Made by a program: the position numbers and the translations under genes | Shown here: in pieces, positions 1 through 64,000 of the stretch | Layout: the number at the start of each line of letters is the position of its first letter | How positions within the stretch are numbered: the first letter of the stretch is position 1 | NCBI GenBank assembly: GCA_040260805.1 | Contig: JBDQPD010000001.1 | Location: forward strand, 4,802 to 68,801 | Length of the DNA stretch: 64,000 bases | Direction: 5' to 3' | Origin: Myxococcota bacterium | GTDB lineage: Bacteria; Myxococcota; UBA4151 | Notes under the pieces: model-generated | Databases searched by the model: none | What the model was told of the DNA's origin: nothing | What the model saw: the letters and a program-made list of their open reading frames with translations, nothing else

Positions 1-423
1 ACCCGGAAGCTCATTCAAGACTTAGTGGCGAGCGCTGCTGGGTTTGATGAGCAGCGCGGCGACACCATTAAAGTCGCTGCGAGCCCCTTCCAAACCAAGG
101 GCACCGAGCTGCCCGAACAAGGTACCGACTTCGCCGGCATGATGCCGCTTGTGCAAGGCGTTGTCGCCGTCATTATTGCCTTGATGGTCGTCTTTATGGT
201 GGTTCGACCTCTGCTGCGCCAACTGGCGGAGATTCGACCCGAACTGGTGGAGGCTGCGGCGCTGCCTGGAACGGTAGAGGACGTCGCCAAGCGGCTTGAG
301 GAGGCTGAGCGCGAAGCCGCCAGCCGCAAGATGCTCGAACAACGCAGCGCAGTGGTTGATTATGCCACTGACGAACCCGAAAAGACGGCCGAGATTTTAC
401 GCGGCTGGTTGACTGAAGGGTAG
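1..423 (+). CDS. fliF: Flagellar M-ring protein FliF, C-terminal fragment. Frame 1 is open from base 1, so the gene continues upstream of the window.
   Basis: Open frame from base 1. Hydrophobic TM segment (VVAVIIALMVVFMVV) followed by a charged C-terminal tail. Position immediately upstream of fliG, with the stop 6 nt before the fliG start. Confidence 0.55.
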   Translation, partial: TRKLIQDLVASAAGFDEQRGDTIKVAASPFQTKGTELPEQGTDFAGMMPLVQGVVAVIIALMVVFMVVRPLLRQLAEIRPELVEAAALPGTVEDVAKRLEEAEREAASRKMLEQRSAVVDYATDEPEKTAEILRGWLTEG

Positions 424-429
424 CGAAGC

Positions 430-1416
430 GTGGCTGAAGAAGAAGGGCAAAAGCTGAGCGGCGCCCAAAAGTCAGCGATTTTGTTGTTGGCGATGGGCGA
501 GGAAGCCGCGGTCAAGGTCATGCGCAACATGCGCGATGATGAGGTCAGTCAGATCGGCGAAGCCGCTGCAGGGCTCGCTGGACTTGATGCGGTGACCGCA
601 GAACATGTTTTGGAAGAGTTCTCAGAGATTATCGGCTCGAGCTTTAACCTGACCGGTTCAGACGAGTATGTGTACCGCCTCAGCGTTCGTGCGTTCGGTG
701 AGGATAAAGCGACAAAACTGCTCAAAGAAAACGAGGGCGAAGCGCTCTTTCGAGAGCGGATTGAGCGCATTGACCCAGTGGCGCTCGCGGGGATCCTAAA
801 GAAAGAGCAACCGCAGACCATCGCCATGGTGATGAGCAGTCTAGGCACTGAGCGAGCCAGCCGGGTTTTGGTCCATTTGGACCGCGACTTGCGCCAAGAT
901 ATTGCCCTGCGTTTAGCGCACCTTGATCGCATGTCACCGGATACCTTGCGTGAGATCCAAACGGCGCTCGCCGATGAACTCGGTAACTTTGCCGCCGGTA
1001 AGGTCAATGGTCGTGAGTACGTCGCTGAGATGTTGATCGCGATGAGCCGGGACGATCGCGACGAAATTCTCAATGCGATCTCCGACACCGACGTCGAACT
1101 CGGCGAAGAGATCCGTAAGCAGATGTTCACCTTCGATGATCTGCTCAACTTAGACCCCCGTGGAATGCAGCGCTTGGGTCGTGACGTGGACAATGCGAAC
1201 TTGATGCTCGCGCTCAAGACCGCGTCCGAGCAGATGAAATCTCATTGGTTTAACTCCATGTCGTCACGTGCGGCTCAAATGCTTCAAGAGGATCTTGAGG
1301 CGATGGGGCCTGCGCGACTTCGTGAGGTGGAAGATGCGCAGCAAAAAATTGTGCAAACGGCGCTGTCCTTAGCTGAAGCTGGCGAGCTCGATCTCGGCGG
1401 CGATGAGATGGTGTGA
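430..1416 (+). CDS. fliG: Flagellar motor switch protein FliG
   Basis: 328 aa. N-term KSAILLLAMGEEAAVKVM and the overall helical/armadillo pattern are typical of FliG. Synteny fliF-fliG-fliH. Confidence 0.9.
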   Translation: MAEEEGQKLSGAQKSAILLLAMGEEAAVKVMRNMRDDEVSQIGEAAAGLAGLDAVTAEHVLEEFSEIIGSSFNLTGSDEYVYRLSVRAFGEDKATKLLKENEGEALFRERIERIDPVALAGILKKEQPQTIAMVMSSLGTERASRVLVHLDRDLRQDIALRLAHLDRMSPDTLREIQTALADELGNFAAGKVNGREYVAEMLIAMSRDDRDEILNAISDTDVELGEEIRKQMFTFDDLLNLDPRGMQRLGRDVDNANLMLALKTASEQMKSHWFNSMSSRAAQMLQEDLEAMGPARLREVEDAQQKIVQTALSLAEAGELDLGGDEMV

Positions 1417-2246
1417 ACATGGTTAAGCAGCAACGCCAAAGGACAGGTTCGATCCTGCGCGACGTCGACGATGACCAGATCAAAGAGACCCTCTTTGGTG
1501 CGTCGTTGCCTGGCGCTGGAGAGGTTCAGCCATTGGACCTGCCTCAGTCGGTTGTCAGCGAGCCACAAGACGAGCCTTTAGACCCTCGCAACTTAGCGCT
1601 TTTGGTTCGACCCGAGCGCTACCAAGAGCGGGTCGCTCGCCAACAAGCTGACCTCGCTGATCAAGCGCAGCAATTAGCTGACCGTGTTAAGGTGTTTGAG
1701 GCGCGTGAGCAGCAACTTGCCGAGCGCGAGCAAGAGCTTACAGATCGCCAGGCAGAGCTTGAGTCGTTGGTCCTAAACGCCGTGGAAGAGCGCGTTGAGC
1801 AATTGAGCGAGGAGCGCTTGGGAGACGACCGCGCACGCCTCGTCGCAAGCGTGACACAGCTTGAGGCGGTGTCTCATGGTTTGTTGGATCAAGCGCGTCT
1901 GGACCTGTTGGAGTTAGCGGTCAAGATCGCGTCAAAGGTAGTCGGTGCAGAGCTTGAGGCGCGTCCGCAGTTGCTGGTCGGCCTGATCCGCTCAGCGTTA
2001 GAATCAGCGACTCCAACCGGGCAAGTTACGCTGAAGCTTCACCCCAAAGACCACGCGATCCTCAGCCGTCGCGGACCCAAGGTCCTGGGGCGTTTGCCTG
2101 CCGGTGTTCAGATCCAACTCGCAGCGGATGAATCCGTTGATCGGGGCGGCGTCATCATCGTTTCTCAAGCGGGCCGGCTTGACGCTCGGATCAGTGAGCG
2201 CCTGCAGCGCGTTGGCGCTCAACTGGCTGAGATTGCGGAGCGCTAG
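1413..2246 (+). CDS. fliH: Flagellar assembly protein FliH
   Basis: 277 aa with Glu/Arg/Gln-rich coiled coil followed by a FliH/ATPase-b-like C-terminal domain. Overlaps the fliG stop (ATGA-type coupling) and precedes fliI. Confidence 0.65.
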   Translation: MNMVKQQRQRTGSILRDVDDDQIKETLFGASLPGAGEVQPLDLPQSVVSEPQDEPLDPRNLALLVRPERYQERVARQQADLADQAQQLADRVKVFEAREQQLAEREQELTDRQAELESLVLNAVEERVEQLSEERLGDDRARLVASVTQLEAVSHGLLDQARLDLLELAVKIASKVVGAELEARPQLLVGLIRSALESATPTGQVTLKLHPKDHAILSRRGPKVLGRLPAGVQIQLAADESVDRGGVIIVSQAGRLDARISERLQRVGAQLAEIAER

Positions 2247-2249
2247 GCG

Positions 2250-3581
2250 ATGGCTTTAGGCGCTCGTATTTTCGATTTTGATCGAGTGGATGAACTGCTC
2301 GCTGACGCTGAGCCTTTACCTCGGCGTGGCCAGGTTCTCAGAGCCTCGTCACATCTGATCACGGTGGATTTACCTGGCGTCAAAGTGGGACAGCAGGTGG
2401 TCTTGGGAAATCCGTCTGGGGGGCGTCTTGGTGAGGTTGTTGCGGTCGAGCAGCGTCGCGCCTTGGTGATGCCCTACTCAGCGGTCTCTGGTGTGAGTTC
2501 AGGGATGGCTGTCGAGGCAAAGCCTCGGGTTGACCGAGTGGCTGTGGGCAGCGCGTTCCTTGGCCGGGTTGTTGACTCCCTAGGCAGACCGCTCGACGGC
2601 TTGCCGGCGCCGAGCGTGCAAGCCCGGCGTCCGCTTCGAGCGGAGGCACCCAACCCTTTGAGCCGCCGAAGTATTGATCGGGTGATCCCGGTCGGGGTGC
2701 GCGTGGTGGATGCATTGTGTACGCTCGGCGAGGGTCAGCGGGTAGGTATCTTTGCGGGCTCGGGTGTGGGCAAGTCGACGCTGCTCGGTATGATGGCGCG
2801 CCATGCAGAATGCGACGCCGTGGTGATCGCTTTAGTCGGCGAGCGTGGTCGCGAGGTGCGCGAGTTCATTGAGCGCGATTTAGGACCTGACGGTCGTGAG
2901 CGTTCGGCGATGGTGGTCGCGACCTCTGATAAGAGCCCCGTCCTGCGCATTCGCGCGGCTGAGTATGCGGTCGCTTTAGCCGAGCAGCTCCGGGATGAAG
3001 GCCAGCGGGTTTTGTTCTTGATGGATTCGGTAACTCGTTACGCCCACGCGCTGCGCGAGGTCGGTTTAGCGTCGCATGAGCCGCCCGCGACGCGTGGGTA
3101 TCCGCCCTCAGTCTTTGCCGCTATTCCGGCGTTACTTGAGCGACTTGGAAATCATGATGGCCCGGGTTCAATCACTGCGCTGGTGACGGTCTTGGTCGAA
3201 GGTGATGATCTTGATGAGCCTATTTCGGACACGGTACGCGGCGTCCTTGATGGTCACCTGGTGCTGAGTCGGCAGCTCGCAGAGCAGGCGGTTTGGCCGG
3301 CGCTTGATCCCTTGGTGAGCCTCAGCCGCTTAGCGGCGCAGATCACCAGTCCAGAGCACCGAGTTGCAGCTCAGCGTTTTCGAACGTTGATGGCACGCTA
3401 TCGCAGCGCCGAAGAGCTCATTCGCTTGGGCGCGTACACTACCGGGAGCGATCCTGAGGTCGATTTCATGGTTGAGCGGCGTGCGCAAACGCAGGCGCTT
3501 CTTTGCCAGATGGCTGATGAGTCTTCGGATTTTGAGGTCACGATATCGGCTCTGACCGCGTTGTTGGAAGGTGCCCCATGA
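2250..3581 (+). CDS. fliI: Flagellum-specific ATP synthase FliI
   Basis: 443 aa. Walker A GSGVGKST, Walker B VLFLMDS, F1/T3SS ATPase fold pattern. Confidence 0.92.
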   Translation: MALGARIFDFDRVDELLADAEPLPRRGQVLRASSHLITVDLPGVKVGQQVVLGNPSGGRLGEVVAVEQRRALVMPYSAVSGVSSGMAVEAKPRVDRVAVGSAFLGRVVDSLGRPLDGLPAPSVQARRPLRAEAPNPLSRRSIDRVIPVGVRVVDALCTLGEGQRVGIFAGSGVGKSTLLGMMARHAECDAVVIALVGERGREVREFIERDLGPDGRERSAMVVATSDKSPVLRIRAAEYAVALAEQLRDEGQRVLFLMDSVTRYAHALREVGLASHEPPATRGYPPSVFAAIPALLERLGNHDGPGSITALVTVLVEGDDLDEPISDTVRGVLDGHLVLSRQLAEQAVWPALDPLVSLSRLAAQITSPEHRVAAQRFRTLMARYRSAEELIRLGAYTTGSDPEVDFMVERRAQTQALLCQMADESSDFEVTISALTALLEGAP

Positions 3582-4270
3582 AAGCCTGGTTATTGGTTGC
3601 CGTCGCCGCGCCGGTCTTGGTAGCGGCTCCTTTTGCGTTGCCTATTCTAGCGCAGGATCAAGCAGCGGCTCAGGGTCAAGCGGAGGCGAAAGCCGAAAAA
3701 ACGGACAAGAAAAGCACGGAAACCCCCGAAGAAGCAGCGACCGCAAAAGAAGAAGCAGAGCTCGCTTCTGAACGAAGAAAAAGAGCGATTATCAATGAGG
3801 TAGTGCGGTGCCCTAAGCGCCCCACAGAGAACCAATTTAGGACCTACAACCTATTTAACGATCAGATGCTCAAGCTCAAGCAGCGGCGCGCGCGGCAAGA
3901 AGCTGCAGAGCGTCGACTCACCGACTTGCAAAGGCAGATTCTCGCCAACCGAGAAGAATTACTAAAACTTCAGCGGCTTCTTGACGAAAAACTGACTGAT
4001 AAGGAGGTCAAGGAAGCTGAAGCGCGTGCGGAGCGCATCCGCAAACTGGTTAAGATCCTTGAGGTGATGCAGCCAGCAGCCGGGGCAAAAACAGCAACAG
4101 GTATTACCATGGAACTTTTGGTGGAACTGTTGCTGCGTATGAAACCCAAAAAGGCAGCCGCTATTCTCAACTTGGTGCCAGGCCCTTTAGCTTCTCGAAC
4201 CTTCGAAGAGGTAAGCAACCGGAAGAAGGGCTTGATCGAAGCGCTTCTCGAACGAGTCGGGGGACCGTAA
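3578..4270 (+). CDS. Flagellar-operon protein with predicted signal peptide, Lys/Glu coiled coil and MgtE-N/FliG-like helical C-terminus (YlxF/MotE-like). It sits where fliJ would be expected.
   Basis: N-term MKAWLLVAVAAPVLVAAPFALPILAQ looks like a signal peptide. C-term ELLVELLLRMKPKKAAAILNLVPGPLASRTFEEV resembles an MgtE_N-type helical repeat. Overlaps the fliI stop. Confidence 0.35.
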   Translation: MKAWLLVAVAAPVLVAAPFALPILAQDQAAAQGQAEAKAEKTDKKSTETPEEAATAKEEAELASERRKRAIINEVVRCPKRPTENQFRTYNLFNDQMLKLKQRRARQEAAERRLTDLQRQILANREELLKLQRLLDEKLTDKEVKEAEARAERIRKLVKILEVMQPAAGAKTATGITMELLVELLLRMKPKKAAAILNLVPGPLASRTFEEVSNRKKGLIEALLERVGGP

Positions 4271-5367
4271 TGCGCGTTGAAGCACCAGTCTTTGCATTTG
4301 AACCGACGAAACTAAAGACCACGCAGCCGGCGCGATCCGCAAAGTTTGAAACTGTTTTGGCTGAGCGAGTAGCGCCGCAACGCAACGAAGCTGCGAGCGC
4401 ACCGGCAGCCCTTGACGCAAGCAGCGAAGTAGAGGCTGAAGAGCCCGCTCACGATAACGAGCTGGGTGATATGGTTGATGACCAACCAAGCCAACAAGCC
4501 CAAGGCGATGAGGCGGGCGAGCAGTCCGAACAAGAAGACGCCAATTTTTCAGCAGAAATGATCGATGAAATGACGCTTGAGGAGCTTGAGTTCGCGTCGG
4601 GCGAAGACCTCCTTATTCAAGACACTGACCTTCTCGAAGCCCAAGCCTTGGCGGCTCCGTTGGCCGTTGCGATTCCTCTCGAAGCGCTCACCGAAGCCGG
4701 CACGCTGCAGCGAACAGAAGCTCCGCTCGCTAACGCCTGGTCACAGGCATTTAGCGCCCAGCCCGTTGAGGCGGACGTGGTCAACCCCGATGCTGCGCTG
4801 CTCAGCGCTGAAGAGCAATCGAGTCAGCTGATAGCGACTGCAGAGTTGTCGGGGGGAAGCGTTCGATTGCCTGAGGGCATGGTGGCCATCCAGCCAGAGC
4901 TTTTGGCGCCGCTTGACTTGGCAAAACCTCAAGCGATGGAACGGCTTCAGGATTTGGTCGAGTTCCAAATACGAGCGAGCAAGAGCCCCAATGGAGCCAA
5001 GCAGCTCAGCTTGACGCTCAACCCCGAGGGGCTCGGTAGGTTGCGGATTTTAGCGCAAACCGACGGCGATAAGATGCGGGTCATGCTCAAGGTTGAGCAG
5101 GGTGATGCGGCTCGGTTGATCGAGCGAGTGCTGCCCCACCTTGAGGCGCAGATCGCAGCCTCGGTGGCGATGCCTGTTGAGTTCGAGTTGGTTCAAGAAG
5201 AGATCTTAGGAAACGATGCTGGCCTTCAACTCGGTGAGTTTGCCGACCAAGAAGGCGATTCAGAGCAAGCTGATTCTGGCGAGGAAGGTGACCTCGTCGA
5301 TCAGTGGACCAAACACCTAGAAGAGCCTGTACTTGATCTAGGTCAAACCCTTCACGTGGTGGCTTGA
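4270..5367 (+). CDS. fliK: Flagellar hook-length control protein FliK
   Basis: 365 aa. Acidic/Ala/Pro-rich N-terminal region. C-terminal Flg_hook-like segment LSLTLNPEGLGRLRILAQTDGDKMRVMLKVEQGDAARLIE. Position before flgD. Confidence 0.6.
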   Translation: MRVEAPVFAFEPTKLKTTQPARSAKFETVLAERVAPQRNEAASAPAALDASSEVEAEEPAHDNELGDMVDDQPSQQAQGDEAGEQSEQEDANFSAEMIDEMTLEELEFASGEDLLIQDTDLLEAQALAAPLAVAIPLEALTEAGTLQRTEAPLANAWSQAFSAQPVEADVVNPDAALLSAEEQSSQLIATAELSGGSVRLPEGMVAIQPELLAPLDLAKPQAMERLQDLVEFQIRASKSPNGAKQLSLTLNPEGLGRLRILAQTDGDKMRVMLKVEQGDAARLIERVLPHLEAQIAASVAMPVEFELVQEEILGNDAGLQLGEFADQEGDSEQADSGEEGDLVDQWTKHLEEPVLDLGQTLHVVA

Positions 5368-5368
5368 T

Positions 5369-6034
5369 ATGCCGATTTCAGCGAGTCAGACCGATTTTCT
5401 TTTGCAGCCTGGTAACCGCCCACAAGATGTGGCGAAAAAGGACCTCGACCGTGAGGCGTTCCTAAAGTTGCTGGTGGCGCAGCTCAAACATCAAGATCCG
5501 CTCGAGCCGATGGAAGATGTCCAGTTCATCTCTCAGCTCACGCAGTTCTCGAATCTTGAGCAGGTGATGAAGACCAACACGAAACTCGATGAGTTATCGA
5601 TCGCTGCTGGCGCTGAGATTTCGAGCCAAGCGGTCAATATGGTCGGTCGTACAGTGGTCGTTCCTGGTGATCGCTTGACGCTGCCCGAAGAGGGTGAGGT
5701 TGAACTCAAGATTGAGGTGCCGACGACGATCGCTGGTGGTGAGGTTGCGGTGTTTAGCGAAGAGGGCCGTTTGGTCCGACGCATCCCGCTTAATCCTTCC
5801 AACGTGGGTCGCGGCTCGGCTATGTGGGATGGTCGCGATGAGCAAGGCGTTCGTATGCCGCCAGGCGAATATACAGTGCGCGCAACCGGCGTGACCCCGT
5901 CAGGGTCAGAAATTCAGATGGGTGTGCTTGCGCCTGCGCGGGTTGACGCAGTGGTCTGGCAAGAGGGGGTACCGATGCTGCGCATGGCTGATCGGCTGGT
6001 TCCTTTGTCTTCGGTGCGCGAGGTTTGGGAATAG
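5369..6034 (+). CDS. flgD: Flagellar hook capping/assembly protein FlgD
   Basis: N-term DREAFLKLLVAQLKHQDPLEPMEDVQFISQLTQFSNLEQ is the FlgD signature. C-terminal Ig-like domain. Confidence 0.85.
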   Translation: MPISASQTDFLLQPGNRPQDVAKKDLDREAFLKLLVAQLKHQDPLEPMEDVQFISQLTQFSNLEQVMKTNTKLDELSIAAGAEISSQAVNMVGRTVVVPGDRLTLPEEGEVELKIEVPTTIAGGEVAVFSEEGRLVRRIPLNPSNVGRGSAMWDGRDEQGVRMPPGEYTVRATGVTPSGSEIQMGVLAPARVDAVVWQEGVPMLRMADRLVPLSSVREVWE

Positions 6035-6181
6035 CCGAACCGCTCGAACCGGCACCACGATAACTATGCGGGCTCGTTTGGTTAGCGAGTTCGTCATTTT
6101 TTTGGCTCATCTCCTCGATAAAATAGCGATATTTCCGATAAATAAAGCGCTTAATGCTAAACTTGAACAGCGCTCGACCCG

Positions 6182-6613
6182 TTGTCTGAATCGGTCCCAT
6201 TTTGGAGCATTGATCGTTTGGACTCGCTTCGGTTGATTCAGCCACCTCAACGCGTCGAACCTAGATCAGGTGAACCGAGGGTTCATGGGCGCGCTGGCGT
6301 AGGATCAGCATTCTCCGAGGTGCTTGCGCGCGCCGTGGCGCGCCGTGAGCCTGTTCATGTGGGCGCCGAAGTTCGCGATCGCTTGCAGCAAAACGGTGTC
6401 GAATGGACCCCTGAACTCCAAGGACAGCTTGGCGAGGTGATGGGGCGCTTTGTTCAGCGTGGAAACAGCCGCGGTTTGGTCATGCACGATGAGCGTGCGT
6501 TCGTGCTTTCAGTCCCTGAGCGCGAGCTTGTGGATGTGGTGAGTGCGCGGGACCTAGGGACCGCTGTAGTGGATGGAATTGACGCTTTTGCCTTGGTGGC
6601 GAGAGAATTTTAG
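6182..6613 (+). CDS. Hypothetical protein encoded between flgD and flgE (candidate small conserved flagellar-operon protein)
   Basis: 143-aa ORF with no recognisable motif. Location inside the flagellar operon. Its stop lies 10 nt before the flgE start. Confidence 0.3.
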   Translation: MSESVPFWSIDRLDSLRLIQPPQRVEPRSGEPRVHGRAGVGSAFSEVLARAVARREPVHVGAEVRDRLQQNGVEWTPELQGQLGEVMGRFVQRGNSRGLVMHDERAFVLSVPERELVDVVSARDLGTAVVDGIDAFALVAREF

Positions 6614-6623
6614 GAGGGCGTTT

Positions 6624-7907
6624 ATGTCCCTGTTTAGTACTTTGTATATCGGCGTTTCGGGCATGTCTACGAACGGATCAGGCATTGAGATCGCTGGTGA
6701 CAATATCGCCAACGTGAACACCGTTGGGTTTAAGCGCACGCGCGCAAACTTTGGTGACGTCATCAAGGAGTCTCTTGAGTCGTCGGGGTCGTCGTCCGGC
6801 ATCGGCTCGGGTTCAGTCTTGCTCGGCGTTTCGCGAATGTACGCTCAGGGTGCCATGGTGGGCACAGGAAACAATCTCGACCTCGCCATCTCCGGCGAAG
6901 GCTTCTTTGTGGTCAACGCCAACGCTGGCATCGATGACGTGACTCTGGCTTACACGCGCGCTGGGCAGTTCAGCATCGACAAGGATGGATTCATTGTTAA
7001 TGAATCCAACTATCGCCTCCAGGGGCATATCGCCGATGCGGACGGGAACCTCACGCGTACCGTCTCGGACCTGAAGATCGCCCTTGAGAACATTCAGCCC
7101 AAGGCGACCAGTGACATCGCCTTGAAAATGAACCTCGATAACCGGGTCCCGATCAACGCCAACTTTGACCCCAACGACGCCGACACCACCAGTGACTACA
7201 CCGCCACCGTGACCATCTATGATTCAGTCGGTAAAGCCTACGATGCGCGAGTGTACTTCGAGCACGTCAACCCAGTGGCGCCCGCCGCCGACAGTTGGGA
7301 TGTGCACGTCATGGTTGGGAACAATGAAGTACTGACCCACCAGCTCGGTTTTGATAACACCGGCGCGCTCGTGGTGTCGAACCGTGCCGGCGGTAACTGG
7401 AACCCTGACGCCCCCGCCGCGCAGAATGTTGCGCTCACCTTTGACCCCGGCTTGCTGCGCAACCCGCCGGTGACGTCAGGCCTTGAAGGTATCACGTCAT
7501 TCGCAAGCCCATCGACGGTGCTGAGCCAAAGCCAGGACGGTTTTGCGGCGGGCTCTTTGGTCGGCATCGACATCGACAAACAGGGAGTGATGAACGCTCG
7601 TTATTCCAACGGTCGAACCTTTCAGAGCGGCCGCGTGATCTTGGCGAAGTTCAATTCGAAAGACGGATTGCGTCGCGTCGGAGATAATCTCTACCGGCAA
7701 ACTCAAGAGTCGGGCCCTGCAGCGCTCGCCGAAGCCGCCACCGGTGGTCGCGGTGTGGTGCACCAGGCGACGCTTGAGCAAAGCAACGTCGATATCTCTG
7801 AGGAGTTTATCGATATGATTCGATTCCAGCGTGCGTTCCAGGCGAACTCACGCACCGTGACGACGACCGATGAATTGTTGGTCGAAGTGGTCAATCTGAA
7901 GCGCTAA
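6624..7907 (+). CDS. flgE: Flagellar hook protein FlgE
   Basis: Start chosen at ATG 6624 (MSLFSTLYIGVSGMSTNGSGIEIAGDNIANVNTVGFKR = Flg_bb_rod N-domain), with AGGAGG-like RBS upstream. C-term DELLVEVVNLKR is a flagellar-rod C-terminal heptad. Confidence 0.85.
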   Translation: MSLFSTLYIGVSGMSTNGSGIEIAGDNIANVNTVGFKRTRANFGDVIKESLESSGSSSGIGSGSVLLGVSRMYAQGAMVGTGNNLDLAISGEGFFVVNANAGIDDVTLAYTRAGQFSIDKDGFIVNESNYRLQGHIADADGNLTRTVSDLKIALENIQPKATSDIALKMNLDNRVPINANFDPNDADTTSDYTATVTIYDSVGKAYDARVYFEHVNPVAPAADSWDVHVMVGNNEVLTHQLGFDNTGALVVSNRAGGNWNPDAPAAQNVALTFDPGLLRNPPVTSGLEGITSFASPSTVLSQSQDGFAAGSLVGIDIDKQGVMNARYSNGRTFQSGRVILAKFNSKDGLRRVGDNLYRQTQESGPAALAEAATGGRGVVHQATLEQSNVDISEEFIDMIRFQRAFQANSRTVTTTDELLVEVVNLKR

Positions 7908-8802
7908 TCGCTGAGCTAGTCGCTAACTTTAGTGCAGTTTCGAAGGCGATGCGGGTGCTCCCCGGATCGCCTTCGTTGTTTTTAGCCAAGTCGTACCCGG
8001 TGCCATGGTCTGGGCTGGTGCGTACAAAAGGTAAACCGAGCGATATTTGGCAGGCGCGGTTGGCGGTTAAGGCTTTGAAGGGCGCAAGACCTTGGTCGTG
8101 ATAAAGCGCGAGGATGGCTTCTGCGTCGTCCCAGCGAGCGAACAGCCCATCGGCGGGTACAAAGCCTCGGCAAGGGATACCGTCGTCCTGAACAGCGCTC
8201 AGCGCACAAGCCCAACCAAGCTCTTCTACTCCGAGCATCCCTTCTTCACCTGCGTGGGGGTTCAACCCGCACACTGCGATGGGCTTACCGCTCGCTTGAT
8301 GCAGAGCTTGAGCAGCATAGCGCAAGCGTTCGGGAGTAATAGCCTGGGGAACTTGGTGCAGTGCGATATGATCGGTCACCAGACCAACCCAGCGCTCGCC
8401 CGAGCGAAAGCTCATCACAAGTTCCGATTGCGGGTAGCGGGCGCGAAAAAGTTCGGTATGCCCGGCGTGGTCCATCCCTGCGGATCTAAGCTGCGCCTTG
8501 TTCACCGGTAGGGTCACCAGCGCGTCGGCGGCGCCTTGGTCCATGACGTCCAGAGCTTGAAGCAGGGCATCGGCTTGAATCTGCGCACCTACCTGGCAGG
8601 GGACTCCGGGCTCTGTCTGACCGTCTTGGGTACCAATTAGTCGCCGATTAGAGCGCTCTATGATGCCCAGGTCGCGCCAGAGCTGAGGCGGCCCGGTCAG
8701 CAGCGTAGTCCAAGCCTTCGCTGGAGCTGAGTTCAACACCTCTACAGCCAGTCTGGGGCCAAGGCCTGAGGGGTCCCCGCAGCTGACGACGATCGTGGTC
8801 AT
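7891..8802 (-). CDS. pdxA: 4-hydroxythreonine-4-phosphate dehydrogenase PdxA
   Basis: 303 aa. N-term IVVSCGDPSGLGP. HAGHTELF and DHGTGYDLA metal/NAD-site motifs. Classic surA-pdxA linkage. Confidence 0.9.
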   Translation of the reverse strand: MTTIVVSCGDPSGLGPRLAVEVLNSAPAKAWTTLLTGPPQLWRDLGIIERSNRRLIGTQDGQTEPGVPCQVGAQIQADALLQALDVMDQGAADALVTLPVNKAQLRSAGMDHAGHTELFRARYPQSELVMSFRSGERWVGLVTDHIALHQVPQAITPERLRYAAQALHQASGKPIAVCGLNPHAGEEGMLGVEELGWACALSAVQDDGIPCRGFVPADGLFARWDDAEAILALYHDQGLAPFKALTANRACQISLGLPFVRTSPDHGTGYDLAKNNEGDPGSTRIAFETALKLATSSAISASD

Positions 8803-9678
8803 TTAGGGGAGCAGTTTGACCAGCGCTCGCTGACGCGCTTGGCGCAGGGTCTCCGCTAACGCTTTACGCGCATTTTGCTGACGAAGGCTGTTGCGGAGTT
8901 GCTCGCGTTGGGCGTCGTTTTCAACTTCTCGGCGAATGGCCACGATGTGGATCAGATGGATCCCAAAAGCCGAACGGACGGGACCGACAACGGCACCTTC
9001 TTGTCCAGCAAAAGCGCTCTTTTCAAAAGCTGGGTCGGTGAGGCCTCGGCCGATCCAGCCCAGATCTCCGCCATTACCCGCGCTTGGGTCTTCGCTGTTC
9101 GTCTTGGCGAGCTCTGCAAAGGTTTCACCTGACCCCAGTCGGGTCTTGAGCGCCTCTGCGCGACCTCGCGCATCGTCGACTTCCCAGTCCTTGGCGTTGG
9201 GCTCTAACCGCAGCAAGAGATGGCTGAGTCTTCGTTGTTCGACCAGTTTAGGTTGCCTCGCCATCGCTTGTTTGAGCTCGCGGTCAGTGACTTGCGTGCC
9301 GCGCGCCATGATCGCTCCCATGATTTGACGTTCAATCAATTGCTCTTTGAGTTCGGTTCGATATTGCTGCCAGCTGCGTCCGCTTGCCTGAACGGCTTGC
9401 ATCAAGGTCGCAAGATCAGGAATTTTATTACGGGTTCTGATCTGCTCAACCGCTTGATCCAAAGCGGCCTCATCGACCTCAATACCGCGGCGTTTCGCCT
9501 CGGCGAGTAAGAGGCGTTTTTCGATCAATTGTTCGATCGCCGCTTGGGTGTCGCGACTCGCTCCGAGCTCGGATGCTAGGATCGGCTGCCCATCGACCAC
9601 GGCTACAATTCGGTCAACCAGCAACTCGGAGCCCGGCAAAGCAAGGCTGATGATCAGTGGAACAATCGGAAGGATCAC
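8803..9678 (-). CDS. SurA-like periplasmic chaperone/parvulin-type peptidyl-prolyl isomerase, paralog 3 of 3
   Basis: Single parvulin domain (GGDLGWIGRGLTDPAFEKSAF...GIHLIHIV) after a SurA-N-like helical region. Hydrophobic N-terminus. Adjacent to pdxA. Confidence 0.7.
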   Translation of the reverse strand: MILPIVPLIISLALPGSELLVDRIVAVVDGQPILASELGASRDTQAAIEQLIEKRLLLAEAKRRGIEVDEAALDQAVEQIRTRNKIPDLATLMQAVQASGRSWQQYRTELKEQLIERQIMGAIMARGTQVTDRELKQAMARQPKLVEQRRLSHLLLRLEPNAKDWEVDDARGRAEALKTRLGSGETFAELAKTNSEDPSAGNGGDLGWIGRGLTDPAFEKSAFAGQEGAVVGPVRSAFGIHLIHIVAIRREVENDAQREQLRNSLRQQNARKALAETLRQARQRALVKLLP

Positions 9679-10589
9679 GGCGTCTCCATGGCGCTACTCA
9701 GCGTCCGCTCAAGGGCTGCTAGCGCGCCCGGCACCTTGCGAATCTTCGCGGCGCCGCGCAAGCGTGCGATCAACTGACCTTGTAAAGCGCCCTCGCGCGT
9801 TCTGAGGATGTCTCGCTGTGCTCGGTCATCCGTTGGCTTGCCTTCGGCTTCTCGGCGCTCGAGCCTGAGGACGTGCCATCCGTGCTCACTGCGCAGCGGC
9901 TCGCTGACCTCACCCAACTTTAGGCTGAAGGCTTGGTCAAAAACAGGGGGGAGCTCGCCTCGGCTAAATGCCGGCAAAATACCGCCTTGGTCGGCTTCGG
10001 GGGCGCTGCTGAAACGGCGCACCAGATCGGCAAATGAAAACCGCTTTTTGCGGAACAAGCCGAGCGCTTCAGTCGCTTCGCTTTTGCTCGCCGTGAGCAG
10101 ATGCCGTACCACCACCTTTTCTTCGGTAGGGTGTTTGGCGACCCACGCATCGATGGCTTCACGAGAGATCGGCTGGCTAGCTGCTTCTTTGCCGAGCAGC
10201 AGCTCGGCGAGCATGCGCAATTGAACGCGCTGCTTTAGATCCGTATCCTGAAGCGCTAAGCGGTCTAAAGTGCGCCGGAAGCGGTGGCTTGGATAGCGAC
10301 GCTGAAGGGCAGCAAGCGCACGAGTTAGCGCATCTTCAGAGGGGCTAATTCCCTGCTTCTGAGCCTCTTCGGCCAGCAACCTCAAATCAATCTCATCTTC
10401 GAGCAAGCGCTCAAGAATGGGCAACCAGTCGGTTGGTGTGAGCTCCCCATATTGCCGCAATGCGCGCAGCATCAGGGCGTGACCCTCGATCGGTTGGTCC
10501 CCAAGATAAGCGATGACCTTAGGCGCAGCTGCAGGGCCTGCCGGCTCGCAGCCGGCAAAGGCGATCAGGCTGAGCAGGACGAGGCGCAC
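9675..10589 (-). CDS. SurA-like parvulin-type peptidyl-prolyl isomerase, paralog 2
   Basis: Lipoprotein-like N-term (LIAFAGCEP). Parvulin motif GGILPAFSRGELPPVFDQAFSL...HGWHVLRLE. 4-nt overlap with the downstream paralog. Confidence 0.7.
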   Translation of the reverse strand: MRLVLLSLIAFAGCEPAGPAAAPKVIAYLGDQPIEGHALMLRALRQYGELTPTDWLPILERLLEDEIDLRLLAEEAQKQGISPSEDALTRALAALQRRYPSHRFRRTLDRLALQDTDLKQRVQLRMLAELLLGKEAASQPISREAIDAWVAKHPTEEKVVVRHLLTASKSEATEALGLFRKKRFSFADLVRRFSSAPEADQGGILPAFSRGELPPVFDQAFSLKLGEVSEPLRSEHGWHVLRLERREAEGKPTDDRAQRDILRTREGALQGQLIARLRGAAKIRKVPGALAALERTLSSAMETP

Positions 10590-10592
10590 GTT

Positions 10593-11762
10593 TTATTTAG
10601 TGGGTTTGACCACTCCCTTACCGGGGGTGATCGTGACCGACTTCTTGCCGTGCGAGTGACCGTTTTGACCGTTGACCTGCCCCGAATGACCCTTTTTGCC
10701 GTGCGAGTGGCCGAAGTGACCAGCGCCTGGAGGACGAATCCCAGCAGGAGGGGGAGCTTTGCCAGCCTTGGGTTTAGCGATTTTGATCGACTCCAAAGCT
10801 GCGTCGTCAAGTTTGTACTCGGTTTTAGCGCGCAGCTCTTCGAGGAAGCTCTTCATCGTGTCGCGACGTTGCTTGCGATAGATCCGGTGACGGATCTGCT
10901 CTTTGACGTCCTTGAAGTCCTGCGAGTGAGCATGGCGTCGTCCGGTCAGCCGGAAGATATGCCAACCCTCTTTGCCTTCAACGATATCGGTCATCGTGTT
11001 GATCTTAGGTAGGTTCCAAACCGCTTTAGCTAGCGCATCGCCAAAGCGCTCCTGGAGCTGTGGTTCGGTCAGGTAGCGCAAGTCGCCACCGATCGCCTTG
11101 GTGCTGTCATCGTCGCTCGCTTCGGCGGCTTGCTTACGAAACAGGCCGCGGTCCTTTTTGAGGCCGGCTTTGAGCGCTGCTTGAACTTTCTGCAGCTCTT
11201 TTTTCGCCACCTCTTTTTTGCCTAAGAACTTCTTGTAGATGTGGCTGATCCGAACAGCTCCTGGCTTATGATAATCGTCATAGTGGTCATCATAATACTT
11301 CTTGGCTTGGACCTCATCGATGGCGTCAAAGTTCGTACGCTCCTCGACGGTTCGGCGGCTCAGCTCCTGCGCTAAAGCGCTCTGGAGCGTATCAAGGACC
11401 TTCTCATCTTTGTGCAGATTGAGTCGGATCGCCTCTTGAGCGAGCAACGCTTTGTCCATCAGGTGCTCGACATACTCTTGGCGACGCTCTTTGCTCTGGT
11501 AGCGAGCGCGCACGAAGGGCGTCATACCGTTGATCTTCTTCTCCATCGCCTCGACCGTGAGACGTTGGTCACCGATGGTGGCTAAGGTTTTGCCCTCTGC
11601 GTTCTCGCTTGCGAACAAGTCGCACGATTCACCTGAAGCGGGCGCAGCAGCCGGCTGAGGCTGACAGCCGCCTAAGGCGACGGCGCATAATAAGAGATAG
11701 CGGTTCATGAGCACTCCGTAGTCGAATAGTTGGCGGCGCAGCGGTAGCAGCGCCGGTGCCAT
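10593..11762 (-). CDS. SurA-like parvulin-type peptidyl-prolyl isomerase, paralog 1, with C-terminal His/Gly/Lys-rich tail
   Basis: Lipoprotein-like N-term (LGGCQPQ). Parvulin motif GGDLRYLTEPQL...GWHIFRL. C-terminal tail HFGHSHGKKGHSGQVNGQNGHSHGKK. Confidence 0.7.
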   Translation of the reverse strand: MAPALLPLRRQLFDYGVLMNRYLLLCAVALGGCQPQPAAAPASGESCDLFASENAEGKTLATIGDQRLTVEAMEKKINGMTPFVRARYQSKERRQEYVEHLMDKALLAQEAIRLNLHKDEKVLDTLQSALAQELSRRTVEERTNFDAIDEVQAKKYYDDHYDDYHKPGAVRISHIYKKFLGKKEVAKKELQKVQAALKAGLKKDRGLFRKQAAEASDDDSTKAIGGDLRYLTEPQLQERFGDALAKAVWNLPKINTMTDIVEGKEGWHIFRLTGRRHAHSQDFKDVKEQIRHRIYRKQRRDTMKSFLEELRAKTEYKLDDAALESIKIAKPKAGKAPPPAGIRPPGAGHFGHSHGKKGHSGQVNGQNGHSHGKKSVTITPGKGVVKPTK

Positions 11763-11786
11763 GCATCAATCCCTGAAAGGCGAGCT

Positions 11787-12326
11787 TTATTCCTGCTGCG
11801 AAGGCGGTCGGTTAAAGTTCTTCAAGCGTTCAGGGGCGATTCCGAGATCAGCCGGGTTGATCCGCGCCGCACGGAGCGCTTTGAAGCAGGCTTTTAAAGA
11901 GGCACCTTTTGTCTCTAAAAAAGACCGCTCAACGATGCAGGGCAGGGTCGCCCTCGAATCGCCAAGAATTGAGCACCCAGGCGGCGCAGAGCCCAGAAAG
12001 CCGCCAAGGTCTTCGGCGGTCAAAAGCGGCATATCCACGGCGATCACTAAGGAGCGCTTTGCGTTTTCACAGAGCCAGTAGCGCAAAGCTTCGGCGGGGC
12101 CTTCGCCAGGATCGCTGCTCACTTCGACACCCTGATCTAAGCGCGACCAAAACCGGTGCGGGTTACGGCCAGCGAGCAGAACGATCCGTCCGCAATGAGG
12201 TTTGAGCTGCGCAATCGCATGATCGATCATCGCTGTTTCATCGATCGTATCGAGCGCTTTGTCGGCACCGTAGCGCTTCGATTCGCCTCCGCAGAGGATT
12301 AAACCTGTGATTTGAGATGATCCCAT
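11787..12326 (-). CDS. mobA: Molybdenum cofactor guanylyltransferase MobA
   Basis: ITGLILCGGESKRYGADKAL is the MobA N-terminal signature. Start set at the ATG preceded by a GGAGG RBS (minus strand). The longer ORF extension was not used. Confidence 0.75.
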   Translation of the reverse strand: MGSSQITGLILCGGESKRYGADKALDTIDETAMIDHAIAQLKPHCGRIVLLAGRNPHRFWSRLDQGVEVSSDPGEGPAEALRYWLCENAKRSLVIAVDMPLLTAEDLGGFLGSAPPGCSILGDSRATLPCIVERSFLETKGASLKACFKALRAARINPADLGIAPERLKNFNRPPSQQE

Positions 12327-13534
12327 TGAGCCTCCGGAGCGGTGCCGCAATCGGGACCTTCAAGCGCTAGGTAGGGCTGCAGATCGCCAGCTGACGTTTC
12401 GGCGGCGTTTGCGGGACGGTAGATCAAGGCGTCGACCGTGAGCAGCGAGCTCAAATCGCCTGAACCTTGACGAGCTTTAGCAATCAACCCCTCGGCGCAG
12501 AGCCTGGCGCGCAAGAACTCAACGCGCGTCCCCGCCGCTTTGAGCTGCTTTAAACCACGCGCCAAACGAAGCGTTCGATGCGGGGTCGTTGAGCCCGATA
12601 GCGCTTTGATCATCGGGCGAGCAAACAACTCGAAGCTCACCATGGTTGAGGCTGGGTTACCCGGCAGACCGAGCAAGGTGCAGTCACCAACCTTTGCTGC
12701 GGCGACCGGTTTCCCTGGTTTCATGCAGACTTTATAAAAAGTGAGCCCCCCGCACAGGTCTGAAAGCGCAGACCCGATGTGATCGTGGTCGCCGACGCTG
12801 ACCCCTCCTGAAAGCAGCACCAGGTCGGCATGATCGATCACGTGGCGCAGCGCGTGATCCACCTGCGCTCGATCATCGGCTAGATGACCTACCTTTACAA
12901 TGTCTGCGCCGCTTTGCAGGGCAGCGTGCCGCAGAAAGAGCGCATTGCTGTCGTAGACCTGACCGGTCTGTCGCTTGGACCCGAGCGGAACGACCTCGTC
13001 GCCGGTTGAGAAGATCGCGACCCTTGGGCGTCGGTGACAGGTCACCTCGCTAAGACCTAATCCAACCAGCGCTGAGAGGTCCGAGCCCCTGAGCGAGACG
13101 CCTTGATCGATGAGGTGAGCTCCAGCCTCGAAGTCGGAGCCAAGGTGCCGGATGTGCCGATCGGCCTTTAGCGGTTGATCGGTTTTGAGAAGCTCACCGT
13201 CTCGCTCGCAGTTTTCTTGGATTAAGATCGTATTAGCGCCCTTAGGAACCACGCCGCCGGTGAAAATTCGTACGGCCTGATCTGCGTTGATCGACCCCTC
13301 ATAAGGAGCGCCCGCGGCCGATTCACCGACGACATGCCAAGGTCCATTACTGGCTAAGACGGCGTAACCGTCCATCGCCGAATTGTCCTCAAAGGGGTAA
13401 GCTTCGGGCGCCAGGACATCATGAGCGAGCACCCGACCCAAAGCCTCTTCGGTGGGCAGCGTCTCGACGCCTCTTGTGGTTGCCTGTGCCAGCAGCTGCC
13501 TGAGGGCTTCATCGATCGGCATGAGCGCCATCAT
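12299..13534 (-). CDS. moeA: Molybdopterin molybdotransferase MoeA
   Basis: MoeA N-domain (PFEDNSAMDGYAV), the MoeA_C pattern and the molybdopterin-binding fold GxG. Start placed at the MMALM Met cluster that abuts the upstream gene stop. The 103-codon upstream extension of the ORF is judged an artefact. Confidence 0.8.
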   Translation of the reverse strand: MMALMPIDEALRQLLAQATTRGVETLPTEEALGRVLAHDVLAPEAYPFEDNSAMDGYAVLASNGPWHVVGESAAGAPYEGSINADQAVRIFTGGVVPKGANTILIQENCERDGELLKTDQPLKADRHIRHLGSDFEAGAHLIDQGVSLRGSDLSALVGLGLSEVTCHRRPRVAIFSTGDEVVPLGSKRQTGQVYDSNALFLRHAALQSGADIVKVGHLADDRAQVDHALRHVIDHADLVLLSGGVSVGDHDHIGSALSDLCGGLTFYKVCMKPGKPVAAAKVGDCTLLGLPGNPASTMVSFELFARPMIKALSGSTTPHRTLRLARGLKQLKAAGTRVEFLRARLCAEGLIAKARQGSGDLSSLLTVDALIYRPANAAETSAGDLQPYLALEGPDCGTAPEAQWDHLKSQV

Positions 13535-14721
13535 TAGCGCCGTTTTTTCGCAGGGATCGGGATGATCAGCTTTTGACCGAGCCTCAGCGTTGAGCGGGTG
13601 GTCATGTTGTTGGCTCGAGCGATCTCTAAAACCTTTGCGCCCCAGCGGCGCGCAATGCCGGAGAGCGTGTCGCCTCGCTTGACGCGATAGGTTTGGATGA
13701 ATCGGGTCTCTTGAACCGGGACTTTGGCGAGTTTTTCGCCGCAATCTTCTGGGGTGACCTTGGGAAGACGCAATCCAAAAGCTTTGCCGTAGAGATGAGC
13801 AGGCGGGGTGATACCCTGCTTGAGCGTTGGGTTGAGCTGCCAAAGCATGGCGCTGTCTAAACCGCAGACCTCCGCAATTTTATCCAAGGAGAGCGGTCGA
13901 CTGATCGGCAGCAGCTTAGTCTCGATGACCTCGTCGGGACGAGGGGTTCGAAACCCATAGTGTTCGGGTCGTTGGGCTAGCGTCGCAGCGGCTAAAAGCT
14001 TGGGGACATAGTTTCGGGTTTCGGTGGGGAGCTCGGATGATATGGACCAAAAGTCTCGCTCGCCGGTGCGCGTTTGCGCACGCCGAACTCTTCCCGGACC
14101 TGCGTTATAGGCTGCCCAGGCGAGATACCAGTCATCAAAGCGGTCATGCAGCGCCAAAAGATAGCGAGCGGCAGCTCTCGTCGCTTGCCCTAAGTCGGCG
14201 CGTTCATCGACGAAGTGCCCTGTCTTTAAACCAAAAGCTCTCGCCGTCGCTGGGATGAATTGCCAGACGCCCTGAGCCCCCGCTCGCGAGCGAGCTCGAG
14301 CTCTGAAACCGGACTCGATCATCGCTAAGTAGACTAGATCTTTTGGCGCTCCGACCTCTTCAAGGATTGGACGTAGCTGCGGAATAAGAAGGGCTGAACG
14401 ATCAAGCCATGCCTGAAAGGTTCGTCGACCCCTGCCCGTGAAAAACCGAATGTAGGCTTGGACCTTTGGGTTGGTTGTCCAGGGGATATCGAGCGCTGGA
14501 GGTGTCCCGTCTGCGTGACGCGAGAGGCTTTGATCAGGCCATGGTGCGCCCTGCGCAAAGGCTCGTTTAAGTTTCCATCCTCGCAGCGGTTTTTTGCTCT
14601 GGGGACTTCGTCGTCGTTTCGCCTCTTGGGCGAAGAAGGCCTGCTCCATCGCCTTGAGCTTTTGCATTTCATCGGCACCGGACCCTTGGGTCGCAGCGAG
14701 ACTGATCAGGACGCTGATCAT
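13534..14721 (-). CDS. Membrane-bound lytic murein transglycosylase (MltD-like) with C-terminal LysM domain
   Basis: SLT motif LAMIESGFR...GAQGVWQFIPATA. C-term LysM YRVKRGDTLSGIARRWGAKVLEIARANN...GQKLIIP. Confidence 0.75.
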   Translation of the reverse strand: MISVLISLAATQGSGADEMQKLKAMEQAFFAQEAKRRRSPQSKKPLRGWKLKRAFAQGAPWPDQSLSRHADGTPPALDIPWTTNPKVQAYIRFFTGRGRRTFQAWLDRSALLIPQLRPILEEVGAPKDLVYLAMIESGFRARARSRAGAQGVWQFIPATARAFGLKTGHFVDERADLGQATRAAARYLLALHDRFDDWYLAWAAYNAGPGRVRRAQTRTGERDFWSISSELPTETRNYVPKLLAAATLAQRPEHYGFRTPRPDEVIETKLLPISRPLSLDKIAEVCGLDSAMLWQLNPTLKQGITPPAHLYGKAFGLRLPKVTPEDCGEKLAKVPVQETRFIQTYRVKRGDTLSGIARRWGAKVLEIARANNMTTRSTLRLGQKLIIPIPAKKRR

Positions 14722-16172
14722 TTCTTGGCCTCGTGCCCCGGGCCTAGGACGCGCTTTAGACGGTCTTCATAGATGAAGGTGTTGGTGTGAGGAGGGTGGT
14801 GGCAATTCGTGCACCCTTCGACCGGGACCTCCCTTTTGATCAGCGCCTTGTTCCCACTCGCTGCGTGCAAAGACCCGGGCCCATGGCAGCTCTCACATCC
14901 GACATTAACCCGATCGGCGGCTTCACTAATTCGGCAGAACCCGCCGGGCTCATCAAAGCCGGCGCTGTGACAGCCAACGCAGGTGTAATCGTAGGTGCGT
15001 CCTTTGTGTTCGAGCGTCGCCCACGCTTTGGCGTGGGGCGTCGTCTTCCACAGCGCGTAGGCTTGGGCGTGGCAGCCCTGACAAGCCGCGCTGCCAATGT
15101 ATTGCGGCTGGTCCGCTCCCACAGGAGCCTTGCACTCGCGGTTTCTCTCTAGCTTCTTATTCAACGCACTGATCGCTCGGTGATGGGCTTGAATCGCTGA
15201 ATTCATCGACGCGTCTTCGGTGATGTTTGAATCCAGAGGAACACGTTGTCCTGACAGGGTACTCCCCTTAGCTGGCGGTTTGGGTAGAGGGCTCGCCAGA
15301 AGCTCGCTGCGGTCCACTTTCGCGCGCTGAACCTGAGCGGTGCGCGCTGCCAAAAGTGCCTTGGGCTTTTGCCGCACCTTGGCTCGGTCCCGTTGCTTGA
15401 TCAGCCCATCGATTCGGCTCTGCATCGCTTTGAGCGCCGCGGCGCGCTCCCCAGCCCCTTCGAGGCGGGCTAAGGCACCACCTTGCCAGTGAAGATCGAC
15501 TTCAAGAACTTGTTGCCCGCGCTCGCCACCGGTCAAGGCAAAGAGCCCTTCACTGAGTTGGACGATCGCTGGGCTCTCGTCGGTTTCGGACAGGATGATC
15601 AAATCGATGCCCAGCCGGAGCCAGTCAGAGGTCTTCGCCTTGGCTTGCTCAAGGTCGCCATCAAAGAGTAAAACCGCAGGGCGAAGTGGGTCCACTGCCG
15701 CGGCCGGCGCGCCGCGCAGAAATTGGATACCTTTGACCCGTTTGAGCTCGTTGACCTCAAGCCAGGGCATGGCGTCGACCGTGCGCAGTCCTTGGAACGA
15801 GGACTCAAGTTGAGCATCGGCGTGACCATTGCCCGAGATGACCAAGCCCATTTCGATCAGTTTGCGCTGCAAAAACTCGCCGGCCTGCTGAATTTGAGGG
15901 GCTGATCCCGAGCTCACTTTTCCGGGGCTAACCAGGTCGCCGTGAGCGACCAAGACAGGCTCTACTCCGGGCTCTTTGCGCGCCTTGAGGTAAGAGGCCA
16001 GGCGGGCCAATCCACCCAGGGGCTCGAGGGTGCATCCGCAGGGCTCTAGCTCACCGCGCAACTCCGACAAGACGAACAATCGATAATGACTGATCGCTTG
16101 GTCCGGACCGGGAGCTTTGGAAGAGCAGGACTGGACGACCAGCGATCCCAGCAGTAGCGAAGCGATGCGCAT
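14718..16172 (-). CDS. Tetraheme c-type cytochrome fused to an N-terminal degenerate calcineurin-like/5'-nucleotidase-like domain; lipoprotein
   Basis: Four CxxCH motifs (CQGCH, CVGCH, CESCH, CTNCH) in the C-terminal ~130 aa. Start set at MRIASLLLGSLVVQSCSS (lipobox). N-domain shows VLVAHGD and GNGHAD-like remnants of metallophosphoesterase motifs. Confidence 0.6.
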   Translation of the reverse strand: MRIASLLLGSLVVQSCSSKAPGPDQAISHYRLFVLSELRGELEPCGCTLEPLGGLARLASYLKARKEPGVEPVLVAHGDLVSPGKVSSGSAPQIQQAGEFLQRKLIEMGLVISGNGHADAQLESSFQGLRTVDAMPWLEVNELKRVKGIQFLRGAPAAAVDPLRPAVLLFDGDLEQAKAKTSDWLRLGIDLIILSETDESPAIVQLSEGLFALTGGERGQQVLEVDLHWQGGALARLEGAGERAAALKAMQSRIDGLIKQRDRAKVRQKPKALLAARTAQVQRAKVDRSELLASPLPKPPAKGSTLSGQRVPLDSNITEDASMNSAIQAHHRAISALNKKLERNRECKAPVGADQPQYIGSAACQGCHAQAYALWKTTPHAKAWATLEHKGRTYDYTCVGCHSAGFDEPGGFCRISEAADRVNVGCESCHGPGSLHAASGNKALIKREVPVEGCTNCHHPPHTNTFIYEDRLKRVLGPGHEAKK

Positions 16173-16242
16173 GGTGTGAACTCTCCCTTCTCCCGTGGGA
16201 CAAAGTGGCACGAATTGAGCGATCAAGCGAAAGAGGGGTCCT

Positions 16243-16839
16243 TTGGAACTGTTTCCAATTAGCTTGGTTTTGGGGTCTGCGCTCTTAGGCTCGGTGCCCT
16301 TTGGGTTTGTACTGGCCAAGTACTTTCTAGGTGTTGATCTCAAAGCGGTGGGTTCTGGTAACATCGGAGCCACCAACGCTTCTCGTGCCGGTGGTATTCG
16401 CTTTGGCGCAACCATTTTACTGCTCGACGCCCTCAAGGGCTTTATCGGCCCTTTTGTCGTTCAGGCGATGGGTTTGCCTGATTTTTGGATCGCAGCAGCG
16501 GGTTTAGCGGCCGTGATTGGCCATTGCTATACTCCTTTTCTTCGATTCAGCGGGGGGAAGGGTGTCGCCACTGGACTGGGTGTTATTATCGCCTTTGAGC
16601 CTTGGCTCGGAGGGGTTGGGGTTGCGGTTTATGCTGTTGTATTAGCTGTTTTTCGCACCAGCGCTATCGGCAGCCTGGTCGCCACAGCGAATTGTGTTGC
16701 GATCGCTTGGATGGTCCCTAGTTTTTCAGATCGTCCGGGTGTTCGGGTCGCATTAGCTGTGATCTGTGTCTTGATCGTTTGGCGACATCGCAGCAACCTA
16801 GCAGCCATTCGCCAACAATCTGTTGATGGGCCTGCATGA
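16243..16839 (+). CDS. plsY: Glycerol-3-phosphate acyltransferase PlsY
   Basis: LGSVPFGFVLAKYF...GSGNIGATNASRAGG is the PlsY signature. Multi-TM protein. Confidence 0.9.
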   Translation: MELFPISLVLGSALLGSVPFGFVLAKYFLGVDLKAVGSGNIGATNASRAGGIRFGATILLLDALKGFIGPFVVQAMGLPDFWIAAAGLAAVIGHCYTPFLRFSGGKGVATGLGVIIAFEPWLGGVGVAVYAVVLAVFRTSAIGSLVATANCVAIAWMVPSFSDRPGVRVALAVICVLIVWRHRSNLAAIRQQSVDGPA

Positions 16840-17768
16840 GCGACGACGACTTTAGCGATGAGACACGCATCCTGACCACGTCCGAATTCCGTTTGGATGA
16901 ACTGGTCGGTGCAGCGGGCGAGCGCAGCGCGGTGTTGACCGTGCTCCGGGGCAGGCGGCGCGGCGCAACTTTTCAGATCGGTAGCAGCGTGACGGTGCTT
17001 GGGCGCGGTGAGCGTTCGGATGTACGCCTTGATGATGATGGCGTAAGCCGTCGCCACGCCGAGTTGGTGCGCCTCGATGATGGGGCGGTTCAGATTCGAG
17101 ATCTGGGAAGCACCAACGGCACCTTCGTGAACGGCGAGCGGGTCGCCGAGCGGGTGCTTGAGGATGATGACCGAGTCGCCCTAGGAACCACTACCCTGCT
17201 CAAGTTTGAGTTGCATGATGCGATGGAGATCAAGCTCAAAGCTGAGATGTATCAAAAGGCGACACGCGACCAGCTCACCGGGATGTTCAATCGTCGGTAC
17301 TGCTTTGATCGCCTGCGTGAAGAGTTTAGCTTTGCGCAGCGCCATGGCCAGCCGCTCGCTGTGGTCATGTTCGATGTGGATCACTTCAAGCAAGTGAACG
17401 ACACTTACGGTCATGCAGCCGGTGACGCCGTGCTGCAGCGCATTGGCAAAGTCGTCATGGAACTGGTCCGCAACGAGGACGTTGTGTGTCGTTATGGTGG
17501 TGAAGAGTTTGTCTGTATTTTGCGCGGCTTGACCTTAGACCAAGGTGAGCTCTTTGCAGACCGAGTGCGTCGATCCATTGAGTCGCAAACGGTGATCAGC
17601 GCCGAGCACCAACTCCAAGTGACAGTTTCGCTCGGTGTGGCGAGCCTAGACGGCGTGAATTTCACAAGCCCTGAAGAGCTGGTGAACGAGGCGGATGCTT
17701 ATCTTTATGTGGCGAAAGAGGGCGGCCGCAATCAGGTCGCCTCGGCGCTTACTGCGACCACCGAATAA
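16836..17768 (+). CDS. FHA domain-containing diguanylate cyclase (FHA-GGDEF)
   Basis: FHA: TFQIGSSVTVLGRGERSDVRLDDDGVSRRHAEL...STNGTFVNGERV. GGDEF: RYGGEEFV with upstream DxxHFKQVND. 4-nt overlaps with plsY and a direct abutment with dnaE. Confidence 0.85.
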   Translation: MSDDDFSDETRILTTSEFRLDELVGAAGERSAVLTVLRGRRRGATFQIGSSVTVLGRGERSDVRLDDDGVSRRHAELVRLDDGAVQIRDLGSTNGTFVNGERVAERVLEDDDRVALGTTTLLKFELHDAMEIKLKAEMYQKATRDQLTGMFNRRYCFDRLREEFSFAQRHGQPLAVVMFDVDHFKQVNDTYGHAAGDAVLQRIGKVVMELVRNEDVVCRYGGEEFVCILRGLTLDQGELFADRVRRSIESQTVISAEHQLQVTVSLGVASLDGVNFTSPEELVNEADAYLYVAKEGGRNQVASALTATTE

Positions 17769-20700
17769 ATGGGTTTCGCGCACCTTAACGTCAAAACTGG
17801 ATTTTCGTTTTTAGAGGGCGCTGTTCCGCTGGAACAGCTGTGCGAACGGGTTAAAGATCTCGGCATGGAATCGGTTGCGGTGACCGATAAAGGAAACCTT
17901 CACGGCGCCTACGAATTTTATAAATCAGCGAAGAAGGCAGGCATTAACCCTGTCCTTGGTTGTGAGCTGCAGCTCTTGCCCGAGGGGATTGCGATCGATG
18001 ACCGCAGCACCCGACACGACACCTATGCGATCACGTTACTCGCCGCTAACGACACCGGCTGGCGAAACCTCAAAGAGCTGGTCTCGAAGGCTTCTTTGCT
18101 CGGTTATTATTATGTGCCGCGTATCGACTGGCTTACGCTCAAAGAGCACTCTGAGGGATTGATCGCTTTATCGGGCGGCTTAGGTGGTCTGGTCTCACGA
18201 ACGTGGCACGGGTGGCACGGACCGCGCTCGAAGCGTCGAGCATCGAAAAATCGATATCCTGATGAAGCGGGTCAAGCGGTAAAGAAGCTGTCGAGCCTCT
18301 TTAGCCCAGGCGATTTCTATCTAGAGTTCCAAGATACTGGATTGCCCGAAGAGCCTGAGTTCAATGAGTTTTTGTGGGGCCTCAAGGAGCAGCTCGCGCT
18401 CCCTGGTGTAGCGACTAATAATTGCCACTATCTCGATCAAGATGACGCTGAGGCGCACCGCTATTTGATGTGCATTCAGTATCGAACCACGATCGATAAA
18501 TTCGACGGACCTGAGATTACGGGTCGGTACCTGAAAGATGAGCAAGCGATGGCTTCCGGGTGGTTCGCTGAGCACCCCGAGCTGGTTCAGGCCTCCCTTG
18601 AGATCGCTAACCGCTGCTCGGTGACGATGGAGCTCGGCGTCAACTATCTGCCCCCCTTCCCATGCGCTGACGGTCGCAACGAAGAAGAAGAGCTAAGGCA
18701 CAGCGCCCGCCAAGGTCTCAGCAAAAGGTTTGAAGAGCTCAAAGCGACGGGCGCCTACACCTTCGACGAAAACACCTATCACGAGCGGCTCGACCATGAA
18801 CTTGGGATCATTGAGTCGATGGGGTTCCCCGGTTATTTTCTGATCGTTCAAGACTTCATCAACTGGGCTAAGGACCACGGAATTCGCGTCGGGCCGGGGC
18901 GCGGCTCTGGTGCTGGCTCGCTGGTGGCTTGGGCGCTGAGAATTACTGATTTAGACCCCTTGCCTTATGATCTCCTGTTTGAGCGATTTCTCAATCCCGA
19001 GCGCGTCTCGATGCCTGACTTTGATGTCGACTTTTGCCAAGAACGACGAGGCGAGGTGATCCAGTATGTGACCGAGAAGTACGGCTCGGATCGTGTCGGT
19101 CAGATCGCAACCTTCGCGCGCTTGGGCGGTAAGTCGGTGATCAAAGATGTGGCGTCAGTCCTCGATATGCCCTTCGCTGAAATCAACGATATGACGAGGA
19201 ATATCCCGGCGTTTCATGAGGGGTTACCGGTGACCCTGACGCCGAAGATGCGCAGCGTAGAAGGGGTCAGTATTGTTGATGGTCGCCTCGTCGGCGAGGC
19301 CGGAGCCGTGTCGGACGCTCGCAAATCATGGGGTTTGTTCGAGGTGTCTAGTGAGCTGCTTGAGCAGCTCCAGGCTGGCGGTAAACTCAAGAAAGTCTTT
19401 GATATAGCGACTCGCCTTGAGGGGCTTTACCGTCAGGCGGGCACGCACGCGGGTGGGGTGCTGATCGGTCGTGAGGTGTTGACCGAGTATACCCCGGTGT
19501 TTTCGACCTCAAGCGGCGGTCAGGCGGCGCAATTTAACATGGAAGGCGTTGAGGACGTCGGCTTGGTTAAGTTTGATTTCCTCGGGCTAAAAAATCTCGA
19601 CATCATCACCTACGCCGAAGATTTAGTGAACGAAGAGGTCCAGCAAGCCAATCAAGGAACCCAAGAGGACCGGGCAGCCTTGATTGAGCGGTTTCCGCAT
19701 CTGCGCGGTCTAGACCCGAGCAAGCCGCTTGATCTTCTGGATGTAGACCTGGTTCCTTTAGATCACCTCGAGCCCTACCAGTTGATCTCTTCGGGAGACA
19801 CTAACGGCGTCTTCCAGCTCGAGTCCGACGGTATGAAATCGATGCTGGTGGAGCTTAAGCCCGATTGTTTTGAGGACATTGTGGCGGCTGTAGCCTTGTA
19901 TCGCCCTGGGCCGATGGATCAGATCCCCGATTATATTAAGCGCAAGCATGGGCAGCTCGCCATTGAGTATCCCCACACTGCGCTCGCCGAAGTGCTCAAG
20001 CCCACCTACGGTCACATGGTGTATCAAGAGCAGGTGATGCAAGCCGCTCAAATCATGGGAGGTTACACGCTTGGCGGCGCTGATATCTTGCGCCGCGCCA
20101 TGGGTAAAAAGAAGCGCGAAGAGATGGAAAAGCAGCGCCTGATCTTTACCAAAGGCGCTCTTGAAATCCATGAGCTACCTGGCGCTAAAGCGGGCAAAAT
20201 CTTTGACGTCATGGAGAAGTTTGCTGGGTACGGGTTCAACAAGAGCCATGCGGCTGCATATGCCAAAATCGCGTATCAAACCGCCTATCTAAAGCAGTTC
20301 CACCCGGTCGCATTTTATTGCGCTCAGGTGACCGTTCATCACAACACGACCGAAACCGTGACCAAGTACCTGCGTGAAGCGAGCGATAAGGGCATCAAAA
20401 TCCTACCGCCTTGCGTCAACGCTTCTGCCTACGGATTTAGGCCCGAAGGTGAGCAAGCCATTCGCTTTGGCTTATGCGCAGTCAAGGGCGTCGGTGACGC
20501 GGTTTTGAACCGGTTGTTTTCGGAGCAAGATAAAACGAAACCTTTCATCGGCTTGCTTGAGCTCGTTGAGCGCTGCGGACCGCGTGAGCTGCCGCGCAAA
20601 GCTACTGAGTTGTTGGTCGATGCTGGTGCTTTGGATTTCTGCGGCGCGTCGCGGCGTCGTTTGGTGAGCAGTTTAGAGACGGTGTATCAGCGAGCCGGCA

Positions 20701-21530
20701 ACACCTGCTCTGATCGCGAGGCGGGCCAGTTTAGCTTCTTTGAGATGGGCGCAATGGATGGGGGCACAGCCTCGGACCCGGACGAGTGCTTGATTGAAGA
20801 GCGCCTCGAATGGCCAGATCGCCTGCGCCTGGCTCGAGAGCGAGCCGTGCTCGGCTTCTTCCTTTCGGGGCATCCAACGACCATATACCAAAAGGCATTT
20901 AAGCGCTTAACGACCTGTCGTTGTTCTGATCTAGCCACCCTTTGGGAGCCTGAGAAGGGCTGGGGAAACAAGCGTAAAACCGCTACACTCGCTGGGGTTA
21001 TTGTCGCGCGCGACATCAAGAATATAGCGACCTATAGTGGTGGACCCAAAGAAGACACGGTGATCCCAAGACGTGCGTTCATTACCATCGAAGACACCTC
21101 TGGTCAGGTTGAGATACGTCTTGAGCCAGAAGTCTTTGGTCAATTCGAAGAGTTGATCAAATCTGATGAACCCTTGGTCTTTTCGGGCAACCTGATGGCG
21201 CGCAAGTCAGGCGGCGGAGATGATGGCGAGGAGCAGCTGCAAGTTGGCCTCCGGGTCAACCAGGTCCACCGCGCCTTCGAGGTCTTTGAACAACAGCGGA
21301 TCCCCTTCGTTTTGAGGCTCGATTTAGAGCGTCACACTCCGGACGATATTGAGGGCCTAAAAGCGCTGTGCCGACGCTTCCCTGGGAGCATGCCGCCAGA
21401 GTTTAGGATTCGTGGTAACCACGGCCGTCTGCGCCTGCTCGCCGCCCATGAATTGAGCGTCGCCTGCCACCTCGAGTTGATGGATGAAGTCGAAGAGTTG
21501 CTGGGCAAAGGGTCTGTGCAGCTCGGCTGA
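17769..21530 (+). CDS. dnaE: DNA polymerase III alpha subunit DnaE
   Basis: 1253 aa. PHP domain N-term (FAHLNVKTGFSFLEGA), Pol III alpha core and OB-fold region. Confidence 0.95.
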   Translation: MGFAHLNVKTGFSFLEGAVPLEQLCERVKDLGMESVAVTDKGNLHGAYEFYKSAKKAGINPVLGCELQLLPEGIAIDDRSTRHDTYAITLLAANDTGWRNLKELVSKASLLGYYYVPRIDWLTLKEHSEGLIALSGGLGGLVSRTWHGWHGPRSKRRASKNRYPDEAGQAVKKLSSLFSPGDFYLEFQDTGLPEEPEFNEFLWGLKEQLALPGVATNNCHYLDQDDAEAHRYLMCIQYRTTIDKFDGPEITGRYLKDEQAMASGWFAEHPELVQASLEIANRCSVTMELGVNYLPPFPCADGRNEEEELRHSARQGLSKRFEELKATGAYTFDENTYHERLDHELGIIESMGFPGYFLIVQDFINWAKDHGIRVGPGRGSGAGSLVAWALRITDLDPLPYDLLFERFLNPERVSMPDFDVDFCQERRGEVIQYVTEKYGSDRVGQIATFARLGGKSVIKDVASVLDMPFAEINDMTRNIPAFHEGLPVTLTPKMRSVEGVSIVDGRLVGEAGAVSDARKSWGLFEVSSELLEQLQAGGKLKKVFDIATRLEGLYRQAGTHAGGVLIGREVLTEYTPVFSTSSGGQAAQFNMEGVEDVGLVKFDFLGLKNLDIITYAEDLVNEEVQQANQGTQEDRAALIERFPHLRGLDPSKPLDLLDVDLVPLDHLEPYQLISSGDTNGVFQLESDGMKSMLVELKPDCFEDIVAAVALYRPGPMDQIPDYIKRKHGQLAIEYPHTALAEVLKPTYGHMVYQEQVMQAAQIMGGYTLGGADILRRAMGKKKREEMEKQRLIFTKGALEIHELPGAKAGKIFDVMEKFAGYGFNKSHAAAYAKIAYQTAYLKQFHPVAFYCAQVTVHHNTTETVTKYLREASDKGIKILPPCVNASAYGFRPEGEQAIRFGLCAVKGVGDAVLNRLFSEQDKTKPFIGLLELVERCGPRELPRKATELLVDAGALDFCGASRRRLVSSLETVYQRAGNTCSDREAGQFSFFEMGAMDGGTASDPDECLIEERLEWPDRLRLARERAVLGFFLSGHPTTIYQKAFKRLTTCRCSDLATLWEPEKGWGNKRKTATLAGVIVARDIKNIATYSGGPKEDTVIPRRAFITIEDTSGQVEIRLEPEVFGQFEELIKSDEPLVFSGNLMARKSGGGDDGEEQLQVGLRVNQVHRAFEVFEQQRIPFVLRLDLERHTPDDIEGLKALCRRFPGSMPPEFRIRGNHGRLRLLAAHELSVACHLELMDEVEELLGKGSVQLG

Positions 21531-21587
21531 TCAAAGCCGTTCCGAAAAACCGATGCTGAGCCCCTGCGCGTCCGGTGGACGCGTGCT

Positions 21588-24500
21588 ATGGTTCGCTTGC
21601 GAGGACCGATGCGTTATCTTTCAGCGCTGCTCATCTTAGCGGTGGGTTGCCTTCCAGCGATGCCTGATCAGCCGACACTTGATGTCGGGGTTGTCGTGGT
21701 CGCACCCGATGCAGGTCGAACCACGGCGCCTCCTCCACCTCCCCCTGATGCGGGCCCTCGAGATATTGGCTTTGGTGAGCTCAGTGTGATTGGGCTAACG
21801 CCGGACAAGGGCCCGTCGACGGGCGGAACAAGAGTTCAGCTGCGCGGCGAAGGGTTTTTACCCGACACCGTGGTCGAGCTTGGAGGGCTTGCGGTTCGCG
21901 ATGTCTTAGTGGTGTCGTCTCGAGCTCTGACCTTTTTTACCCCAGCGGCAGCGCCTGGGGCGGCCGACTTGAGAGTTCAAAACTCGTTCGGAACGGCCGT
22001 ACTAAGCAACGCATTCACCTACTTCCAGCCTCTGCAGCCTCGGCAAATTGATCCCTCAGAAGGACCGCTCGAGGGGGGTGTTGAGATCCGGCTAACCGGC
22101 GAGGGGTTGTCGGTTGATACGGTCGCTTTGATCGGTGGTCAGCCCTTGTTGCGACCGCGCATGGAGGGCGATGATCTTCTCGGGACCTTACCCGCTGGCG
22201 CAGCACCGGGCGTGGTCGATGTGCGCATCGCTGATGGTTTTGGTCAGGTGCACTGGCGCTCTGGGTTTCGCTATTTGCCGCGCCCTTACCTCGAGCGAAT
22301 CGAGCCGAACCAAGCAGCGCCGAATCAAGAACAAGCGCTTCGTCTGCTGGGCGGCGGGCTCTGCGATGAGCCCGAGGTGCGCGTGGGCGGCGCTCAATGC
22401 CAAGACGTAGAGCGCACCACGCAGGGTCTGACCTGTTCGATGACGACGCCAGCGCAGGAGGCAGCCTACGCCGTTCGGGTCATCTGTCCGGGCGGCTCCG
22501 CTGAACTGGTGCCGGGCTTGGTGGTCGTTGCCGACCAAGGCCCCCCCGTATTGCTCGCAGTAGTCCCTGACCATGGCCCTTTATCAGGCGGTAATTCGGT
22601 GACCTTGATCGGCCGTGATTTAAGCGTCGATGATGTGTCTTGGGACGGACAAGCGATCGCCGTGCTTGAGCGGGTTGACAACGGCCTCTTGGTCCAGGCG
22701 CCGGCTCGGCAAGCGGCCGGCTCGGTGTCGGTAGCGGCGGGCGCAGGCGGCACGTTAGAAAATGCCTACAGCTATCGCGACTTGATGATGCTCCGAGGTG
22801 TGGAGCCGGTTCAGGGGCCAGCGACCGGGGGTACCACCGTGACCCTCTTTGGTCAGGGCTTTTGCGCCGAACCTGAGGTCCGCTTTGACGGCATTGAACA
22901 AGAGATACTCGAGGTTGATGGTCGCCAGATTCGCTTGCGCACCGCTGAACATCCTGGGGGCAGGGCAAGCATCGCAGTGGTCTGCCCGGAGCAGACGGCG
23001 AGCCGACATCGAGGGTTCTTGTTTGAGGCGGCCTTGGAGTTTGTCGGGCTCAGCCCAAACCGCGGCGCTTTAGCAGGGGGAACCGAGGTCTACCTGGTCG
23101 GTCAAGGCTTCGCTCGCTCGGGATTGGGCCTGACGCTGGGTGGTCAGCTGTTCTCTGATGTAACCGTCCTCTCGGATGCGCTCGTTCGGGCTCAGACTCC
23201 GCCGGGACAAAGCTTAGGCGCAGTCGATTTGCGTTTGAGTTTAGGTCAAGAGCAAATCGTCGCTCCAAGCGCCTTTACCTATTATGATCCTGGTTTTCGT
23301 TATGGCGGGAGCCGGGGCGGGACCCCTCAAGGTTCGATTAACGTGACGGTGCTCAACTCTTGGGGCCAGCTGGCGCCGGTTGAGGGAGCGCAAGTGGTCG
23401 TAGGCGGCAGCCAGGATGATCAGCGCTTGGTGGCGGTGACCGACGCTCGCGGCCAAGCCACGCTCAGCGACCCAAGCCTGTTTGGTCCCCAGACGGTCAC
23501 GGTCTACAAAGAGGGCTGCGACCGGGCGCGTAGCTTGGTCGACGTTGACGCTGCTGATCTGACCTTTTGGATTGGTTGCATGGGGCCGCCGAGCGAGGGC
23601 GGAGGGGGTGGCACGCCGCCGCCAGCGCCTCAGCCCTTGATTATTTCGGGACGAATTCTCGGCTTCGATAAGGCGCTTTTTGATCCGGGTCGTCTCGGTC
23701 CAAACCAAAGAGCGTTCGCTCAGGTTCATCTAACCCAAAGCTCTCCTTATGGTGGCGGAACATGGGCTAACGGACGGGACTTTGTCTTTGAAGATGGTGG
23801 AGAATACCGGCTGGTTTTAGCCTCGGGTCGTTACACACTGGTCGCAGTCGCTGGGATTCATGACAGCCGGACTCAGCAGGTGAGCGAGCTGACGCAGCTT
23901 GGCTTTAGGCGTCAGGTCAGCGGTCCGCCGGGTGAGCGGTTAGTCGATCAAGACATTGTGCTCAACTATCCCATGGACGCCACCTATGGCGTGAGCCTGG
24001 GTGATCGTCCTGCGCCGCTTCCGTCGTTACCCGGGGCTGACCGGATGAGGGTTCGTGTTGCGCTCGACTTTGGCGGTGAGGGGTATTTCCCCTTAGCCGA
24101 CGAGATGTCTCGGGGGACTTTTATCCTCCTGCGTGGCTTGCCACGGGTTCAGGCTGATATGCTGTATGTGAGCGGTGGTTTGGTCAGCGGTGAGGGTGGC
24201 TATTCACCATCGTCAACGATCCGAACCCGGGGCAGCGGTCGCTTAGAGGGGGGCATCACGCTTGGGCCGTTATTGCCCCTAGCGGAGCGCTTAGCGCCAC
24301 GAAGCGACGGTGGACTTTTGCACGATCGGACGCTGCGGTGGAAGTTCGGGACCGGACCGATTCAGCCTGATTATGTTCGAGTCGATATCGCCGACACGAA
24401 CGGCAACAACTGGGAGTTGATGTTGCGCGGCGGACAAAATAAACTTCGCTTGCCCAACCTACCCAATAGCGAGGTCGGCTTAGGTCGCCCTGGGGTGTAT

Positions 24501-24623
24501 TTCGCTCAGATCACAGCGGTCGCTAACCCGCGGTTTGACTTCGACAACTTCAGCTATCTCGATACCTGGTTCATGAGCTGGCAAGCTCTGAGTGAACGAG
24601 CTGTTTCCTTCCGGCTCGACTAG
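21588..24623 (+). CDS. Large secreted/lipo-protein with multiple IPT/TIG (Ig-like) repeats and a ~400-aa uncharacterised C-terminal region
   Basis: Lipoprotein-like N-term (LILAVGCLP). Repeated ~85-aa units with GPxTGGTxVxLxGxGF and CPxxxxxEV patterns. Pro-rich linkers. Confidence 0.5.
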   Translation: MVRLRGPMRYLSALLILAVGCLPAMPDQPTLDVGVVVVAPDAGRTTAPPPPPPDAGPRDIGFGELSVIGLTPDKGPSTGGTRVQLRGEGFLPDTVVELGGLAVRDVLVVSSRALTFFTPAAAPGAADLRVQNSFGTAVLSNAFTYFQPLQPRQIDPSEGPLEGGVEIRLTGEGLSVDTVALIGGQPLLRPRMEGDDLLGTLPAGAAPGVVDVRIADGFGQVHWRSGFRYLPRPYLERIEPNQAAPNQEQALRLLGGGLCDEPEVRVGGAQCQDVERTTQGLTCSMTTPAQEAAYAVRVICPGGSAELVPGLVVVADQGPPVLLAVVPDHGPLSGGNSVTLIGRDLSVDDVSWDGQAIAVLERVDNGLLVQAPARQAAGSVSVAAGAGGTLENAYSYRDLMMLRGVEPVQGPATGGTTVTLFGQGFCAEPEVRFDGIEQEILEVDGRQIRLRTAEHPGGRASIAVVCPEQTASRHRGFLFEAALEFVGLSPNRGALAGGTEVYLVGQGFARSGLGLTLGGQLFSDVTVLSDALVRAQTPPGQSLGAVDLRLSLGQEQIVAPSAFTYYDPGFRYGGSRGGTPQGSINVTVLNSWGQLAPVEGAQVVVGGSQDDQRLVAVTDARGQATLSDPSLFGPQTVTVYKEGCDRARSLVDVDAADLTFWIGCMGPPSEGGGGGTPPPAPQPLIISGRILGFDKALFDPGRLGPNQRAFAQVHLTQSSPYGGGTWANGRDFVFEDGGEYRLVLASGRYTLVAVAGIHDSRTQQVSELTQLGFRRQVSGPPGERLVDQDIVLNYPMDATYGVSLGDRPAPLPSLPGADRMRVRVALDFGGEGYFPLADEMSRGTFILLRGLPRVQADMLYVSGGLVSGEGGYSPSSTIRTRGSGRLEGGITLGPLLPLAERLAPRSDGGLLHDRTLRWKFGTGPIQPDYVRVDIADTNGNNWELMLRGGQNKLRLPNLPNSEVGLGRPGVYFAQITAVANPRFDFDNFSYLDTWFMSWQALSERAVSFRLD

Positions 24624-24627
24624 CTGG

Positions 24628-25581
24628 TTACTCGACCGAATCGATCCGACTCTGCGCGAGTTCGATGTAGGCCTCGTCGAGTTCAAACCCGAGATAATCA
24701 CGCTCGCTAGCCTTAGCCGCTAGCCCGGTGGTCCCTGCGCCAAAGAAGGGGTCAAGGACCAGGTCACCTCGGTAGGTGTACAGCTCGATCAGTCGCTGTG
24801 GCAGCGCCACCGGAAAAGGCGCAGGATGACCCACGCGTTTGGCGCTTTCGGGCGCAATATCCCACACATCGAGGGTTGCGGCCATGAACTCTTCTTTAGA
24901 GATCGTGTCTTCAAAGGGTAGCCCCAGTTGCTCACGCTTCTTGCGAGATAATGCCCGGTCAAAGCGTCCCTTTGAGGCGATCACAACGCGCTCGGTCACG
25001 TCTCGTAACACCGGGTTAGCGGCGCTCTTGAAGGAGCCCCAAGCGCATGACCCCGAGGCGCCAGCAGCCTTTCGCCACAGGACCTCTCCGCGCAACAACA
25101 AGCCGAGCTCGTCTTGTAAAATACGTGTCACATCGGCGCTTAGGCTGCGGTAGGGCTTGCGTCCTAAATTGGCTATATTGACCGCTATTCGCCCCCCCGG
25201 CTCGAGCACCCTGGCGCATTCGGCGAAGACGTCTCGCAGTAACTTTAAGTAGGCGAGATAGGTGGCGGGTACAGCGCCTTCTCCAAGCGCCATTTCATAT
25301 TCTTTACCGACAAAATAAGGCGGCGAGGTGACGACTAGAGCCACCGAGTTATTCGCCAACGAGCTCATGTCTCGAGCGTCGCCGTGGATGATTTCATTGC
25401 GCCGAGTTGAGCGCTCAAGGTCTTGATCATCCGAGATCGTCGGCGCCGAAAAACGGGCGTAGAAGGCCGAGGCGTCGTGCCCTTCTCTCTTGCCGGTTCC
25501 AAAGTTTTTGGTGGCCGTACTGACGCGTTTGTTTTGGGTCATCGGTGCTGTCCTGCCTGCATCATCGCTCGAGATCAACAA
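24628..25581 (-). CDS. Beta-class (motif IV before motif I) DNA methyltransferase of the N4/N6 family with an SPPY catalytic motif (m4C-like); no cognate endonuclease seen
   Basis: VVTSPPYF (motif IV) precedes DPFFGAGTTGLAA (FxGxG SAM motif I), i.e. PF01555-type order. ~317 aa. Confidence 0.8.
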   Translation of the reverse strand: MLISSDDAGRTAPMTQNKRVSTATKNFGTGKREGHDASAFYARFSAPTISDDQDLERSTRRNEIIHGDARDMSSLANNSVALVVTSPPYFVGKEYEMALGEGAVPATYLAYLKLLRDVFAECARVLEPGGRIAVNIANLGRKPYRSLSADVTRILQDELGLLLRGEVLWRKAAGASGSCAWGSFKSAANPVLRDVTERVVIASKGRFDRALSRKKREQLGLPFEDTISKEEFMAATLDVWDIAPESAKRVGHPAPFPVALPQRLIELYTYRGDLVLDPFFGAGTTGLAAKASERDYLGFELDEAYIELAQSRIDSVE

Positions 25582-25609
25582 TCGAGCGCATCAACACAGC
25601 GGGCAGTCA

Positions 25610-26455
25610 TCATAAGGGCGCGATTTCGTCATCACCGACTTGAATCGTGACGGGGCCAATCCCCAAGCTCACGCCGCCCTTTTCATGACGCTTTTCAACG
25701 CGCCCGATACGCCCGGCAAACAAGCCCACGGTAATCCGTACTCGGTCGCCCTCTTGGAATCGAGATTTCGCTGACTCTTGGCGCTCTGCTTTATGCTCGG
25801 CTAGGGCGCCGCATAGATCATTTTCAGCAGACCATTTAAGAGCCTTAAAAAGGGGATCAAGTCGCTCGAGGTCATGGCTTATCTTATCGACTAAGCCATC
25901 GTCGAATGTCTCGGCTCTCCACCAGACACACCAGCCTTTACCCAGTTCATTAGGTATTATCGATTCGGCAGGCTGCCCCTCGCTGCTGGGTGCTTCTACG
26001 TTGAGCTCGGCGTGCGCATCGCTCAGCGCTTGAAGCAGCGCCATGAGCGCCTTGTCACCTTCAAATGCACCAAGAAATGCATCTAAGTTGCGCCCGTCTA
26101 GCTTGGCTTTTCGGTGCAGGATCATACCCCAAGTCACGCCGCTTTGATCGATCTGAACAAATCGACTCAGATGTTCGTGAAAGGGTAAAACATCCAAAGC
26201 GAAGGGGCTGTTTAGATCGATGGTCGCGCGCTGGCCGTCGGGTCGGATGGCCTGCGAGAACAGCACCATGTTCTGAACTTGGCGCCGGTTCGCAAGACAA
26301 GGCTCGGCGGGTGTGCAGTCCCACTCACCGGTCAAGGTTTGAGCAAAACTCATCATCGCCTCGCGCAGCGCTCGACGATCAAGCGTATAGGCTGCGCTTC
26401 GTTGTTTACTGCGGGTAAACATCTCCACATGCTGCTGGCTTGGTTGCCAACTCAT
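25610..26455 (-). CDS. Hypothetical protein with C-terminal NusG-like KOW domain and novel N-terminal domain
   Basis: C-term FQEGDRVRITVGLFAGRIGRVEKRHEKGGVSLGIGPVTIQV aligns by eye to the NusG KOW ([46 protein letters not shown]). N-terminal ~230 aa unrecognised. 4-nt ATGA overlap with the upstream mltF-like gene. Confidence 0.4.
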   Translation of the reverse strand: MSWQPSQQHVEMFTRSKQRSAAYTLDRRALREAMMSFAQTLTGEWDCTPAEPCLANRRQVQNMVLFSQAIRPDGQRATIDLNSPFALDVLPFHEHLSRFVQIDQSGVTWGMILHRKAKLDGRNLDAFLGAFEGDKALMALLQALSDAHAELNVEAPSSEGQPAESIIPNELGKGWCVWWRAETFDDGLVDKISHDLERLDPLFKALKWSAENDLCGALAEHKAERQESAKSRFQEGDRVRITVGLFAGRIGRVEKRHEKGGVSLGIGPVTIQVGDDEIAPL

Positions 26456-27852
26456 GGTCTCTCCGGTCCGCCATCTCGGTCCACTAAAGATTGAGGGAGG
26501 AGTTGGCTGTATTGTTCATACAGATCGCTGACATGCTCTGCATAGCGCGTCGCGACGAGGCCCTGACAAACACCGTGTCTGGCTTCTCGGTAAAATTCGC
26601 GCTGAGCCAGTAAGGGCAGGGTTAAACTGACCCCTTGGTCCCAAAGCTCCCGGTCTAGGCCGAGCCGGCCAGCGAGCACACGCGCATCATCAACATGTCC
26701 GTGACCCACATTATAAGACGACAGCGCGAGCATGCGTTGATCGTAAGGGCTGCTGGCATTGCGAAAGCGTCGCATTAAGCGCTTTAGGTAACGCGCCGCA
26801 GCCAGACTTGATTGTTTCGGGTCGCTGGGGTCCTCGAGTCCGATCGCTTTCGCGGTGGCCGGCATGAACTGGAACAAGCCTTGAGCGCCCACTTGGCTGG
26901 TCGCGTTGGGATCCTGCGCCGACTCAACCATCATCACGGCTGCGAGCAATCGCCAGTCGACGCCATAGATCGACCCAGCGCTTTTCAGGTCGTTGTCCCA
27001 GCGCGTGATGCGTTTCGCCAGGTCCGTTCGAACCCAGGGTCGTGAGCGCATTCGCATCTGCGTCGGCGCAGCGAAGTATCGAGCGTGCAAAGCTGCTCGG
27101 AGTCGTAACTTAAAATGACGCGCAAAGAAGGTCTTTAGCGCAAGCTGTAGTTGGGGCTTCGAGCGATGACTCCACCAGCTCACCGGGCGTGCGGCCCCCA
27201 TGCCGTGAACAATCACAAAGCGGGGATCGACGATCACAAAGGCTTCGCCGTGTCGCCTGTTCACCGCGACCGCTTGTCCCGAGGCGCGACTTTTTTGCGT
27301 GAGACGTTGCAGCAACTCCCAGTCGTTTGATGCCTCAACGACAGCTTGCGTACACGGAGGTACACACCATCTGGTCAGATCTTCAACAGCGAGCGAGCCG
27401 GACCGAACATGAACCCGGCTTGGTGATTCGCCGCGCCGGCCAACCACGACCGAATCCGTATGGCTGTAAGCCGGTGCTTGGATCCAGTCTGGGCCACCGC
27501 CCCAGGGCTCGGCCGGAATCCAGAGATCAACCTCTCCGCGCCGAACCAGCGTTTCGAGTTGTTCGTCACTGTCGACAATCTGGATCGACAAACGACGGTC
27601 TAGATGTTTGGCGAAGCGAAGGGCTAAATCGTACTCAAAACCTCGGGGGCGACCTCGGTAAATGAAATAGTCAGGTAAACTCTTACGCAACGCCACCCGC
27701 AGCGCGTTGTCGGCTTCTTTGGGTTGGATCTCAGCCTGAGACGATGCGTCTGCCGCGGCTTTACTCTTTGAAACCGGATGCACTGATGGGGTGCAGGCTA
27801 AGGTTAGCAGGGCAAAGGCTAGAGCCAGGGTAGGCACAGCTTGCTTGCACAT
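26452..27852 (-). CDS. Membrane-bound lytic murein transglycosylase F-like protein (SBP_bac_3 domain + SLT domain)
   Basis: Lipoprotein-like N-term (LTLACTP). N-terminal solute-binding-like domain. C-terminal SLT motif VMMVESAQDPNATSQVGAQGLFQFMPATAKAIGL. Confidence 0.75.
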   Translation of the reverse strand: MCKQAVPTLALAFALLTLACTPSVHPVSKSKAAADASSQAEIQPKEADNALRVALRKSLPDYFIYRGRPRGFEYDLALRFAKHLDRRLSIQIVDSDEQLETLVRRGEVDLWIPAEPWGGGPDWIQAPAYSHTDSVVVGRRGESPSRVHVRSGSLAVEDLTRWCVPPCTQAVVEASNDWELLQRLTQKSRASGQAVAVNRRHGEAFVIVDPRFVIVHGMGAARPVSWWSHRSKPQLQLALKTFFARHFKLRLRAALHARYFAAPTQMRMRSRPWVRTDLAKRITRWDNDLKSAGSIYGVDWRLLAAVMMVESAQDPNATSQVGAQGLFQFMPATAKAIGLEDPSDPKQSSLAAARYLKRLMRRFRNASSPYDQRMLALSSYNVGHGHVDDARVLAGRLGLDRELWDQGVSLTLPLLAQREFYREARHGVCQGLVATRYAEHVSDLYEQYSQLLPQSLVDRDGGPERP

Positions 27853-27875
27853 GTTAGCGCCTCCCCAGGAAAGCC

Positions 27876-29609
27876 ATGAAGATCTTCACTCAAACCCGCT
27901 GGCTACTCAATAGCATTGCAATGACAGCATGTGTTGTTGCTTGTGTGAGCGTTCCGCAGGCTTCGTCAACTTCGACGCCATCGTCTGATGCAGCGGTTGA
28001 TACCCAGCCGGTGCAGGCTCCATCGTCCATCGCGCCTGATGTCGACAGCAGTAAGCCGGCTCAACCGAGCGCGGAGCCGCCGGTTGAGATCGCGCCGGCG
28101 GTCGAGAAGAAGACCTTAGACCCGCGCTGGGCGAGTCTAATGCAAGGGGACCTCCAAACCTTGCTCGTCGAGCTTGACCAGGCTGACATTGCGACCTTGA
28201 TGCTCTTAGTGGATCAGCCGATTAGCCCCGCTCAGCAGGCTGCTCATTTACGACTCGCTATGGCTAAACTCCATGAGGGGGTGGCCATTGGACTTCCGCA
28301 AACGGTCCCCCCCGAGCTGTCGCAAGCGCTTGAGCGAACGCGTAAGCTGAGCAGTCAGCTCAACCAGTCCAGGCCGAGGCGCGTGGGTCTTTTGCTGCCT
28401 CAGGACCGAGCCTGGGGTAAGGTTCTCGATCAAGCGTTCCGGTTTGGTTTGGGTGAGTCGAGCGTTGAACTCTTTGCGGCGAGCTCTGAGGACCCCGAAG
28501 CGGGTATGCGCCAGTTGATTTTGGAACATGGCGTGAGTTTGGTGATTTGCGGCCCCTTCTTGAAGAGGGCGCATCGGGCGGCGGTCGTTGCCCAGTTGTT
28601 TAATGTCCCGATGATCAGTTTGGCGCGGGAGCCTGGGCTCGCTGAGCTTGGCGACGCCATTTTCCAAGTGGGGCTAACCAATGAAGCACAGATCGATCGG
28701 TTGGTCGCTGGTGCGATGGAATTGCGCGGCTACAAAAGCTTTGCGGTTTTGTTTCCTCGAACCGCATCGGGGTGGTCGGCGCTCGAGCGATTTACTGCGC
28801 AGGTCGAGGCGCGCGGGGGGCAGGTGAGCAGAAGTCAGCCTTATCTCCGTGGAGAGACGAGCTTTACGCCTTTGATTACGAGCATGGTCGGGCGCGACGC
28901 CGCGGCTCTAAACGCCAACCCTAAATATCGTAAATGTGTTTCCGAGATCGCCGAACATCTCAAGGGCCTTCGGCGTAAACGCCAGGTCGAGTCGTGTCGT
29001 GACCACACCCCCCCGAAGATAGATTTTGATGCCATCTTTGTACCTGATTCAGTGACGACTGTGCGGCAGATTATGCCCTTCATTGAGCTTGCCGATATGG
29101 TCCCTAACCTCAACGAGCGCATGCTCTGGCGGACGCGGAAGGCGACCTCAAATAAAGAGCTCATCGCAACCCCGATCCTCGGCATGCGTCAGCTCAACTC
29201 GATCTTCTTTGCCAGCCGAAGTCGAACCGATGTGGAAGGGAGTTTATTCGTTGATGCCTATTACCCTTACGACAAGAGCAGGCCCCTTCCCGGCGCCTTT
29301 ACTCGCGCCTTTCGAAAAGCGTTCTCACGTCCGCCGGATTTGCTTGAAACCTTAGCTTATGACTTAGGTCTGTTGGTCGCTCACTTAGACTCCAGAGAGC
29401 TTTTGAGCAGCCGTATGATCGTCAAGGGCGCCCTGTCGAAACTCAAGGATTTCGAGACGGTGACAGGACCTTGGACGATGGGTCCACAAGGCCAAGTGCA
29501 GCGACCGCTGTATCTATTGAGCATCCACAAGCGGCGGATCTTAACTGAATCCGACCGAGTTCAAGCCTTGACCCAAAAGAAGTCGAAAAAGCGCCGGCGA
29601 GGGCGTTAA
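27876..29609 (+). CDS. Lipoprotein with periplasmic-binding-protein (type I/6) fold, LpoA-like (possible PBP activator)
   Basis: Lipobox (VVACVS). PBP-like pattern VGLLLPQDRAWGKV...ICGPFLKRAHRAAVV...FAVLFPRTASGW. No adjacent ABC permease genes. Confidence 0.35.
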   Translation: MKIFTQTRWLLNSIAMTACVVACVSVPQASSTSTPSSDAAVDTQPVQAPSSIAPDVDSSKPAQPSAEPPVEIAPAVEKKTLDPRWASLMQGDLQTLLVELDQADIATLMLLVDQPISPAQQAAHLRLAMAKLHEGVAIGLPQTVPPELSQALERTRKLSSQLNQSRPRRVGLLLPQDRAWGKVLDQAFRFGLGESSVELFAASSEDPEAGMRQLILEHGVSLVICGPFLKRAHRAAVVAQLFNVPMISLAREPGLAELGDAIFQVGLTNEAQIDRLVAGAMELRGYKSFAVLFPRTASGWSALERFTAQVEARGGQVSRSQPYLRGETSFTPLITSMVGRDAAALNANPKYRKCVSEIAEHLKGLRRKRQVESCRDHTPPKIDFDAIFVPDSVTTVRQIMPFIELADMVPNLNERMLWRTRKATSNKELIATPILGMRQLNSIFFASRSRTDVEGSLFVDAYYPYDKSRPLPGAFTRAFRKAFSRPPDLLETLAYDLGLLVAHLDSRELLSSRMIVKGALSKLKDFETVTGPWTMGPQGQVQRPLYLLSIHKRRILTESDRVQALTQKKSKKRRRGR

Positions 29610-29619
29610 AAAGATCAAC

Positions 29620-29643
29620 CGGCCAAAAGACCGGTTAACCTAG
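29620..29643 (+). terminator. Possible terminator-like palindrome after the LpoA-like gene
   Basis: AACCGG-CCAAAAGA-CCGGTT hairpin 11 nt after the stop. No T-tract, so weak. Confidence 0.25.
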
Positions 29644-29748
29644 GAAGGACAGGGGGAAGACTCGCCGACCACTCCCCCTCATCCTCTCTCTATATAAAGG
29701 GGCTTGCCCAGTCAACCCGCAGCGCGGGAAGTCCGGCATCAACAGGTC

Positions 29749-30279
29749 TTAAATGGGTGGGTCGGCATAGCCAATGATCGACTGCTCACCCGGACTTCCC
29801 CAAAGCATCACCTGCTCGTGGATTACCCATCCTTGCGTCATGCTCGTGGGCAGAGCGGCCTTGAGGCCATCATCGCTGCACTCGAGCAAGACCCCCATTC
29901 GGTCTGGCGAAAAATTAAAGCGGCCGCGTTGATTCGGCCAATCCAAGATCACGATCATCCCGGCTGTAGGCTTTACGCTCCCCTTGAGATGAAGTCGGTC
30001 TTGACGCTTTAAAAGATGGAGAAGGTTAGCATAGCGCCTGAAAAAATAGGGGCTTTTCGGCGTATTCGCTGCTCCACCGATCTTTCGATAACCGCCGCTA
30101 TCTGAGCGAAAGTCGAGGTTCATGATCGAGCGAAACGACTCTCCAGCCACGAAGGGAACGAGGTCGATTGGGCCAATCGGTCCTTGGCGCCAGTCCCAGT
30201 CGCTCGCAACCGATGCGCCAAGACAACGCTTAGCTCGGTCCAATAAAAGCTGCCTTTGCTTCCCAGTGTTGATAATCAT
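29749..30279 (-). CDS. Hypothetical protein (176 aa), isolated minus-strand ORF
   Basis: ORF only; no recognisable motifs. Could be a non-coding antisense artefact. Confidence 0.25.
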   Translation of the reverse strand: MIINTGKQRQLLLDRAKRCLGASVASDWDWRQGPIGPIDLVPFVAGESFRSIMNLDFRSDSGGYRKIGGAANTPKSPYFFRRYANLLHLLKRQDRLHLKGSVKPTAGMIVILDWPNQRGRFNFSPDRMGVLLECSDDGLKAALPTSMTQGWVIHEQVMLWGSPGEQSIIGYADPPI

Positions 30280-30311
30280 CGCTAAGGATTCGCCGGTCGA
30301 AAGGTGTCGGC

Positions 30312-31895
30312 GTGTTCACTCCACTTCTTGTTCAGTTTAATCCCCTAGTGGGCGATCTTAAAGGCAACCGCAGGCGCCTTCAGGCGATGCTGCGCGAAGC
30401 AAAAGGCTATCCGCTCGCTATCGTACCCGAATTGGCTTTGACTGGCTATCCACCCCGAGACCTTCTCGAGGTAGATGGCTTTGTTGAGCGGTGCGTTCTT
30501 GAGTTGCGAGAGCTCGCTCAGGAACTGAGCGATTGCGGCCCTGTCATCATCGGAGCACCCGCCCCTGCAGAGCGCCCCCCTGGTGTGTTTAATGCAGCAT
30601 GGTTGCTCAGCTCGGGCGAGGCTAAGGTGGTCGCAACGAAACAGCTTTTGCCGGCCTATGATGTCTTTGACGAGCCTCGTCATTTTGTGGCTGGCGAGCC
30701 GATGCCTGTCCTTAATATTTTAGGCCTTCGTATCGGTGTGACCATCTGTGAAGATCTATGGCTGGGCGCTGAAGTCGGCGAACAGGGTCGGTATGGGGTA
30801 TCGCCCGCCGCTCAGCTTGCTGCGGATTGCGATTTGTTGATCAACTTGTCCGCTAGCCCCTATCGTCGGGGGCGTGCTTTGGAGCGCTTAGAGCAAGCTG
30901 CAGCTCTAGCTCGCCGATCAGGCTGCACGCTCGCTATGGTCAACGCCGTGGGTGGCAATGACGAGCTGATTTTTGATGGGCACAGTTTGGTCACCGATGG
31001 ACACAATCACCTCGGTCTACCTGGCTTTTTAGAGTGCGCTAAGATCCCCGGTGCATGGTCGCTTAAAGACGACTTATTCGATCAGGATCGCCAGGCTTTG
31101 GTGATGGGATTACGTGATTACGTTCACAAGTGTGGGGCGGATCGTGTGGTTCTTGGGGTCAGCGGCGGTATTGACTCTGCCTTGGTTGCGGCTTTGGCTG
31201 TCGATGCGCTCGGCGCTGATGCGGTCTTAGGTCTAGCGATGCCGAGTCGGTTTAGTTCTAAGCGCAGCCTCGCTGACGCTCGCTCGCTCGCTGATCAACT
31301 TGGAATCGAGTTGCGTGAGATCCACATTGAGACCGCACACCAGGAGCTGCGTCAGGTGCTGGGCGAGACCCTTGATGTCGCCGGCGTGACCGACGAGAAC
31401 ATCCAGGCTCGCCTGCGCGGGATGATGGTCATGGCGACCTCAAACGCTGAAGGGCGATTTGCGCTTGCGACGGGCAATAAATCAGAATTAGCGGTCGGGT
31501 ACTGCACGCTTTACGGCGATATGTGTGGCGCATTGGCGCCCATTGGCGATCTGTTTAAACGGGACGTCTTTGAGCTCTGTGACCGAGACGACAGGATCCC
31601 CAAGAGCATTGTCCAAGCGCCGCCCTCTGCCGAGCTTAGAGCGGATCAACGGGATGACGACAGTCTGCCTCCTTACGACCGCCTAGACCCTATTTTGGAA
31701 GCTCTATTGGTCGACAAACAGCACCCCTCGGCGATCATCGCTCGCGGGTTTGATCCTGACGAGGTGACCTTGGCGGTGGGTTTAGTGGACCGCAGTGAAT
31801 TTAAGAGGCGCCAAGCAGCGCCGGTTTTACGAGTCAGCAAGAAAGCGTTCGGCATGGGCCGAAGGCAGCCTCTGGCTTGGAAGCGAGGATATTGA
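30312..31895 (+). CDS. nadE: Glutamine-dependent NAD+ synthetase NadE (nitrilase domain + NAD synthetase domain)
   Basis: N-terminal CN-hydrolase domain (ICEDLW). PP-loop GVSGGIDSALVAALAV. 527 aa. Confidence 0.9.
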   Translation: MFTPLLVQFNPLVGDLKGNRRRLQAMLREAKGYPLAIVPELALTGYPPRDLLEVDGFVERCVLELRELAQELSDCGPVIIGAPAPAERPPGVFNAAWLLSSGEAKVVATKQLLPAYDVFDEPRHFVAGEPMPVLNILGLRIGVTICEDLWLGAEVGEQGRYGVSPAAQLAADCDLLINLSASPYRRGRALERLEQAAALARRSGCTLAMVNAVGGNDELIFDGHSLVTDGHNHLGLPGFLECAKIPGAWSLKDDLFDQDRQALVMGLRDYVHKCGADRVVLGVSGGIDSALVAALAVDALGADAVLGLAMPSRFSSKRSLADARSLADQLGIELREIHIETAHQELRQVLGETLDVAGVTDENIQARLRGMMVMATSNAEGRFALATGNKSELAVGYCTLYGDMCGALAPIGDLFKRDVFELCDRDDRIPKSIVQAPPSAELRADQRDDDSLPPYDRLDPILEALLVDKQHPSAIIARGFDPDEVTLAVGLVDRSEFKRRQAAPVLRVSKKAFGMGRRQPLAWKRGY

Positions 31896-32464
31896 TGAGT
31901 AAGAAACGCGTCGTGACCTTGAGTAAGTTGTACACCCGAAGCGGTGATGACGGTTTGACAGGACTCGTTGGCGGCAGGCGCTGCTCCAAGGATGATCTTC
32001 GGGTGATCAGTTATGGTGAAGTGGATGAACTCAACGCCTGCATGGGGCTCTGTGCTCAGCAAGCCCCCGGTGACTTGAGGGGTCTCATTGAGGTCGTTCA
32101 ACAGCGCTTGTTTGACCTGGGCGCCCACCTCGCTGATGGCCGGCCTGAGCCTCAATTGGCTATTGATCAAGCGGACATTGACCAGCTCGAGGCTTGGGTT
32201 GATTCGGCGCTTGAGGGGCTGCCGGACCTCACCAGCTTCGTCTTGCCTGGCGGTGGAGAGTTGAGCGCTCGAATGCATCTCGCCCGAACGGTTTGTCGCC
32301 GAGCCGAGCGCGCGGTCATCACCTCCCAAACGGTCGCTGAACGCTCGCCCTTGGCTTTGATCTATCTGAACCGGCTCAGTGACCTCCTTTTTGCTTGGAG
32401 TCGCCTCGCCGCTCATCAAGAGGGTCACGCCGAGCTCCTTTGGGTTCCCAAACAAAAGGATTAA
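31877..32464 (+). CDS. ATP:cob(I)alamin adenosyltransferase, PduO/MMAB type
   Basis: TRSGDDGLTGLVGGRRCSKDDLRVISYGEVDELNACMG matches the PduO-type signature. Overlaps the nadE stop by 19 nt. Confidence 0.8.
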   Translation: MEARILMSKKRVVTLSKLYTRSGDDGLTGLVGGRRCSKDDLRVISYGEVDELNACMGLCAQQAPGDLRGLIEVVQQRLFDLGAHLADGRPEPQLAIDQADIDQLEAWVDSALEGLPDLTSFVLPGGGELSARMHLARTVCRRAERAVITSQTVAERSPLALIYLNRLSDLLFAWSRLAAHQEGHAELLWVPKQKD

Positions 32465-32550
32465 CCACGTCGTCAAGAAAGCGTGCGTTGGCCGCTCCGC
32501 CGTCCATCCGATAGTCTTCCTTATGATTTCGGTGCATATCGCCGCTGCTA

Positions 32551-33468
32551 TTGGAGACTGATTCGATGAATACCAGCCGCATTTTTGCGCTCTGCACCCT
32601 TATGTTGGTCAACGCCTGTGGTGGCCCCCCGTCGCCGACCGGCGAAAGTTGCAATGTGGATTCGGACTGCCCGGAAGCATCGGTGTGTTTCCAGGGGTTG
32701 TGCCGAGGCTCTGGCGGCGGAAACAATGGCACCGCTGACGCGGGCGTGGTCGCTCAGGATTCGGGTTCGACGGCTCAAGACTCGGGTGCTGTGACGCCAG
32801 CTGACGCGGGCAATGTCACCCCAGCAGATACTGGTGTTGTCGCTCGTCCGGACGCAGGCGGCGACGAATGCGCCAACGCCGATTGTCCCTGTGAAGACGA
32901 GAGCGATTGCCCGTACACCCATTACTGCAACCGCCGCGACGGTCAGTGCTCACCTTTGCCTGAGGGCACCTGCCGCGACGACCGCAGCTGCGTCGGCAAC
33001 TGCAACATCCCCGAAGGTCGCACGGTCGGTCGCTGCGTTGATTGTCAGGTCGATGCAGACTGCGCAGCCCAGGCGCCGCGCACTCGCTGCCTGAACAACA
33101 CCTGCCGTCTTCCTGAAGGGCAATGTGAAAACAATGCCGACTGCGCCAATGGCGAAAATTGTGTTGATGGATCCTGCCAAGGTGGCGGCAACGGTGGGGG
33201 TGGTTGTCAGGATGACTCTGATTGCCTCGCTGGCGAGAGTTGCTTAGCTGGTCAGTGCTTTTCTCCGGGCGGCGGCTTGCCGGGCGGTTGCGCGGAGCAC
33301 GCGGACTGCGGCGCTGATGAGCAGTGCCTAGCGAACACCTGCCTGAGTAAGTGCAACGTGGGCAATCTCGGCTTACTGTGCTCGCTCCCTCCTCCAGGGG
33401 ACGCCCTGTGCATCTGCCAGATCGCTGGCGGTCTGAGTTGCAATCAGACCACGGGTTACTGCGAGTAA
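32551..33468 (+). CDS. Cys-rich repeat lipoprotein (secreted)
   Basis: Lipobox LVNACGG. About ten repeats of C-x(2-3)-(D/N)SDC-x(5-8)-C-x(3-5)-C. Gly-rich linkers. Confidence 0.5.
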   Translation: METDSMNTSRIFALCTLMLVNACGGPPSPTGESCNVDSDCPEASVCFQGLCRGSGGGNNGTADAGVVAQDSGSTAQDSGAVTPADAGNVTPADTGVVARPDAGGDECANADCPCEDESDCPYTHYCNRRDGQCSPLPEGTCRDDRSCVGNCNIPEGRTVGRCVDCQVDADCAAQAPRTRCLNNTCRLPEGQCENNADCANGENCVDGSCQGGGNGGGGCQDDSDCLAGESCLAGQCFSPGGGLPGGCAEHADCGADEQCLANTCLSKCNVGNLGLLCSLPPPGDALCICQIAGGLSCNQTTGYCE

Positions 33469-33469
33469 G

Positions 33470-33829
33470 CTAAGGCATCGCCAAGGTCACACAAAAGCCT
33501 TGAGCCTGCCGCAGCAGGCGCAACGGTAGCCGCGCTCGTGAGGTTTCGATCTCGAGATCGACAAAGTCCGGCGCGGACTCAACGACGGTCATCCGATCGA
33601 TGCCCCCGTAGCGCCCAGCGAGCCTTTTGAGAAACACCTTAGGGGCTTCTCCAGAGCTATGCAGCCCGAGACTTGATAAGCGCTCCTGTGCGTCGGCGCA
33701 GAGCTGCTCATAGGCTTGATCAGCGCGCCCTTCGGCGAGATCTCGAAGCCAGTTAGCGGCAAAGGTCTCGGGGTCGGGCTTGCTCGAGCACCCTAGAGTC
33801 AAGACAAGACTGACCCATAGGATACGCAT
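33470..33829 (-). CDS. Small lipoprotein, hypothetical
   Basis: MRILWVSLVLTLGCSS lipobox. Start chosen so it abuts the MMPL gene stop. Confidence 0.35.
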   Translation of the reverse strand: MRILWVSLVLTLGCSSKPDPETFAANWLRDLAEGRADQAYEQLCADAQERLSSLGLHSSGEAPKVFLKRLAGRYGGIDRMTVVESAPDFVDLEIETSRARLPLRLLRQAQGFCVTLAMP

Positions 33830-36324
33830 CAGGACGCTTTTCGTTGCCGCCACCGCTCACTGACGGCGAGGATAGCGGGGAGTGTTAGCAGATCCGCAAG
33901 CAGCGCGAGGCTAATACAGATGGCCGATAGATTACCAAAGTCTCGCAGACCATTGAACTCGCTCGGGATGAGCATCGAGAACCCCATCACCAACATCATC
34001 GTCGTAAAGACGACGGGTCGTCCGGCGTGCAGGATCGTGGCGTTCAGGCTCTGATCAAAATCCTGCGTTTTCTGCTCTTGGCGAAATCGCACTAAGAAGT
34101 GGATCGTGTCATCCACCACCACGCCCATGCACATGGCAAAGATAATCACCGTCGAGATACGCAGACTCAGCCCTGTAATGCTCATGATCCCCATGGTCAG
34201 GACCAAGGGCAGTAGGTTCGGCATCATCGCGAGCACGCCCTGCCGCACTGATCGAAGGACAATCACGAACATAACTCCAATGAGCGCAAAGGCGAGCAAC
34301 AAGCTGGTCATCATGTCAACGACGACGGCTTCTACGGCTCGATTAGCTAGTTTACTGCCTCCGGTTAGGGTCCCATTGACCGCGCCAGGCCAGGCGCTGA
34401 GTTCTTCTTCTATCCATTTAATATCATGCGAAAAAAGTGAGGACCCCGAGTCTTTCTTGAGCGCCCCAATACGAACCGCCACGACCCGATCAGCCGACAA
34501 CTTTGCAGCCGTCTTGAGCTCGACCGGCGACTCGTTCACCTCATCGTCTTCGATGATCATTTCGTCATCATCGCCGCCCAACGCATCCTCCAAGACCGAC
34601 ACCTGATCGGCTTGTGGATCATCAAGATAAGGCCGAGTCATCAGATCATCATCGAGCACCATCAGCGCCAGGAGGGCTTCGATCTGATCCTGGCGCTTGG
34701 GCAGCGCTTTTCGGTCGCCAGCTTGGTTTGAGTCCCACAGGCCGTGAAGACTCCCTATGAGATCAGCGAGGCTTAGACTCTTGATTCCCGCTGGGCTCTT
34801 ATCCAGGCGCTCCTGGAGCGCCGCCATGCGCGCAAGGTTCGCCGGACTGATCAATTCGTTGCGGGGTCCTTCGAGGACGATATCAAAAGGCATAGCGCCC
34901 ATGAAATCTCGCTCTAGATTAGTCAGAGCTTGCTGCGCAGGGTGATCCTCTTGGATCTCTTCAAGCGCTCTCGAGAAGGGCGTGATCTGACTTGAGAACG
35001 CAACCCCTGCGATAAAGAGCACCGCCGAAACCACAGTGATGGCTCCAGGTCGAGCCCGCACGAACCGACTGACCGCAGGAAGCACGACCCGATTAAGCCA
35101 GCGGTCTTCGTTGCTTTGACGGTTTCCGGGTTTCGGGGGAGCGATCAACAACAGCGCAGGCACTACGCTGAGGGTGAAAAACCAGGCCAGCGCAATGCCG
35201 CAGGCAGCCGCAAGCCCATAGGCACGGACGAGTTCGACACGCGCCACACCGAGCGAGGCAAAGCCGATCACCGTAGTCGCGGTCGTTAGGGAGATGGCGG
35301 GAAGCATAGCTCGCCAGCCCTCAAGCAGCGCCTGATAGGGGGGCTGATTTTGGTCTAGACCCTCTTCCACGCGCGTCACCAAGTGTATCGCATCACCAAT
35401 CCCAATCACCAAGATCACGGTGACCGTTGAGAAGTTGATGATGTTGATGGCGCCGCCCGTAAGCTTCATCAGACCGAGCCACCAAATGCTGGCGAGCGCG
35501 ACGCTCAAAAACGGCAGCAAGGCGTAGCGAAGCCGCCGAAACGCTAGCCATAAAAACACCACCATGCCGATGCCGACTAAAGGCTGTCGTCCGACGAGCT
35601 CAGCGCGCATCGTTCGGATGATATCGTTTTGAATGTAGGGGATCCCGGTCGTTTGAACCGAAACCTTTGGGTAATCCTTTTGCCAGCCACGCAGCAAGGT
35701 CCGGAGCTTTTCGAGGTAGCGCATACGCACCGCGTCGCTCCGAAGGTCGCAATGCACCCTTGCCATCACGAGGGTTGAGCGCCCGTTGTCGCTGATTAAT
35801 CGCCCCTTGAGCAGAGGGTGTCCCATCAGCTCTTTTTCAGTTCGCTCGGCGGATCCAAACCCTGTATCTTCATAGAGCGGTTCGATCTGGACCGTCTCGT
35901 TACGTCGCCGAAAAACGCTGGCGTTGCTCAGGCTTTGGATGCGGTCGAACGCGCCGCCATCGTTGTTCCCAGGGTTGCTGCACCCTTCGAGACGGCGCAG
36001 GGGTTCATCGTCGGCATCGAAGGCTAGTTTTTCGATGCGCTGATGCAGGTTGCGTAAAGCCTCGAGGGTTTCGGGCTCAAACCAAGTATCTTGGGTCAAT
36101 GAGAGCAAGACGATGGCGTCGCTGTCGTCTTCGGAAAAGCGCTCTTTGACTCGCTCTAAAATCTCTTGGTCTTTACCATCTTGAACGAAGAGTTTGTTGA
36201 CCGTGAAATCAAAGGGGACACTGATCGCAGCAGGCACGAAGACCAAAGCCGTGAGCAGCACCACAGCGCACAAGACACCCCAGGCGAGCAGCAAGGCTTT
36301 GCGAGGCGTTTGAGGCGGGGGCAT
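33829..36324 (-). CDS. RND-superfamily exporter of the MMPL/HpnN-like family (two MMPL/SSD halves)
   Basis: 831 aa. Two 5-6 TM bundles each following a large periplasmic loop. Typical MMPL/SecDF-like topology and Gly-rich TM motifs. Confidence 0.75.
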   Translation of the reverse strand: MPPPQTPRKALLLAWGVLCAVVLLTALVFVPAAISVPFDFTVNKLFVQDGKDQEILERVKERFSEDDSDAIVLLSLTQDTWFEPETLEALRNLHQRIEKLAFDADDEPLRRLEGCSNPGNNDGGAFDRIQSLSNASVFRRRNETVQIEPLYEDTGFGSAERTEKELMGHPLLKGRLISDNGRSTLVMARVHCDLRSDAVRMRYLEKLRTLLRGWQKDYPKVSVQTTGIPYIQNDIIRTMRAELVGRQPLVGIGMVVFLWLAFRRLRYALLPFLSVALASIWWLGLMKLTGGAINIINFSTVTVILVIGIGDAIHLVTRVEEGLDQNQPPYQALLEGWRAMLPAISLTTATTVIGFASLGVARVELVRAYGLAAACGIALAWFFTLSVVPALLLIAPPKPGNRQSNEDRWLNRVVLPAVSRFVRARPGAITVVSAVLFIAGVAFSSQITPFSRALEEIQEDHPAQQALTNLERDFMGAMPFDIVLEGPRNELISPANLARMAALQERLDKSPAGIKSLSLADLIGSLHGLWDSNQAGDRKALPKRQDQIEALLALMVLDDDLMTRPYLDDPQADQVSVLEDALGGDDDEMIIEDDEVNESPVELKTAAKLSADRVVAVRIGALKKDSGSSLFSHDIKWIEEELSAWPGAVNGTLTGGSKLANRAVEAVVVDMMTSLLLAFALIGVMFVIVLRSVRQGVLAMMPNLLPLVLTMGIMSITGLSLRISTVIIFAMCMGVVVDDTIHFLVRFRQEQKTQDFDQSLNATILHAGRPVVFTTMMLVMGFSMLIPSEFNGLRDFGNLSAICISLALLADLLTLPAILAVSERWRQRKAS

Positions 36325-36333
36325 GACCGAAGA

Positions 36334-38145
36334 TCAGCGCTCGATGATCTTGAATTCAACGCGACGGTTTTTAGCACGAGCAGCCTTAGTTCTGGCTTTC
36401 TCTATCGGCCGTATTTCACCAAAGCCGATGGCATCGAGAGCATCAGCAGAGACGCCTTTGCTCACCAAATAGTCTCGCACCGCATCCGCACGCTTTTGAG
36501 ATAAGCGCATGTTCGAGCTCGCCGCACCGACGTCATCGGTATGTCCCTCAACGAGCACCTTGCCGATCTTGTTCGTCACGATCGCATCAGCGACTTGATC
36601 AAGCATCTCAAAGCTCGCTTTGAGCACCTTGGACCGACCGGTTCTAAAGCGAACCTTTTGGCTGATTTCGATCCGCTCTTTGGTCACCTTGATCAGCGTG
36701 TACTTCTTATCAGGGCAGCCATCCTCATCGGTGACACCGTTGATGGTTTCGGGCTGCATCGGGCAACGATCATCGGCGTCTTTGATACCGTCTTTGTCGT
36801 TGTCGTAGTCCGGGCACCCGTCTTCATCTTCGAACTGGTCGCGGTCTTCTTTGTCGTTCGGGCATTTATCGACCTCGTCTTGGAAGCCGTCTTGATCGTT
36901 ATCAAGGTCCGGACAGCCGTCTAAGTCTTCAAAGCCGTCGCGGTCTTCGGCGACCGTCGGACATTTATCCGTGGTGTCCGGGACACCGTCGGCGTCGTTG
37001 TCGCGGTCTGGGCAGCCATCTTCGTCTTTGAACCCGTCTTTGTCTTCAGGGTCTGTCGGGCAGCGATCGTCGCGATCTAAGATTCCGTCGTTATCCGAGT
37101 CGGCGTCTTCTTCTTCTGGGCAACCATCGTTGTCTTGATAGCCGTCGAAGTCTTCAGGTTTGTTCGGACATTTGTCTTCGTCGTCTAAGAAGCCATCGCC
37201 GTCTTTGTCAGGCGGTGGGCAGCCTTTGTGCTTCCGCAAGCCTGGGATCTCTGGGCAGGCATCTTCGACGTCAAGAACGCCATCGTTATCCGAATCTTTT
37301 TTCGGGATGATGACTTTCTTGGGTGTTTTGGGTTTTGGCGCACAGGGGCGTGACTCTTCACGGGTGCGGACCGCTAATGTGCCGGCCTTTTGAGCCGACT
37401 TTTTAGCTTCGAACCAAAGCCCTAGCTTGATGGAGACCCGAGCAAACTCGGCATGAGCTTCGGCTTCCGCCAGTGACTTGGGTGCGCAACGGATTGCTCC
37501 GCTTCCACGCGCTTGCTCTAGAATCTCTTCGTACGCTTTAATCTGCGCTAGCAGTCGAGCCGTACCACCACCACCGGTAGACTCGGTGGTTGCGATGAGT
37601 CGGTTGGCGCGACGATCTTCGACCTCTTTGCACAAGATCGGCCGGTCCCAGTAGGTGCTGCTCTGGGCTAAACCAGCCAGCTTACGAAGTTCTGTTCCCA
37701 CCGCCTGCAGGCGGTCGCCGGATGTTGAGACGGCATCTCGGGCAAGATTGACTCGTGCGATTTTAGCGCCTGATAAAGCCGACTTCTGACTCGCTTGTTC
37801 GAGATCTCCCGACACCGTTTTGAGCGTACTTTGCATGGCCTTAACGCCACCCATACCCTCATTGAGCTTTTGCAGGCCACCGCGCAAACCAGGGGGGAGC
37901 TCGTCGAGCTTTGATTCATCGATTTTGAATCGCTTCTCATCGACTTTGATGATGCCCCTAAGTGCGCTGGCTTGATCGGCTAGATCGTGGAGCGCACAGG
38001 TCGCCTCTTCCATATCCTCAAGCGGCTTGAGCGCCTTGAAAGCCTTGGCATACGGCTCGTCGATGGACGGGTCGCCGACCGAGCGATAGGGAGAAACAGT
38101 TGAGCAACCTGCGAGGGTAAGCAGGCAAAGCGAAAGCCTTACCAT
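36334..38145 (-). CDS. OmpA-family peptidoglycan-binding protein with tandem thrombospondin type-3 (TSP3) calcium-binding repeats and N-terminal coiled-coil domain
   Basis: C-term OmpA_C motif (RFRTGRSKV...NRRVEF). Central DxDxDGxxDxxDxCP repeats, at least 10 copies. Lipoprotein-like N-term LAGCST. Confidence 0.8.
   Translation of the reverse strand: MVRLSLCLLTLAGCSTVSPYRSVGDPSIDEPYAKAFKALKPLEDMEEATCALHDLADQASALRGIIKVDEKRFKIDESKLDELPPGLRGGLQKLNEGMGGVKAMQSTLKTVSGDLEQASQKSALSGAKIARVNLARDAVSTSGDRLQAVGTELRKLAGLAQSSTYWDRPILCKEVEDRRANRLIATTESTGGGGTARLLAQIKAYEEILEQARGSGAIRCAPKSLAEAEAHAEFARVSIKLGLWFEAKKSAQKAGTLAVRTREESRPCAPKPKTPKKVIIPKKDSDNDGVLDVEDACPEIPGLRKHKGCPPPDKDGDGFLDDEDKCPNKPEDFDGYQDNDGCPEEEDADSDNDGILDRDDRCPTDPEDKDGFKDEDGCPDRDNDADGVPDTTDKCPTVAEDRDGFEDLDGCPDLDNDQDGFQDEVDKCPNDKEDRDQFEDEDGCPDYDNDKDGIKDADDRCPMQPETINGVTDEDGCPDKKYTLIKVTKERIEISQKVRFRTGRSKVLKASFEMLDQVADAIVTNKIGKVLVEGHTDDVGAASSNMRLSQKRADAVRDYLVSKGVSADALDAIGFGEIRPIEKARTKAARAKNRRVEFKIIER
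36720..37300 (-). repeat. Coding tandem repeat: TSP3-like Asp-rich calcium-binding repeats inside the OmpA-family gene
   Basis: Repeated GA(C/T)-rich codon units encoding DxDxDGxxDxxDxCP. They generate spurious open frames on the opposite strand (e.g. the 36541-36924 '+' ORF). Confidence 0.6.
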
Positions 38146-38465
38146 TCGTATTTTCCTTTACGCTTTTTCTGCGTTGCAGGTCGGCTGTGCATCCGGCGAC
38201 GGGTGATATCCAACGCCTTGCTCGCTCGGATCAGCGCCAGCCCAGCGAACTCGCTTGCGAACTGGTACTCACTGTGACCGTCATATTCTCGAGCCTTTTT
38301 AAGAAACAACTCAGCGCTCGAATACCAATAGGGAGCGAAGCGCTGGGCGTTGAGCAGCCTAGCTTCTTCAAGCGCGGCATCCGCTGCCACGATATTGCTG
38401 GTGGCGATCACGGGTCCACATGCCGACAGTGAACACAACAAAGCAATAACGAGCGCTCGACGCAT
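38139..38465 (-). CDS. DUF4398-like small lipoprotein (commonly paired with OmpA-family genes)
   Basis: Lipobox LSACGP. Helical Ala-rich pattern ADAALEEARLLNAQRFAPYWYSSAELFLKKAREY. 7-nt overlap with the downstream OmpA gene. Confidence 0.5.
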   Translation of the reverse strand: MRRALVIALLCSLSACGPVIATSNIVAADAALEEARLLNAQRFAPYWYSSAELFLKKAREYDGHSEYQFASEFAGLALIRASKALDITRRRMHSRPATQKKRKGKYEW

Positions 38466-38489
38466 AGCTTCCCCTTATTGGGCTTCCCT

Positions 38490-39632
38490 TTAGGGGCTTT
38501 CCACGGGGGTGAGCAAGCCTTCAGAAATGATTCCTAAATAAGCATCATGCAGAACGACCCGCCAGGGCTCCCCATCAAAGTTGATCGTTGGAACGCCCCA
38601 GCTGTCCGCGTAGTCTGGCGGACGACCGGCGCTGGCTCGAGCGAATGTGCCTAGTGGGTATCCTTGATCCTGGGCATTAAGAATATACACGCTGGTCTGG
38701 GGTAAGGCGTCAGCGCCTTCGCCTAAGCGCAGGGGATCAAAGACCAGCACATGCCGAGCCGGTGTCGCTCGAACGTTCTCGATGACCGCAACGGTTCCAT
38801 TGAGAATGTACGATCCAGCAAAGCGCTGATCCATCTCGGCGCGCCACACCACACAGCGCTCGCAGTCACCGCAGCTGGTGGTCGAGCGACCCCGAAAGCA
38901 CACCATCCGCTCGCCGTCGCGGCCGCAGCGTGTTTCGCCGGTTCCGCACTGATCTAAACCGCTTGAGCACGGACCGCCGGGAGAGCAGAACCGACCAGAA
39001 AACGGATTGTTCTCATCTTGCATGCAGACGGCTCGACAGAACCCGCCAGGAGTGCAGGTGTGTCCTTCGCTGCAGTCTCCATCATTCGCACAAGGTTGAT
39101 TAGGATTAACACAATCCGAATCATCTAGGCATTGCTTCGCGTTCGCAGTGATCCGTGAGGCGCACCCTCCGCAGACGTTGCGAGGGTTGTCATCGGGGCA
39201 GATCGTTGCGGTCGCATCAGCGTTACAAATGACCGTCCCGCAACCGTGAGCCCCACAGGTTTCGCCGGGCTGGCCAGCGCTGTCATCAAGCTCTTCGCAG
39301 CCTCCACAGATGTTCGCTTCATCAAAGAAACACTCGAGCGTCCCCTCGGTGGAGCACAGATATTGACCGCAGCCGGTCTGGCCGCAGGTGTCTCCGTAGG
39401 CGCAGCCCTCTTCGGGGCAGTCAGGACCGAAAATAACGGTGTTGCGATCACAGGGAGGCTCGACCGGTCCAGTGTCCGGCGCGGGGCCAGTGTCGATGAC
39501 GCCGGCTTCAGGCTCGCCCGCATCAACAGCAGCGTCCGGTTGGCCGACATCAACGATCACGCCCGCATCTGGAGCTGGGGGTTCTGGGATGCAGGCGCTT
39601 GCGAGCGCCAGGATGCATACTAATCGATTCAA
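38490..39632 (-). CDS. Cys-rich secreted lipoprotein with uncharacterised ~130-aa C-terminal domain
   Basis: Lipobox LASACIP. Pro/Asp/Ala-rich linker. About 40 Cys in CxxC/CGGC-type spacing, then a Cys-free C-terminal domain. Confidence 0.45.
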   Translation of the reverse strand: MNRLVCILALASACIPEPPAPDAGVIVDVGQPDAAVDAGEPEAGVIDTGPAPDTGPVEPPCDRNTVIFGPDCPEEGCAYGDTCGQTGCGQYLCSTEGTLECFFDEANICGGCEELDDSAGQPGETCGAHGCGTVICNADATATICPDDNPRNVCGGCASRITANAKQCLDDSDCVNPNQPCANDGDCSEGHTCTPGGFCRAVCMQDENNPFSGRFCSPGGPCSSGLDQCGTGETRCGRDGERMVCFRGRSTTSCGDCERCVVWRAEMDQRFAGSYILNGTVAVIENVRATPARHVLVFDPLRLGEGADALPQTSVYILNAQDQGYPLGTFARASAGRPPDYADSWGVPTINFDGEPWRVVLHDAYLGIISEGLLTPVESP

Positions 39633-40477
39633 GGACGATCTCCGTCTGCGGCTGATGAAGACTCTACATCGGCTGGCTTGGTCTTTCCAGCGCCTGGCGA
39701 TGCAGCGCGAATCCAGCGTAGCGCTCGAGCCCGCACTTTAGCTTCTCGATCCGTCTTTGGCTTGATCTTTTCAAGGCGCGCCAGGTGAGCGTTTGTCCCG
39801 ACATGACCCAGCCCTATCCATAAGGTGATGCGTCTCGTTTGTGGGGCATCGTTTGCTTCGAGTGACCGGGCCCAGTCGTCTACGCGCAGGGTGCTACCCT
39901 CCCGGATGAGTCGCTCCATTTTGCTGTGTGGTGTTGGTCGTTGAGCGGGGGCGTTTAGAGCGGCCTCGATCGCAGCGCTAACTAAAGCGGGTAAGGTCCG
40001 GATCAAAGCCTGGTTATCGGCCTGCCTGGCCAGTTTGAGTTCGGCACGGCCTTCCATCGCCCGAAGCGTTGTGGTTCGATCGTTTCCTACGACTTCGACG
40101 ACGACTCGACATGCGCATGATGGGCTCGAGCCACCCCGGCAGCCGACGATCACACCCTGCAAACGTAAGCTGATGATACCCATTTGGCGCTTGGGCTTGA
40201 GTTGAGCATCAATCACCGAACGGAGCTCTTTTTGGGTCGCCTGGTCGTCGAGATCTTGGATGGCGATTTGACCTTCGAAGGGCTCCCATTGGTGAGGGCT
40301 AGGGAGGGCTGTTGCGCCTCGCTGAAAGAGGAGGCGCCCGGCTTGGTTAGGGGTCGTACAGGCACCGAGAAGGAAAACGATGCTGATTCGAGCTAGACTC
40401 GACCGCCGAGCGCGCCGATGCCCGGTGAGATCGCTCGCGCTTCGCGAGGCTGGGGAGCTGATGGTCCGTACATTCAT
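39629..40477 (-). CDS. Hypothetical lipoprotein
   Basis: IVFLLGACTTPN lipobox. No recognised domains. 4-nt overlap with the downstream Cys-rich gene. Confidence 0.35.
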   Translation of the reverse strand: MNVRTISSPASRSASDLTGHRRARRSSLARISIVFLLGACTTPNQAGRLLFQRGATALPSPHQWEPFEGQIAIQDLDDQATQKELRSVIDAQLKPKRQMGIISLRLQGVIVGCRGGSSPSCACRVVVEVVGNDRTTTLRAMEGRAELKLARQADNQALIRTLPALVSAAIEAALNAPAQRPTPHSKMERLIREGSTLRVDDWARSLEANDAPQTRRITLWIGLGHVGTNAHLARLEKIKPKTDREAKVRARALRWIRAASPGAGKTKPADVESSSAADGDRP

Positions 40478-41393
40478 GACGAGTGTCCTGATCCTCTCAG
40501 CGGCATCACCGACATTAGCTGGCGACTATCCGATCCTGCGTGATCGCAGCAAGTACGGCTCGATGCCGCACGACCAAGTCGACGCCACCATTCGTGATAT
40601 TGCACGTTTCCGCCACCTTCGTCGCCGAGTGCTCAGCCACAGCTCGCTGATGCTCGGCGCCAATTATCGGCCCGACCCACTCGGTGAGGGTCAGCAGGGT
40701 CGCGTGGACTCTGACCCACGCTTTCAGCTGGCTCCGGTCGACTGCGTGACCTTCGTCGAGTCGACCTTAGCCATGGCGCTAGCTGGCGACCTGGACCAAG
40801 CAAAGCGATGGATGGACCGGCTGCGGTACTCGGGTACTAAGGTCGGCTTTGCTCGTCGTAATCACTTTATGCTCGCCAACTGGCTGCCGCATTTAAAGCG
40901 CCACCGGGTGCTGCGCGACATCACCCGCACGATCGGTGAAGGTGACACCCTCGTTCATGACTACGATAAGGTGAATTGGTCGCAGATCGCGCCGAGGTTT
41001 TTACCCGCTAACTTTGACTCGATGCATCCACCGAAAGGTCGTGTCGAGCTGCCTTTGGTCAACTTGGACACACTCGAAGCCAACCTAAAGGCTGTGCCGA
41101 ATGGAACGATTTTGCTGCTGGTCCGCGTGGAGCGACCGCGGATTCCTGTGCGCATCTCCCATCTGGGCTTCGTGATTCACCACAAGAGCGGTCGGACGAT
41201 TTTTCGTCACGCCAGCCAAGAGGGCTGGGGTCGTGTCGTTGATGAGGATTTGATCCGCTACCTTCGAAGGCTCGATAACCGCAGCAAGTGGGCTATTCAG
41301 GGGGTTAGTTTGCAGCTTCCTAGGCACCCAAAGACGCTCCCGGGGACCTTGCTTGAACCCGATCAGATTGCGCTAAAAGGCTGGTTGCCTTAG
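40461..41393 (+). CDS. Secreted hypothetical protein with papain-like Cys...His arrangement (candidate amidase/peptidase-like, DUF1460-like)
   Basis: Start chosen at MVRTFMTSVLILSAASPTLA (signal peptide). Candidate catalytic motifs VDCVTFVES and SHLGFVIHH. Confidence 0.35.
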   Translation: MVRTFMTSVLILSAASPTLAGDYPILRDRSKYGSMPHDQVDATIRDIARFRHLRRRVLSHSSLMLGANYRPDPLGEGQQGRVDSDPRFQLAPVDCVTFVESTLAMALAGDLDQAKRWMDRLRYSGTKVGFARRNHFMLANWLPHLKRHRVLRDITRTIGEGDTLVHDYDKVNWSQIAPRFLPANFDSMHPPKGRVELPLVNLDTLEANLKAVPNGTILLLVRVERPRIPVRISHLGFVIHHKSGRTIFRHASQEGWGRVVDEDLIRYLRRLDNRSKWAIQGVSLQLPRHPKTLPGTLLEPDQIALKGWLP

Positions 41394-41466
41394 TGCATCG
41401 ACACGCTAACCGATTGCGACAGACCAGCGCTCATGGCAGCGTGTCGCTACGCTTTGGAGACGATCT

Positions 41467-42570
41467 ATGTCCCGCCTTCCTTTGATCTATCTTTCCGCTC
41501 TGGTGGTCGCGACCACTGGCTGTCCAGATGATGACCAGTTTGGTCGCCTGAATTTTGACGCGGGCCCGCCCGCTGACGCCGGCCCGGCGCCGAACGATCT
41601 CCCGATCAATGTGGGCGACCCGTTCACCTATCAAGGGATTTCGCGCACGCCGAATGGATGCGTTGGCGGGTTCATCGACGCTCAATGCGAAGAGCAGGGT
41701 AGCTGGTATCTGAACATGACGGTGACCGATAAGGTCCCGGATAAAGCCAGCAACGTGACCAGTGGAAGCTCGTGCGCGTCCGGTCAGACCCTAGTCGAGC
41801 CGACCCAGGATCGGTGCGCAACGTGCCCCAGCGATGATATTCCGACCTTGCTCAACGGCGCGCCGGACGCCGATGGAGTCGCAGGCGATCCTCAAGTGTA
41901 CTGCATCCCAGCTCGCGGCTGGGACAACGTGTACAACCTGCGCGCGATGAGCGACTACAGCATGTCGGTTGAGCACCCTGCGCCGCCCAATCTTGGTAGT
42001 TCTTGGCTGTACAACCTAGCACCTTGGGATGAATCGCAGATTGCTCCCTTCGCTGGTGAGAAGAGTTTTCGCACGAACGTCGCCATGCTGCCCCGCTCAT
42101 CGAAGACGCCGTTTCCTTGGGCGCTGGACCTGAGCAAATGGGATGTTGTGTCTCAAGAGTTTGTTGATCGTATCCTCGAGGTTGATCCGGACGCAGACAT
42201 TCAGCGACCCGAGGGTGGGGCGTACATGAAAGCGCTGATGAACTATGATCTCAACGGCGTTGCGACGCGCCACACCATCGAGGTTTTGTATCATGAGCGC
42301 GGCTACCTTTGTAAGTTCAACGAGGAGCTTGGCGCACCAGCCCCGGGTTCAGACCGACGTATTCGAAATGGTGAAACCGGCGGTATGAACGTCTTGATCC
42401 AACTCAAAAAAGATCCCGATACGGCGCTGGGTGTAAACACAGTTGATGGTGAGGCGACTTGCGTCTCGGATGGTGATTGCCCCGACCGGTTTAGCTGCCG
42501 CGGCGAGCCGAAGCGCTGCCGTCGCTTGATGCCACGCTGTTGCATCCCTGGCGTCGGAGGCTGTCGCTAG
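41467..42570 (+). CDS. Hypothetical lipoprotein, Cys-containing
   Basis: Lipobox VVATTGCPDD. No recognised domains. C-terminal Cys cluster CRGEPKRCRRLMPRCCIPGVGGC. Confidence 0.4.
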   Translation: MSRLPLIYLSALVVATTGCPDDDQFGRLNFDAGPPADAGPAPNDLPINVGDPFTYQGISRTPNGCVGGFIDAQCEEQGSWYLNMTVTDKVPDKASNVTSGSSCASGQTLVEPTQDRCATCPSDDIPTLLNGAPDADGVAGDPQVYCIPARGWDNVYNLRAMSDYSMSVEHPAPPNLGSSWLYNLAPWDESQIAPFAGEKSFRTNVAMLPRSSKTPFPWALDLSKWDVVSQEFVDRILEVDPDADIQRPEGGAYMKALMNYDLNGVATRHTIEVLYHERGYLCKFNEELGAPAPGSDRRIRNGETGGMNVLIQLKKDPDTALGVNTVDGEATCVSDGDCPDRFSCRGEPKRCRRLMPRCCIPGVGGCR

Positions 42571-42573
42571 AGA

Positions 42574-43266
42574 GTGACTGAGCTTGCGATTAACAGCTGG
42601 GCTGGTGGTCAGGTTGCGATCGACGCATGGCGGTCGGTCAGTTTTGACCTAGACGGAACTTTTGCCGACACGTCGACGGACTTAGCGGCTGCACTAAACG
42701 CGCTGCGTGTAGAGCTCGATCAGGCGCCTTTACCGACGCCGGATGTTGCTCGTTTCGTGGGGCGCGGCGCCCGTTGGTTGGTCGCCAATTGCATCGATGG
42801 AATCGATGATGTCGCCGTTGACGGGCATGTACAGCGGTTCTTGAGCCACTATGAGCAGTGTTGCTGCGATACCACTGCGCCTTACGAAGGGCTTGAAGAC
42901 CTCGTGCGTCGGTTGCGCGCTGCGGGTGTGGTGGTTTCGATCGCCACCAACAAACCGCGCCGCTTCACCGAGGCGATCATCGACGGTCTCGAGTGGGGCG
43001 ATTGGTTCGATTCGGTGCATTGCGGCGATGATGGCCCTTCGAAGCCTGACCCAGCGATGATCTTTGCGGCGATCGAAGCGGCACAGACCGCACCAGAGCA
43101 CCACCTTCACATCGGCGATACGCCGACTGATGCTCGCGCGGCTGCGAACGCCCGATGTCATTTTACCCCCGTCGCTTGGGGAATGGACGCAGGCAAAGCT
43201 TTGGCTGAGATGGGCCTGCCCGGGTTTGATGATTCGAGCGATTTGATCGCGGCTTGGGTCGGGTGA
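42574..43266 (+). CDS. HAD-superfamily hydrolase, phosphoglycolate phosphatase-like (Gph-type)
   Basis: Motif I FDLDGTFADT. Motif III K (SIATNKPR). Motif IV GDTPTDARAAANA. Confidence 0.7.
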   Translation: MTELAINSWAGGQVAIDAWRSVSFDLDGTFADTSTDLAAALNALRVELDQAPLPTPDVARFVGRGARWLVANCIDGIDDVAVDGHVQRFLSHYEQCCCDTTAPYEGLEDLVRRLRAAGVVVSIATNKPRRFTEAIIDGLEWGDWFDSVHCGDDGPSKPDPAMIFAAIEAAQTAPEHHLHIGDTPTDARAAANARCHFTPVAWGMDAGKALAEMGLPGFDDSSDLIAAWVG

Positions 43267-44300
43267 GCAGCGTGCGCGTCGCGGTCATTGGCGCTTCGGG
43301 GTACACCGGCGCTGAGATGCTTCGATTGATCGATGGGCACCCTCATTTAGAGCGAGCGGGCGTTTTTGCCTCGAGCAGTGCGGGCGATCATCTCTCGTCG
43401 CATTATCCAAGCTTGGATCGCTCGGGCGCTGAGCTTCTTGAGCGATTAGATGTTTCGGCTTTGGTTGAGCGCGCCGATTGGGCTGTTTTGGGTTTGCCTC
43501 ATGGCACCAGCGCTGAGCTCGCCGATCAACTTCTTGAAGCCGGGCTTGGGGTCGTTGACCTGAGCGCTTCGTTTCGTTTGCCCGCAGATCTTTATGCGAC
43601 TCATTACGGTGATCACCCCTGTCCCGAGCGGATCGGGCAGGCTGTTTACGGTTTGCCTGAGCTGCATCGGCAAGAGCTAGCTGGTGCGCGGCTGATCGCT
43701 GGACCTGGGTGCTTTCCAACGGGTGTGACCTTGGCTTGTGTCTCACTTTATCAAGCGGGACTGGTCGCCGATGCGCCTTTGATCGCTGATTGCAAAACGG
43801 GAGTCACAGGTGCGGGCGCTAAAGCCAGCGCAGTGACGCATTTTGCGAATCTAGCGGATACGGTCACTCCGTATAAAGTTGAGGGTCATCGCCACGCCCC
43901 TGAGATCGCTTACAACTTGAGCGGCGCCGCGCCGGTGCGCGTGCGGTTCACCCCGCATTTGCTGCCGATAAGACGGGGCATCTTATCGACTTGTTATCTG
44001 CCTTTGATCCAAGGTGTTGAGGGTCAGACATTGGATCACACGCTCGATACATTTTGTGATTCGGAGCGTTTTGTTCATCGCTTACCCAAAGGTGTTCAGC
44101 CCAGCCTGGCTCGGGTCGCCGGGACCAACGAAGTCGAGATCCAGCTCGTTCACGATGAGGCTAACGGTCTAGCCGTCGTGACCAGCGCCATCGATAATCT
44201 GTGCAAAGGCAGCTCGGGAGGCGCCTTGCAGGCGCTCAATATTGCTTTGGGCTTTGACGAGGGCGCTGGGCTCGATCATTTGACGCCGGCTGTGCCCTAA
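43264..44300 (+). CDS. argC: N-acetyl-gamma-glutamyl-phosphate reductase ArgC
   Basis: VAVIGASGYTGAEMLRLI Rossmann N-term. Active-site GPGCFPTG. Start set at GTG (VSSVRVAV...). Confidence 0.9.
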
Positions 44301-45472
44301 GCAGCGCCCGACTCAATGGCTTTGAGTCGTTGATGTAGGCACTCTGGAGTGATGGTTTCGAGCTCAAGTTCTGACTCGGGGTAACGGTACACATCGCCGA
44401 GGAAGTTGCGAAAGACTAAGCTGCCTTCCTCCATGCCGATGACGTAGTTCGGCGAGAGCGGGATTTTTCCGCCACCGCCCGGCGCGTCGACGACATAGTG
44501 GGGGCTCGCCATCCCAGACATGTGCCCCCGAAGCCCTTTGACGATCTCAAGACCAGTGGCAATCGAGGTTCTAAAATGGCTCGTCCCTTCCGCCAGATCG
44601 CACTGAAACATATAATACGGACGAACGCGCATCTGCAGCAAGCTGCGGTTGAGTGCTGAGACTTTTTCGACCGAATCATTAATCCCTTTCATCAGGACCA
44701 TCTGGTTGTTCATCGGTGTCCCTGATTGCGCCACGCGATCGCAGGCATCCCATGCCTCATCGGTGATCTCTTCAACGCAGTTGTAATGGGTGTTGAAGAA
44801 AATACTCAGATGCCGTGATTGGTAGTGCTTGAGCATCGCCGTGAACTCATCGTTGCAGCGCTGCGGCAGGGTCACCAAATTGCGCGACCCAAGACGGCAG
44901 TACTTGATGCTTGGTATGGCGCTGAGCTCTTCGAAGATCGTTGCGAGCCGTTTGTCCGCTAAACTGAGGGGGTCTCCGCCGCTAATCAACACATCATTAA
45001 CCTCTGGGTGGGCAGCTAAATAATCGAAGATCTCTCGGTATTCCCGTTTGCTCGTCATCGATTTGGGGTCGGCGACTTTACGTTTGCGTGTGCAAAACCG
45101 GCAGTACATCGCGCAGTTGTGGTTGGTGTAAAATAGAACGCGGTCTGGATAACGGTGGGTTAGCCCGGGAACCACCATGTTCGACTCTTCACCCAGCGGG
45201 TCTTCGAGCTCGAAATTTGAAATTTTAGTCTCACCCATCTTCGGCACGGCTTGCAGACGAATGGGGCAGTTTGGATCTTCAGGATCCATCAGCGAGGCGT
45301 AATAAGGGGTAATCCCCATGTGAAAGATGGGGTCGGTTAGACGAAAAGCCTCTCGCTCGTCTGGGGTGACATCAATCCACTCCTCAAGCTGCTCGAGATT
45401 TCGGATGCGGTACTTTTGATGCCATCTCCAGTCGCTCCATTCCTCTTTGGTCCAAGTGACCCGCTTTTTCAT
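44297..45472 (-). CDS. KamA-family radical SAM enzyme, probable L-lysine 2,3-aminomutase
   Basis: CAMYCRFCTRK (CxxxCxxC) plus strong overall resemblance to Clostridium KamA (GLTHRYPDRVL, GGDPL, RPYY, VDAPGGGGK). Confidence 0.8.
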   Translation of the reverse strand: MKKRVTWTKEEWSDWRWHQKYRIRNLEQLEEWIDVTPDEREAFRLTDPIFHMGITPYYASLMDPEDPNCPIRLQAVPKMGETKISNFELEDPLGEESNMVVPGLTHRYPDRVLFYTNHNCAMYCRFCTRKRKVADPKSMTSKREYREIFDYLAAHPEVNDVLISGGDPLSLADKRLATIFEELSAIPSIKYCRLGSRNLVTLPQRCNDEFTAMLKHYQSRHLSIFFNTHYNCVEEITDEAWDACDRVAQSGTPMNNQMVLMKGINDSVEKVSALNRSLLQMRVRPYYMFQCDLAEGTSHFRTSIATGLEIVKGLRGHMSGMASPHYVVDAPGGGGKIPLSPNYVIGMEEGSLVFRNFLGDVYRYPESELELETITPECLHQRLKAIESGAA

Positions 45473-45605
45473 GCGATCTCCAAAGTGATTCGGTGCGTTA
45501 GAAGCTCTGACAATCGCCCTGACTAAAGCTGCTGCGCTCTAAGTTTGTCATGCCATCCTAGCGCGAAGGCCGCTAGAGCAGTAGGTCCCAAGGTAAGGAA
45601 AGCTC

Positions 45606-47069
45606 ATGGAACCCATTCGACAAGCTGCGGTCGTGGTGCCGGTTTGTGATCACAAAGCGCTGATTCTTGAGCGCGCTGGTCACCTGCGTTTTCAGCCCGG
45701 TTTTCATTCCTTTCCCGGTGGCTTGATCGACCCAAGTGATCATCAACTAAATTTCGAGGGTCCGGGGCCGGCTGCTGCGCGCTGCGCAGCGGTGCGAGAG
45801 CTGCTCGAAGAAACCGGTCTGACGGGACCGGGTTCGTTCGGTCAAGATCCTGATAAAGTTAGAGAAAAACTCCTTGATGGAGACACCTCAACGATCTCAG
45901 ATCTAATCCAAGGCGTTGACTGGAGCCGCTGGCGTTATTTGGGGGTTTGGACCACGCCTGAATACGCGAACATTCGCTTTGAGACGCACTTTTTTGCATG
46001 CCGTTTTGATCGCCATGAGGTGCCGAAACCTAACCTCGAAGTAGCGAAGGCTTGGTGGATCGATCAAGCCGAAGCGCATGCTCAGTGGAGCGCTGGGGAC
46101 TTACCCGCTTCGCCGCCGGTGCTCGCCGCTCTTGATGCGGCGATCAACCCGGTCGAGCCGTTTGATCGACCGGGTTCGGCGCGGGATCTGCTCAGCGCCG
46201 GAGGCGCATCACGTTATCTTCCATTGGTCACCCCGACCTTGCCGCCTGCGACCCACACCAATTGCTCCTTCGTGGGTGGTGACGGCTGTCTTTACGTTGT
46301 GGATCCGGCGCCGGTCGATCCGGACGAGCGCGAGCTGCTCTGGAGCACGATCGAGACCTTAGCCGAACAAGGCGAACAGCTCAGCGGTGTGATTCTGACT
46401 CACCTGCATCATGACCACCTCGGCGCGGCGTCTTGGTTAGCGGCGCGTGCTGATGTCCCCATTTTGGCGACCGCTCAAACCCAGCGTGACCTTCGCTTGG
46501 GTCTTGGCGCCGGGATCAGCGCTGGGGGAGGCGGCGCAGTGGGGCTACCCGAAGTGACTCAGCTACTCACTGAAGGCGACACCATACCAGGTGGTTGGTC
46601 GGTGATGCTGACGCCTGGCCACGCTAAAGGTCACCTGTGTTTATGGCACGCGCAGACTGGAACCTTGATCGCTGGTGATATGATCGCATCGGGTTCGACG
46701 ATCTTAGTCGAGCCTCAGCAAGGTGACCTTTCTGATTACCTAGCGAGCTTGGAGCGTTTAGCTGACTTGGATCCTCGCTTGATTGTTCCGGCGCATGGTC
46801 TGCCCATTGCCCAAGGGCGCATAGCCCTGGAGAAACTTCGAGATCATCGACTCGAGCGCGAGCGCAAAACGATGGCTGCCCTTCGAGCGCTTAATTCGGG
46901 GTTGATCGGTGAGTTGGTTGCCATCGCCTATGACGACACGCCCTCGTTTTTGTGGCCGCTTGCAGAGTTGAGTTTGCGAAGCCACCTCAACAAATTGGTC
47001 TGTGAAGGGCGCGCTTCTTTTGACGGCAAAGAGCGCTGGTCGGTTGACGAAAAGTGCGAATCAGAATAG
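45606..47069 (+). CDS. Fusion protein: N-terminal Nudix hydrolase domain + C-terminal metallo-beta-lactamase-fold hydrolase domain
   Basis: Nudix box GGLIDPSD...AAVRELLEETGL. MBL motif HLHHDHLGAASW with downstream His/Asp ligands (PGHAKGH, AHG). Confidence 0.7.
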   Translation: MEPIRQAAVVVPVCDHKALILERAGHLRFQPGFHSFPGGLIDPSDHQLNFEGPGPAAARCAAVRELLEETGLTGPGSFGQDPDKVREKLLDGDTSTISDLIQGVDWSRWRYLGVWTTPEYANIRFETHFFACRFDRHEVPKPNLEVAKAWWIDQAEAHAQWSAGDLPASPPVLAALDAAINPVEPFDRPGSARDLLSAGGASRYLPLVTPTLPPATHTNCSFVGGDGCLYVVDPAPVDPDERELLWSTIETLAEQGEQLSGVILTHLHHDHLGAASWLAARADVPILATAQTQRDLRLGLGAGISAGGGGAVGLPEVTQLLTEGDTIPGGWSVMLTPGHAKGHLCLWHAQTGTLIAGDMIASGSTILVEPQQGDLSDYLASLERLADLDPRLIVPAHGLPIAQGRIALEKLRDHRLERERKTMAALRALNSGLIGELVAIAYDDTPSFLWPLAELSLRSHLNKLVCEGRASFDGKERWSVDEKCESE

Positions 47070-47078
47070 CTGATTTGC

Positions 47079-47110
47079 CCGACCGTGCACCGGTCGGAAA
47101 AGTTTTTTTA
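47079..47110 (+). terminator. Rho-independent terminator after the Nudix-MBL gene
   Basis: CCGACCG-TGCAC-CGGTCGG stem-loop followed by AAAAGTTTTTTTA. Confidence 0.6.
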
Positions 47111-47112
47111 CC

Positions 47113-47868
47113 GTGACCATTATCGCTGCCATTCCTGCTCGTTTTGCCGCTGCCCGTTTGCCGGGTAAGCCGCTGCTCGACCTTGGCGGTCAACCGATCA
47201 TCGCTCATGTGGTCAAAGCGGCTCTAGCGACCCCAAGTATCGATCAGGTGATGGTGGCGACCGATCACCAAGGAATAGCTGATGCGGCGACCGCTGCCGG
47301 CGCTGATGTAGCGATGACCGATCCGGACTTACCCTCAGGCTCGGATCGAATAGGCGCCGCTTTGGCGGGGCTTGATTACGATCTAGCGCTCAACATTCAA
47401 GGCGATGAACCCGAGCTTGATCCAGCAGCGCTCGAGGCGCTCATCCATACGATGCGGTCGACCCCTCAAGCGCAGATCGGGACGCTGAGCGCGCCTCTAG
47501 GTACCGACCAGCTGCGAGACCCTCACGCGGTCAAGGTGGTCTGCGATCGGTACGGCTTTGCGTTGTATTTTAGCCGAGCAGCGCTCGGCGCGGATCGCGA
47601 GGCTTTGATTCAAGCGGATCCAAACCCGCGCAGCGCGGCGCGCCGGCATGTCGGTGTTTATGCCTATCGGCAGCACGCGCTCGAACAGTTTTTAGCCTGC
47701 GAGCCGTCGTCGCTTGAGCGTCTTGAGCGCCTCGAGCAGCTGCGAGCTCTCGAACTCGGTATGCGGATTGTTGTGGTTCCTGTGGACAAGGCTCCCCGAG
47801 GCATCGATACCCCAGAAGACTTATTGGCGGCTCGTCGTCGCTTTGGTGACCAAGAGGTAGACCCATGA
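47113..47868 (+). CDS. kdsB: 3-deoxy-manno-octulosonate cytidylyltransferase KdsB
   Basis: [20 protein letters not shown] matches the KdsB N-term (IIPARYASTRLPGKPL). GTG start. Confidence 0.85.
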
Positions 47869-49478
47869 ACCGTTCCCCTAAGTACATCTTTTTTACCGGC
47901 GGTGTGGTTTCGTCGCTCGGTAAAGGGCTCGCCGCGGCGTCGACCGCAGCGCTGCTTGAAGCGCGCGGCCTGACCGTGACCAACATGAAGATGGATCCTT
48001 ATCTCAATGTCGACCCTGGCACCATGAGCCCTTACCAGCACGGTGAGGTTTTTGTGACCGATGATGGCGCCGAAACGGATCTGGATTTAGGTCATTATGA
48101 GCGCTTTACCCACAGCCGTTTGAGCCAAGCCAACAACATCACCAGTGGTCGCGTGTATTGGTCGGTGCTCGAGCGCGAGCGTCGCGGTGATTACCTCGGC
48201 AAGACCATCCAGGTGATTCCGCATATTACCGACGAAATTAAGCGCCGTATTCGGGACACCGCTCATCAAAGCGGCGCTGACATCTGCATCGTCGAGATCG
48301 GCGGAACGGTCGGTGATATTGAGAGCTTACCGTTCCTTGAAGCCATCCGTCAGATTCGCAACGAAGAGGGTCATCAAAATACAGCGCTTGTTCATCTCAC
48401 GCTGGTCCCCTTCATCGCCGCTGCGGGCGAGATGAAGACGAAACCGACGCAGCATTCGGTGAAAGAGCTGCTCAGCATCGGTCTAGGTTGCGACTTTTTA
48501 CTCTGTCGCTCGGAAGATGTTCTCGCTGAGGAGCTCAAACAAAAGATCTCTGCCTTTTGCAATGTACCACCACGAGCGGTGATCTCTGCTTATGATGTGC
48601 GCTGCATCTATGAGCTCCCCTTGGTGCTCAACGAACAAGGTCTCGACGCACAGATTTGTGATGCGCTGAATATTTGGACCGGAGCGCCTCGTTTGGAAGG
48701 GTGGCATTCGGTGGTTCGCCGCTACCTCGAGCCTAAGAATGGTGAGGTCACCATCGGCGTGGTGGGTAAGTATGTCGGCTTAGTTGAGAGCTATAAGAGC
48801 CTCAATGAGGCGCTCGCTCACGCCGGGATGCATCATGACGTTCGCTTGCGTATCGAATACCTGGACTCCGAAGAGATCGAGTCCGACGACGCACCGCTCA
48901 AAGCCGTCGATGGGGTGCTGGTCCCTGGGGGATTTGGTGAACGTGGTTCAGAGGGAAAGATCTCGGCGATCCGCTATGCGCGTGAGCAGAAGGTTCCGTA
49001 TTTTGGCATCTGCTTAGGTATGCAGCTCGCGGTGGTTGAACATGCGCGCCACTGCAGCGGCCTTGAAGGCGCCAACTCCATCGAGCTTGACCCTGACACG
49101 AAGCATCCGGTCATCAGCTTGATGGAGGCTCAAAAAGAGGAGGCGAACCTCGGGGGGACGATGCGGCTTGGCGCCTTTGATTGCCAGGTCACTCAAGGCA
49201 CTCGCACCGAGGCTGCGTATGACGAAGAGATGATCTCAGAGCGCCACCGCCACCGCTTCGAGTTTAATGACGCCTTTCGGACTCAGCTTGAAGAGACGGG
49301 CTTAGTGGTCGCGGGTATTCATCAAGATAGCGGCTTGGTCGAGGTGGTAGAGCGCGCCGATCATCCTTGGTTTGTCGGTTGCCAATTCCACCCAGAGTTC
49401 AAGTCGAGACCCGGCGAACCTCATCCTTTGTTTCGTGATTTTATCGCCGCCTCGATGAGCGCTCGGAGCGCTCAATGA
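47865..49478 (+). CDS. pyrG: CTP synthase PyrG
   Basis: N-term [16 protein letters not shown]. GATase domain with GICLGMQ and HPEF motifs. 537 aa. Confidence 0.95.
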
Positions 49479-50287
49479 GCGCCGCAGTTCAGGTCGGTCC
49501 CTACTCGGTCGGCGACGGCGCGCCCTACCTGTTGATGGCGGGTAATTGCGTGGTTGAGGATCTAGAGACGGCACGCCGCACGGCGGAGGTGCTGCTCAAG
49601 GAAACAGCGAACAGGCCGTTCAACCCCGTGTTTAAGGCGAGTTTTGATAAAGCAAACCGTACCCGCAGTGACTCTCACCGTGGTCCGGGTATGGACGCCG
49701 GGCTTGAGGTGCTCGCCAAGATAAAAGCTGAGACAGGGCTGCCCTTAGTGACCGATGTGCATCTTCCTGGTCACTGTAAACCCGTAGCAGAGGTTGTTGA
49801 TATTCTGCAGATCCCAGCATTTTTATGCCGTCAGACGGACCTGCTTGAAGCGGCCGCTGCGACCGGCAAAACGGTCAACATCAAAAAGGGTCAGTTTGTC
49901 AGCCCCGAGGCGATGCAGCACGCGGTCACAAAGATTCATGAAATGAACAACCCAAGCGCCTTGTTAACCGAGCGAGGAAGCTCATTTGGTTATGGTGATT
50001 TGATTGTCGACTATCGAGGTTTTGCGACCATGAGAGATTGTGCCCCTCTGATCTTCGATGCGACGCATTCTGCGCAAAAGCCAGCGGGTAGCGGCGGGGT
50101 GACCGGCGGCGATAGGCGCCTGGCCTTACCTTTAGCGCGAGCCGCCGCGGCGGTTGGAGTGGATGGTTTGTTCATGGAGATCCATCCCGACCCCAACCAA
50201 GCCCTTTCCGACGCCGCCAACAGCTTAGATTTTGATTTGTTTAGAAGGTTGTTAAACGAGGTTGAACGATTGCGATATGAATCATGA
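49475..50287 (+). CDS. kdsA: 2-dehydro-3-deoxyphosphooctonate aldolase KdsA
   Basis: DAHP/KDO8P synthase family pattern ([24 protein letters not shown]). Confidence 0.9.
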
Positions 50288-50775
50288 ACACGCTCCCTTG
50301 GTCGCGCATCAAACTCTTGGTCTTGGATGTTGATGGTGTCTTGACCGATGGTGGTCTTTGGGTTGCTGCGGATGGCTCGGTCACCAAGAGGTTCTTTGTT
50401 CGAGATGGTTCGGGAATCGTTCGTCTGCAGCGAGTCGGTATTCCCGTGTGCTGGTTGACCGGCCGCGCCGACCCTGCTGTGGCTCGACGCGCAGAGGAGC
50501 TAAAGATCGCTCGTCTGATCGCTGGAAGTCACGACAAAGCGGATGCGCTTCACAGCCTGAGCCTGGGTATGGGCGTTTCTTTGGACGAGATTGCTTATGT
50601 GGGCGATGATCTGCTCGACCTGCCGGCAATTCGGTTGGCCGGTTTATCGGTTGCTCCTTGTGACGCTTCAGCCGAGGTCCGGGACGAAGTCGACTGGGTC
50701 TCGGATATTGCGGGCGGACAAGGCGTGGTACGCTGGGTCTGTGATCGTCTCATCGCCGAGCAAAAGGAAGATTAG
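50284..50775 (+). CDS. kdsC: KDO 8-phosphate phosphatase KdsC (HAD IIIa)
   Basis: LVLDVDGVLTDGGLWV and VGDDLLDLP motifs. Confidence 0.8.
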   Translation: MNTLPWSRIKLLVLDVDGVLTDGGLWVAADGSVTKRFFVRDGSGIVRLQRVGIPVCWLTGRADPAVARRAEELKIARLIAGSHDKADALHSLSLGMGVSLDEIAYVGDDLLDLPAIRLAGLSVAPCDASAEVRDEVDWVSDIAGGQGVVRWVCDRLIAEQKED

Positions 50776-50778
50776 ATC

Positions 50779-51207
50779 GTGTTTTTGGCAACGCTCTTAC
50801 TGCTGGCAGCACCGACAAAAGCGGACAATGAGGTCCACTTTCAGGCGGATAATTGCAGCTATGGTCGAGCGATGTCTGAAGCCGTTTGTAGTGGTCGTGT
50901 GCAGGTTCGCCGCGGCGATGCTCGGCTACGTTGTCGCAGTTTGACGGTTCGATTCGGCGATGACGGCCGCATTGATCAGCTGGACTGCGTGGGCGCGGTC
51001 AAGTTTCGTCGGGGTGAGGTTGAAGAAGCCACCAGTGAGCGAGCGGCTTATACCCGTAACGACGCTAAAGTTGTTCTGCAGGGCGAAGCCAAGCTTCGGC
51101 GTGGGCGCGCCCGACTCGCTGGAGACCGTGTGATCTTCTTGCTCGATCAAGATAAGGTACGTGTTGAAGGTCAAGCGCGTGGTCACTTCGATAACGAGGC
51201 GCGTTAG
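50779..51207 (+). CDS. lptA: LPS transport periplasmic protein, LptA/OstA-N-like
   Basis: Short signal peptide then OstA-like beta-jellyroll pattern. Position between kdsC and lptB. No separate lptC seen. Confidence 0.55.
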   Translation: MFLATLLLLAAPTKADNEVHFQADNCSYGRAMSEAVCSGRVQVRRGDARLRCRSLTVRFGDDGRIDQLDCVGAVKFRRGEVEEATSERAAYTRNDAKVVLQGEAKLRRGRARLAGDRVIFLLDQDKVRVEGQARGHFDNEAR

Positions 51208-51929
51208 TGGCTGCATTGCTTGAGGCGCGTGGCTTGGTTCGGCACTTTGGCGAGCGCCGAGTGGTTGATGAGGTCAGCTTGAGTTTGGACTCAGGTCAGG
51301 TTTTGGGTTTGCTGGGACCCAATGGCGCCGGAAAGACGACGACTTTTCGAATGATCGCCGGGTTGCTCAAGCCCGACCGCGGGAGCGTTTTCATCGATGG
51401 AGAGGATGTCACTAAGCTTCCTTTGTATCGACGCGCCGGGCGGGGTCTGGGTTATCTCGCTCAGCGCGGCGGATTGTTTCCAGGGTTGGATGTGCGCGCT
51501 AATTTGATGGTAGCCGGCGAGATCGCAGGCTTAGCTCCGCCGGACGCCCGCGCTCGAGCGGACGAGCTGATCGAGCGTCTAAGCCTTGGTCATGTCTCTG
51601 ATGGTCGAGAGCAGACGCTCAGTGGCGGTGAGCGGCGTCGCGCAGAGATCGCTCGAGCGTTGATGGTTCGCCCGCGGATGCTCTTGTTTGATGAGCCCTT
51701 CGCTGGCGTTGACCCCATGGCGGTGAGTTCGCTTCAGGATGAGATGCGTGCGCTGGCGGATACTGGCTTATCGATTTTGATTACGGATCACGCTGTGGCC
51801 GCTACTTTTTCTATTTGTGATCAAGTCGCTGTGCTGAACGAGGGGCGAGTGTTGGTGTCGGGTCCACCGGCTAAAGTTGAAGCTGACCCACGGGTTCGAG
51901 CGACTTACTTGGGGCCGCCAAGCGCTTAG
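51207..51929 (+). CDS. lptB: LPS export ABC transporter ATP-binding protein LptB
   Basis: Walker A GPNGAGKTT, signature LSGGERRR, Walker B LLFDEP. Immediately upstream of rpoN. Confidence 0.9.
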   Translation: MAALLEARGLVRHFGERRVVDEVSLSLDSGQVLGLLGPNGAGKTTTFRMIAGLLKPDRGSVFIDGEDVTKLPLYRRAGRGLGYLAQRGGLFPGLDVRANLMVAGEIAGLAPPDARARADELIERLSLGHVSDGREQTLSGGERRRAEIARALMVRPRMLLFDEPFAGVDPMAVSSLQDEMRALADTGLSILITDHAVAATFSICDQVAVLNEGRVLVSGPPAKVEADPRVRATYLGPPSA

Positions 51930-52003
51930 GCAGAACGCCTCGTTCAGCGGCGGCCCCTTGCGTCGCAGCGCCGACCGCACCACACTCCGTCTAGGAGTAC
52001 CGG

Positions 52004-53485
52004 TTGTTCCCGTCCCTACAACACAATTTAAAGATCACCACGCAGCTGCGCATGACGCCGCAACTGCAGCAGGCGGTTAAGCTGCTGCAGTACAACCGTG
52101 CTGAGCTGGTTGAGTTCATCAATTCGGAAATGCTTGAAAATCCGACGTTAGAGGAAAAGCCACCAGAAGACCGATCCACCGAGACCAGTGACGGACAGAC
52201 CTTCAGCCAAAGCGCTGAAGCGGAGCAAGCGCATTCGGCGACAGCGCAAAGCGCCGAGCACGCGAGCGACAGTGAGGCCGTTCACAACACTCAAATCGAC
52301 TGGAACCGAGTCGATATGAACGACACGATCCACCGGTTCCAAGGCGTTCGGCCTGCCGACGACTTGCCTGGTTACGATCAAACGCTGACGCGCTCAGAGA
52401 CATTGACCGAGCACCTGATCTGGCAGCTGCGCATGCTCCGCCTTGAGCGACCCGTCCTCGAAGTCGCCGTCGAGTTGGTCCACAACCTCGATGAGAAAGG
52501 CTGGTTTTCTGAGGGCTTAGATGGCTGGAAGGCCTATGTGAGCAATTCGGACCACCCGGCAAAAACGCTTGAGCGTGCTCGTCAAGAGCTTCTAGAGCTC
52601 GACCCGATTGGTGTGGGCGCTTTGGATTTGAAAGAGTGCCTTCTCGTTCAACTCCGGGCGCTGAACTTAGACAATAGCCACGCTTATTTGTTGGTTGATC
52701 AGCATCTTGAATCACTCGGCAGCCGCGATCTTCGTCAGGTCTCCAAACAGGTCGGAATCACCGTCGAAGAACTCGAAGAAGCGAAAGTGGCAATTGGCTG
52801 TTTAGAGCCCCGCCCAGGGCGAGCGTTCATGAGCGATGATCTAGAGCGCAACCCTTTCGTGACGCCCGATGTGCGTATCTACAAAGAGGCTGATGAGTGG
52901 GTTGTCTACCTCAATGAGGACGGCATGCCGCGCCTAAGGGTGTCTCGATTTTATCAAAAAGCGTATGAACGAGGGGGACTGACCAAAGAAGAGCGGGCTT
53001 ATGTGATCGAGCGCTTACGTCGCGCCGAGTGGGTCACTAAATGTATCTTCCAGCGCCAAACAACGATCCGACGAGTCTGTGAAAGCATTCTTAGATTCCA
53101 ACATGAATTTTTTGAGCGCGGACCCAAACATCTCAAACCCTTGGTCTTGCGCGATGTCGCTGAAGACATCGGCGCCCATGAGTCGACGGTTTCTCGAGTG
53201 ACGTCGAATAAGTACGCCGAAACGCCCCAAGGCTTGCTGCCGCTCAAGTATTTCTTCTCAGCTCGTCTTGCCAGCAGTTCAGGTGCCGGTGATGTTAGCG
53301 CAGAGGCTGTAAGGCAGCGTATCGCTGGAATGATTAAGACTGAAGAAGCGTCCAAACCCTTTAGTGACGCTCAAATTGTGAGGCTGCTCAAAGCAGAGGG
53401 CATTGAAATCGCCCGACGCACGGTGGCTAAATACCGTGAACAGTTGTTGATCCCCGCTGCGGGGAAAAGGCGGGTGAGACGCTGA
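52004..53485 (+). CDS. rpoN: RNA polymerase sigma-54 factor RpoN
   Basis: N-term LKITTQLRMTPQLQQAVKLLQ. HTH and RpoN box ARRTVAKYRE. TTG start with AGGAG RBS. Confidence 0.95.
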   Translation: MFPSLQHNLKITTQLRMTPQLQQAVKLLQYNRAELVEFINSEMLENPTLEEKPPEDRSTETSDGQTFSQSAEAEQAHSATAQSAEHASDSEAVHNTQIDWNRVDMNDTIHRFQGVRPADDLPGYDQTLTRSETLTEHLIWQLRMLRLERPVLEVAVELVHNLDEKGWFSEGLDGWKAYVSNSDHPAKTLERARQELLELDPIGVGALDLKECLLVQLRALNLDNSHAYLLVDQHLESLGSRDLRQVSKQVGITVEELEEAKVAIGCLEPRPGRAFMSDDLERNPFVTPDVRIYKEADEWVVYLNEDGMPRLRVSRFYQKAYERGGLTKEERAYVIERLRRAEWVTKCIFQRQTTIRRVCESILRFQHEFFERGPKHLKPLVLRDVAEDIGAHESTVSRVTSNKYAETPQGLLPLKYFFSARLASSSGAGDVSAEAVRQRIAGMIKTEEASKPFSDAQIVRLLKAEGIEIARRTVAKYREQLLIPAAGKRRVRR

Positions 53486-53507
53486 GCACAATGAAAAGGA
53501 GAGGTAG

Positions 53508-54068
53508 ATGGAAGTAGCGGTGACCTTTAGGCATATGGAACCCACGGATGCGCTCAAGCAATACGTGGACGAGAAGGTAAGCAAGATTGCTCGACACTTT
53601 GTCAAAGAAAGCGATGCACGAGTCGTCTTGAGCGTAGAGCGCCATCATCACCATGCGGACATTCGATTAAAGTCGGGTGGAGTGGCGATGCGTGGCCATG
53701 AAACCTCGACGGATATGTACAACTCGATCGATCGCGCGGTGTCTAAGATTGAGCGCCAGCTCAGCCGCTACCAGGGTAAGCTCAGACGCTTTAATCAGCC
53801 AAAGCCTGTAGCAACCGTTCAGCTCCATACGCTCGAACTTGAAGAGGAAACCACCCAGGCACCCGAGCCTGCCACTAAGTTGGTTCGCTCTCGCAGCTTT
53901 GATGCGCACCCGCTGAGTATCGATGAGGCGATGATGCAGATCGATCTCTTGGACAACGCATTTCTCGTGTTCGTGAACGCAGAAACTTCGCACATCAACG
54001 TCCTGTATCGTCTCGAGTCTGACGAGGGCTTTGGCTTAGTGGATACCGGGAGCGCGATCGGAAGCTAG
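53508..54068 (+). CDS. hpf: Ribosome hibernation promoting factor HPF (long form)
   Basis: MEVAVTFRHMEPTDALKQYV... is the sigma-54 modulation protein family. C-terminal dimerisation extension. Confidence 0.9.
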   Translation: MEVAVTFRHMEPTDALKQYVDEKVSKIARHFVKESDARVVLSVERHHHHADIRLKSGGVAMRGHETSTDMYNSIDRAVSKIERQLSRYQGKLRRFNQPKPVATVQLHTLELEEETTQAPEPATKLVRSRSFDAHPLSIDEAMMQIDLLDNAFLVFVNAETSHINVLYRLESDEGFGLVDTGSAIGS

Positions 54069-54091
54069 GTGCGATTGATCGTTAGGGCGGT

Positions 54092-54547
54092 GTGAAGACT
54101 GTGAAAAATCGCTCCGGCCTTGTTCTTCAGGCGATAGACCTCAACGTGGCTGCGACGAGCCATGTAGAGGTCCTTCGGCGTTTGGGGGCGATGGCAGCAG
54201 AATGTTCTCCGAGTTTGGAGCCGGGGGTCGTCACTGCATCGTTGCTGGCTCGTGAGCGCCTCGGGAGCACGATGTTGATTCCTGGCGTAGCGCTTCCGCA
54301 CGCCCGGCTTGCCGAGCTAGATACCGCGGTGGTCTGTGCTGCGCGTCTGACCGATGACGTGACTGTAGATGATGGCCGGTTGAGCCTAGCGATCTGTATT
54401 TTGGTACCCGAAGACGATCGAGAGCTTCACCTTGACTTGTTGGGGCATTGGGCTTCTTTACTGCGCAAGCGGGATCGTGTGAGTGGTCTGCTCAGCGCGT
54501 CCAATAACGAGCGCTTTCTAGCGCTTGCGGAAGAGGTTTCATGCTGA
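54092..54547 (+). CDS. ptsN: PTS EIIA-Ntr (nitrogen-regulatory IIA, PtsN)
   Basis: Fructose/mannitol-type EIIA fold with IPGVALPHAR phospho-His context. Position rpoN-hpf-ptsN. Confidence 0.75.
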   Translation: MKTVKNRSGLVLQAIDLNVAATSHVEVLRRLGAMAAECSPSLEPGVVTASLLARERLGSTMLIPGVALPHARLAELDTAVVCAARLTDDVTVDDGRLSLAICILVPEDDRELHLDLLGHWASLLRKRDRVSGLLSASNNERFLALAEEVSC

Positions 54548-55506
54548 CCTTGACGGTCGAAGAACTACTGGATCGCCGAGGCACCTTTCTAGACCTTCGT
54601 TTACTGGCTGGGCGCTCTGGACTCGAGCGTCAGATCACCGCGCCGCGCGTCCAAAAGCAGGGGTTGGTGCTGGTCGGTGTGGTCAACGCTTTGCGCGCCG
54701 GTCGAATTCAGGTGCTCGGTCAAACCGAACTCGATTTTATGGCGGACATGTCATCCGACGCCCTTGAGATAGCGTGCGAGGCGCTCGCGTCGAGCCAGGC
54801 TGCTGCTTTGTTGATCACTAACGGCTTTCCCTGCCCCGCCCCGCTGATGAAGCGCTGTGAGGCGCACAGCATGACCGTCTTGGGTTCTAGGCAGCCCTCC
54901 AGTGATGCGATCTATGCGATCCAAGAGCGGATGGCGGAAGCGCTCGCTCCGAGAACCAGCATTCATGGGGTGCTCATTGATATCTTAGGTCAGGGCGTTT
55001 TGCTTTTGGGCAAGTCGGGCATCGGCAAGTCAGAATGTGCCCTGAGCCTTTTGGCGCGCGGGCATCGCCTCATCGCCGACGATGTCGTTGAGATTATCCA
55101 AGAGGGAACCTCGTTGGTGGGTCGAGGCGTCGAAATGATGCGCCACCTCTTAGAGATTCGTGGGTTGGGTATCGTCGATGTGAAGGAGCTTTATGGAGTC
55201 GGCGCCGTTCGCAACTTAAAAAGAGTGGACATGGTCGTTGAGTTGGCGGCGTGGCGCGAGGGGATGCAGGTCGATCGGTTAGGGCTTGATGAACAGTATT
55301 ACACCCTACTTAAGATTGAGCTTCCCTATGTCGTCATTCCGGTTCGTCCGGGGCGTGACCTTGCGACGATGATTGAGGTTGCGGCTCGAAACCAGTTGCT
55401 ACGAGCAGGACAAATTAACAGCTCTCAAGATTTCTCGCGACGATTGAGCCGACAAGTGGAGCGCAACTTTTTGAGCGCTCAAGCGAGCAAAGAAGGCGGC
55501 GAGTAA
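54541..55506 (+). CDS. hprK: HPr kinase/phosphorylase HprK
   Basis: P-loop LLGKSGIGKSECAL. HprK C-domain pattern. Confidence 0.9.
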   Translation: MLTLTVEELLDRRGTFLDLRLLAGRSGLERQITAPRVQKQGLVLVGVVNALRAGRIQVLGQTELDFMADMSSDALEIACEALASSQAAALLITNGFPCPAPLMKRCEAHSMTVLGSRQPSSDAIYAIQERMAEALAPRTSIHGVLIDILGQGVLLLGKSGIGKSECALSLLARGHRLIADDVVEIIQEGTSLVGRGVEMMRHLLEIRGLGIVDVKELYGVGAVRNLKRVDMVVELAAWREGMQVDRLGLDEQYYTLLKIELPYVVIPVRPGRDLATMIEVAARNQLLRAGQINSSQDFSRRLSRQVERNFLSAQASKEGGE

Positions 55507-56351
55507 TGAACCGAGTCATTGTGCTGGCGGGCCTCTCGGGCTCAGGTAAATCAACCGCTTTGAACGTGCTCGAGGACCTAGGCTATGCGGTGGTCCAGAA
55601 TTTACCTGCGGAATTGGGCGAAGCCTGGCTTGAATGGGCTCGGCGCGAATTTCCTGATCGATCCTTAGCGATTGGACTGCATTTACCGAGCACGCCGCAA
55701 GCCTTTCCCTCGTGGGTTCGAGAGCATCGCGCTTTGGCGGTCTGTCTTGAGGCGAACGACCAGGTGCTTGTTCGGCGGTTTTCAGAGACGAGACGTCGCC
55801 ACCCTTGGTCCACCAATTGGGAGACCTTGGTGGAAACGCTAGCGCACGAGCGGTCGTGCCTGGAGCCTTACCGCGAGCACTGCGATCATCATGTCGACAC
55901 AACGTCGATGCGCGCCTCGGAGCTGCGCGAATTTTTTCTTGAGACCTTTGCGGTCGGCGAACACCGAGTTCAACTTAACGTCGTGACCTTTGGCTTTAAG
56001 CGTGGGGTTCCTCCTTATGTTGATCTGTGTGTCGATGTTCGATTTTTGCCGAACCCTTATTGGGATCTAGCGCTTCGTCCGTTGACCGGTCACGACCAAG
56101 CCGTAGCCGATACGGTGTTAGCGAACCCACAAGCCAAGCGATGGCTTGGAGAGCAGATTGACTCGGTTCACTGGCAATACGAGGCGTTTGTGAAGGCAGG
56201 AAAGAGCTACCTCACGATCGGGGTAGGTTGCACCGGAGGGCGCCATCGTTCGGTGGCGATGGCCTTGGCTTTGGCGGATGGTTTGCGTCAGCGTGGCTTG
56301 GCTGTGAACCTGCGTCATCGAGAAACCCCAGCACCGCAAACCTCTGACTAA
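55506..56351 (+). CDS. rapZ: RNase adapter protein RapZ (YvcJ/YhbJ family)
   Basis: N-term VIVLAGLSGSGKSTALNVLEDLGY Walker A. Conserved C-terminal domain. Confidence 0.9.
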   Translation: MNRVIVLAGLSGSGKSTALNVLEDLGYAVVQNLPAELGEAWLEWARREFPDRSLAIGLHLPSTPQAFPSWVREHRALAVCLEANDQVLVRRFSETRRRHPWSTNWETLVETLAHERSCLEPYREHCDHHVDTTSMRASELREFFLETFAVGEHRVQLNVVTFGFKRGVPPYVDLCVDVRFLPNPYWDLALRPLTGHDQAVADTVLANPQAKRWLGEQIDSVHWQYEAFVKAGKSYLTIGVGCTGGRHRSVAMALALADGLRQRGLAVNLRHRETPAPQTSD

Positions 56352-56426
56352 CCGGTGACAATAAAACCGAAAAATAGCCTATTTCAAGCGCTGTAAGCCT
56401 ATGGTAGGCGCCCGCTGTTCGAGGGG

Positions 56427-56873
56427 ATGGTGCGCATGATTGGTGTGGTTTTAGTGACACATGGCTCGGTCGGTAAGTCGCTGCTTGAAGCGGCCGCCTG
56501 GATTGCTGGGAGTGCGCTAGAGCATGTCGTTAATGTGCCGATGAATCCCGACCATTCACCGGACGACCAAGCCAAAAGAATTTCGGATGCGGTCGCTGGT
56601 TTTGAAGACGGCGCTGTGATTCTTACCGATCTTTTTGGTGGAACGCCTCAGAACTTGGCGCTGACCTTGCTCGACGAGGGCAGGGTGGACGTGGTCAGCG
56701 GTGTTAATCTTCCGATGTTGCTCGGAATAACGGCAGCCCGGGCTCAAAGTCATGACGTTCACGAGCTTGCTGTGATGCTTCATCGTCGAGGTCAAAATGC
56801 GATGGTCGTAGCCGGTGATACCTTACGTCGTCACGCTGAGGCGTCACGCGAGCTTCCGGCGGTCTCCTCATGA
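56427..56873 (+). CDS. PTS EIIA, mannose/fructose-type (ManX-IIA-like)
   Basis: MIGVVLVTHGSVGKSLLEAA with the phospho-His in VTHG. ~148 aa. Confidence 0.75.
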   Translation: MVRMIGVVLVTHGSVGKSLLEAAAWIAGSALEHVVNVPMNPDHSPDDQAKRISDAVAGFEDGAVILTDLFGGTPQNLALTLLDEGRVDVVSGVNLPMLLGITAARAQSHDVHELAVMLHRRGQNAMVVAGDTLRRHAEASRELPAVSS

Positions 56874-57139
56874 AAAGAGCAAGCTTTACTCTTCAGAACA
56901 GGCTCGGTCTGCATGCTCGAGCGGCGGCCCGCTTAGCGGCGGTCCTGAATGAAGCCGCCGGCGACGTCTGGGTGGAATACTCTGGCCGGCGCGTGAACGG
57001 AAAGTCGATCTTAGGCCTTTTGATGCTCGCAGCGCCCATGGGCACGGAGTTCCATGTGGAGCTTGAAGATGCAGACGCCGAGGTGGTCTTAGAGGCTGTT
57101 TCGGTGTTGATTGATAATCGATTCGGTGAGGCCGAGTGA
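56870..57139 (+). CDS. ptsH: Phosphocarrier protein HPr
   Basis: 89 aa. GLHARAAARL (His-15 context). GKSILGLLML. Confidence 0.8.
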   Translation: MKRASFTLQNRLGLHARAAARLAAVLNEAAGDVWVEYSGRRVNGKSILGLLMLAAPMGTEFHVELEDADAEVVLEAVSVLIDNRFGEAE

Positions 57140-58875
57140 TCAACTCGGGTCGACGCACCCTTCAGGGCTGCTCGGTTGGACGAGGATGGGTTCAAGGTCG
57201 AATCCGCTGTTTAGATGATCTCAACGATGGAATCACTCTAAAGCATCTGGCATCGCATCAGATCGATGGCGAGATCCAAGCTTTCGATGGCGCTGTAGCC
57301 GCCGTGGTGGAGCGTATGCGGCTGGTTTTAGCCAAGCTGCAGGCGAGCAATAGCTTTATCGCCGAGGGTGGTGATGTGCTCAGCGCCCACGTCAGCATCG
57401 CTGAAGACCCTGATCTTCGCGAGCGTGTGGTTCGTGTGTTGCGATCAAGTCAGATCAACGCGGCTTGGGGTTTGGAGCGTGTTCTTGAGGAGGTTCAGGT
57501 CGAGTTTGGAGCCTTAGATGACCCTTACATCGCCGCCCGGATGCTGGACATTCGGCAAGTTTTCCATCGCTTGCAGCGCGAGCTTGCAGGGGGGCAAACG
57601 TCAGAATCTACAGTCCCCGAGCTCAGAGATGGCGAGATTTTACTTGCGCGTGATCTGGAGCCGGTTTTGGCGCTGGGGATCCTTGAACAAAAGCCCGTCG
57701 CGGTGATCACCGAAGAGGGATCAGCGACGTCGCACTTAGCCTTGCTTTGCCGAGCCATGCGCGTTCCCGCGATGGTTGGTGTCAAGAGCGCCACCGAGTC
57801 GTTGGTCGCTGGTGATCAGGTTCTACTCGACCTGGAAGAGGGATTTTTGGTCCGTGATCCGGACCGCCGAGATATAGCGCTCGCGCAGGTTCATCTGGTT
57901 GAGAGCGAATTGCATCTGGCTGACCCTGAGCTTCCGGCGGTGACCCGAGACGGCGCTCAAATCACCTTACTTGCAAACATCGACACCGTCTCGGCGCTGT
58001 CAGATGCGGTCAGTGAAGGAGCTCAGGGTATAGGCCTGTTTCGTAGTGAATACCTCTACCTCCGCAGCGCAGACGGTGACTCTGAGATGCAGGTCCAAAC
58101 CTATCAGCGCATCTTGGATGAGATACCGGGCACGGTGACCATCAGAACCTTTGATATTGGTTCGGATAAGCTCCCGCTTGGAAGCAGTTGGGAGCCGAAC
58201 CCTGCCTTAGGTTTGCGCGCCCTGCGGAGTTATCAACTCGACCCCAAGGTCTTTCGCGTTCAGCTCCGCAATTTGATGCACGTTGCGAGCGCTGATGCTC
58301 GATTGAGAATCTTATTACCTATGGTCGATGGGCTAGCGTCTTGGCGCTGGGCCGCCGAAGAGGTTGAGCAAGTTGCCCTCGCTGAAGGCAAGCAACGAGG
58401 GACAGACTTCTTGCTGGGTGCGATGATCGAATTGCCGAGCGCGGTTTTTGTCGCTGACGAGCTGGCGAGTTGCTCAGATTTCTTTAGCTTGGGGACTAAC
58501 GATTTAGTCCAATATCTCTTGGCTGTTGATCGCCAAAACCCGGGACTTGCTCGCCACGCACGGGTCACCCATCCCGCAGTTTTAAGAGCCCTCAAGCAGG
58601 TTATTGATGCGGGAACCCGACATCAGATCCCGATGAGTTGTTGCGGTGAAATGGCAGCATCACCCATTGGCATCATGATCCTCGTTGGAATGGGGCTTCG
58701 AGAATTGTCCGTACCACCACTTGATCTGGGGATGGCGCGCACCTTTTTGAGGCGCAGCGAGGTCAGCGTCTTTAAGGGTTTGGTGCAGCGAGCGCTCACG
58801 ATGACCTGCGATCAAGAGATCAGCGAGCTATTTACTGAGCATTATCAAGACTGGAAACTCGACCAGAGCCGCTAA
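57136..58875 (+). CDS. ptsI: Phosphoenolpyruvate-protein phosphotransferase, Enzyme I
   Basis: 579 aa. PEP-utilising enzyme motifs (GSATSHLALLCRAMRVPAMVG phospho-His region; C-terminal TIM-barrel GTNDLVQY). Confidence 0.9.
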   Translation: MINSGRRTLQGCSVGRGWVQGRIRCLDDLNDGITLKHLASHQIDGEIQAFDGAVAAVVERMRLVLAKLQASNSFIAEGGDVLSAHVSIAEDPDLRERVVRVLRSSQINAAWGLERVLEEVQVEFGALDDPYIAARMLDIRQVFHRLQRELAGGQTSESTVPELRDGEILLARDLEPVLALGILEQKPVAVITEEGSATSHLALLCRAMRVPAMVGVKSATESLVAGDQVLLDLEEGFLVRDPDRRDIALAQVHLVESELHLADPELPAVTRDGAQITLLANIDTVSALSDAVSEGAQGIGLFRSEYLYLRSADGDSEMQVQTYQRILDEIPGTVTIRTFDIGSDKLPLGSSWEPNPALGLRALRSYQLDPKVFRVQLRNLMHVASADARLRILLPMVDGLASWRWAAEEVEQVALAEGKQRGTDFLLGAMIELPSAVFVADELASCSDFFSLGTNDLVQYLLAVDRQNPGLARHARVTHPAVLRALKQVIDAGTRHQIPMSCCGEMAASPIGIMILVGMGLRELSVPPLDLGMARTFLRRSEVSVFKGLVQRALTMTCDQEISELFTEHYQDWKLDQSR

Positions 58876-59255
58876 AATCCGCCTTGTTCGGTTTCGAAAC
58901 CGAGCTCGATTTCTGGTGCGTCTGCCCACAGCGACTCAAGATCATAGTACATGCGTGCTGGGCGATAAAATACGTGCACGACGACGTCGCCATGATCCAT
59001 CAGCACCCAGTTTCCGCTCTCGCTACCCTCTTGGCCGATCATCGCTAGACCAAGCTCACTGGCTTTGCCGCTGACTCGGTCAGCGATGGCTCGAACCTGT
59101 CGATCCGAAGCACCCGAAACGAAGAGCATCGCATCGGTGTAAGCGCAGCGACCGCGCAGGTCGAGCAGTCGTATGTTCTCACCTTTGATGTCGTCTGCGG
59201 CGCGCGCTAGAGCCTGGCCTAGCGTCACCAATTCGTCTGCAGTTGAATCGCTCAA
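58872..59255 (-). CDS. rsfS: Ribosome silencing factor RsfS (Iojap family)
   Basis: DIKGENIRLLDLRGRCAYTDAMLFVSGASDRQVRAIADRV is the Iojap/RsfS signature. Convergent 4-nt overlap with ptsI. Confidence 0.8.
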   Translation of the reverse strand: MSDSTADELVTLGQALARAADDIKGENIRLLDLRGRCAYTDAMLFVSGASDRQVRAIADRVSGKASELGLAMIGQEGSESGNWVLMDHGDVVVHVFYRPARMYYDLESLWADAPEIELGFETEQGGF

Positions 59256-59307
59256 TCGTCTACCTCACTCGGGCGCCTACTGCCGGCCAGAGATGCTGCT
59301 GTCTACT

Positions 59308-60303
59308 TTAGTTTGCTTGGGCTTCGCCGGCATCAGGTCGTTGCAGAACTTTGATGCCCTTTTCTTTTAAGAAGTTGGTCCCCGGGCGATCGCGTCGTTT
59401 GCGCCGTAGCGTGTTGAGAAACTCTTCAGGGGCGTTGATTTCAGGCGCTTTACCCAAACTTGAAAGCTCGGTCAGCAGACTGATTTGTAGCTCGCCCTTG
59501 CCGGTCTTGAGCTGTCGAAACGCCTTCGCCTTCATCTGGATACGAAAGGGGACCCCTGTTTTTGAGTCGACGCACAAAGAGCCTTCAAGCTCTTCGATGC
59601 TCAGCCCTGCGCGCCAGCTCTTCAAGTCTTTGAGGATGCCCGTCAGCGAGCTGTTATCAAAAGCAGCAGGCGCAGCGGCTTTACGCAGCTCGTAGCAGTG
59701 ACATTTTCGTCCAGCGATCTGTTGATCCTTAGGCGGCTTCAAGGCGATTAATCGACCCAGTAAATCCCAGCCCGTTACCCCAAGCGCGAACGCTTCGTCG
59801 GCGTGATGAAGGCGCTTTGAATCCAGATCTTTGGACGCGATATAGTTTCCGTTTTGATATTTTCGAAACATTCGTCCGTTCGAGTACACGACACGCTGGA
59901 AGAAGCCACCGTCATTACTCACCGAGACATCAAGTGAGTCGGTACCTTGCTGGAATTGAATTTCTGCCTCTTCGTCGAGACCGAGCTTGGATCCCTCAGC
60001 CTTACCGTAGCTCAGTTCAGCGCGGCCTTGCCAAACATGGTGCGTCGCCAGCCTTAGCTTGAGCTCGCGCCATGGCATTCGCCACACTCGATCCAATTGC
60101 TTGCGGTCCGTATGCAGTTGATCGGCAAGGAGTGTTTGCGATGCGGCGATTTTGGTCGGACTCGCTTCCACGCGCGCACCGACGCGCGCCTTGGCTTGGG
60201 CTTTGGCGCTGCTTCGTTCGCTGTCACAAGAACAGCCTGAGCCGCAAAGACTCGCGACCAGGGCAATTCTAATCACCTTCGGAGAGCTTCTCCAAGATCG
60301 CAT
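59308..60303 (-). CDS. Hypothetical lipoprotein
   Basis: Start chosen at MRSWRSSPKVIRIALVASLCGSGC (lipobox). No recognised domain. Confidence 0.35.
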   Translation of the reverse strand: MRSWRSSPKVIRIALVASLCGSGCSCDSERSSAKAQAKARVGARVEASPTKIAASQTLLADQLHTDRKQLDRVWRMPWRELKLRLATHHVWQGRAELSYGKAEGSKLGLDEEAEIQFQQGTDSLDVSVSNDGGFFQRVVYSNGRMFRKYQNGNYIASKDLDSKRLHHADEAFALGVTGWDLLGRLIALKPPKDQQIAGRKCHCYELRKAAAPAAFDNSSLTGILKDLKSWRAGLSIEELEGSLCVDSKTGVPFRIQMKAKAFRQLKTGKGELQISLLTELSSLGKAPEINAPEEFLNTLRRKRRDRPGTNFLKEKGIKVLQRPDAGEAQAN

Positions 60304-61081
60304 TGCGCTCCTCTGCCGCCTCGGCGTGTCCATCGACAGCGCCGCGTACTTTATCAATGATTTCATAAGGTGCCTTTAAGGGCCCTGACACCTTATCGCC
60401 GGCCGCCTCCTGCACCTTTTTGAGGGGTTTGACTATACCTTCCGTCGCCACCTTGACCTTGGACCCGACCGCCGTATCACCATACTCTTCAGAGACAAAC
60501 ATCAGCAAAGCCATGACCCCGCACGCGAAGGCCAACACCTTAAGAAAGCCCTGAAGCACACGCAGCGCCATGATGATAAAAACCATACCGACCGCAAGGA
60601 GCATCCAAGCAGGAGATCCTTCTGGAGCTTTGAAGGGGCGAACTCTTTCCTTACCGCTGTTCGCCTTTTTTTTGCTGCGTTTCGCATCGGAATCGATAGC
60701 TCCTAGACCGTCTTCCTCAGCTTCTTCGTCGTATAAAAGCTCCTCGAGGAGGCGTTGACTCGACTTTTTCTTCGAATTCTTTTGGCCGCGGCCGCGCTGC
60801 TTTAAGCGCTCAAGATCGGTGCCACCTTGACCCTTTACACCGTTGTTTTGATCGAGGTCACCAAGGACTTGACCCTCGTCATCGAGAATCTGAACGTTGC
60901 GTCGAAACCGAGGAGGAACCAGCTCAGCGTCGCTAACAATGTGCTGATTCCCTTGAGCGTCTGAGTACTGAAAAAGAGCCCCAACAAGCTGTAATTGCGC
61001 AGAAAAAGATAGACTCAGAAGTGCGGTTAGCCACATGGGTGCAAGCCCTCCAGGGGTCGTGACCATCTCGCATGCACTCAA
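60269..61081 (-). CDS. Hypothetical membrane protein with Lys/Glu-rich low-complexity central region
   Basis: Hydrophobic N-term, one or two central TM segments (WMLLAVGMVFIIMAL, AFACGVMALLMFV), charged linker. Confidence 0.3.
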   Translation of the reverse strand: MSACEMVTTPGGLAPMWLTALLSLSFSAQLQLVGALFQYSDAQGNQHIVSDAELVPPRFRRNVQILDDEGQVLGDLDQNNGVKGQGGTDLERLKQRGRGQKNSKKKSSQRLLEELLYDEEAEEDGLGAIDSDAKRSKKKANSGKERVRPFKAPEGSPAWMLLAVGMVFIIMALRVLQGFLKVLAFACGVMALLMFVSEEYGDTAVGSKVKVATEGIVKPLKKVQEAAGDKVSGPLKAPYEIIDKVRGAVDGHAEAAEERNAILEKLSEGD

Positions 61082-61157
61082 AAAACATCAAGCAGCTTGC
61101 GACCCATGAGCGAGAACATTGAGCGCAGCAGCGCTCGCTTAGCCTGGAGTGTGTGTA

Positions 61158-61190
61158 GGCCACATCCCTTTGCCTATGCGGGATGTGGCC
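61158..61190. promoter_or_regulatory. Perfect 11-bp inverted repeat (GGCCACATCCC-N11-GGGATGTGGCC) in the divergent intergenic region upstream of the HU-like gene
   Basis: Read directly. Lies ~130 bp upstream of the HU start and ~80 bp upstream of the divergent membrane-protein gene. No T-tract follows, so an operator is likelier than a terminator. Confidence 0.4.
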
Positions 61191-61321
61191 GCGGGGCCTT
61201 GGCTAAATTTTGCTCGAATTGCTCTTGCACGGCCGGCCGGGCTTGCCTACGGTCCGGACCACTTCAATCCCGTGTCCCGCTGGGGGACACATAAACAGGC
61301 AAGCCCAAAAGGAGAAAATTG

Positions 61322-61632
61322 TGGCAACTGTGAATAAGAACACGCTCGCCGGTCGTTTGGCCGAGAAGACCAACCTTTCGCAAAAGGACGCTGGTCGCGT
61401 GCTCAACGCTCTGTTCGGCGGTAAGCTGGACGGCGATGACAACAACGGCCTTATCGCCGACGCTCTGTCCAACAGCGAGCAGATTTCGCTTCCAGGCTTT
61501 GGTCGCTTCTTCAGCCAGCACCGCAAGGCGCGCACTGGCCTGAACCCGCAGACCAAGCAAGCGATCCAGATTCCTGCTCGCAACGTGCCTAAGTTCAGCG
61601 CTGGTAAGTCCCTTAAGGACGCCACGGCTTAA
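61322..61632 (+). CDS. HU/IHF-family DNA-binding protein with an internal insertion
   Basis: GTG start 9 nt after an AAGGAG RBS. N-term NKNTLAGRLAEKTNLSQKDAGRVLNALF and C-term ISLPGFGRFFSQHRKARTGLNPQTKQAIQIPARNVPKFSAGKSLKD are HU-like. Insert GGKLDGDDNNGLIADALSNSEQ. Confidence 0.7.
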
Positions 61633-61675
61633 GCTAAGGTTCCTATCGTTCTCTGTTTCGGCAGAGGAATGTGAG

Positions 61676-61710
61676 AAGAGCGCCCTTCGAGGCGCTCTTC
61701 TTTCTTTTGG
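61676..61710 (+). terminator. Rho-independent terminator after the HU-like gene
   Basis: AAGAGCGCC-CTTCGA-GGCGCTCTT stem-loop followed by CTTTCTTTT. Confidence 0.65.
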
Positions 61711-61749
61711 CCGCCTGGTGTAGCGCAAATCAGCAAAGGAGGATGGGCT

Positions 61750-62457
61750 GTGGTTTTTGGCTTGTTTGGGACCAAGGTAGAGCGTCTAAAAAAAGCGGTG
61801 CGTCAGCGCTACGGTCAGCATGAACCGCGTAAAGATGCGATGCTGCGCCTTTTGCAGATGGGAGATCTGGAGGCTTACCGAGCTGTGCTCAGTCGGTTCA
61901 CGGTCAACTGTGACTCACCGCATTGGGATGAAAAAGAGAAGACTTGGCTCGCCAAGCGGCTCTCTGAGCGCACTGGCGATGGATTGCTCATGCAGGCGCT
62001 GCAGGAGCTCTTGATGTCTGGTGAGCGCTTGAATCAAGCTCTTGGCGTCGCCGAGCAATTGATGACGAGCGAAGATTATCACCACTGGGTTTCGAAAGCC
62101 TTTGAAAAGCGTTTGGGTGATCATCGAGCGGTAGACGCTTGCGTCGAATTGATCAGCGCTTTGGGTCGATTAGGAGGCGATGAAGCCCTTCAGGCAGGTT
62201 TGGCTGCTATTTCGGACCGAACTGACGAAGTCATTTTGGCCGGGTTGGCGGTCTTAGAACACTGTCAGGGTGAACCCCTCGCTGAGGCGCTGTACAACCT
62301 AGCCCACGATGACCTTCAAATGCCTCGTGTAATCAGGCGCGCAGGGCATGTGATCACGGTTTTGGAATTGCCTGACCCCCAAGCTCGGGGAGAGCTTCCG
62401 GACGCCCTCGCAGAAGATTTTATGGTCCAGGGTGGCCGGTTGGTCGTAAGAACGTGA
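61750..62457 (+). CDS. Hypothetical alpha-helical (HEAT/ARM-like repeat) protein
   Basis: GTG start 9 nt after an AGGAGG RBS. Helical-repeat composition (Leu/Ala-rich, repeated ~35-aa units). No motif. Confidence 0.35.
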   Translation: MVFGLFGTKVERLKKAVRQRYGQHEPRKDAMLRLLQMGDLEAYRAVLSRFTVNCDSPHWDEKEKTWLAKRLSERTGDGLLMQALQELLMSGERLNQALGVAEQLMTSEDYHHWVSKAFEKRLGDHRAVDACVELISALGRLGGDEALQAGLAAISDRTDEVILAGLAVLEHCQGEPLAEALYNLAHDDLQMPRVIRRAGHVITVLELPDPQARGELPDALAEDFMVQGGRLVVRT

Positions 62458-62548
62458 CTTAAATCGGACGATCGACCATTGACCCGAACAGACCCAATCG
62501 GGATAACTGGCCGTCTATTAATTAAGAGCCCTACGACGAGGATTGTCG

Positions 62549-63826
62549 ATGAGCCGACTGATGAAGTATTTTTCGATCTCTTTTCTTGTGCTCGCCGCAG
62601 CGAGTTGCACGAGTGAACCCATTACCAAGAGCTGGGTCTTTGTGTCCAAAGCGCCGTCGGTTTCGACGCCGCTTGTGACCGATGATCGCATCTTCTTTGG
62701 TTCGGATGTCGGTCTCGACGCGATCAACCGTTTAGGCGGTTTTGTTTGGCGCTTAGATCGCCAGGGCATGAACGTGGTGGGTGGACCGACCGCTTACGAA
62801 GACATCGTGCTCTTTGGCTCAACCAACTCCCAGTTCTATGCGGCGTCTTATGATGGTCGGATGGTATGGGAGTTCACCGCCGGCGCACGGATCAAGTCGG
62901 ACGCCTTGACCGATGGCGACGCGGTGATCTTCTCGAGTTATGATGGTCATGTGTACAAAATGGCGGTCGAGGATAAGAAGGTCCAATGGATCTTCCCCGA
63001 CACCAACGCCGAAGAGCTTCCGGGTCCTCCGACCCATCCGAAGGTCAAGGCGTACACTGACGCGATGGCCGCCTACGAGCAAAAGGCTGCTGACTGCGCA
63101 GCGAAAGACGAAGCCGCCAAAGCAGAGGGCAAAGAACCCGAAGCTTGCGAAGTCGGTGACCAGCCTGCGGTTCCTGCCTCTGAGCAAGGCGCTGCTTGGG
63201 AATGGCCCCCGGCTGATTTCGCCTATTCGTCGCCGATGCGTGTTGGTGATTTGATCATTCTGGGCAACATGGACTGGAACGTCTATGCGATCAGCGCGGC
63301 GACCGGTCAGCTTGTGTGGCGCACGCGCCTCAACGGCTCCGTGACGTCTTCGGCGGTCGCCGGTGACGGCGTGGTCTACATCGGAAGCAACGGCCGCCTT
63401 GGCGGCAAAAGCCCTGAAGACGGTCGTTTGTACGCCCTGGATTCGAAAACGGGTAAGATCGTCAACAGCTTCCAAGCGAAGAACGAGGTCAACTCATCGG
63501 TTCGAATCGTTGGTGATGCGATCTACTTCGGCGATGTGGCGGGCAATATGTACAGCCTCGATGCCAAGACGCTCAAAGAGAAGTGGTCGTTTAAGACCAA
63601 TGGTCCGATTCGTGGGCGCCCGGCTGTGTACAAAGGCTTGGTGTTCATTGGTTCGGGTGTAGGCGACAACCAGATGTACGCGCTTCACAAAGACACCGGT
63701 AAAGTGTTCTGGAAGTACAAGACAGGCGGAAAGATTGAGTCCGACCCCGTGATTAGCGGTGATGAGCTCTTCTTCACCAGCCACGACCGTAGGCTCTACG
63801 CGTTTAAAATCCGCAAATCACCCTGA
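62549..63826 (+). CDS. PQQ-repeat beta-propeller lipoprotein (BamB-like)
   Basis: Lipobox LAAASCTSEP. Repeated PQQ-like blades (G.VYAL/G.LYAxD....G..W). Central Ala/Glu/Lys-rich insert. Confidence 0.55.
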   Translation: MSRLMKYFSISFLVLAAASCTSEPITKSWVFVSKAPSVSTPLVTDDRIFFGSDVGLDAINRLGGFVWRLDRQGMNVVGGPTAYEDIVLFGSTNSQFYAASYDGRMVWEFTAGARIKSDALTDGDAVIFSSYDGHVYKMAVEDKKVQWIFPDTNAEELPGPPTHPKVKAYTDAMAAYEQKAADCAAKDEAAKAEGKEPEACEVGDQPAVPASEQGAAWEWPPADFAYSSPMRVGDLIILGNMDWNVYAISAATGQLVWRTRLNGSVTSSAVAGDGVVYIGSNGRLGGKSPEDGRLYALDSKTGKIVNSFQAKNEVNSSVRIVGDAIYFGDVAGNMYSLDAKTLKEKWSFKTNGPIRGRPAVYKGLVFIGSGVGDNQMYALHKDTGKVFWKYKTGGKIESDPVISGDELFFTSHDRRLYAFKIRKSP

Positions 63827-63884
63827 TTCAAAAGTCTCGCCGGCATTGAATCGTGATTATCAGTAGTTAAGCGAAGAGACGCCC

Positions 63885-64000
63885 GTGGATATCGCAACTA
63901 TCCTTGGCGCTGTGGTCGCATTCGGCTTGGTCGGAGGCTCCATCGCTATGGGTGGTGGTCTCGCATTCGTTGACTCCGCCTCGGCGATGATCGTGATCGG
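63885..64000 (+). CDS. Flagellar motor stator protein MotA/PomA (or ExbB/TolQ-family), N-terminal fragment running off the window
   Basis: VDIATILGAVVAFGLVGGSIAMGGGLAFVDSASAMIVIG closely resembles PomA/MotA N-termini (MDLATLLGLIGGF...GGS...F.D..S.LIV.GG). GTG start. Confidence 0.45.
   Translation, partial: MDIATILGAVVAFGLVGGSIAMGGGLAFVDSASAMIVI

Follow-up and report, generated by a model that had tools for sequence, protein, structure and literature searches.

Organisation of the plsY-dgc-dnaE locus

The window analysed here, that is, the whole stretch of 64,000 nucleotides, carries three genes arranged head to tail on the plus strand: plsY, a gene encoding a protein with FHA and GGDEF domains (hereafter dgc) and dnaE (Table 1). 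The coordinates given in the initial annotation are correct, and its gene identities were borne out by profile and Pfam matches. The PlsY product reached 149.7 bits with the equivalog model TIGR00023 (cut-off 137.2), and public contigs contain the identical 198-aa gene call. The dnaE product scored 1205.7 bits with NF004226 (cut-off 1002), while the model of the error-prone DnaE2, NF004225, gave 539 bits against a cut-off of 939, so the dnaE of the window is the replicative DnaE1. There is no doubt about its start, as matches to the PHP domain and to NF004226 already begin at residues 2–5. The gene for a TIG/IPT-repeat protein that follows dnaE is found at the same place in the related loci L081, L084 and L085–L087 and in the P0128 contig, is syntenic across the clade described below and is possibly transcribed together with the three genes.

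Table 1. Features of the plsY-dgc-dnaE locus, with positions counted from the first nucleotide of the window.
Feature	Position	Strand	Description
Divergent intergenic region	16173–16242		70 nt, between the cytochrome-c554 lipoprotein gene and plsY; presumed promoter region
plsY, glycerol-3-phosphate acyltransferase	16243–16839	+	198 aa, TTG start; PF02660, E = 1.4e-43
plsY/FHA-GGDEF junction	16836–16839	+	ATGA; cyclase ATG at 16836 over plsY TGA at 16837–16839; 4-nt overlap
dgc, DgcB-type FHA-GGDEF diguanylate cyclase	16836–17768	+	310 aa; Pfam FHA and GGDEF
Tail motif D8-E-T10-R-I-L13 (DETRIL)	16857–16874	+	T10 (16863–16865), predicted phospho-acceptor and FHA self-ligand
FHA domain	16992–17186	+	Pfam residues 53–117, PF00498, E = 2.4e-20; beta-sandwich at residues 31–127 in the model
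Linker helix (predicted)	17220–17264	+	Residues 129–143, AF2 secondary structure; leads to the DxLTxxxNR wide turn D145–R153
GGDEF catalytic domain	17259–17735	+	Residues 142–300, PF00990, E = 6e-46; TIGR00254, 177 bits (cut-off 37.4)
I-site R212-N-E-D215 (RxxD)	17469–17480	+	Five residues before GGEEF
Active site G221-G-E-E-F225	17496–17510	+	GGEEF intact
FHA-GGDEF/dnaE junction	17766–17771	+	TAA (17766–17768) followed by ATG (17769); 0-nt gap
dnaE, Pol III alpha (DnaE1)	17769–21530	+	1253 aa; PHP, DNA_pol3_alpha, finger and HHH_6 domains
TIG/IPT-repeat protein gene	21588–24623	+	N-terminus resembling a signal peptide; begins 57 nt after dnaE

Both gene junctions were read directly from the sequence and are as initially described: dgc overlaps plsY by four nucleotides (...GCATGAGC...), and its stop codon abuts the dnaE start (...GAATAAATGGGT...). 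No Shine-Dalgarno (SD)-like sequence was found in the 25 nt upstream of the dnaE start in the window. As the stop codon of dgc directly abuts the dnaE start and such a sequence is missing there, the translation of dnaE is probably coupled to ribosomes that finish dgc. Junctions of this kind are typical of the genome, since up to 25 of the 43 same-strand neighbour pairs in the window could start at −8 to +3 nt from the upstream stop, a count that is an upper bound based on a crude, permissive gene call in which the in-frame start nearest to the upstream stop was chosen. Thus, the packing of plsY, dgc and dnaE is real but unexceptional.

Upstream of plsY lies a cytochrome-c554 lipoprotein gene on the minus strand, with a likely ATG at 16172. 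The divergent region between the two genes presumably contains the promoter of the plsY-dgc-dnaE unit, and an SD-like AAGAGGGG is located 6–13 nt upstream of the TTG start of plsY. The consensus scan found no sigma-70 consensus in the region 16173–16242. A sigma-54-like candidate at 16206–16221 (TGGCACG-N4-GAGC) was rejected: it has three mismatches, matches of this quality are at chance level (77 observed in the window vs 113 expected), and it is not conserved in the relative with 88% identity. Likewise, neither a sigma-70 promoter nor an intrinsic terminator was found at either junction, the overall counts being equal to those of shuffled sequence, and no promoter-like site was found on the plus strand from 16243 to 17769 in a scan that detects sigma-70-type sites and would miss promoters of other types or within coding sequence. 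The Rfam search detected no riboswitch or other RNA family. The lack of intergenic space and of consensus promoters or terminators at the junctions makes a single transcription unit likely, in agreement with the co-transcription proposed initially.

The FHA-GGDEF protein

The FHA domain has a complete phospho-Thr pocket (R57, S71, R72, H74, T93 and N94), and the columns of these residues are invariant in alignment A1. The pocket aligns with residues R61, S75, R76, T96 and N97 of DgcB from Bdellovibrio bacteriovorus. The phospho-Thr-dependent input proposed in the initial annotation is consistent with this pocket, which implies that the protein would respond to a Ser/Thr kinase. The GGEEF motif, also reported initially, is indeed intact (residues 221–225), and both RxxD and GGEEF are present in all 115 homologs compared. 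The guanine-binding residues N188 and D197 sit in KQVNDTYGHAAGD of the GGDEF domain, and the wide-turn motif DQLTGMFNR begins at residue 145; its DxLT turn is invariant in the family.

Two other assignments of the protein were rejected. The hallmark of the Hypr (cGAMP) GGDEF enzymes is Ser or Thr in place of the guanine-specifying Asp in GHxxG[D], while the GHAAGD of the present protein retains Asp197, which is invariant in A1; this canonical residue points to a canonical c-di-GMP synthase and not to a Hypr enzyme. A response-regulator cyclase of the PleD type was dismissed, as there was no Response_reg match and NF007135, the PleD equivalog model, reached 171 bits (cut-off 474), over the GGDEF part only.

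The N-terminal tail contains the motif [DE]-x-T-x-[IVLMF] within the first 40 residues in 106 of the 115 homologs, the cyclase included, and T10 is nearly invariant in A1, which makes this residue the putative phosphorylation site. The AF2 model of the cyclase has a pLDDT of 85.4, with values below 50 for residues 1–25; the tail is thus disordered in the model, and its docking is not independently predicted. The best sequence match in the PDB was 6HBZ (phmmer, E = 9.9e-47), which covers both domains (residues 43–301). The top Foldseek match was full-length DgcB (6HBZ_B, E = 5.3e-29, 278 columns, TM 0.52/0.59), and the superposition on 6HBZ gave an rmsd of 8.2 Å, reflecting a different orientation of the domains. 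By sequence and fold, the middle protein belongs to the DgcB-type diguanylate cyclases and is predicted to have the corresponding enzyme activity.

By analogy with the activation model of DgcB, the linker helix may serve as a signalling helix. By homology, a Hanks-type Ser/Thr kinase would most likely phosphorylate T10 in the N-terminal tail, and the phosphorylated tail would dock in the FHA cleft of its own or of the partner subunit. Docking would act via the linker helix to rearrange the dimer and bring its two GGEEF sites opposite one another for c-di-GMP formation, and the product would then turn the cyclase off through the RxxD I-site. No gene for a kinase, phosphatase or effector (Pkinase, PP2C, Metallophos, PilZ, EAL or HD-GYP) was found among the ca. 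50 ORFs scanned in the 64-kb window, nor was there a second GGDEF or FHA gene.

Conservation and meaning of the gene order

The analysis of gene order showed that an FHA-GGDEF gene lies immediately upstream of dnaE in 6/6 sampled lineages of one isolated clade labelled Myxococcota, within which the dnaE products are at least 56% identical, with a drop to 44% outside. Apart from the window, the arrangement occurs in relatives whose FHA-GGDEF proteins are 88, 69, 56 and 51% identical to that of the window and in a contig whose dnaE is 63% identical. The presence of plsY upstream was confirmed in five of the six lineages; in the sixth, the contig just mentioned, plsY was not called and 560 nt are unannotated. 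The junction of plsY and dgc is a −4 overlap (ATGA or GTGA) in the 88, 69 and 56% relatives and a gap of +6 nt in the 51% relative. The junction of dgc and dnaE loosens with divergence: the spacing is 0 in the window, −4 at 88%, 0 at 69%, +24 at 56%, +24 in the contig and +118 nt at 51%, so that the genes abut or overlap in three lineages. An SD-like sequence was found before dnaE neither in the window nor in L084 or L172, while the 24-nt spacer of the 56% relative (L174) holds the SD-like AAGGA. The 118-nt spacer of L086 was searched for a regulatory element and contains no promoter or terminator consensus, and its folding does not differ from that of shuffled sequences (z = 0.54).

The surrounding genes are also syntenic across the clade, over ca. 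13–25 kb flanking the trio, with SurA/rotamases, MobA-like, MoeA, SLT-LysM and cytochrome c554 on the upstream side and TIG, SLT, a periplasmic binding protein and NAD synthase on the downstream side. With ca. 25 kb syntenic in the clade, plsY, dgc and dnaE are not singled out, and the adjacency was seen only where the flanking 13–25 kb were syntenic as well, which is not the pattern of a conserved functional operon. Outside the clade, neither plsY nor dnaE was found near any of the 39 full-length FHA-GGDEF loci among the matches listed, a set that comes from genome- and metagenome-wide scans with generic GGDEF motifs and has no close relatives among the matches listed. The same is true of about 125 loci with other GGDEF genes, among the matches listed, and the nearest outgroup dnaE (43%) has neither plsY nor an FHA-GGDEF gene nearby. 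The conservation of gene order asked for initially is therefore seen within the clade, with plsY in five of six lineages, and is lost at the 39 loci beyond it and at the nearest outgroup dnaE. The contexts of FHA-GGDEF genes outside the clade are heterogeneous: Metallophos occurs at one, a kinase at three and a response regulator at two of the 39 loci, and none of these partners at the 11 in-clade loci, so the family has no dominant context. One unrelated homolog (L088) is located ca. 2 kb upstream of rpsU-dnaG-rpoD, a context that is lost in its syntenic relative L091.

We consider it probable (about 0.75) that plsY, dgc and dnaE form a compact, probably co-transcribed unit which encodes a DgcB-like cyclase and whose gene order is specific to the lineage and has no special function. 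In this view, dgc would have kept its position by descent in a single isolated clade, together with the long stretch of syntenic genes around it. What counts against a neutral order is that the FHA-GGDEF gene stands upstream of dnaE in every sampled member though DnaE has diverged to 56%; a neutral arrangement would have had to persist over a long time, and co-expression may therefore bring some selective advantage. A functional operon, in which the cyclase is made in stoichiometric amounts and at the same time as the replicative polymerase and a membrane-lipid enzyme and c-di-GMP is tied to the growth or replication cycle, much like the oscillation of c-di-GMP over the cell cycle of Caulobacter, would account for the adjacency in 6/6 lineages, down to 51% identity of the cyclase and 56% of DnaE, and for the three abutting or overlapping junctions without an SD-like sequence, at which the translation of dnaE would depend on that of dgc; the position of L088 near another set of replication genes would fit it as well. 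However, we regard it as improbable, because the conservation extends over ca. 25 kb in the same genomes, the junction widens to +24 and +118 nt in the more distant lineages, the 39 FHA-GGDEF and about 125 other GGDEF loci among the matches listed lack dnaE and plsY, the context of L088 is not retained in L091 and tight junctions are the norm in this genome. Moreover, given the post-translational gating of the cyclase expected from FHA/pThr and the I-site, co-expression would not be enough to set the timing of its output. No report of an operon of a diguanylate cyclase gene with dnaE or plsY, or of such a link to replication, was found in the literature.

It is also conceivable, albeit unlikely, that most dnaE expression comes from a separate promoter, situated in the 3′ portion of dgc (in the relatives, possibly within the spacer), and that the abutment is only physical compaction of genes uncoupled in transcription and translation. 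Being essential, dnaE would be expected to require expression that does not hinge on a signalling gene; the 118-nt spacer of the most divergent relative and the 24-nt spacers of two others, one with its own SD-like AAGGA in L174, indicate that dnaE can initiate independently, and the scan covered sigma-70-type promoters only. Against this, the plus strand from 16243 to 17769 holds no promoter-like site, the 118-nt spacer shows neither consensus elements nor significant structure, and the lack of SD-like sequences in the window, L084 and L172 favours termination-reinitiation. As for the input, binding of pThr peptides in trans is the general mode of FHA domains, and the one in this cyclase may read the pThr of another protein, which could recruit the cyclase, e.g., to the divisome or replisome. 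The FHA domain of DgcB also binds a peptide added in trans (PMC6733907), the tail of the present cyclase is unlike that of DgcB at position −3, and it is disordered in the model. We give this reading little credence, as a tail Thr with an acidic −2 and an aliphatic +2 residue is found in the 106 of 115 homologs noted above and follows the self-ligand pattern of DgcB, GarA and OdhI, and as the 64-kb window contains no gene for a candidate partner.

Returning to the lineage-specific order, the host belongs to a marine lineage labelled Myxococcota, and the most reasonable view of the abutment of dgc and dnaE is that it reflects the usual compaction of an operon and not a regulatory link between c-di-GMP and replication. 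Since the order is confined to one isolated lineage with generally tight packing, it offers no real evidence of a connection with the cell cycle; the cell-cycle-linked c-di-GMP signalling suggested in the initial annotation found no support in any part of the analysis, and that c-di-GMP is functionally tied to replication is speculation. The isolated, Myxococcota-labelled host lineage is flagellated. As a long shot, a cyclase captured into the dnaE operon and coupled to it might be made in amounts that track the replisome, with kinase-gated pulses of c-di-GMP linking replication and growth to the motile-sessile (flagellar) decision. Cell-cycle control of c-di-GMP would then have evolved independently a second time, here with a pThr/FHA input instead of the phospho-Asp of the PleD type. 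If the arrangement were functional, it would point to direct wiring of a second messenger to replication in a poorly known lineage, with a single operon as a simple genetic handle. In a compact and highly syntenic genome, tight packing beside dnaE alone should not be taken as functional coupling.

Comparison with known systems

The initial annotation overlooked that the architecture and the activation mechanism of this type of cyclase have already been solved for DgcB of Bdellovibrio (Meek et al. 2019, PMC6733907). In DgcB, crystal structures and a disulfide-locked, constitutively active mutant identified T14 as the self-ligand, the FHA domain also bound a peptide supplied in trans, and the acidic/Thr/aliphatic tail pattern is the self-ligand in DgcB, GarA and OdhI (PMC6733907). 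The 310-aa cyclase and DgcB (Bd0742, 6HBZ; see also Hobley et al. 2012, PMC3271064) have the same tail-FHA-linker-GGDEF layout and similar size, and are 32–34% identical over 278–281 aligned columns. Both contain the pocket R, SR and TN, the RxxD I-site, GGEEF and the DxLTxxx[NS][RK] turn. In both, the conserved Thr of the tail is flanked by an acidic residue at −2 and by an aliphatic one at +2/+3 (T10 in the cyclase and E12-K13-T14-S15-x-V17 in DgcB), while the tails differ at −3 (Ser vs hydrophobic) and +1 (Arg vs Ser). The genetic context differs too: dgcB is reportedly in an operon with bd0740, which encodes a calcineurin-like phosphatase, whereas the present cyclase gene neighbours plsY and dnaE. 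The role of DgcB in prey invasion by Bdellovibrio is not transferable to this cyclase.

The uncharacterised FHA-GGDEF homologues of Myxococcus and other Myxococcota (PMC6733907, Fig. 2b) belong to the same family as the cyclase. The family search gave more than 7000 matches at E ≤ 1e-20, and the best 120 of these were almost all FHA+GGDEF proteins of ca. 300 aa with 43–50% identity, from Myxococcota or 'Deltaproteobacteria' MAGs. The mechanism of DgcB, in which the protein's own phosphorylated tail gates the GGDEF domain, would thereby be extended to a large family, in which the tail motif is shared by thousands of homologs. Other FHA-GGDEF loci of Myxococcota lie next to asparaginase and Metallophos genes, a response regulator and xseB, a GAF histidine kinase or Ser/Thr kinases.

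The actinobacterial FHA proteins GarA and OdhI match the FHA domain of the cyclase (E of about 1e-15) and likewise have the pThr in an N-terminal extension and recognise their own tail. However, they have no enzymatic output domain, and their control of enzymes of the TCA cycle works through steric occlusion. The classic case of c-di-GMP signalling tied to the cell cycle, as suggested in the initial annotation, is PleD of Caulobacter, where c-di-GMP oscillates with the cell cycle. The cyclase shares with it the GGDEF domain and the I-site (E = 3.6e-30 to 1W25 and 2WB4), whereas the input of PleD is a REC-REC phospho-Asp receiver and that of the cyclase is an FHA domain expected to respond to pThr.

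The three genes and their junctions

The three ORFs lie exactly where the initial annotation had placed them, and their identities as plsY, an FHA-GGDEF gene (dgc) and dnaE were backed by domain searches. In the profile search, the dnaE product scored above the cut-off of the replicative DnaE model NF004226 and below that of the error-prone DnaE2 model. The dnaE start is conserved among relatives and cannot be moved downstream, since the profiles match already from residues 2–5. At the junctions, plsY and dgc overlap by 4 nt (ATGA), and the dnaE ATG directly follows the dgc TAA stop. The coding region of a divergent cytochrome-c554 lipoprotein gene lies 70 nt upstream of plsY, and a TIG-repeat gene follows dnaE after a 57-nt spacer. 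The hairpin in that spacer has no T-run and is therefore not a canonical intrinsic terminator; it might occlude the TIG start region.

Coordinates of the features in the window and in the compared loci
Feature	Sequence	Coordinates	Strand	Details
plsY	window	16243-16839	+	TTG start, 198 aa; PF02660, 1.4e-43; PlsY equivalog TIGR00023 above cut-off
FHA-GGDEF gene (dgc)	window	16836-17768	+	310 aa; FHA residues 53-117, GGDEF residues 142-300
dnaE	window	17769-21530	+	1253 aa; PHP, Pol3-alpha, finger and HhH domains
Hairpin, dnaE-TIG spacer	window	21567-21583	+	perfect, 7-bp, GC-rich: CGCGTCC-GGT-GGACGCG; ends 4 nt before TIG ATG
Sigma-54-like site	window	16206-16221	+	TGGCACG-N4-GAGC, upstream of plsY
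Flagellar cluster	window	430-7907	+	fliG, fliH, fliI (T3SS ATPase), 230-aa ORF without Pfam match, fliK, flgD, flgE
N6/N4 DNA methyltransferase gene	window	24628-25581	-	PF01555, 3.2e-39
Housekeeping string	window	47113-56351	+	kdsB, pyrG, kdsA, HAD hydrolase (kdsC-like), lptA-like, ABC ATPase (lptB-like), rpoN, hpf, PTS-EIIA(Ntr), hprK, rapZ
rpoN	window	52004-53485
Tandem FHA-GGDEF paralogs	L007, Myxococcales MAG contig	361-2121		361-1176 and 1270-2121
FHA-GGDEF to rpoD	L088	8001-15234		FHA-GGDEF, Metallophos, rpsU, yqeY, dnaG, rpoD
FHA-GGDEF gene; dnaE	JGI 3300072015 contig	6912-7976; 8001-11759		FHA-GGDEF called at 354 aa

To assess the packing, genes in the window were called crudely, and each downstream ORF was given whichever in-frame start lay closest to the stop before it. 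As an upper bound, a start −8 to +3 nt from the upstream stop is possible for 25 of 43 same-strand neighbour pairs, many of them with an ATGA-type overlap, and the tight junctions of the trio are therefore not special. The housekeeping string, which resembles the classical proteobacterial rpoN cluster and has mostly overlapping or abutting junctions, is ordinary, yet it shows the compactness of operons in this genome.

At neither trio junction did a consensus scan detect a promoter- or terminator-like site (overall counts equalled those in shuffled sequence), so the co-transcription of plsY, dgc and dnaE proposed in the initial annotation is likely. In the window, as in the two relatives whose genes abut, the dnaE ATG has no SD-like sequence in front of it, which makes termination-reinitiation coupling of dnaE to dgc plausible. 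The 118-nt dgc-dnaE spacer of a divergent relative contains no recognisable signal or structure. The sigma-54-like site upstream of plsY was rejected as a candidate: it is at chance level, with 77 three-mismatch matches versus 113 expected, and the 88%-identity relative does not share it. RpoN itself is encoded in the window.

A DgcB-type diguanylate cyclase

The best solved-structure match of the cyclase in a PDB sequence search was 6HBZ (E=9.9e-47, FHA and GGDEF covered together). The same entry, full-length Bdellovibrio bacteriovorus DgcB according to Foldseek, was the top match of the AlphaFold model (pLDDT 85.4; E=5.3e-29 over 278 columns). The FHA domain of DgcB is a consensus phospho-peptide sensor that binds the N-terminal tail of its own protein around T14; the enzyme is constitutively active once the tail is locked into the cleft, as by the S15C-S73C pair, and c-di-GMP feeds back through an RxxD I-site (Meek et al., PMC6733907). 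Every corresponding element is present in the window protein: the tail motif D8-E-T10-R-I-L, the FHA pocket (R57, S71, R72, H74, T93, N94), the DxLTxxxNR turn at residue 145, the I-site R212-N-E-D215 and an intact GGEEF active site (residues 221–225). A Hypr cGAMP enzyme was ruled out, since the guanine-specifying Asp is kept in GHAAGD.

Among 115 full-length homologs, RxxD plus GGEEF occurred in all, and 106 carried [DE]-x-T-x-[IVLMF] somewhere in residues 1–40. The family is large (>7000 matches at E<=1e-20, most of them with a Myxococcota, Myxococcales or Deltaproteobacteria label), and myxococcal DgcB homologues had already been noted (PMC6733907). The window cyclase thus adds a new member to the DgcB-type FHA-GGDEF proteins, for which the mechanism has been worked out. 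The phosphothreonine-dependent input proposed earlier holds, as the pocket residues are complete; the protein is predicted from its sequence to be phosphorylated and to have diguanylate cyclase activity.

Gene order within the clade

Contigs encoding cyclase homologs showed that the gene order is kept within the lineage of the window, with junctions that relax as the sequences diverge.

Junctions of plsY, dgc and dnaE in the clade
Locus	Cyclase identity	plsY-dgc gap	dgc-dnaE gap
Window and L081-L083	100%	-4 nt	0 nt
L084	88%	-4 nt	-4 nt
L172, L173	69%	-4 nt	0 nt
L174, L175	56%	-4 nt	+24 nt, SD-like AAGGA
L085-L087 (TARA 'Myxococcales' MAG GCA_002722845.1)	51%	+6 nt	+118 nt

On the JGI 3300072015 contig (DnaE 63% identical), the FHA-GGDEF gene lies 24 nt upstream of dnaE. 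Its called product is ~44 residues longer N-terminally, and plsY is absent from the gene calls in the 560-nt gap upstream; plsY may truly be lost there, or it may have been swallowed up through an artefact of gene calling.

DnaE identities to the window fall from 99, 88, 86, 77, 63 and 56% to <=44% for all other Myxococcota, and this sharp step places the window in an isolated, sparsely sampled clade of mostly marine or metagenomic sources. Synteny in the clade genomes extends ~25 kb around the trio, with three SurA/rotamase genes, a MobA-like gene, MoeA, SLT-LysM and cytochrome c554 on one side, and TIG, a hypothetical gene, SLT, a periplasmic binding protein and NAD synthase after the trio. 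As the entire neighbourhood is syntenic, the conserved trio is not singled out from its surroundings. The methyltransferase gene that comes immediately after TIG seems to be a lineage-specific insertion in this otherwise conserved synteny and to encode an orphan methylase, with no obvious restriction partner called beside it. L081 and L084, both close relatives, have it too, but no such gene was called at that position in JGI 3300072015.

The cell-cycle-linked c-di-GMP signalling suggested in the initial annotation was based solely on adjacency, and the comparative evidence does not support it: conservation of the gene order is confined to one isolated, broadly syntenic clade, and the order was absent from the loci compared outside it. 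A literature search found no paper that describes such a link. That a kinase-gated cyclase has been functionally captured into the dnaE operon is unlikely. The gene identities, active site, phosphothreonine input and probable co-transcription stand; the cell-cycle link is speculative.

Signalling partners and genomic contexts elsewhere

Domain scans of the 64-kb window turned up neither a Hanks kinase nor a phosphatase of the PP2C or calcineurin-like type, and no PilZ, EAL or HD-GYP protein; dgc is its sole GGDEF gene and its sole FHA gene, and Rfam recognised no RNA in it. The window does carry a flagellar cluster. Myxococcota are classically non-flagellated, and the closest relatives of the lineage carry a Myxococcota or Myxococcales label from their sources; therefore, either the label is loose or the lineage is a flagellated deep branch. 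By conventional guess, the cyclase of a flagellated organism may act in the motile-sessile decision.

Among the matches listed, 176 loci were compared, 50 of them with a full-length FHA-GGDEF protein (11 in the clade, 39 outside). Neither plsY nor dnaE occurred in the available flanks of the 39 non-clade loci (32–50% identity), of which 29 had >=1.5 kb downstream and 33 >=0.7 kb upstream. Likewise, no plsY or GGDEF gene was present within 8 kb of the nearest outgroup dnaE (L176, 43% identity), whose upstream neighbour is a divergent hypothetical gene. The non-clade contexts are heterogeneous: asparaginase, FHA-GGDEF, Metallophos and rpsU-dnaG-rpoD in that order; xseB, a response regulator and FHA-GGDEF in that order; a GAF histidine kinase; or, occasionally, Ser/Thr kinases. 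One Myxococcales contig carries tandem FHA-GGDEF paralogs.

Bdellovibrio dgcB is reported to be in an operon with the calcineurin-like phosphatase gene bd0740 (PMC6733907). At L091, partly syntenic with L088, a convergent 678-aa gene other than Metallophos lies immediately downstream, where the contig ends. At L088 itself, the gene next after FHA-GGDEF (50% identical) encodes a Metallophos (calcineurin-like) phosphatase, a neighbour that parallels bd0740 in the Bdellovibrio operon.

Follow-up and report, generated by a model that had tools for sequence, protein, structure and literature searches.

Structure of the cluster

Six open reading frames occupy positions 33470-40477 on the minus strand of the window, that is, of the whole 64,000-nucleotide stretch of DNA that we analysed. 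Each overlaps its neighbour or lies at most 24 bp from it. From upstream to downstream, these genes are:

39629-40477, minus strand: g1, 282 aa, predicted basic lipoprotein with no known domain
38490-39632, minus strand: g2, 380 aa, TTG start, predicted acidic, Cys-rich lipoprotein
38139-38465, minus strand: g3, 108 aa, predicted basic lipoprotein with a DUF4398 helical domain
36334-38145, minus strand: g4, 603 aa, predicted acidic lipoprotein with TSP3 repeats and an OmpA domain
33829-36324, minus strand: g5, 831 aa, predicted MMPL/RND permease
33470-33853, minus strand: g6, 127 aa (longest open reading frame), predicted small lipoprotein

A preliminary description of this DNA reported six minus-strand genes overlapping or less than 25 bp apart, and all the frames and junctions are indeed present at these coordinates. 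Read from the sequence, g1 and g2 have TTGA in common (a 4-nt coordinate overlap), g2 and g3 are separated by 24 bp with a GGGGA-type ribosome-binding site, g3 and g4 share ATGGTAA (a 7-nt overlap), and a 9 bp gap precedes g5. The longest g6 frame overlaps g5 by 25 nt; g6 more likely begins at the ATG at 33829 (119 aa), the start chosen by gene callers for all 10 homologues; this ATG and the g5 stop codon have one base in common (TGATG). Spacings from g1 to g6 are then -4, +24, -7, +9 and -1 nt. They are similar in two relatives (L003 and L010) and only slightly looser, at 26-59 bp, in the more deeply branching clade represented by L012.

All six genes point the same way and show translational coupling, which makes co-transcription very likely; they probably constitute a single operon. 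Their arrangement is not due to chance. Within the cluster region, the promoter scan returned no promoter-like site, terminator-like sites occurred at chance level only, the Rfam search found no RNA family, and the sole repeats were the TSP3 units of g4. No paralogue of any of the six genes was found elsewhere in the window at E<=1e-3. The host, an uncultured bacterium with flagella, is catalogued under Myxococcota, and the cluster most likely lies within its core chromosome.

Lipoprotein signals

A pattern search of the first 40 residues predicted a lipobox in each of the five non-pump proteins: LLGAC in g1, LASAC in g2, LSAC in g3, LAGC in g4 and LTLGC in g6. For g1, g3 and g6, the alignments of orthologues show the lipobox Cys to be invariant. 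The second protein had previously been presented as Cys-rich and secreted. Its Cys-rich nature stands, with 30 Cys, but it is not merely secreted: its own lipobox marks it as a lipoprotein, so that all five non-pump proteins bear this signal. None of the five has a Lys at position +2, which in M. xanthus acts as an inner-membrane retention signal. The lipoproteins would be located in the outer membrane.

The MMPL permease and its adjacent lipoprotein

Membership of g5 in the MMPL family is clear, with two stretches matching the Pfam model (PF03176) at 124.9 bits against a cut-off of 20.5. Its hydropathy is consistent with a 1+5/1+5 helix layout, with one helix below threshold, and with two large periplasmic loops at about 31-242 and 446-671 (about 210-225 aa each), the second of which carries a variable acidic insertion. 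Three Asp residues are invariant in the orthologue alignment, D311 in TM4 and D738 and D739 in TM10. The best subfamily model is HAE3 (TIGR00921), whose score of 197.9 bits stays under the curated cut-off of 351.9; by sequence, we class g5 as an MMPL/RND permease closest to HAE3.

The label 'MMPL/HpnN-type' initially given to this protein holds for its first term only. HpnN models score 85.2 bits against 1100 (NF052374) and 137.8 against 751.85 (TIGR03480). Models for MmpL3 (NF052608, 23.1 bits) and for the sterol transporter BstA (NF045600, 63.8 bits) both fall far short of their cut-off of 1400. No squalene-hopene cyclase, hpn or sterol genes emerged from Pfam scans of the roughly 50 ORFs in the 64-kb window, nor did any lipid-synthesis genes nearby. 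With HpnN and the other HAE3/MMPL lipid exporters, g5 shares the MMPL domain, the two-loop RND hydropathy and the core Asp-containing motif. HpnN is also its best solved relative (6wu0, 5khn), and the TM10 Asp of g5 aligns with the Asp-containing motif (GVDF) of HpnN TM4. However, the resemblance concerns one transmembrane half alone (E about 1e-12). Furthermore, Asp is present in TM4 as well as in TM10 of g5, whereas the second half of HpnN has none in the alignment, and g5 differs from HpnN in its acidic loop 2 insertion and in lacking hopanoid genes in its window.

A small lipoprotein gene lies directly 3' of the permease gene in both clades. The predicted fold of g6 is an NTF2-like alpha+beta cone, at modest confidence (pLDDT 62.5), with invariant Cys at positions 44 and 113. 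NTF2-like folds have many functions. Proteins with this fold include the periplasmic phospholipid carriers MlaC and Ttg2D, which have no sequence similarity to g6, and generic NTF2-like proteins outscore MlaC in the comparison with g6. The two differ further in that g6 is predicted to be lipid-anchored, with a mature length of about 100 residues against about 190 for MlaC, and in that its partner would be an RND pump where MlaC works with an ABC transporter. The 103-aa ORF that follows the MMPL paralogue of locus L006 encodes a small membrane protein and no g6-like lipoprotein. A comparable arrangement exists at loci L008 and L009, where an MMPL gene accompanies a DUF1329/TP_0789-like (LolA-like) lipoprotein and a DUF1302 outer-membrane protein. 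There too, the exporter sits beside a periplasmic lipoprotein that could take hydrophobic cargo; however, g6 is NTF2-like and not LolA-like, the DUF1302 barrel is absent here, and the pumps are only about 24% identical.

The DUF4398 and TSP3-OmpA lipoproteins

The assignment of g3 to DUF4398 (PF14346) relies partly on its orthologues: g3 scores 24.4 bits against a gathering score of 27.9, while the 60% identical orthologue in L012 reaches 39.7 bits. Residues 16-90 are nearly invariant over five orthologues.

Three parts can be distinguished in g4. Judging from its sequence, the N-domain (about 15-275) is helical, has four conserved Cys and obtains only a weak, tropomyosin-like Pfam match. Between 280 and 480, six long TSP3 repeats (DxDxDGxxDxxD), putatively calcium-binding, alternate with short DGxxDxDGCP units; this region contains 12 Cys arranged as six pairs and appears in the DNA as a 99-nt period. 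Both the Asp-rich motif with its Cys pairs and the Pfam TSP_3 score (PF02412, 46.9 bits against 25) identify the repeats. The C-terminal OmpA domain at 500-594 (PF00691, 75.6 bits against 27.2) carries the motif GHTDDVG...NMRLSQKRADAV, whose D...R residues are predicted to bind peptidoglycan and which is invariant in five orthologues. Together with the MMPL match of g5, these scores bear out the earlier observation that an MMPL exporter is encoded beside a TSP3-OmpA anchor and a DUF4398 protein.

Which OmpA-family lipoproteins does g4 resemble? Pba (PA1041) and Pal, lipoproteins of the outer membrane, belong to this family and tie that membrane to peptidoglycan (PMC7947798). Both are among the best NCBIfam matches of g4, which resembles them in its lipobox and in its C-terminal OmpA domain, where the canonical peptidoglycan-binding motif is present. 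Nevertheless, g4 stays below their cut-offs (113 bits against 250 for PA1041/Pba, NF053612; 79.9 against 125.35 for Pal, TIGR02802), is nearly three times as long as Pba and has, in addition, the helical N-domain of about 260 aa with its four conserved Cys and the six TSP3 repeats. From these features, g4 is predicted to function like the Pba/Pal anchors while lying outside both families. The top NCBIfam match is TraB (NF033763), at 177.3 bits against a cut-off of 700; it aligns g4 410-601 with positions 318-498 of a 522-position model, which are the TSP3 and OmpA parts.

That g3 and g4 form a pair is suggested by their adjacency. In the myxobacterium Paraliomyxa miuraensis, a DUF4398 gene likewise adjoins an OmpA gene, without an MMPL gene (PMC10051162). 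A plasmid search for annotated DUF4398-OmpA pairs gave nothing with g3 as query and four unrelated OmpA proteins with the g4 C-terminus. We also looked for a second DUF4398 domain within g4 (residues 188-272): BLASTP and Pfam found none, and hhalign gave a weak match, with an E-value of 0.0019 at 14% probability.

Two lipoproteins of the lineage

At the upstream end of the cluster, g1 has a net charge of +17 and a lipobox Cys (Cys40) that is invariant in 6 orthologues. It has no Pfam or NCBIfam match even at E<=10, and only 10 matches were found among 1.84 billion representative proteins, which indicates a lineage-specific protein. It is also the fastest-evolving member of the cluster, with 45-50% identity where g4 retains 82-86%.

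In g2, the lipobox is followed by a linker rich in Pro, Asp, Ala and Gly (about residues 15-60), then by the region that holds the 30 Cys (61-260) and by a Cys-free C-terminal part (about 259-380) modelled as a beta-sandwich. No family matched in Pfam or NCBIfam at E<=0.01, nor in Pfam at E<=10. Homologues outside the lineage are 30-35% identical and occur in unrelated contexts without the other cluster genes. The role of g2 is probably structural or in binding.

Conservation of the cluster and of its flanks

We retrieved 20 related loci by looking up exact proteins and by scanning genomes and metagenomes. Two contigs, L017 and L018, reach 98% identity. Identical order and close spacing were observed in L001-L004, L010, L012, L013, L018 and L023, and gene order is unbroken in all the relatives found, down to 40% identity for the MMPL protein and 29% for g1. 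Beyond this lineage, the scans yielded only a planctomycete-like MMPL paralogue with 25% identity (L027); the closest MMPL homologues outside the lineage are 24-26% identical and have no other cluster genes nearby.

On every contig that bears the cluster, some 20 kb of housekeeping flanks are retained as well, among them genes for NAD synthase, cob(I)alamin adenosyltransferase, an AmiA-like amidase, a HAD hydrolase and aspartate-semialdehyde dehydrogenase. The entire region from a radical-SAM gene to the NAD synthase gene is collinear in all relatives. As the cluster is never found without its flanks, synteny cannot separate function from common descent. Synteny had been proposed as a check on the cluster: the expected order is kept throughout, but with the flanks kept too, this is uninformative on function.

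Conservation differs between members, with identities of 45-50% for g1, 50-61% for g6, 59-70% for g5 and 79-86% for g2 to g4. These last three are conserved as much as or above the housekeeping genes (65-74% for NAD synthase).

Interpretation

What can be seen directly is how the genes are arranged, which domains and lipoboxes their products carry, which Asp residues are conserved and how strongly each member is conserved, and we start from these. We propose a probable operon made of three modules, g5 with g6, g3 with g4, and g1 with g2, a reading that we hold to have an even chance of being right. In the first module, g5 would act as an RND permease of MMPL/HAE3 type, powered by protons, that removes some hydrophobic constituent of the envelope, most probably a lipid, from the inner membrane and sends it on towards the outer one. 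This cargo could be accepted by g6, which would possibly hold it in the hydrophobic cone of its NTF2-like fold. In the second, g4 would sit in the outer membrane as a lipoprotein and use its OmpA domain to bind peptidoglycan, its six disulfide-braced calcium-binding TSP3 repeats crossing the periplasm; g3, as a recurrent DUF4398 partner, would join g4 in tethering the outer membrane to the cell wall. In the third, whose lipoproteins are restricted to this lineage, g2 would carry a beta-sandwich head on a disulfide-rich region, joined by a flexible linker to its lipid anchor. The modules may be in physical contact.

Is such a conserved arrangement evidence for a single machine? The six proteins could form one dedicated trans-envelope apparatus, in which the pump exports a component that the lipoproteins and the OmpA anchor receive and fix. 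Tight packing and translational coupling speak in its favour, as do the order retained at 40% MMPL and 29% g1 identity and the fact that all six products are envelope-located by sequence. However, the unrelated flanks of about 20 kb are always kept along with the cluster, so that order provides no independent test of linkage, and the members evolve at unequal rates. Furthermore, the closest homologues of g5 and g2 beyond the lineage occur without these partners, and a DUF4398-OmpA pair is found without an MMPL gene (PMC10051162). The dedicated export-and-anchoring system of the preliminary description is not upheld by these observations, and we regard a single apparatus as rather unlikely. At the other extreme, adjacency may be merely inherited, with a general efflux or housekeeping RND pump standing among independent envelope genes in a stable core region. 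The collinearity from the radical-SAM gene to NAD synthase would agree with this, as would the differing rates of evolution and the promoter, terminator, Rfam and repeat searches, which gave no common regulatory element. Such passive inheritance is nonetheless unlikely in our judgment: three of the five junctions have overlapping start and stop codons, short spacing persists where the sequences have diverged to 29-60%, the small lipoprotein gene directly follows the pump gene in both clades, and all six products share one compartment.

A further possibility is that g2 and g4 form a surface pair similar to TraA and TraB, which mediate outer membrane exchange in Myxococcus xanthus (PMC12045341, PMC3325183), with g2 as receptor or adhesin, g4 as wall anchor and the pump supplying outer-membrane material. 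TraB, like g4, has TSP3 repeats followed by an OmpA domain, is the best NCBIfam match of g4 (177 bits over these parts), and is likewise encoded after a gene whose product is Cys-rich and of surface type. TraA, encoded together with TraB, combines a Cys-rich stalk with a distal recognition domain (PMC12045341), a layout that the modelled g2 resembles, and our organism is filed under Myxococcota. The TraB score is, however, far under the 700-bit cut-off, and TraB has an N-terminal outer-membrane beta-barrel (PMC12045341) and no lipobox, whereas the lipobox and helix-type N-domain predicted in g4 argue against such a barrel. As for g2, it has no detectable family in common with TraA: it matches neither PA14 nor the variable domain nor the Cys-rich repeats of myxobacteria nor MYXO-CTERM, ends without a tag (...LLTPVESP) and would be anchored at the opposite end. 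In addition, g2 is conserved at 79-86% where TraA is polymorphic, and the DUF4398 gene separates g2 from g4. A TraA/TraB-like pair therefore appears very improbable.

Returning to the three-module operon, its parts are of familiar kinds, and their joint action as one new machine is not supported by the evidence so far. The main use of the cluster is as a starting point for metatranscriptome checks and for predicting partners from structure. Lipid transport in diderms and the spacing between outer membrane and cell wall are only partly understood beyond model Proteobacteria. In this respect, an RND exporter and an NTF2-like lipoprotein, if coupled, would be a further pairing of a pump with a periplasmic carrier, and the conservation of g4, whose long spacer would be calcium-dependent and which is kept more strictly than housekeeping enzymes, suggests an important structural role within this lineage. 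We consider distinctly unlikely an undescribed, lineage-specific machine in which an HAE3-type pump would deliver a lipid or lipid-linked component to the NTF2-like lipoprotein and on to a calcium-stiffened g3-g4 strut, at the outer membrane and peptidoglycan, that also docks the stalked g2. If it did exist, lipid export and envelope anchoring would be physically coupled in this flagellated branch of the Myxococcota.

Organization of the gene cluster

The six genes are read from the minus strand, g1 being the first in the direction of transcription:

g1: 39629-40477, minus strand, predicted lipoprotein, ORF of 282 aa
g2: 38490-39632, minus strand, predicted lipoprotein, ORF of 380 aa with a TTG start
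g3: 38139-38465, minus strand, DUF4398 lipoprotein, ORF of 108 aa
g4: 36334-38145, minus strand, TSP3-OmpA lipoprotein, ORF of 603 aa
g5: 33829-36324, minus strand, MMPL/RND pump, ORF of 831 aa
g6: 33470-33853, minus strand, small predicted lipoprotein, 127 aa (longest ORF)

The tight packing noted in the preliminary description is borne out by these coordinates and by the junctions, which were taken straight from the DNA sequence. TTGA is common to g1 and g2, and ATGGTAA to g3 and g4; a gap of 24 bp separates g2 from g3, whose ATG is preceded by a purine-rich GGGGA stretch, and one of 9 bp separates g4 from g5. The g5 and g6 ORFs overlap when the longest g6 ORF is taken; gene callers start g6 at the ATG at 33829 in 10 of 10 database homologues (119 aa), and this ATG shares one base with the g5 stop (TGATG). 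The six genes probably form one operon of three modules: the pump with g6, the tether pair g3-g4, and g1-g2.

At its 3' end, g6 converges with a Cys-rich gene (32551-33468), a single base separating both stop codons (33468-33470), so that there is no space for a terminator of either gene. At the opposite end, the longest ORFs of g1 and of a divergent, plus-strand AmiA-like amidase gene have 98 bp in common at their 5' ends (40380-40478). For one candidate pair, the two start codons lie in a shared palindrome, TCATGA (40475-40478); if these starts are true, the promoter of each gene would lie inside the other. Where the amidase truly starts is uncertain, given that its orthologues are called at lengths between 276 and 315 aa. 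Sigma-70-type promoter-like sites number 0 on both strands of the 10 kb at 32000-42000 (2.6 expected from shuffles), which suggests that promoters here deviate from the E. coli consensus.

Pump, proposed tether and predicted lipoproteins

The g5 protein matches Pfam MMPL with 124.9 bits and is, by sequence, an MMPL/RND permease. Its hydropathy is in keeping with RND topology, in which a helix, a loop (here some 210 aa) and five helices occur twice over, and Asp311 (TM4) and Asp738/739 (TM10) are invariant among relatives down to 40% identity. The 'HpnN-type' label initially given to it does not hold, since two HpnN models score 85 against a cut-off of 1100 bits and 138 against 752. BstA (64 vs 1400 bits) and MmpL3 (23 vs 1400) also fall far short, and the top subfamily model, HAE3 (TIGR00921), reaches 197.9 bits for a cut-off of 351.9. 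Solved HpnN structures are the best PDB relatives, at only E ~1e-12 with one half covered; the g5 TM10 motif aligns with their Asp-containing TM4 motif. The second periplasmic loop carries an acidic, length-variable insertion, EDALGGDDDEMIIEDDEVNESP (residues ~577-597, window 34530-34600), the least conserved part of g5 among orthologues.

The g4 protein combines a lipobox (LAGC), an N-domain of helix type (about 260 aa, four conserved Cys), a TSP3 region and a canonical C-terminal OmpA domain (75.6 bits, motif GHTDDVG...NMRLSQKRADAV). In the TSP3 region, six DxDxDGxxDxxD motifs are interleaved with short DGxxDxDGCP units, with 12 Cys in six pairs and a DNA period of 99 nt. The top NCBIfam matches, Pal (80 vs 125 bits), PA1041/Pba (113 vs 250) and TraB (177 vs 700), all miss their cut-offs. 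Pal and Pba are lipoprotein anchors tying the outer membrane to peptidoglycan (PMC7947798), and g4 would work in a like manner; it differs from them in its additional long spacer of the TraB kind, TSP3 in TraB connecting the OmpA domain with the membrane part (PMC12045341). This likeness could invite a reading of g2 and g4 as a TraA/TraB-like pair, which is unlikely because TraB has a beta-barrel rather than the lipobox seen in g4, and because g2 lacks TraA domains and is conserved rather than polymorphic.

We regard g4 as a probable anchor of which g3 would be the recurrent DUF4398 partner. The g3 protein falls slightly short of the DUF4398 threshold (24.4 vs 27.9 bits), and its orthologue in L012, a locus of a deeper clade of the lineage, exceeds it (39.7 bits). 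In Paraliomyxa miuraensis, a DUF4398 gene lies directly upstream of an OmpA-family gene, without MMPL (PMC10051162, Table 1). No study of DUF4398 function emerged from our search of the literature.

Pfam and NCBIfam searches returned no family for g1, g2 or g6. Each has an N-terminal signal peptide with a lipobox, which makes predicted lipoproteins of all five non-pump products, including g2, previously described as a Cys-rich secreted protein. Only ten g1 representatives occur among 1.84 billion proteins, and only ten g6 homologues were found; g1 and g2 are lineage-restricted lipoproteins.

Conservation and synteny

Identity of window proteins to L010/L001-L003 and to the deeper clade (L012/L013/L023); NAD synthase is the housekeeping comparison
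g1: 45-50%; 29%
g2: 79-86%; 54%
g3: 79-86%; 60%
g4: 82-86%; 57%
g5: 59-70%; 40%
g6: 50-61%
NAD synthase: 65-74%; 53%

Judging by these identities, constraint on the tether pair and on the stalked lipoprotein g2 exceeds that on the pump. Close g5 relatives come only from metagenomes and two MAGs titled 'Myxococcota bacterium'. The order g1-g6 is kept in all loci long enough to judge (L001-L004, L010, L018, L012/L013/L023). Cluster spacing in the deeper clade is 26-59 bp, and the 112-aa ORF following the pump there is remotely homologous to g6 (hhalign E 3e-4, with a Cys conserved). Synteny stands within the lineage, but the flanks are kept in the same loci: radical-SAM aminomutase, aspartate-semialdehyde dehydrogenase, HAD hydrolase, a 367-aa lipoprotein and the AmiA-like amidase on one side, the Cys-rich DUF7107 protein, cob(I)alamin adenosyltransferase and NAD synthase on the other. 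Shared ancestry therefore accounts for the conserved gene order no less than functional linkage does.

Outside the lineage, homologues occur without these partners. MMPL homologues (24-26% identity) adjoin unrelated genes; one group is flanked by a DUF1302 protein on one side and a DUF1329/TP_0789-like lipoprotein on the other. At 30-35% identity, g2 homologues adjoin an M16 peptidase gene, with no OmpA or MMPL genes nearby; those of L014 and L015 also lie beside a giant Laminin_G/YD-shell protein, that of L016 beside a smaller Laminin_G protein. The peptidase gene is two-domain on two unrelated contigs (L014 6072-11095; L016 2085-5975). This hints that the g2 family has a different conserved partnership, with an M16 peptidase.

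Genomic surroundings

No genes for making hopanoids, sterols or other lipids occur in the 64 kb of the window, whose other content comprises flagellar genes, rpoN and PTS-regulation genes, and genes for Kdo/LPS transport and cofactors. A conserved run at 47113-56351 (kdsB, pyrG, kdsA, a kdsC-like phosphatase, an lptB-like ABC ATPase, rpoN, hpf, ptsN, hprK, rapZ) indicates that the cluster belongs to a core chromosomal region of envelope and regulatory genes. Three consecutive minus-strand genes at 8803-11762 encode SurA-like or PPIC-type peptidyl-prolyl isomerases.

Flagellar genes occur in the window (430-7907: fliG, fliH, fliI, a 230-aa ORF, fliK, flgD, flgE) and in the deeper clade, where flgG-flgA-flgH-flgI-flgJ (L012 1-4137) lie ~5 kb from the cluster. 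'Myxococcota bacterium' is the title of the closest genomes; cultured members of this phylum glide and are not known to have flagella.

The DUF7107 protein, encoded by the gene convergent with g6 (305 aa, 38 Cys or 12.5%, signal-peptide-like N-terminus ending VNAC), is only 89.5% identical in L017 and L018, contigs otherwise 98% identical to the window, so its gene diverges far more rapidly than those around it. Two genes of this kind occur in the deeper clade (L012 16274-18684). The 367-aa predicted lipoprotein (41467-42570; TTGC lipobox, 15 Cys, no known family) is encoded on the opposite strand just upstream of the cluster, beside the amidase gene, and is 75-87% identical in relatives, against 65-74% for NAD synthase.

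Is the cluster a single system?

The preliminary description proposed one dedicated export-and-anchoring module; its observation of the cluster is confirmed, its interpretation only partly supported. The pump and the translationally coupled, putatively NTF2-like lipoprotein g6 would most likely carry a hydrophobic component of the envelope outward, a pairing similar to others of an MMPL exporter with a periplasmic carrier-like lipoprotein. All six proteins could form one machine. The parts are new members or variants of known protein kinds from a poorly sampled, uncultured lineage, and the cluster is of modest interest unless its modules are shown to be physically coupled.
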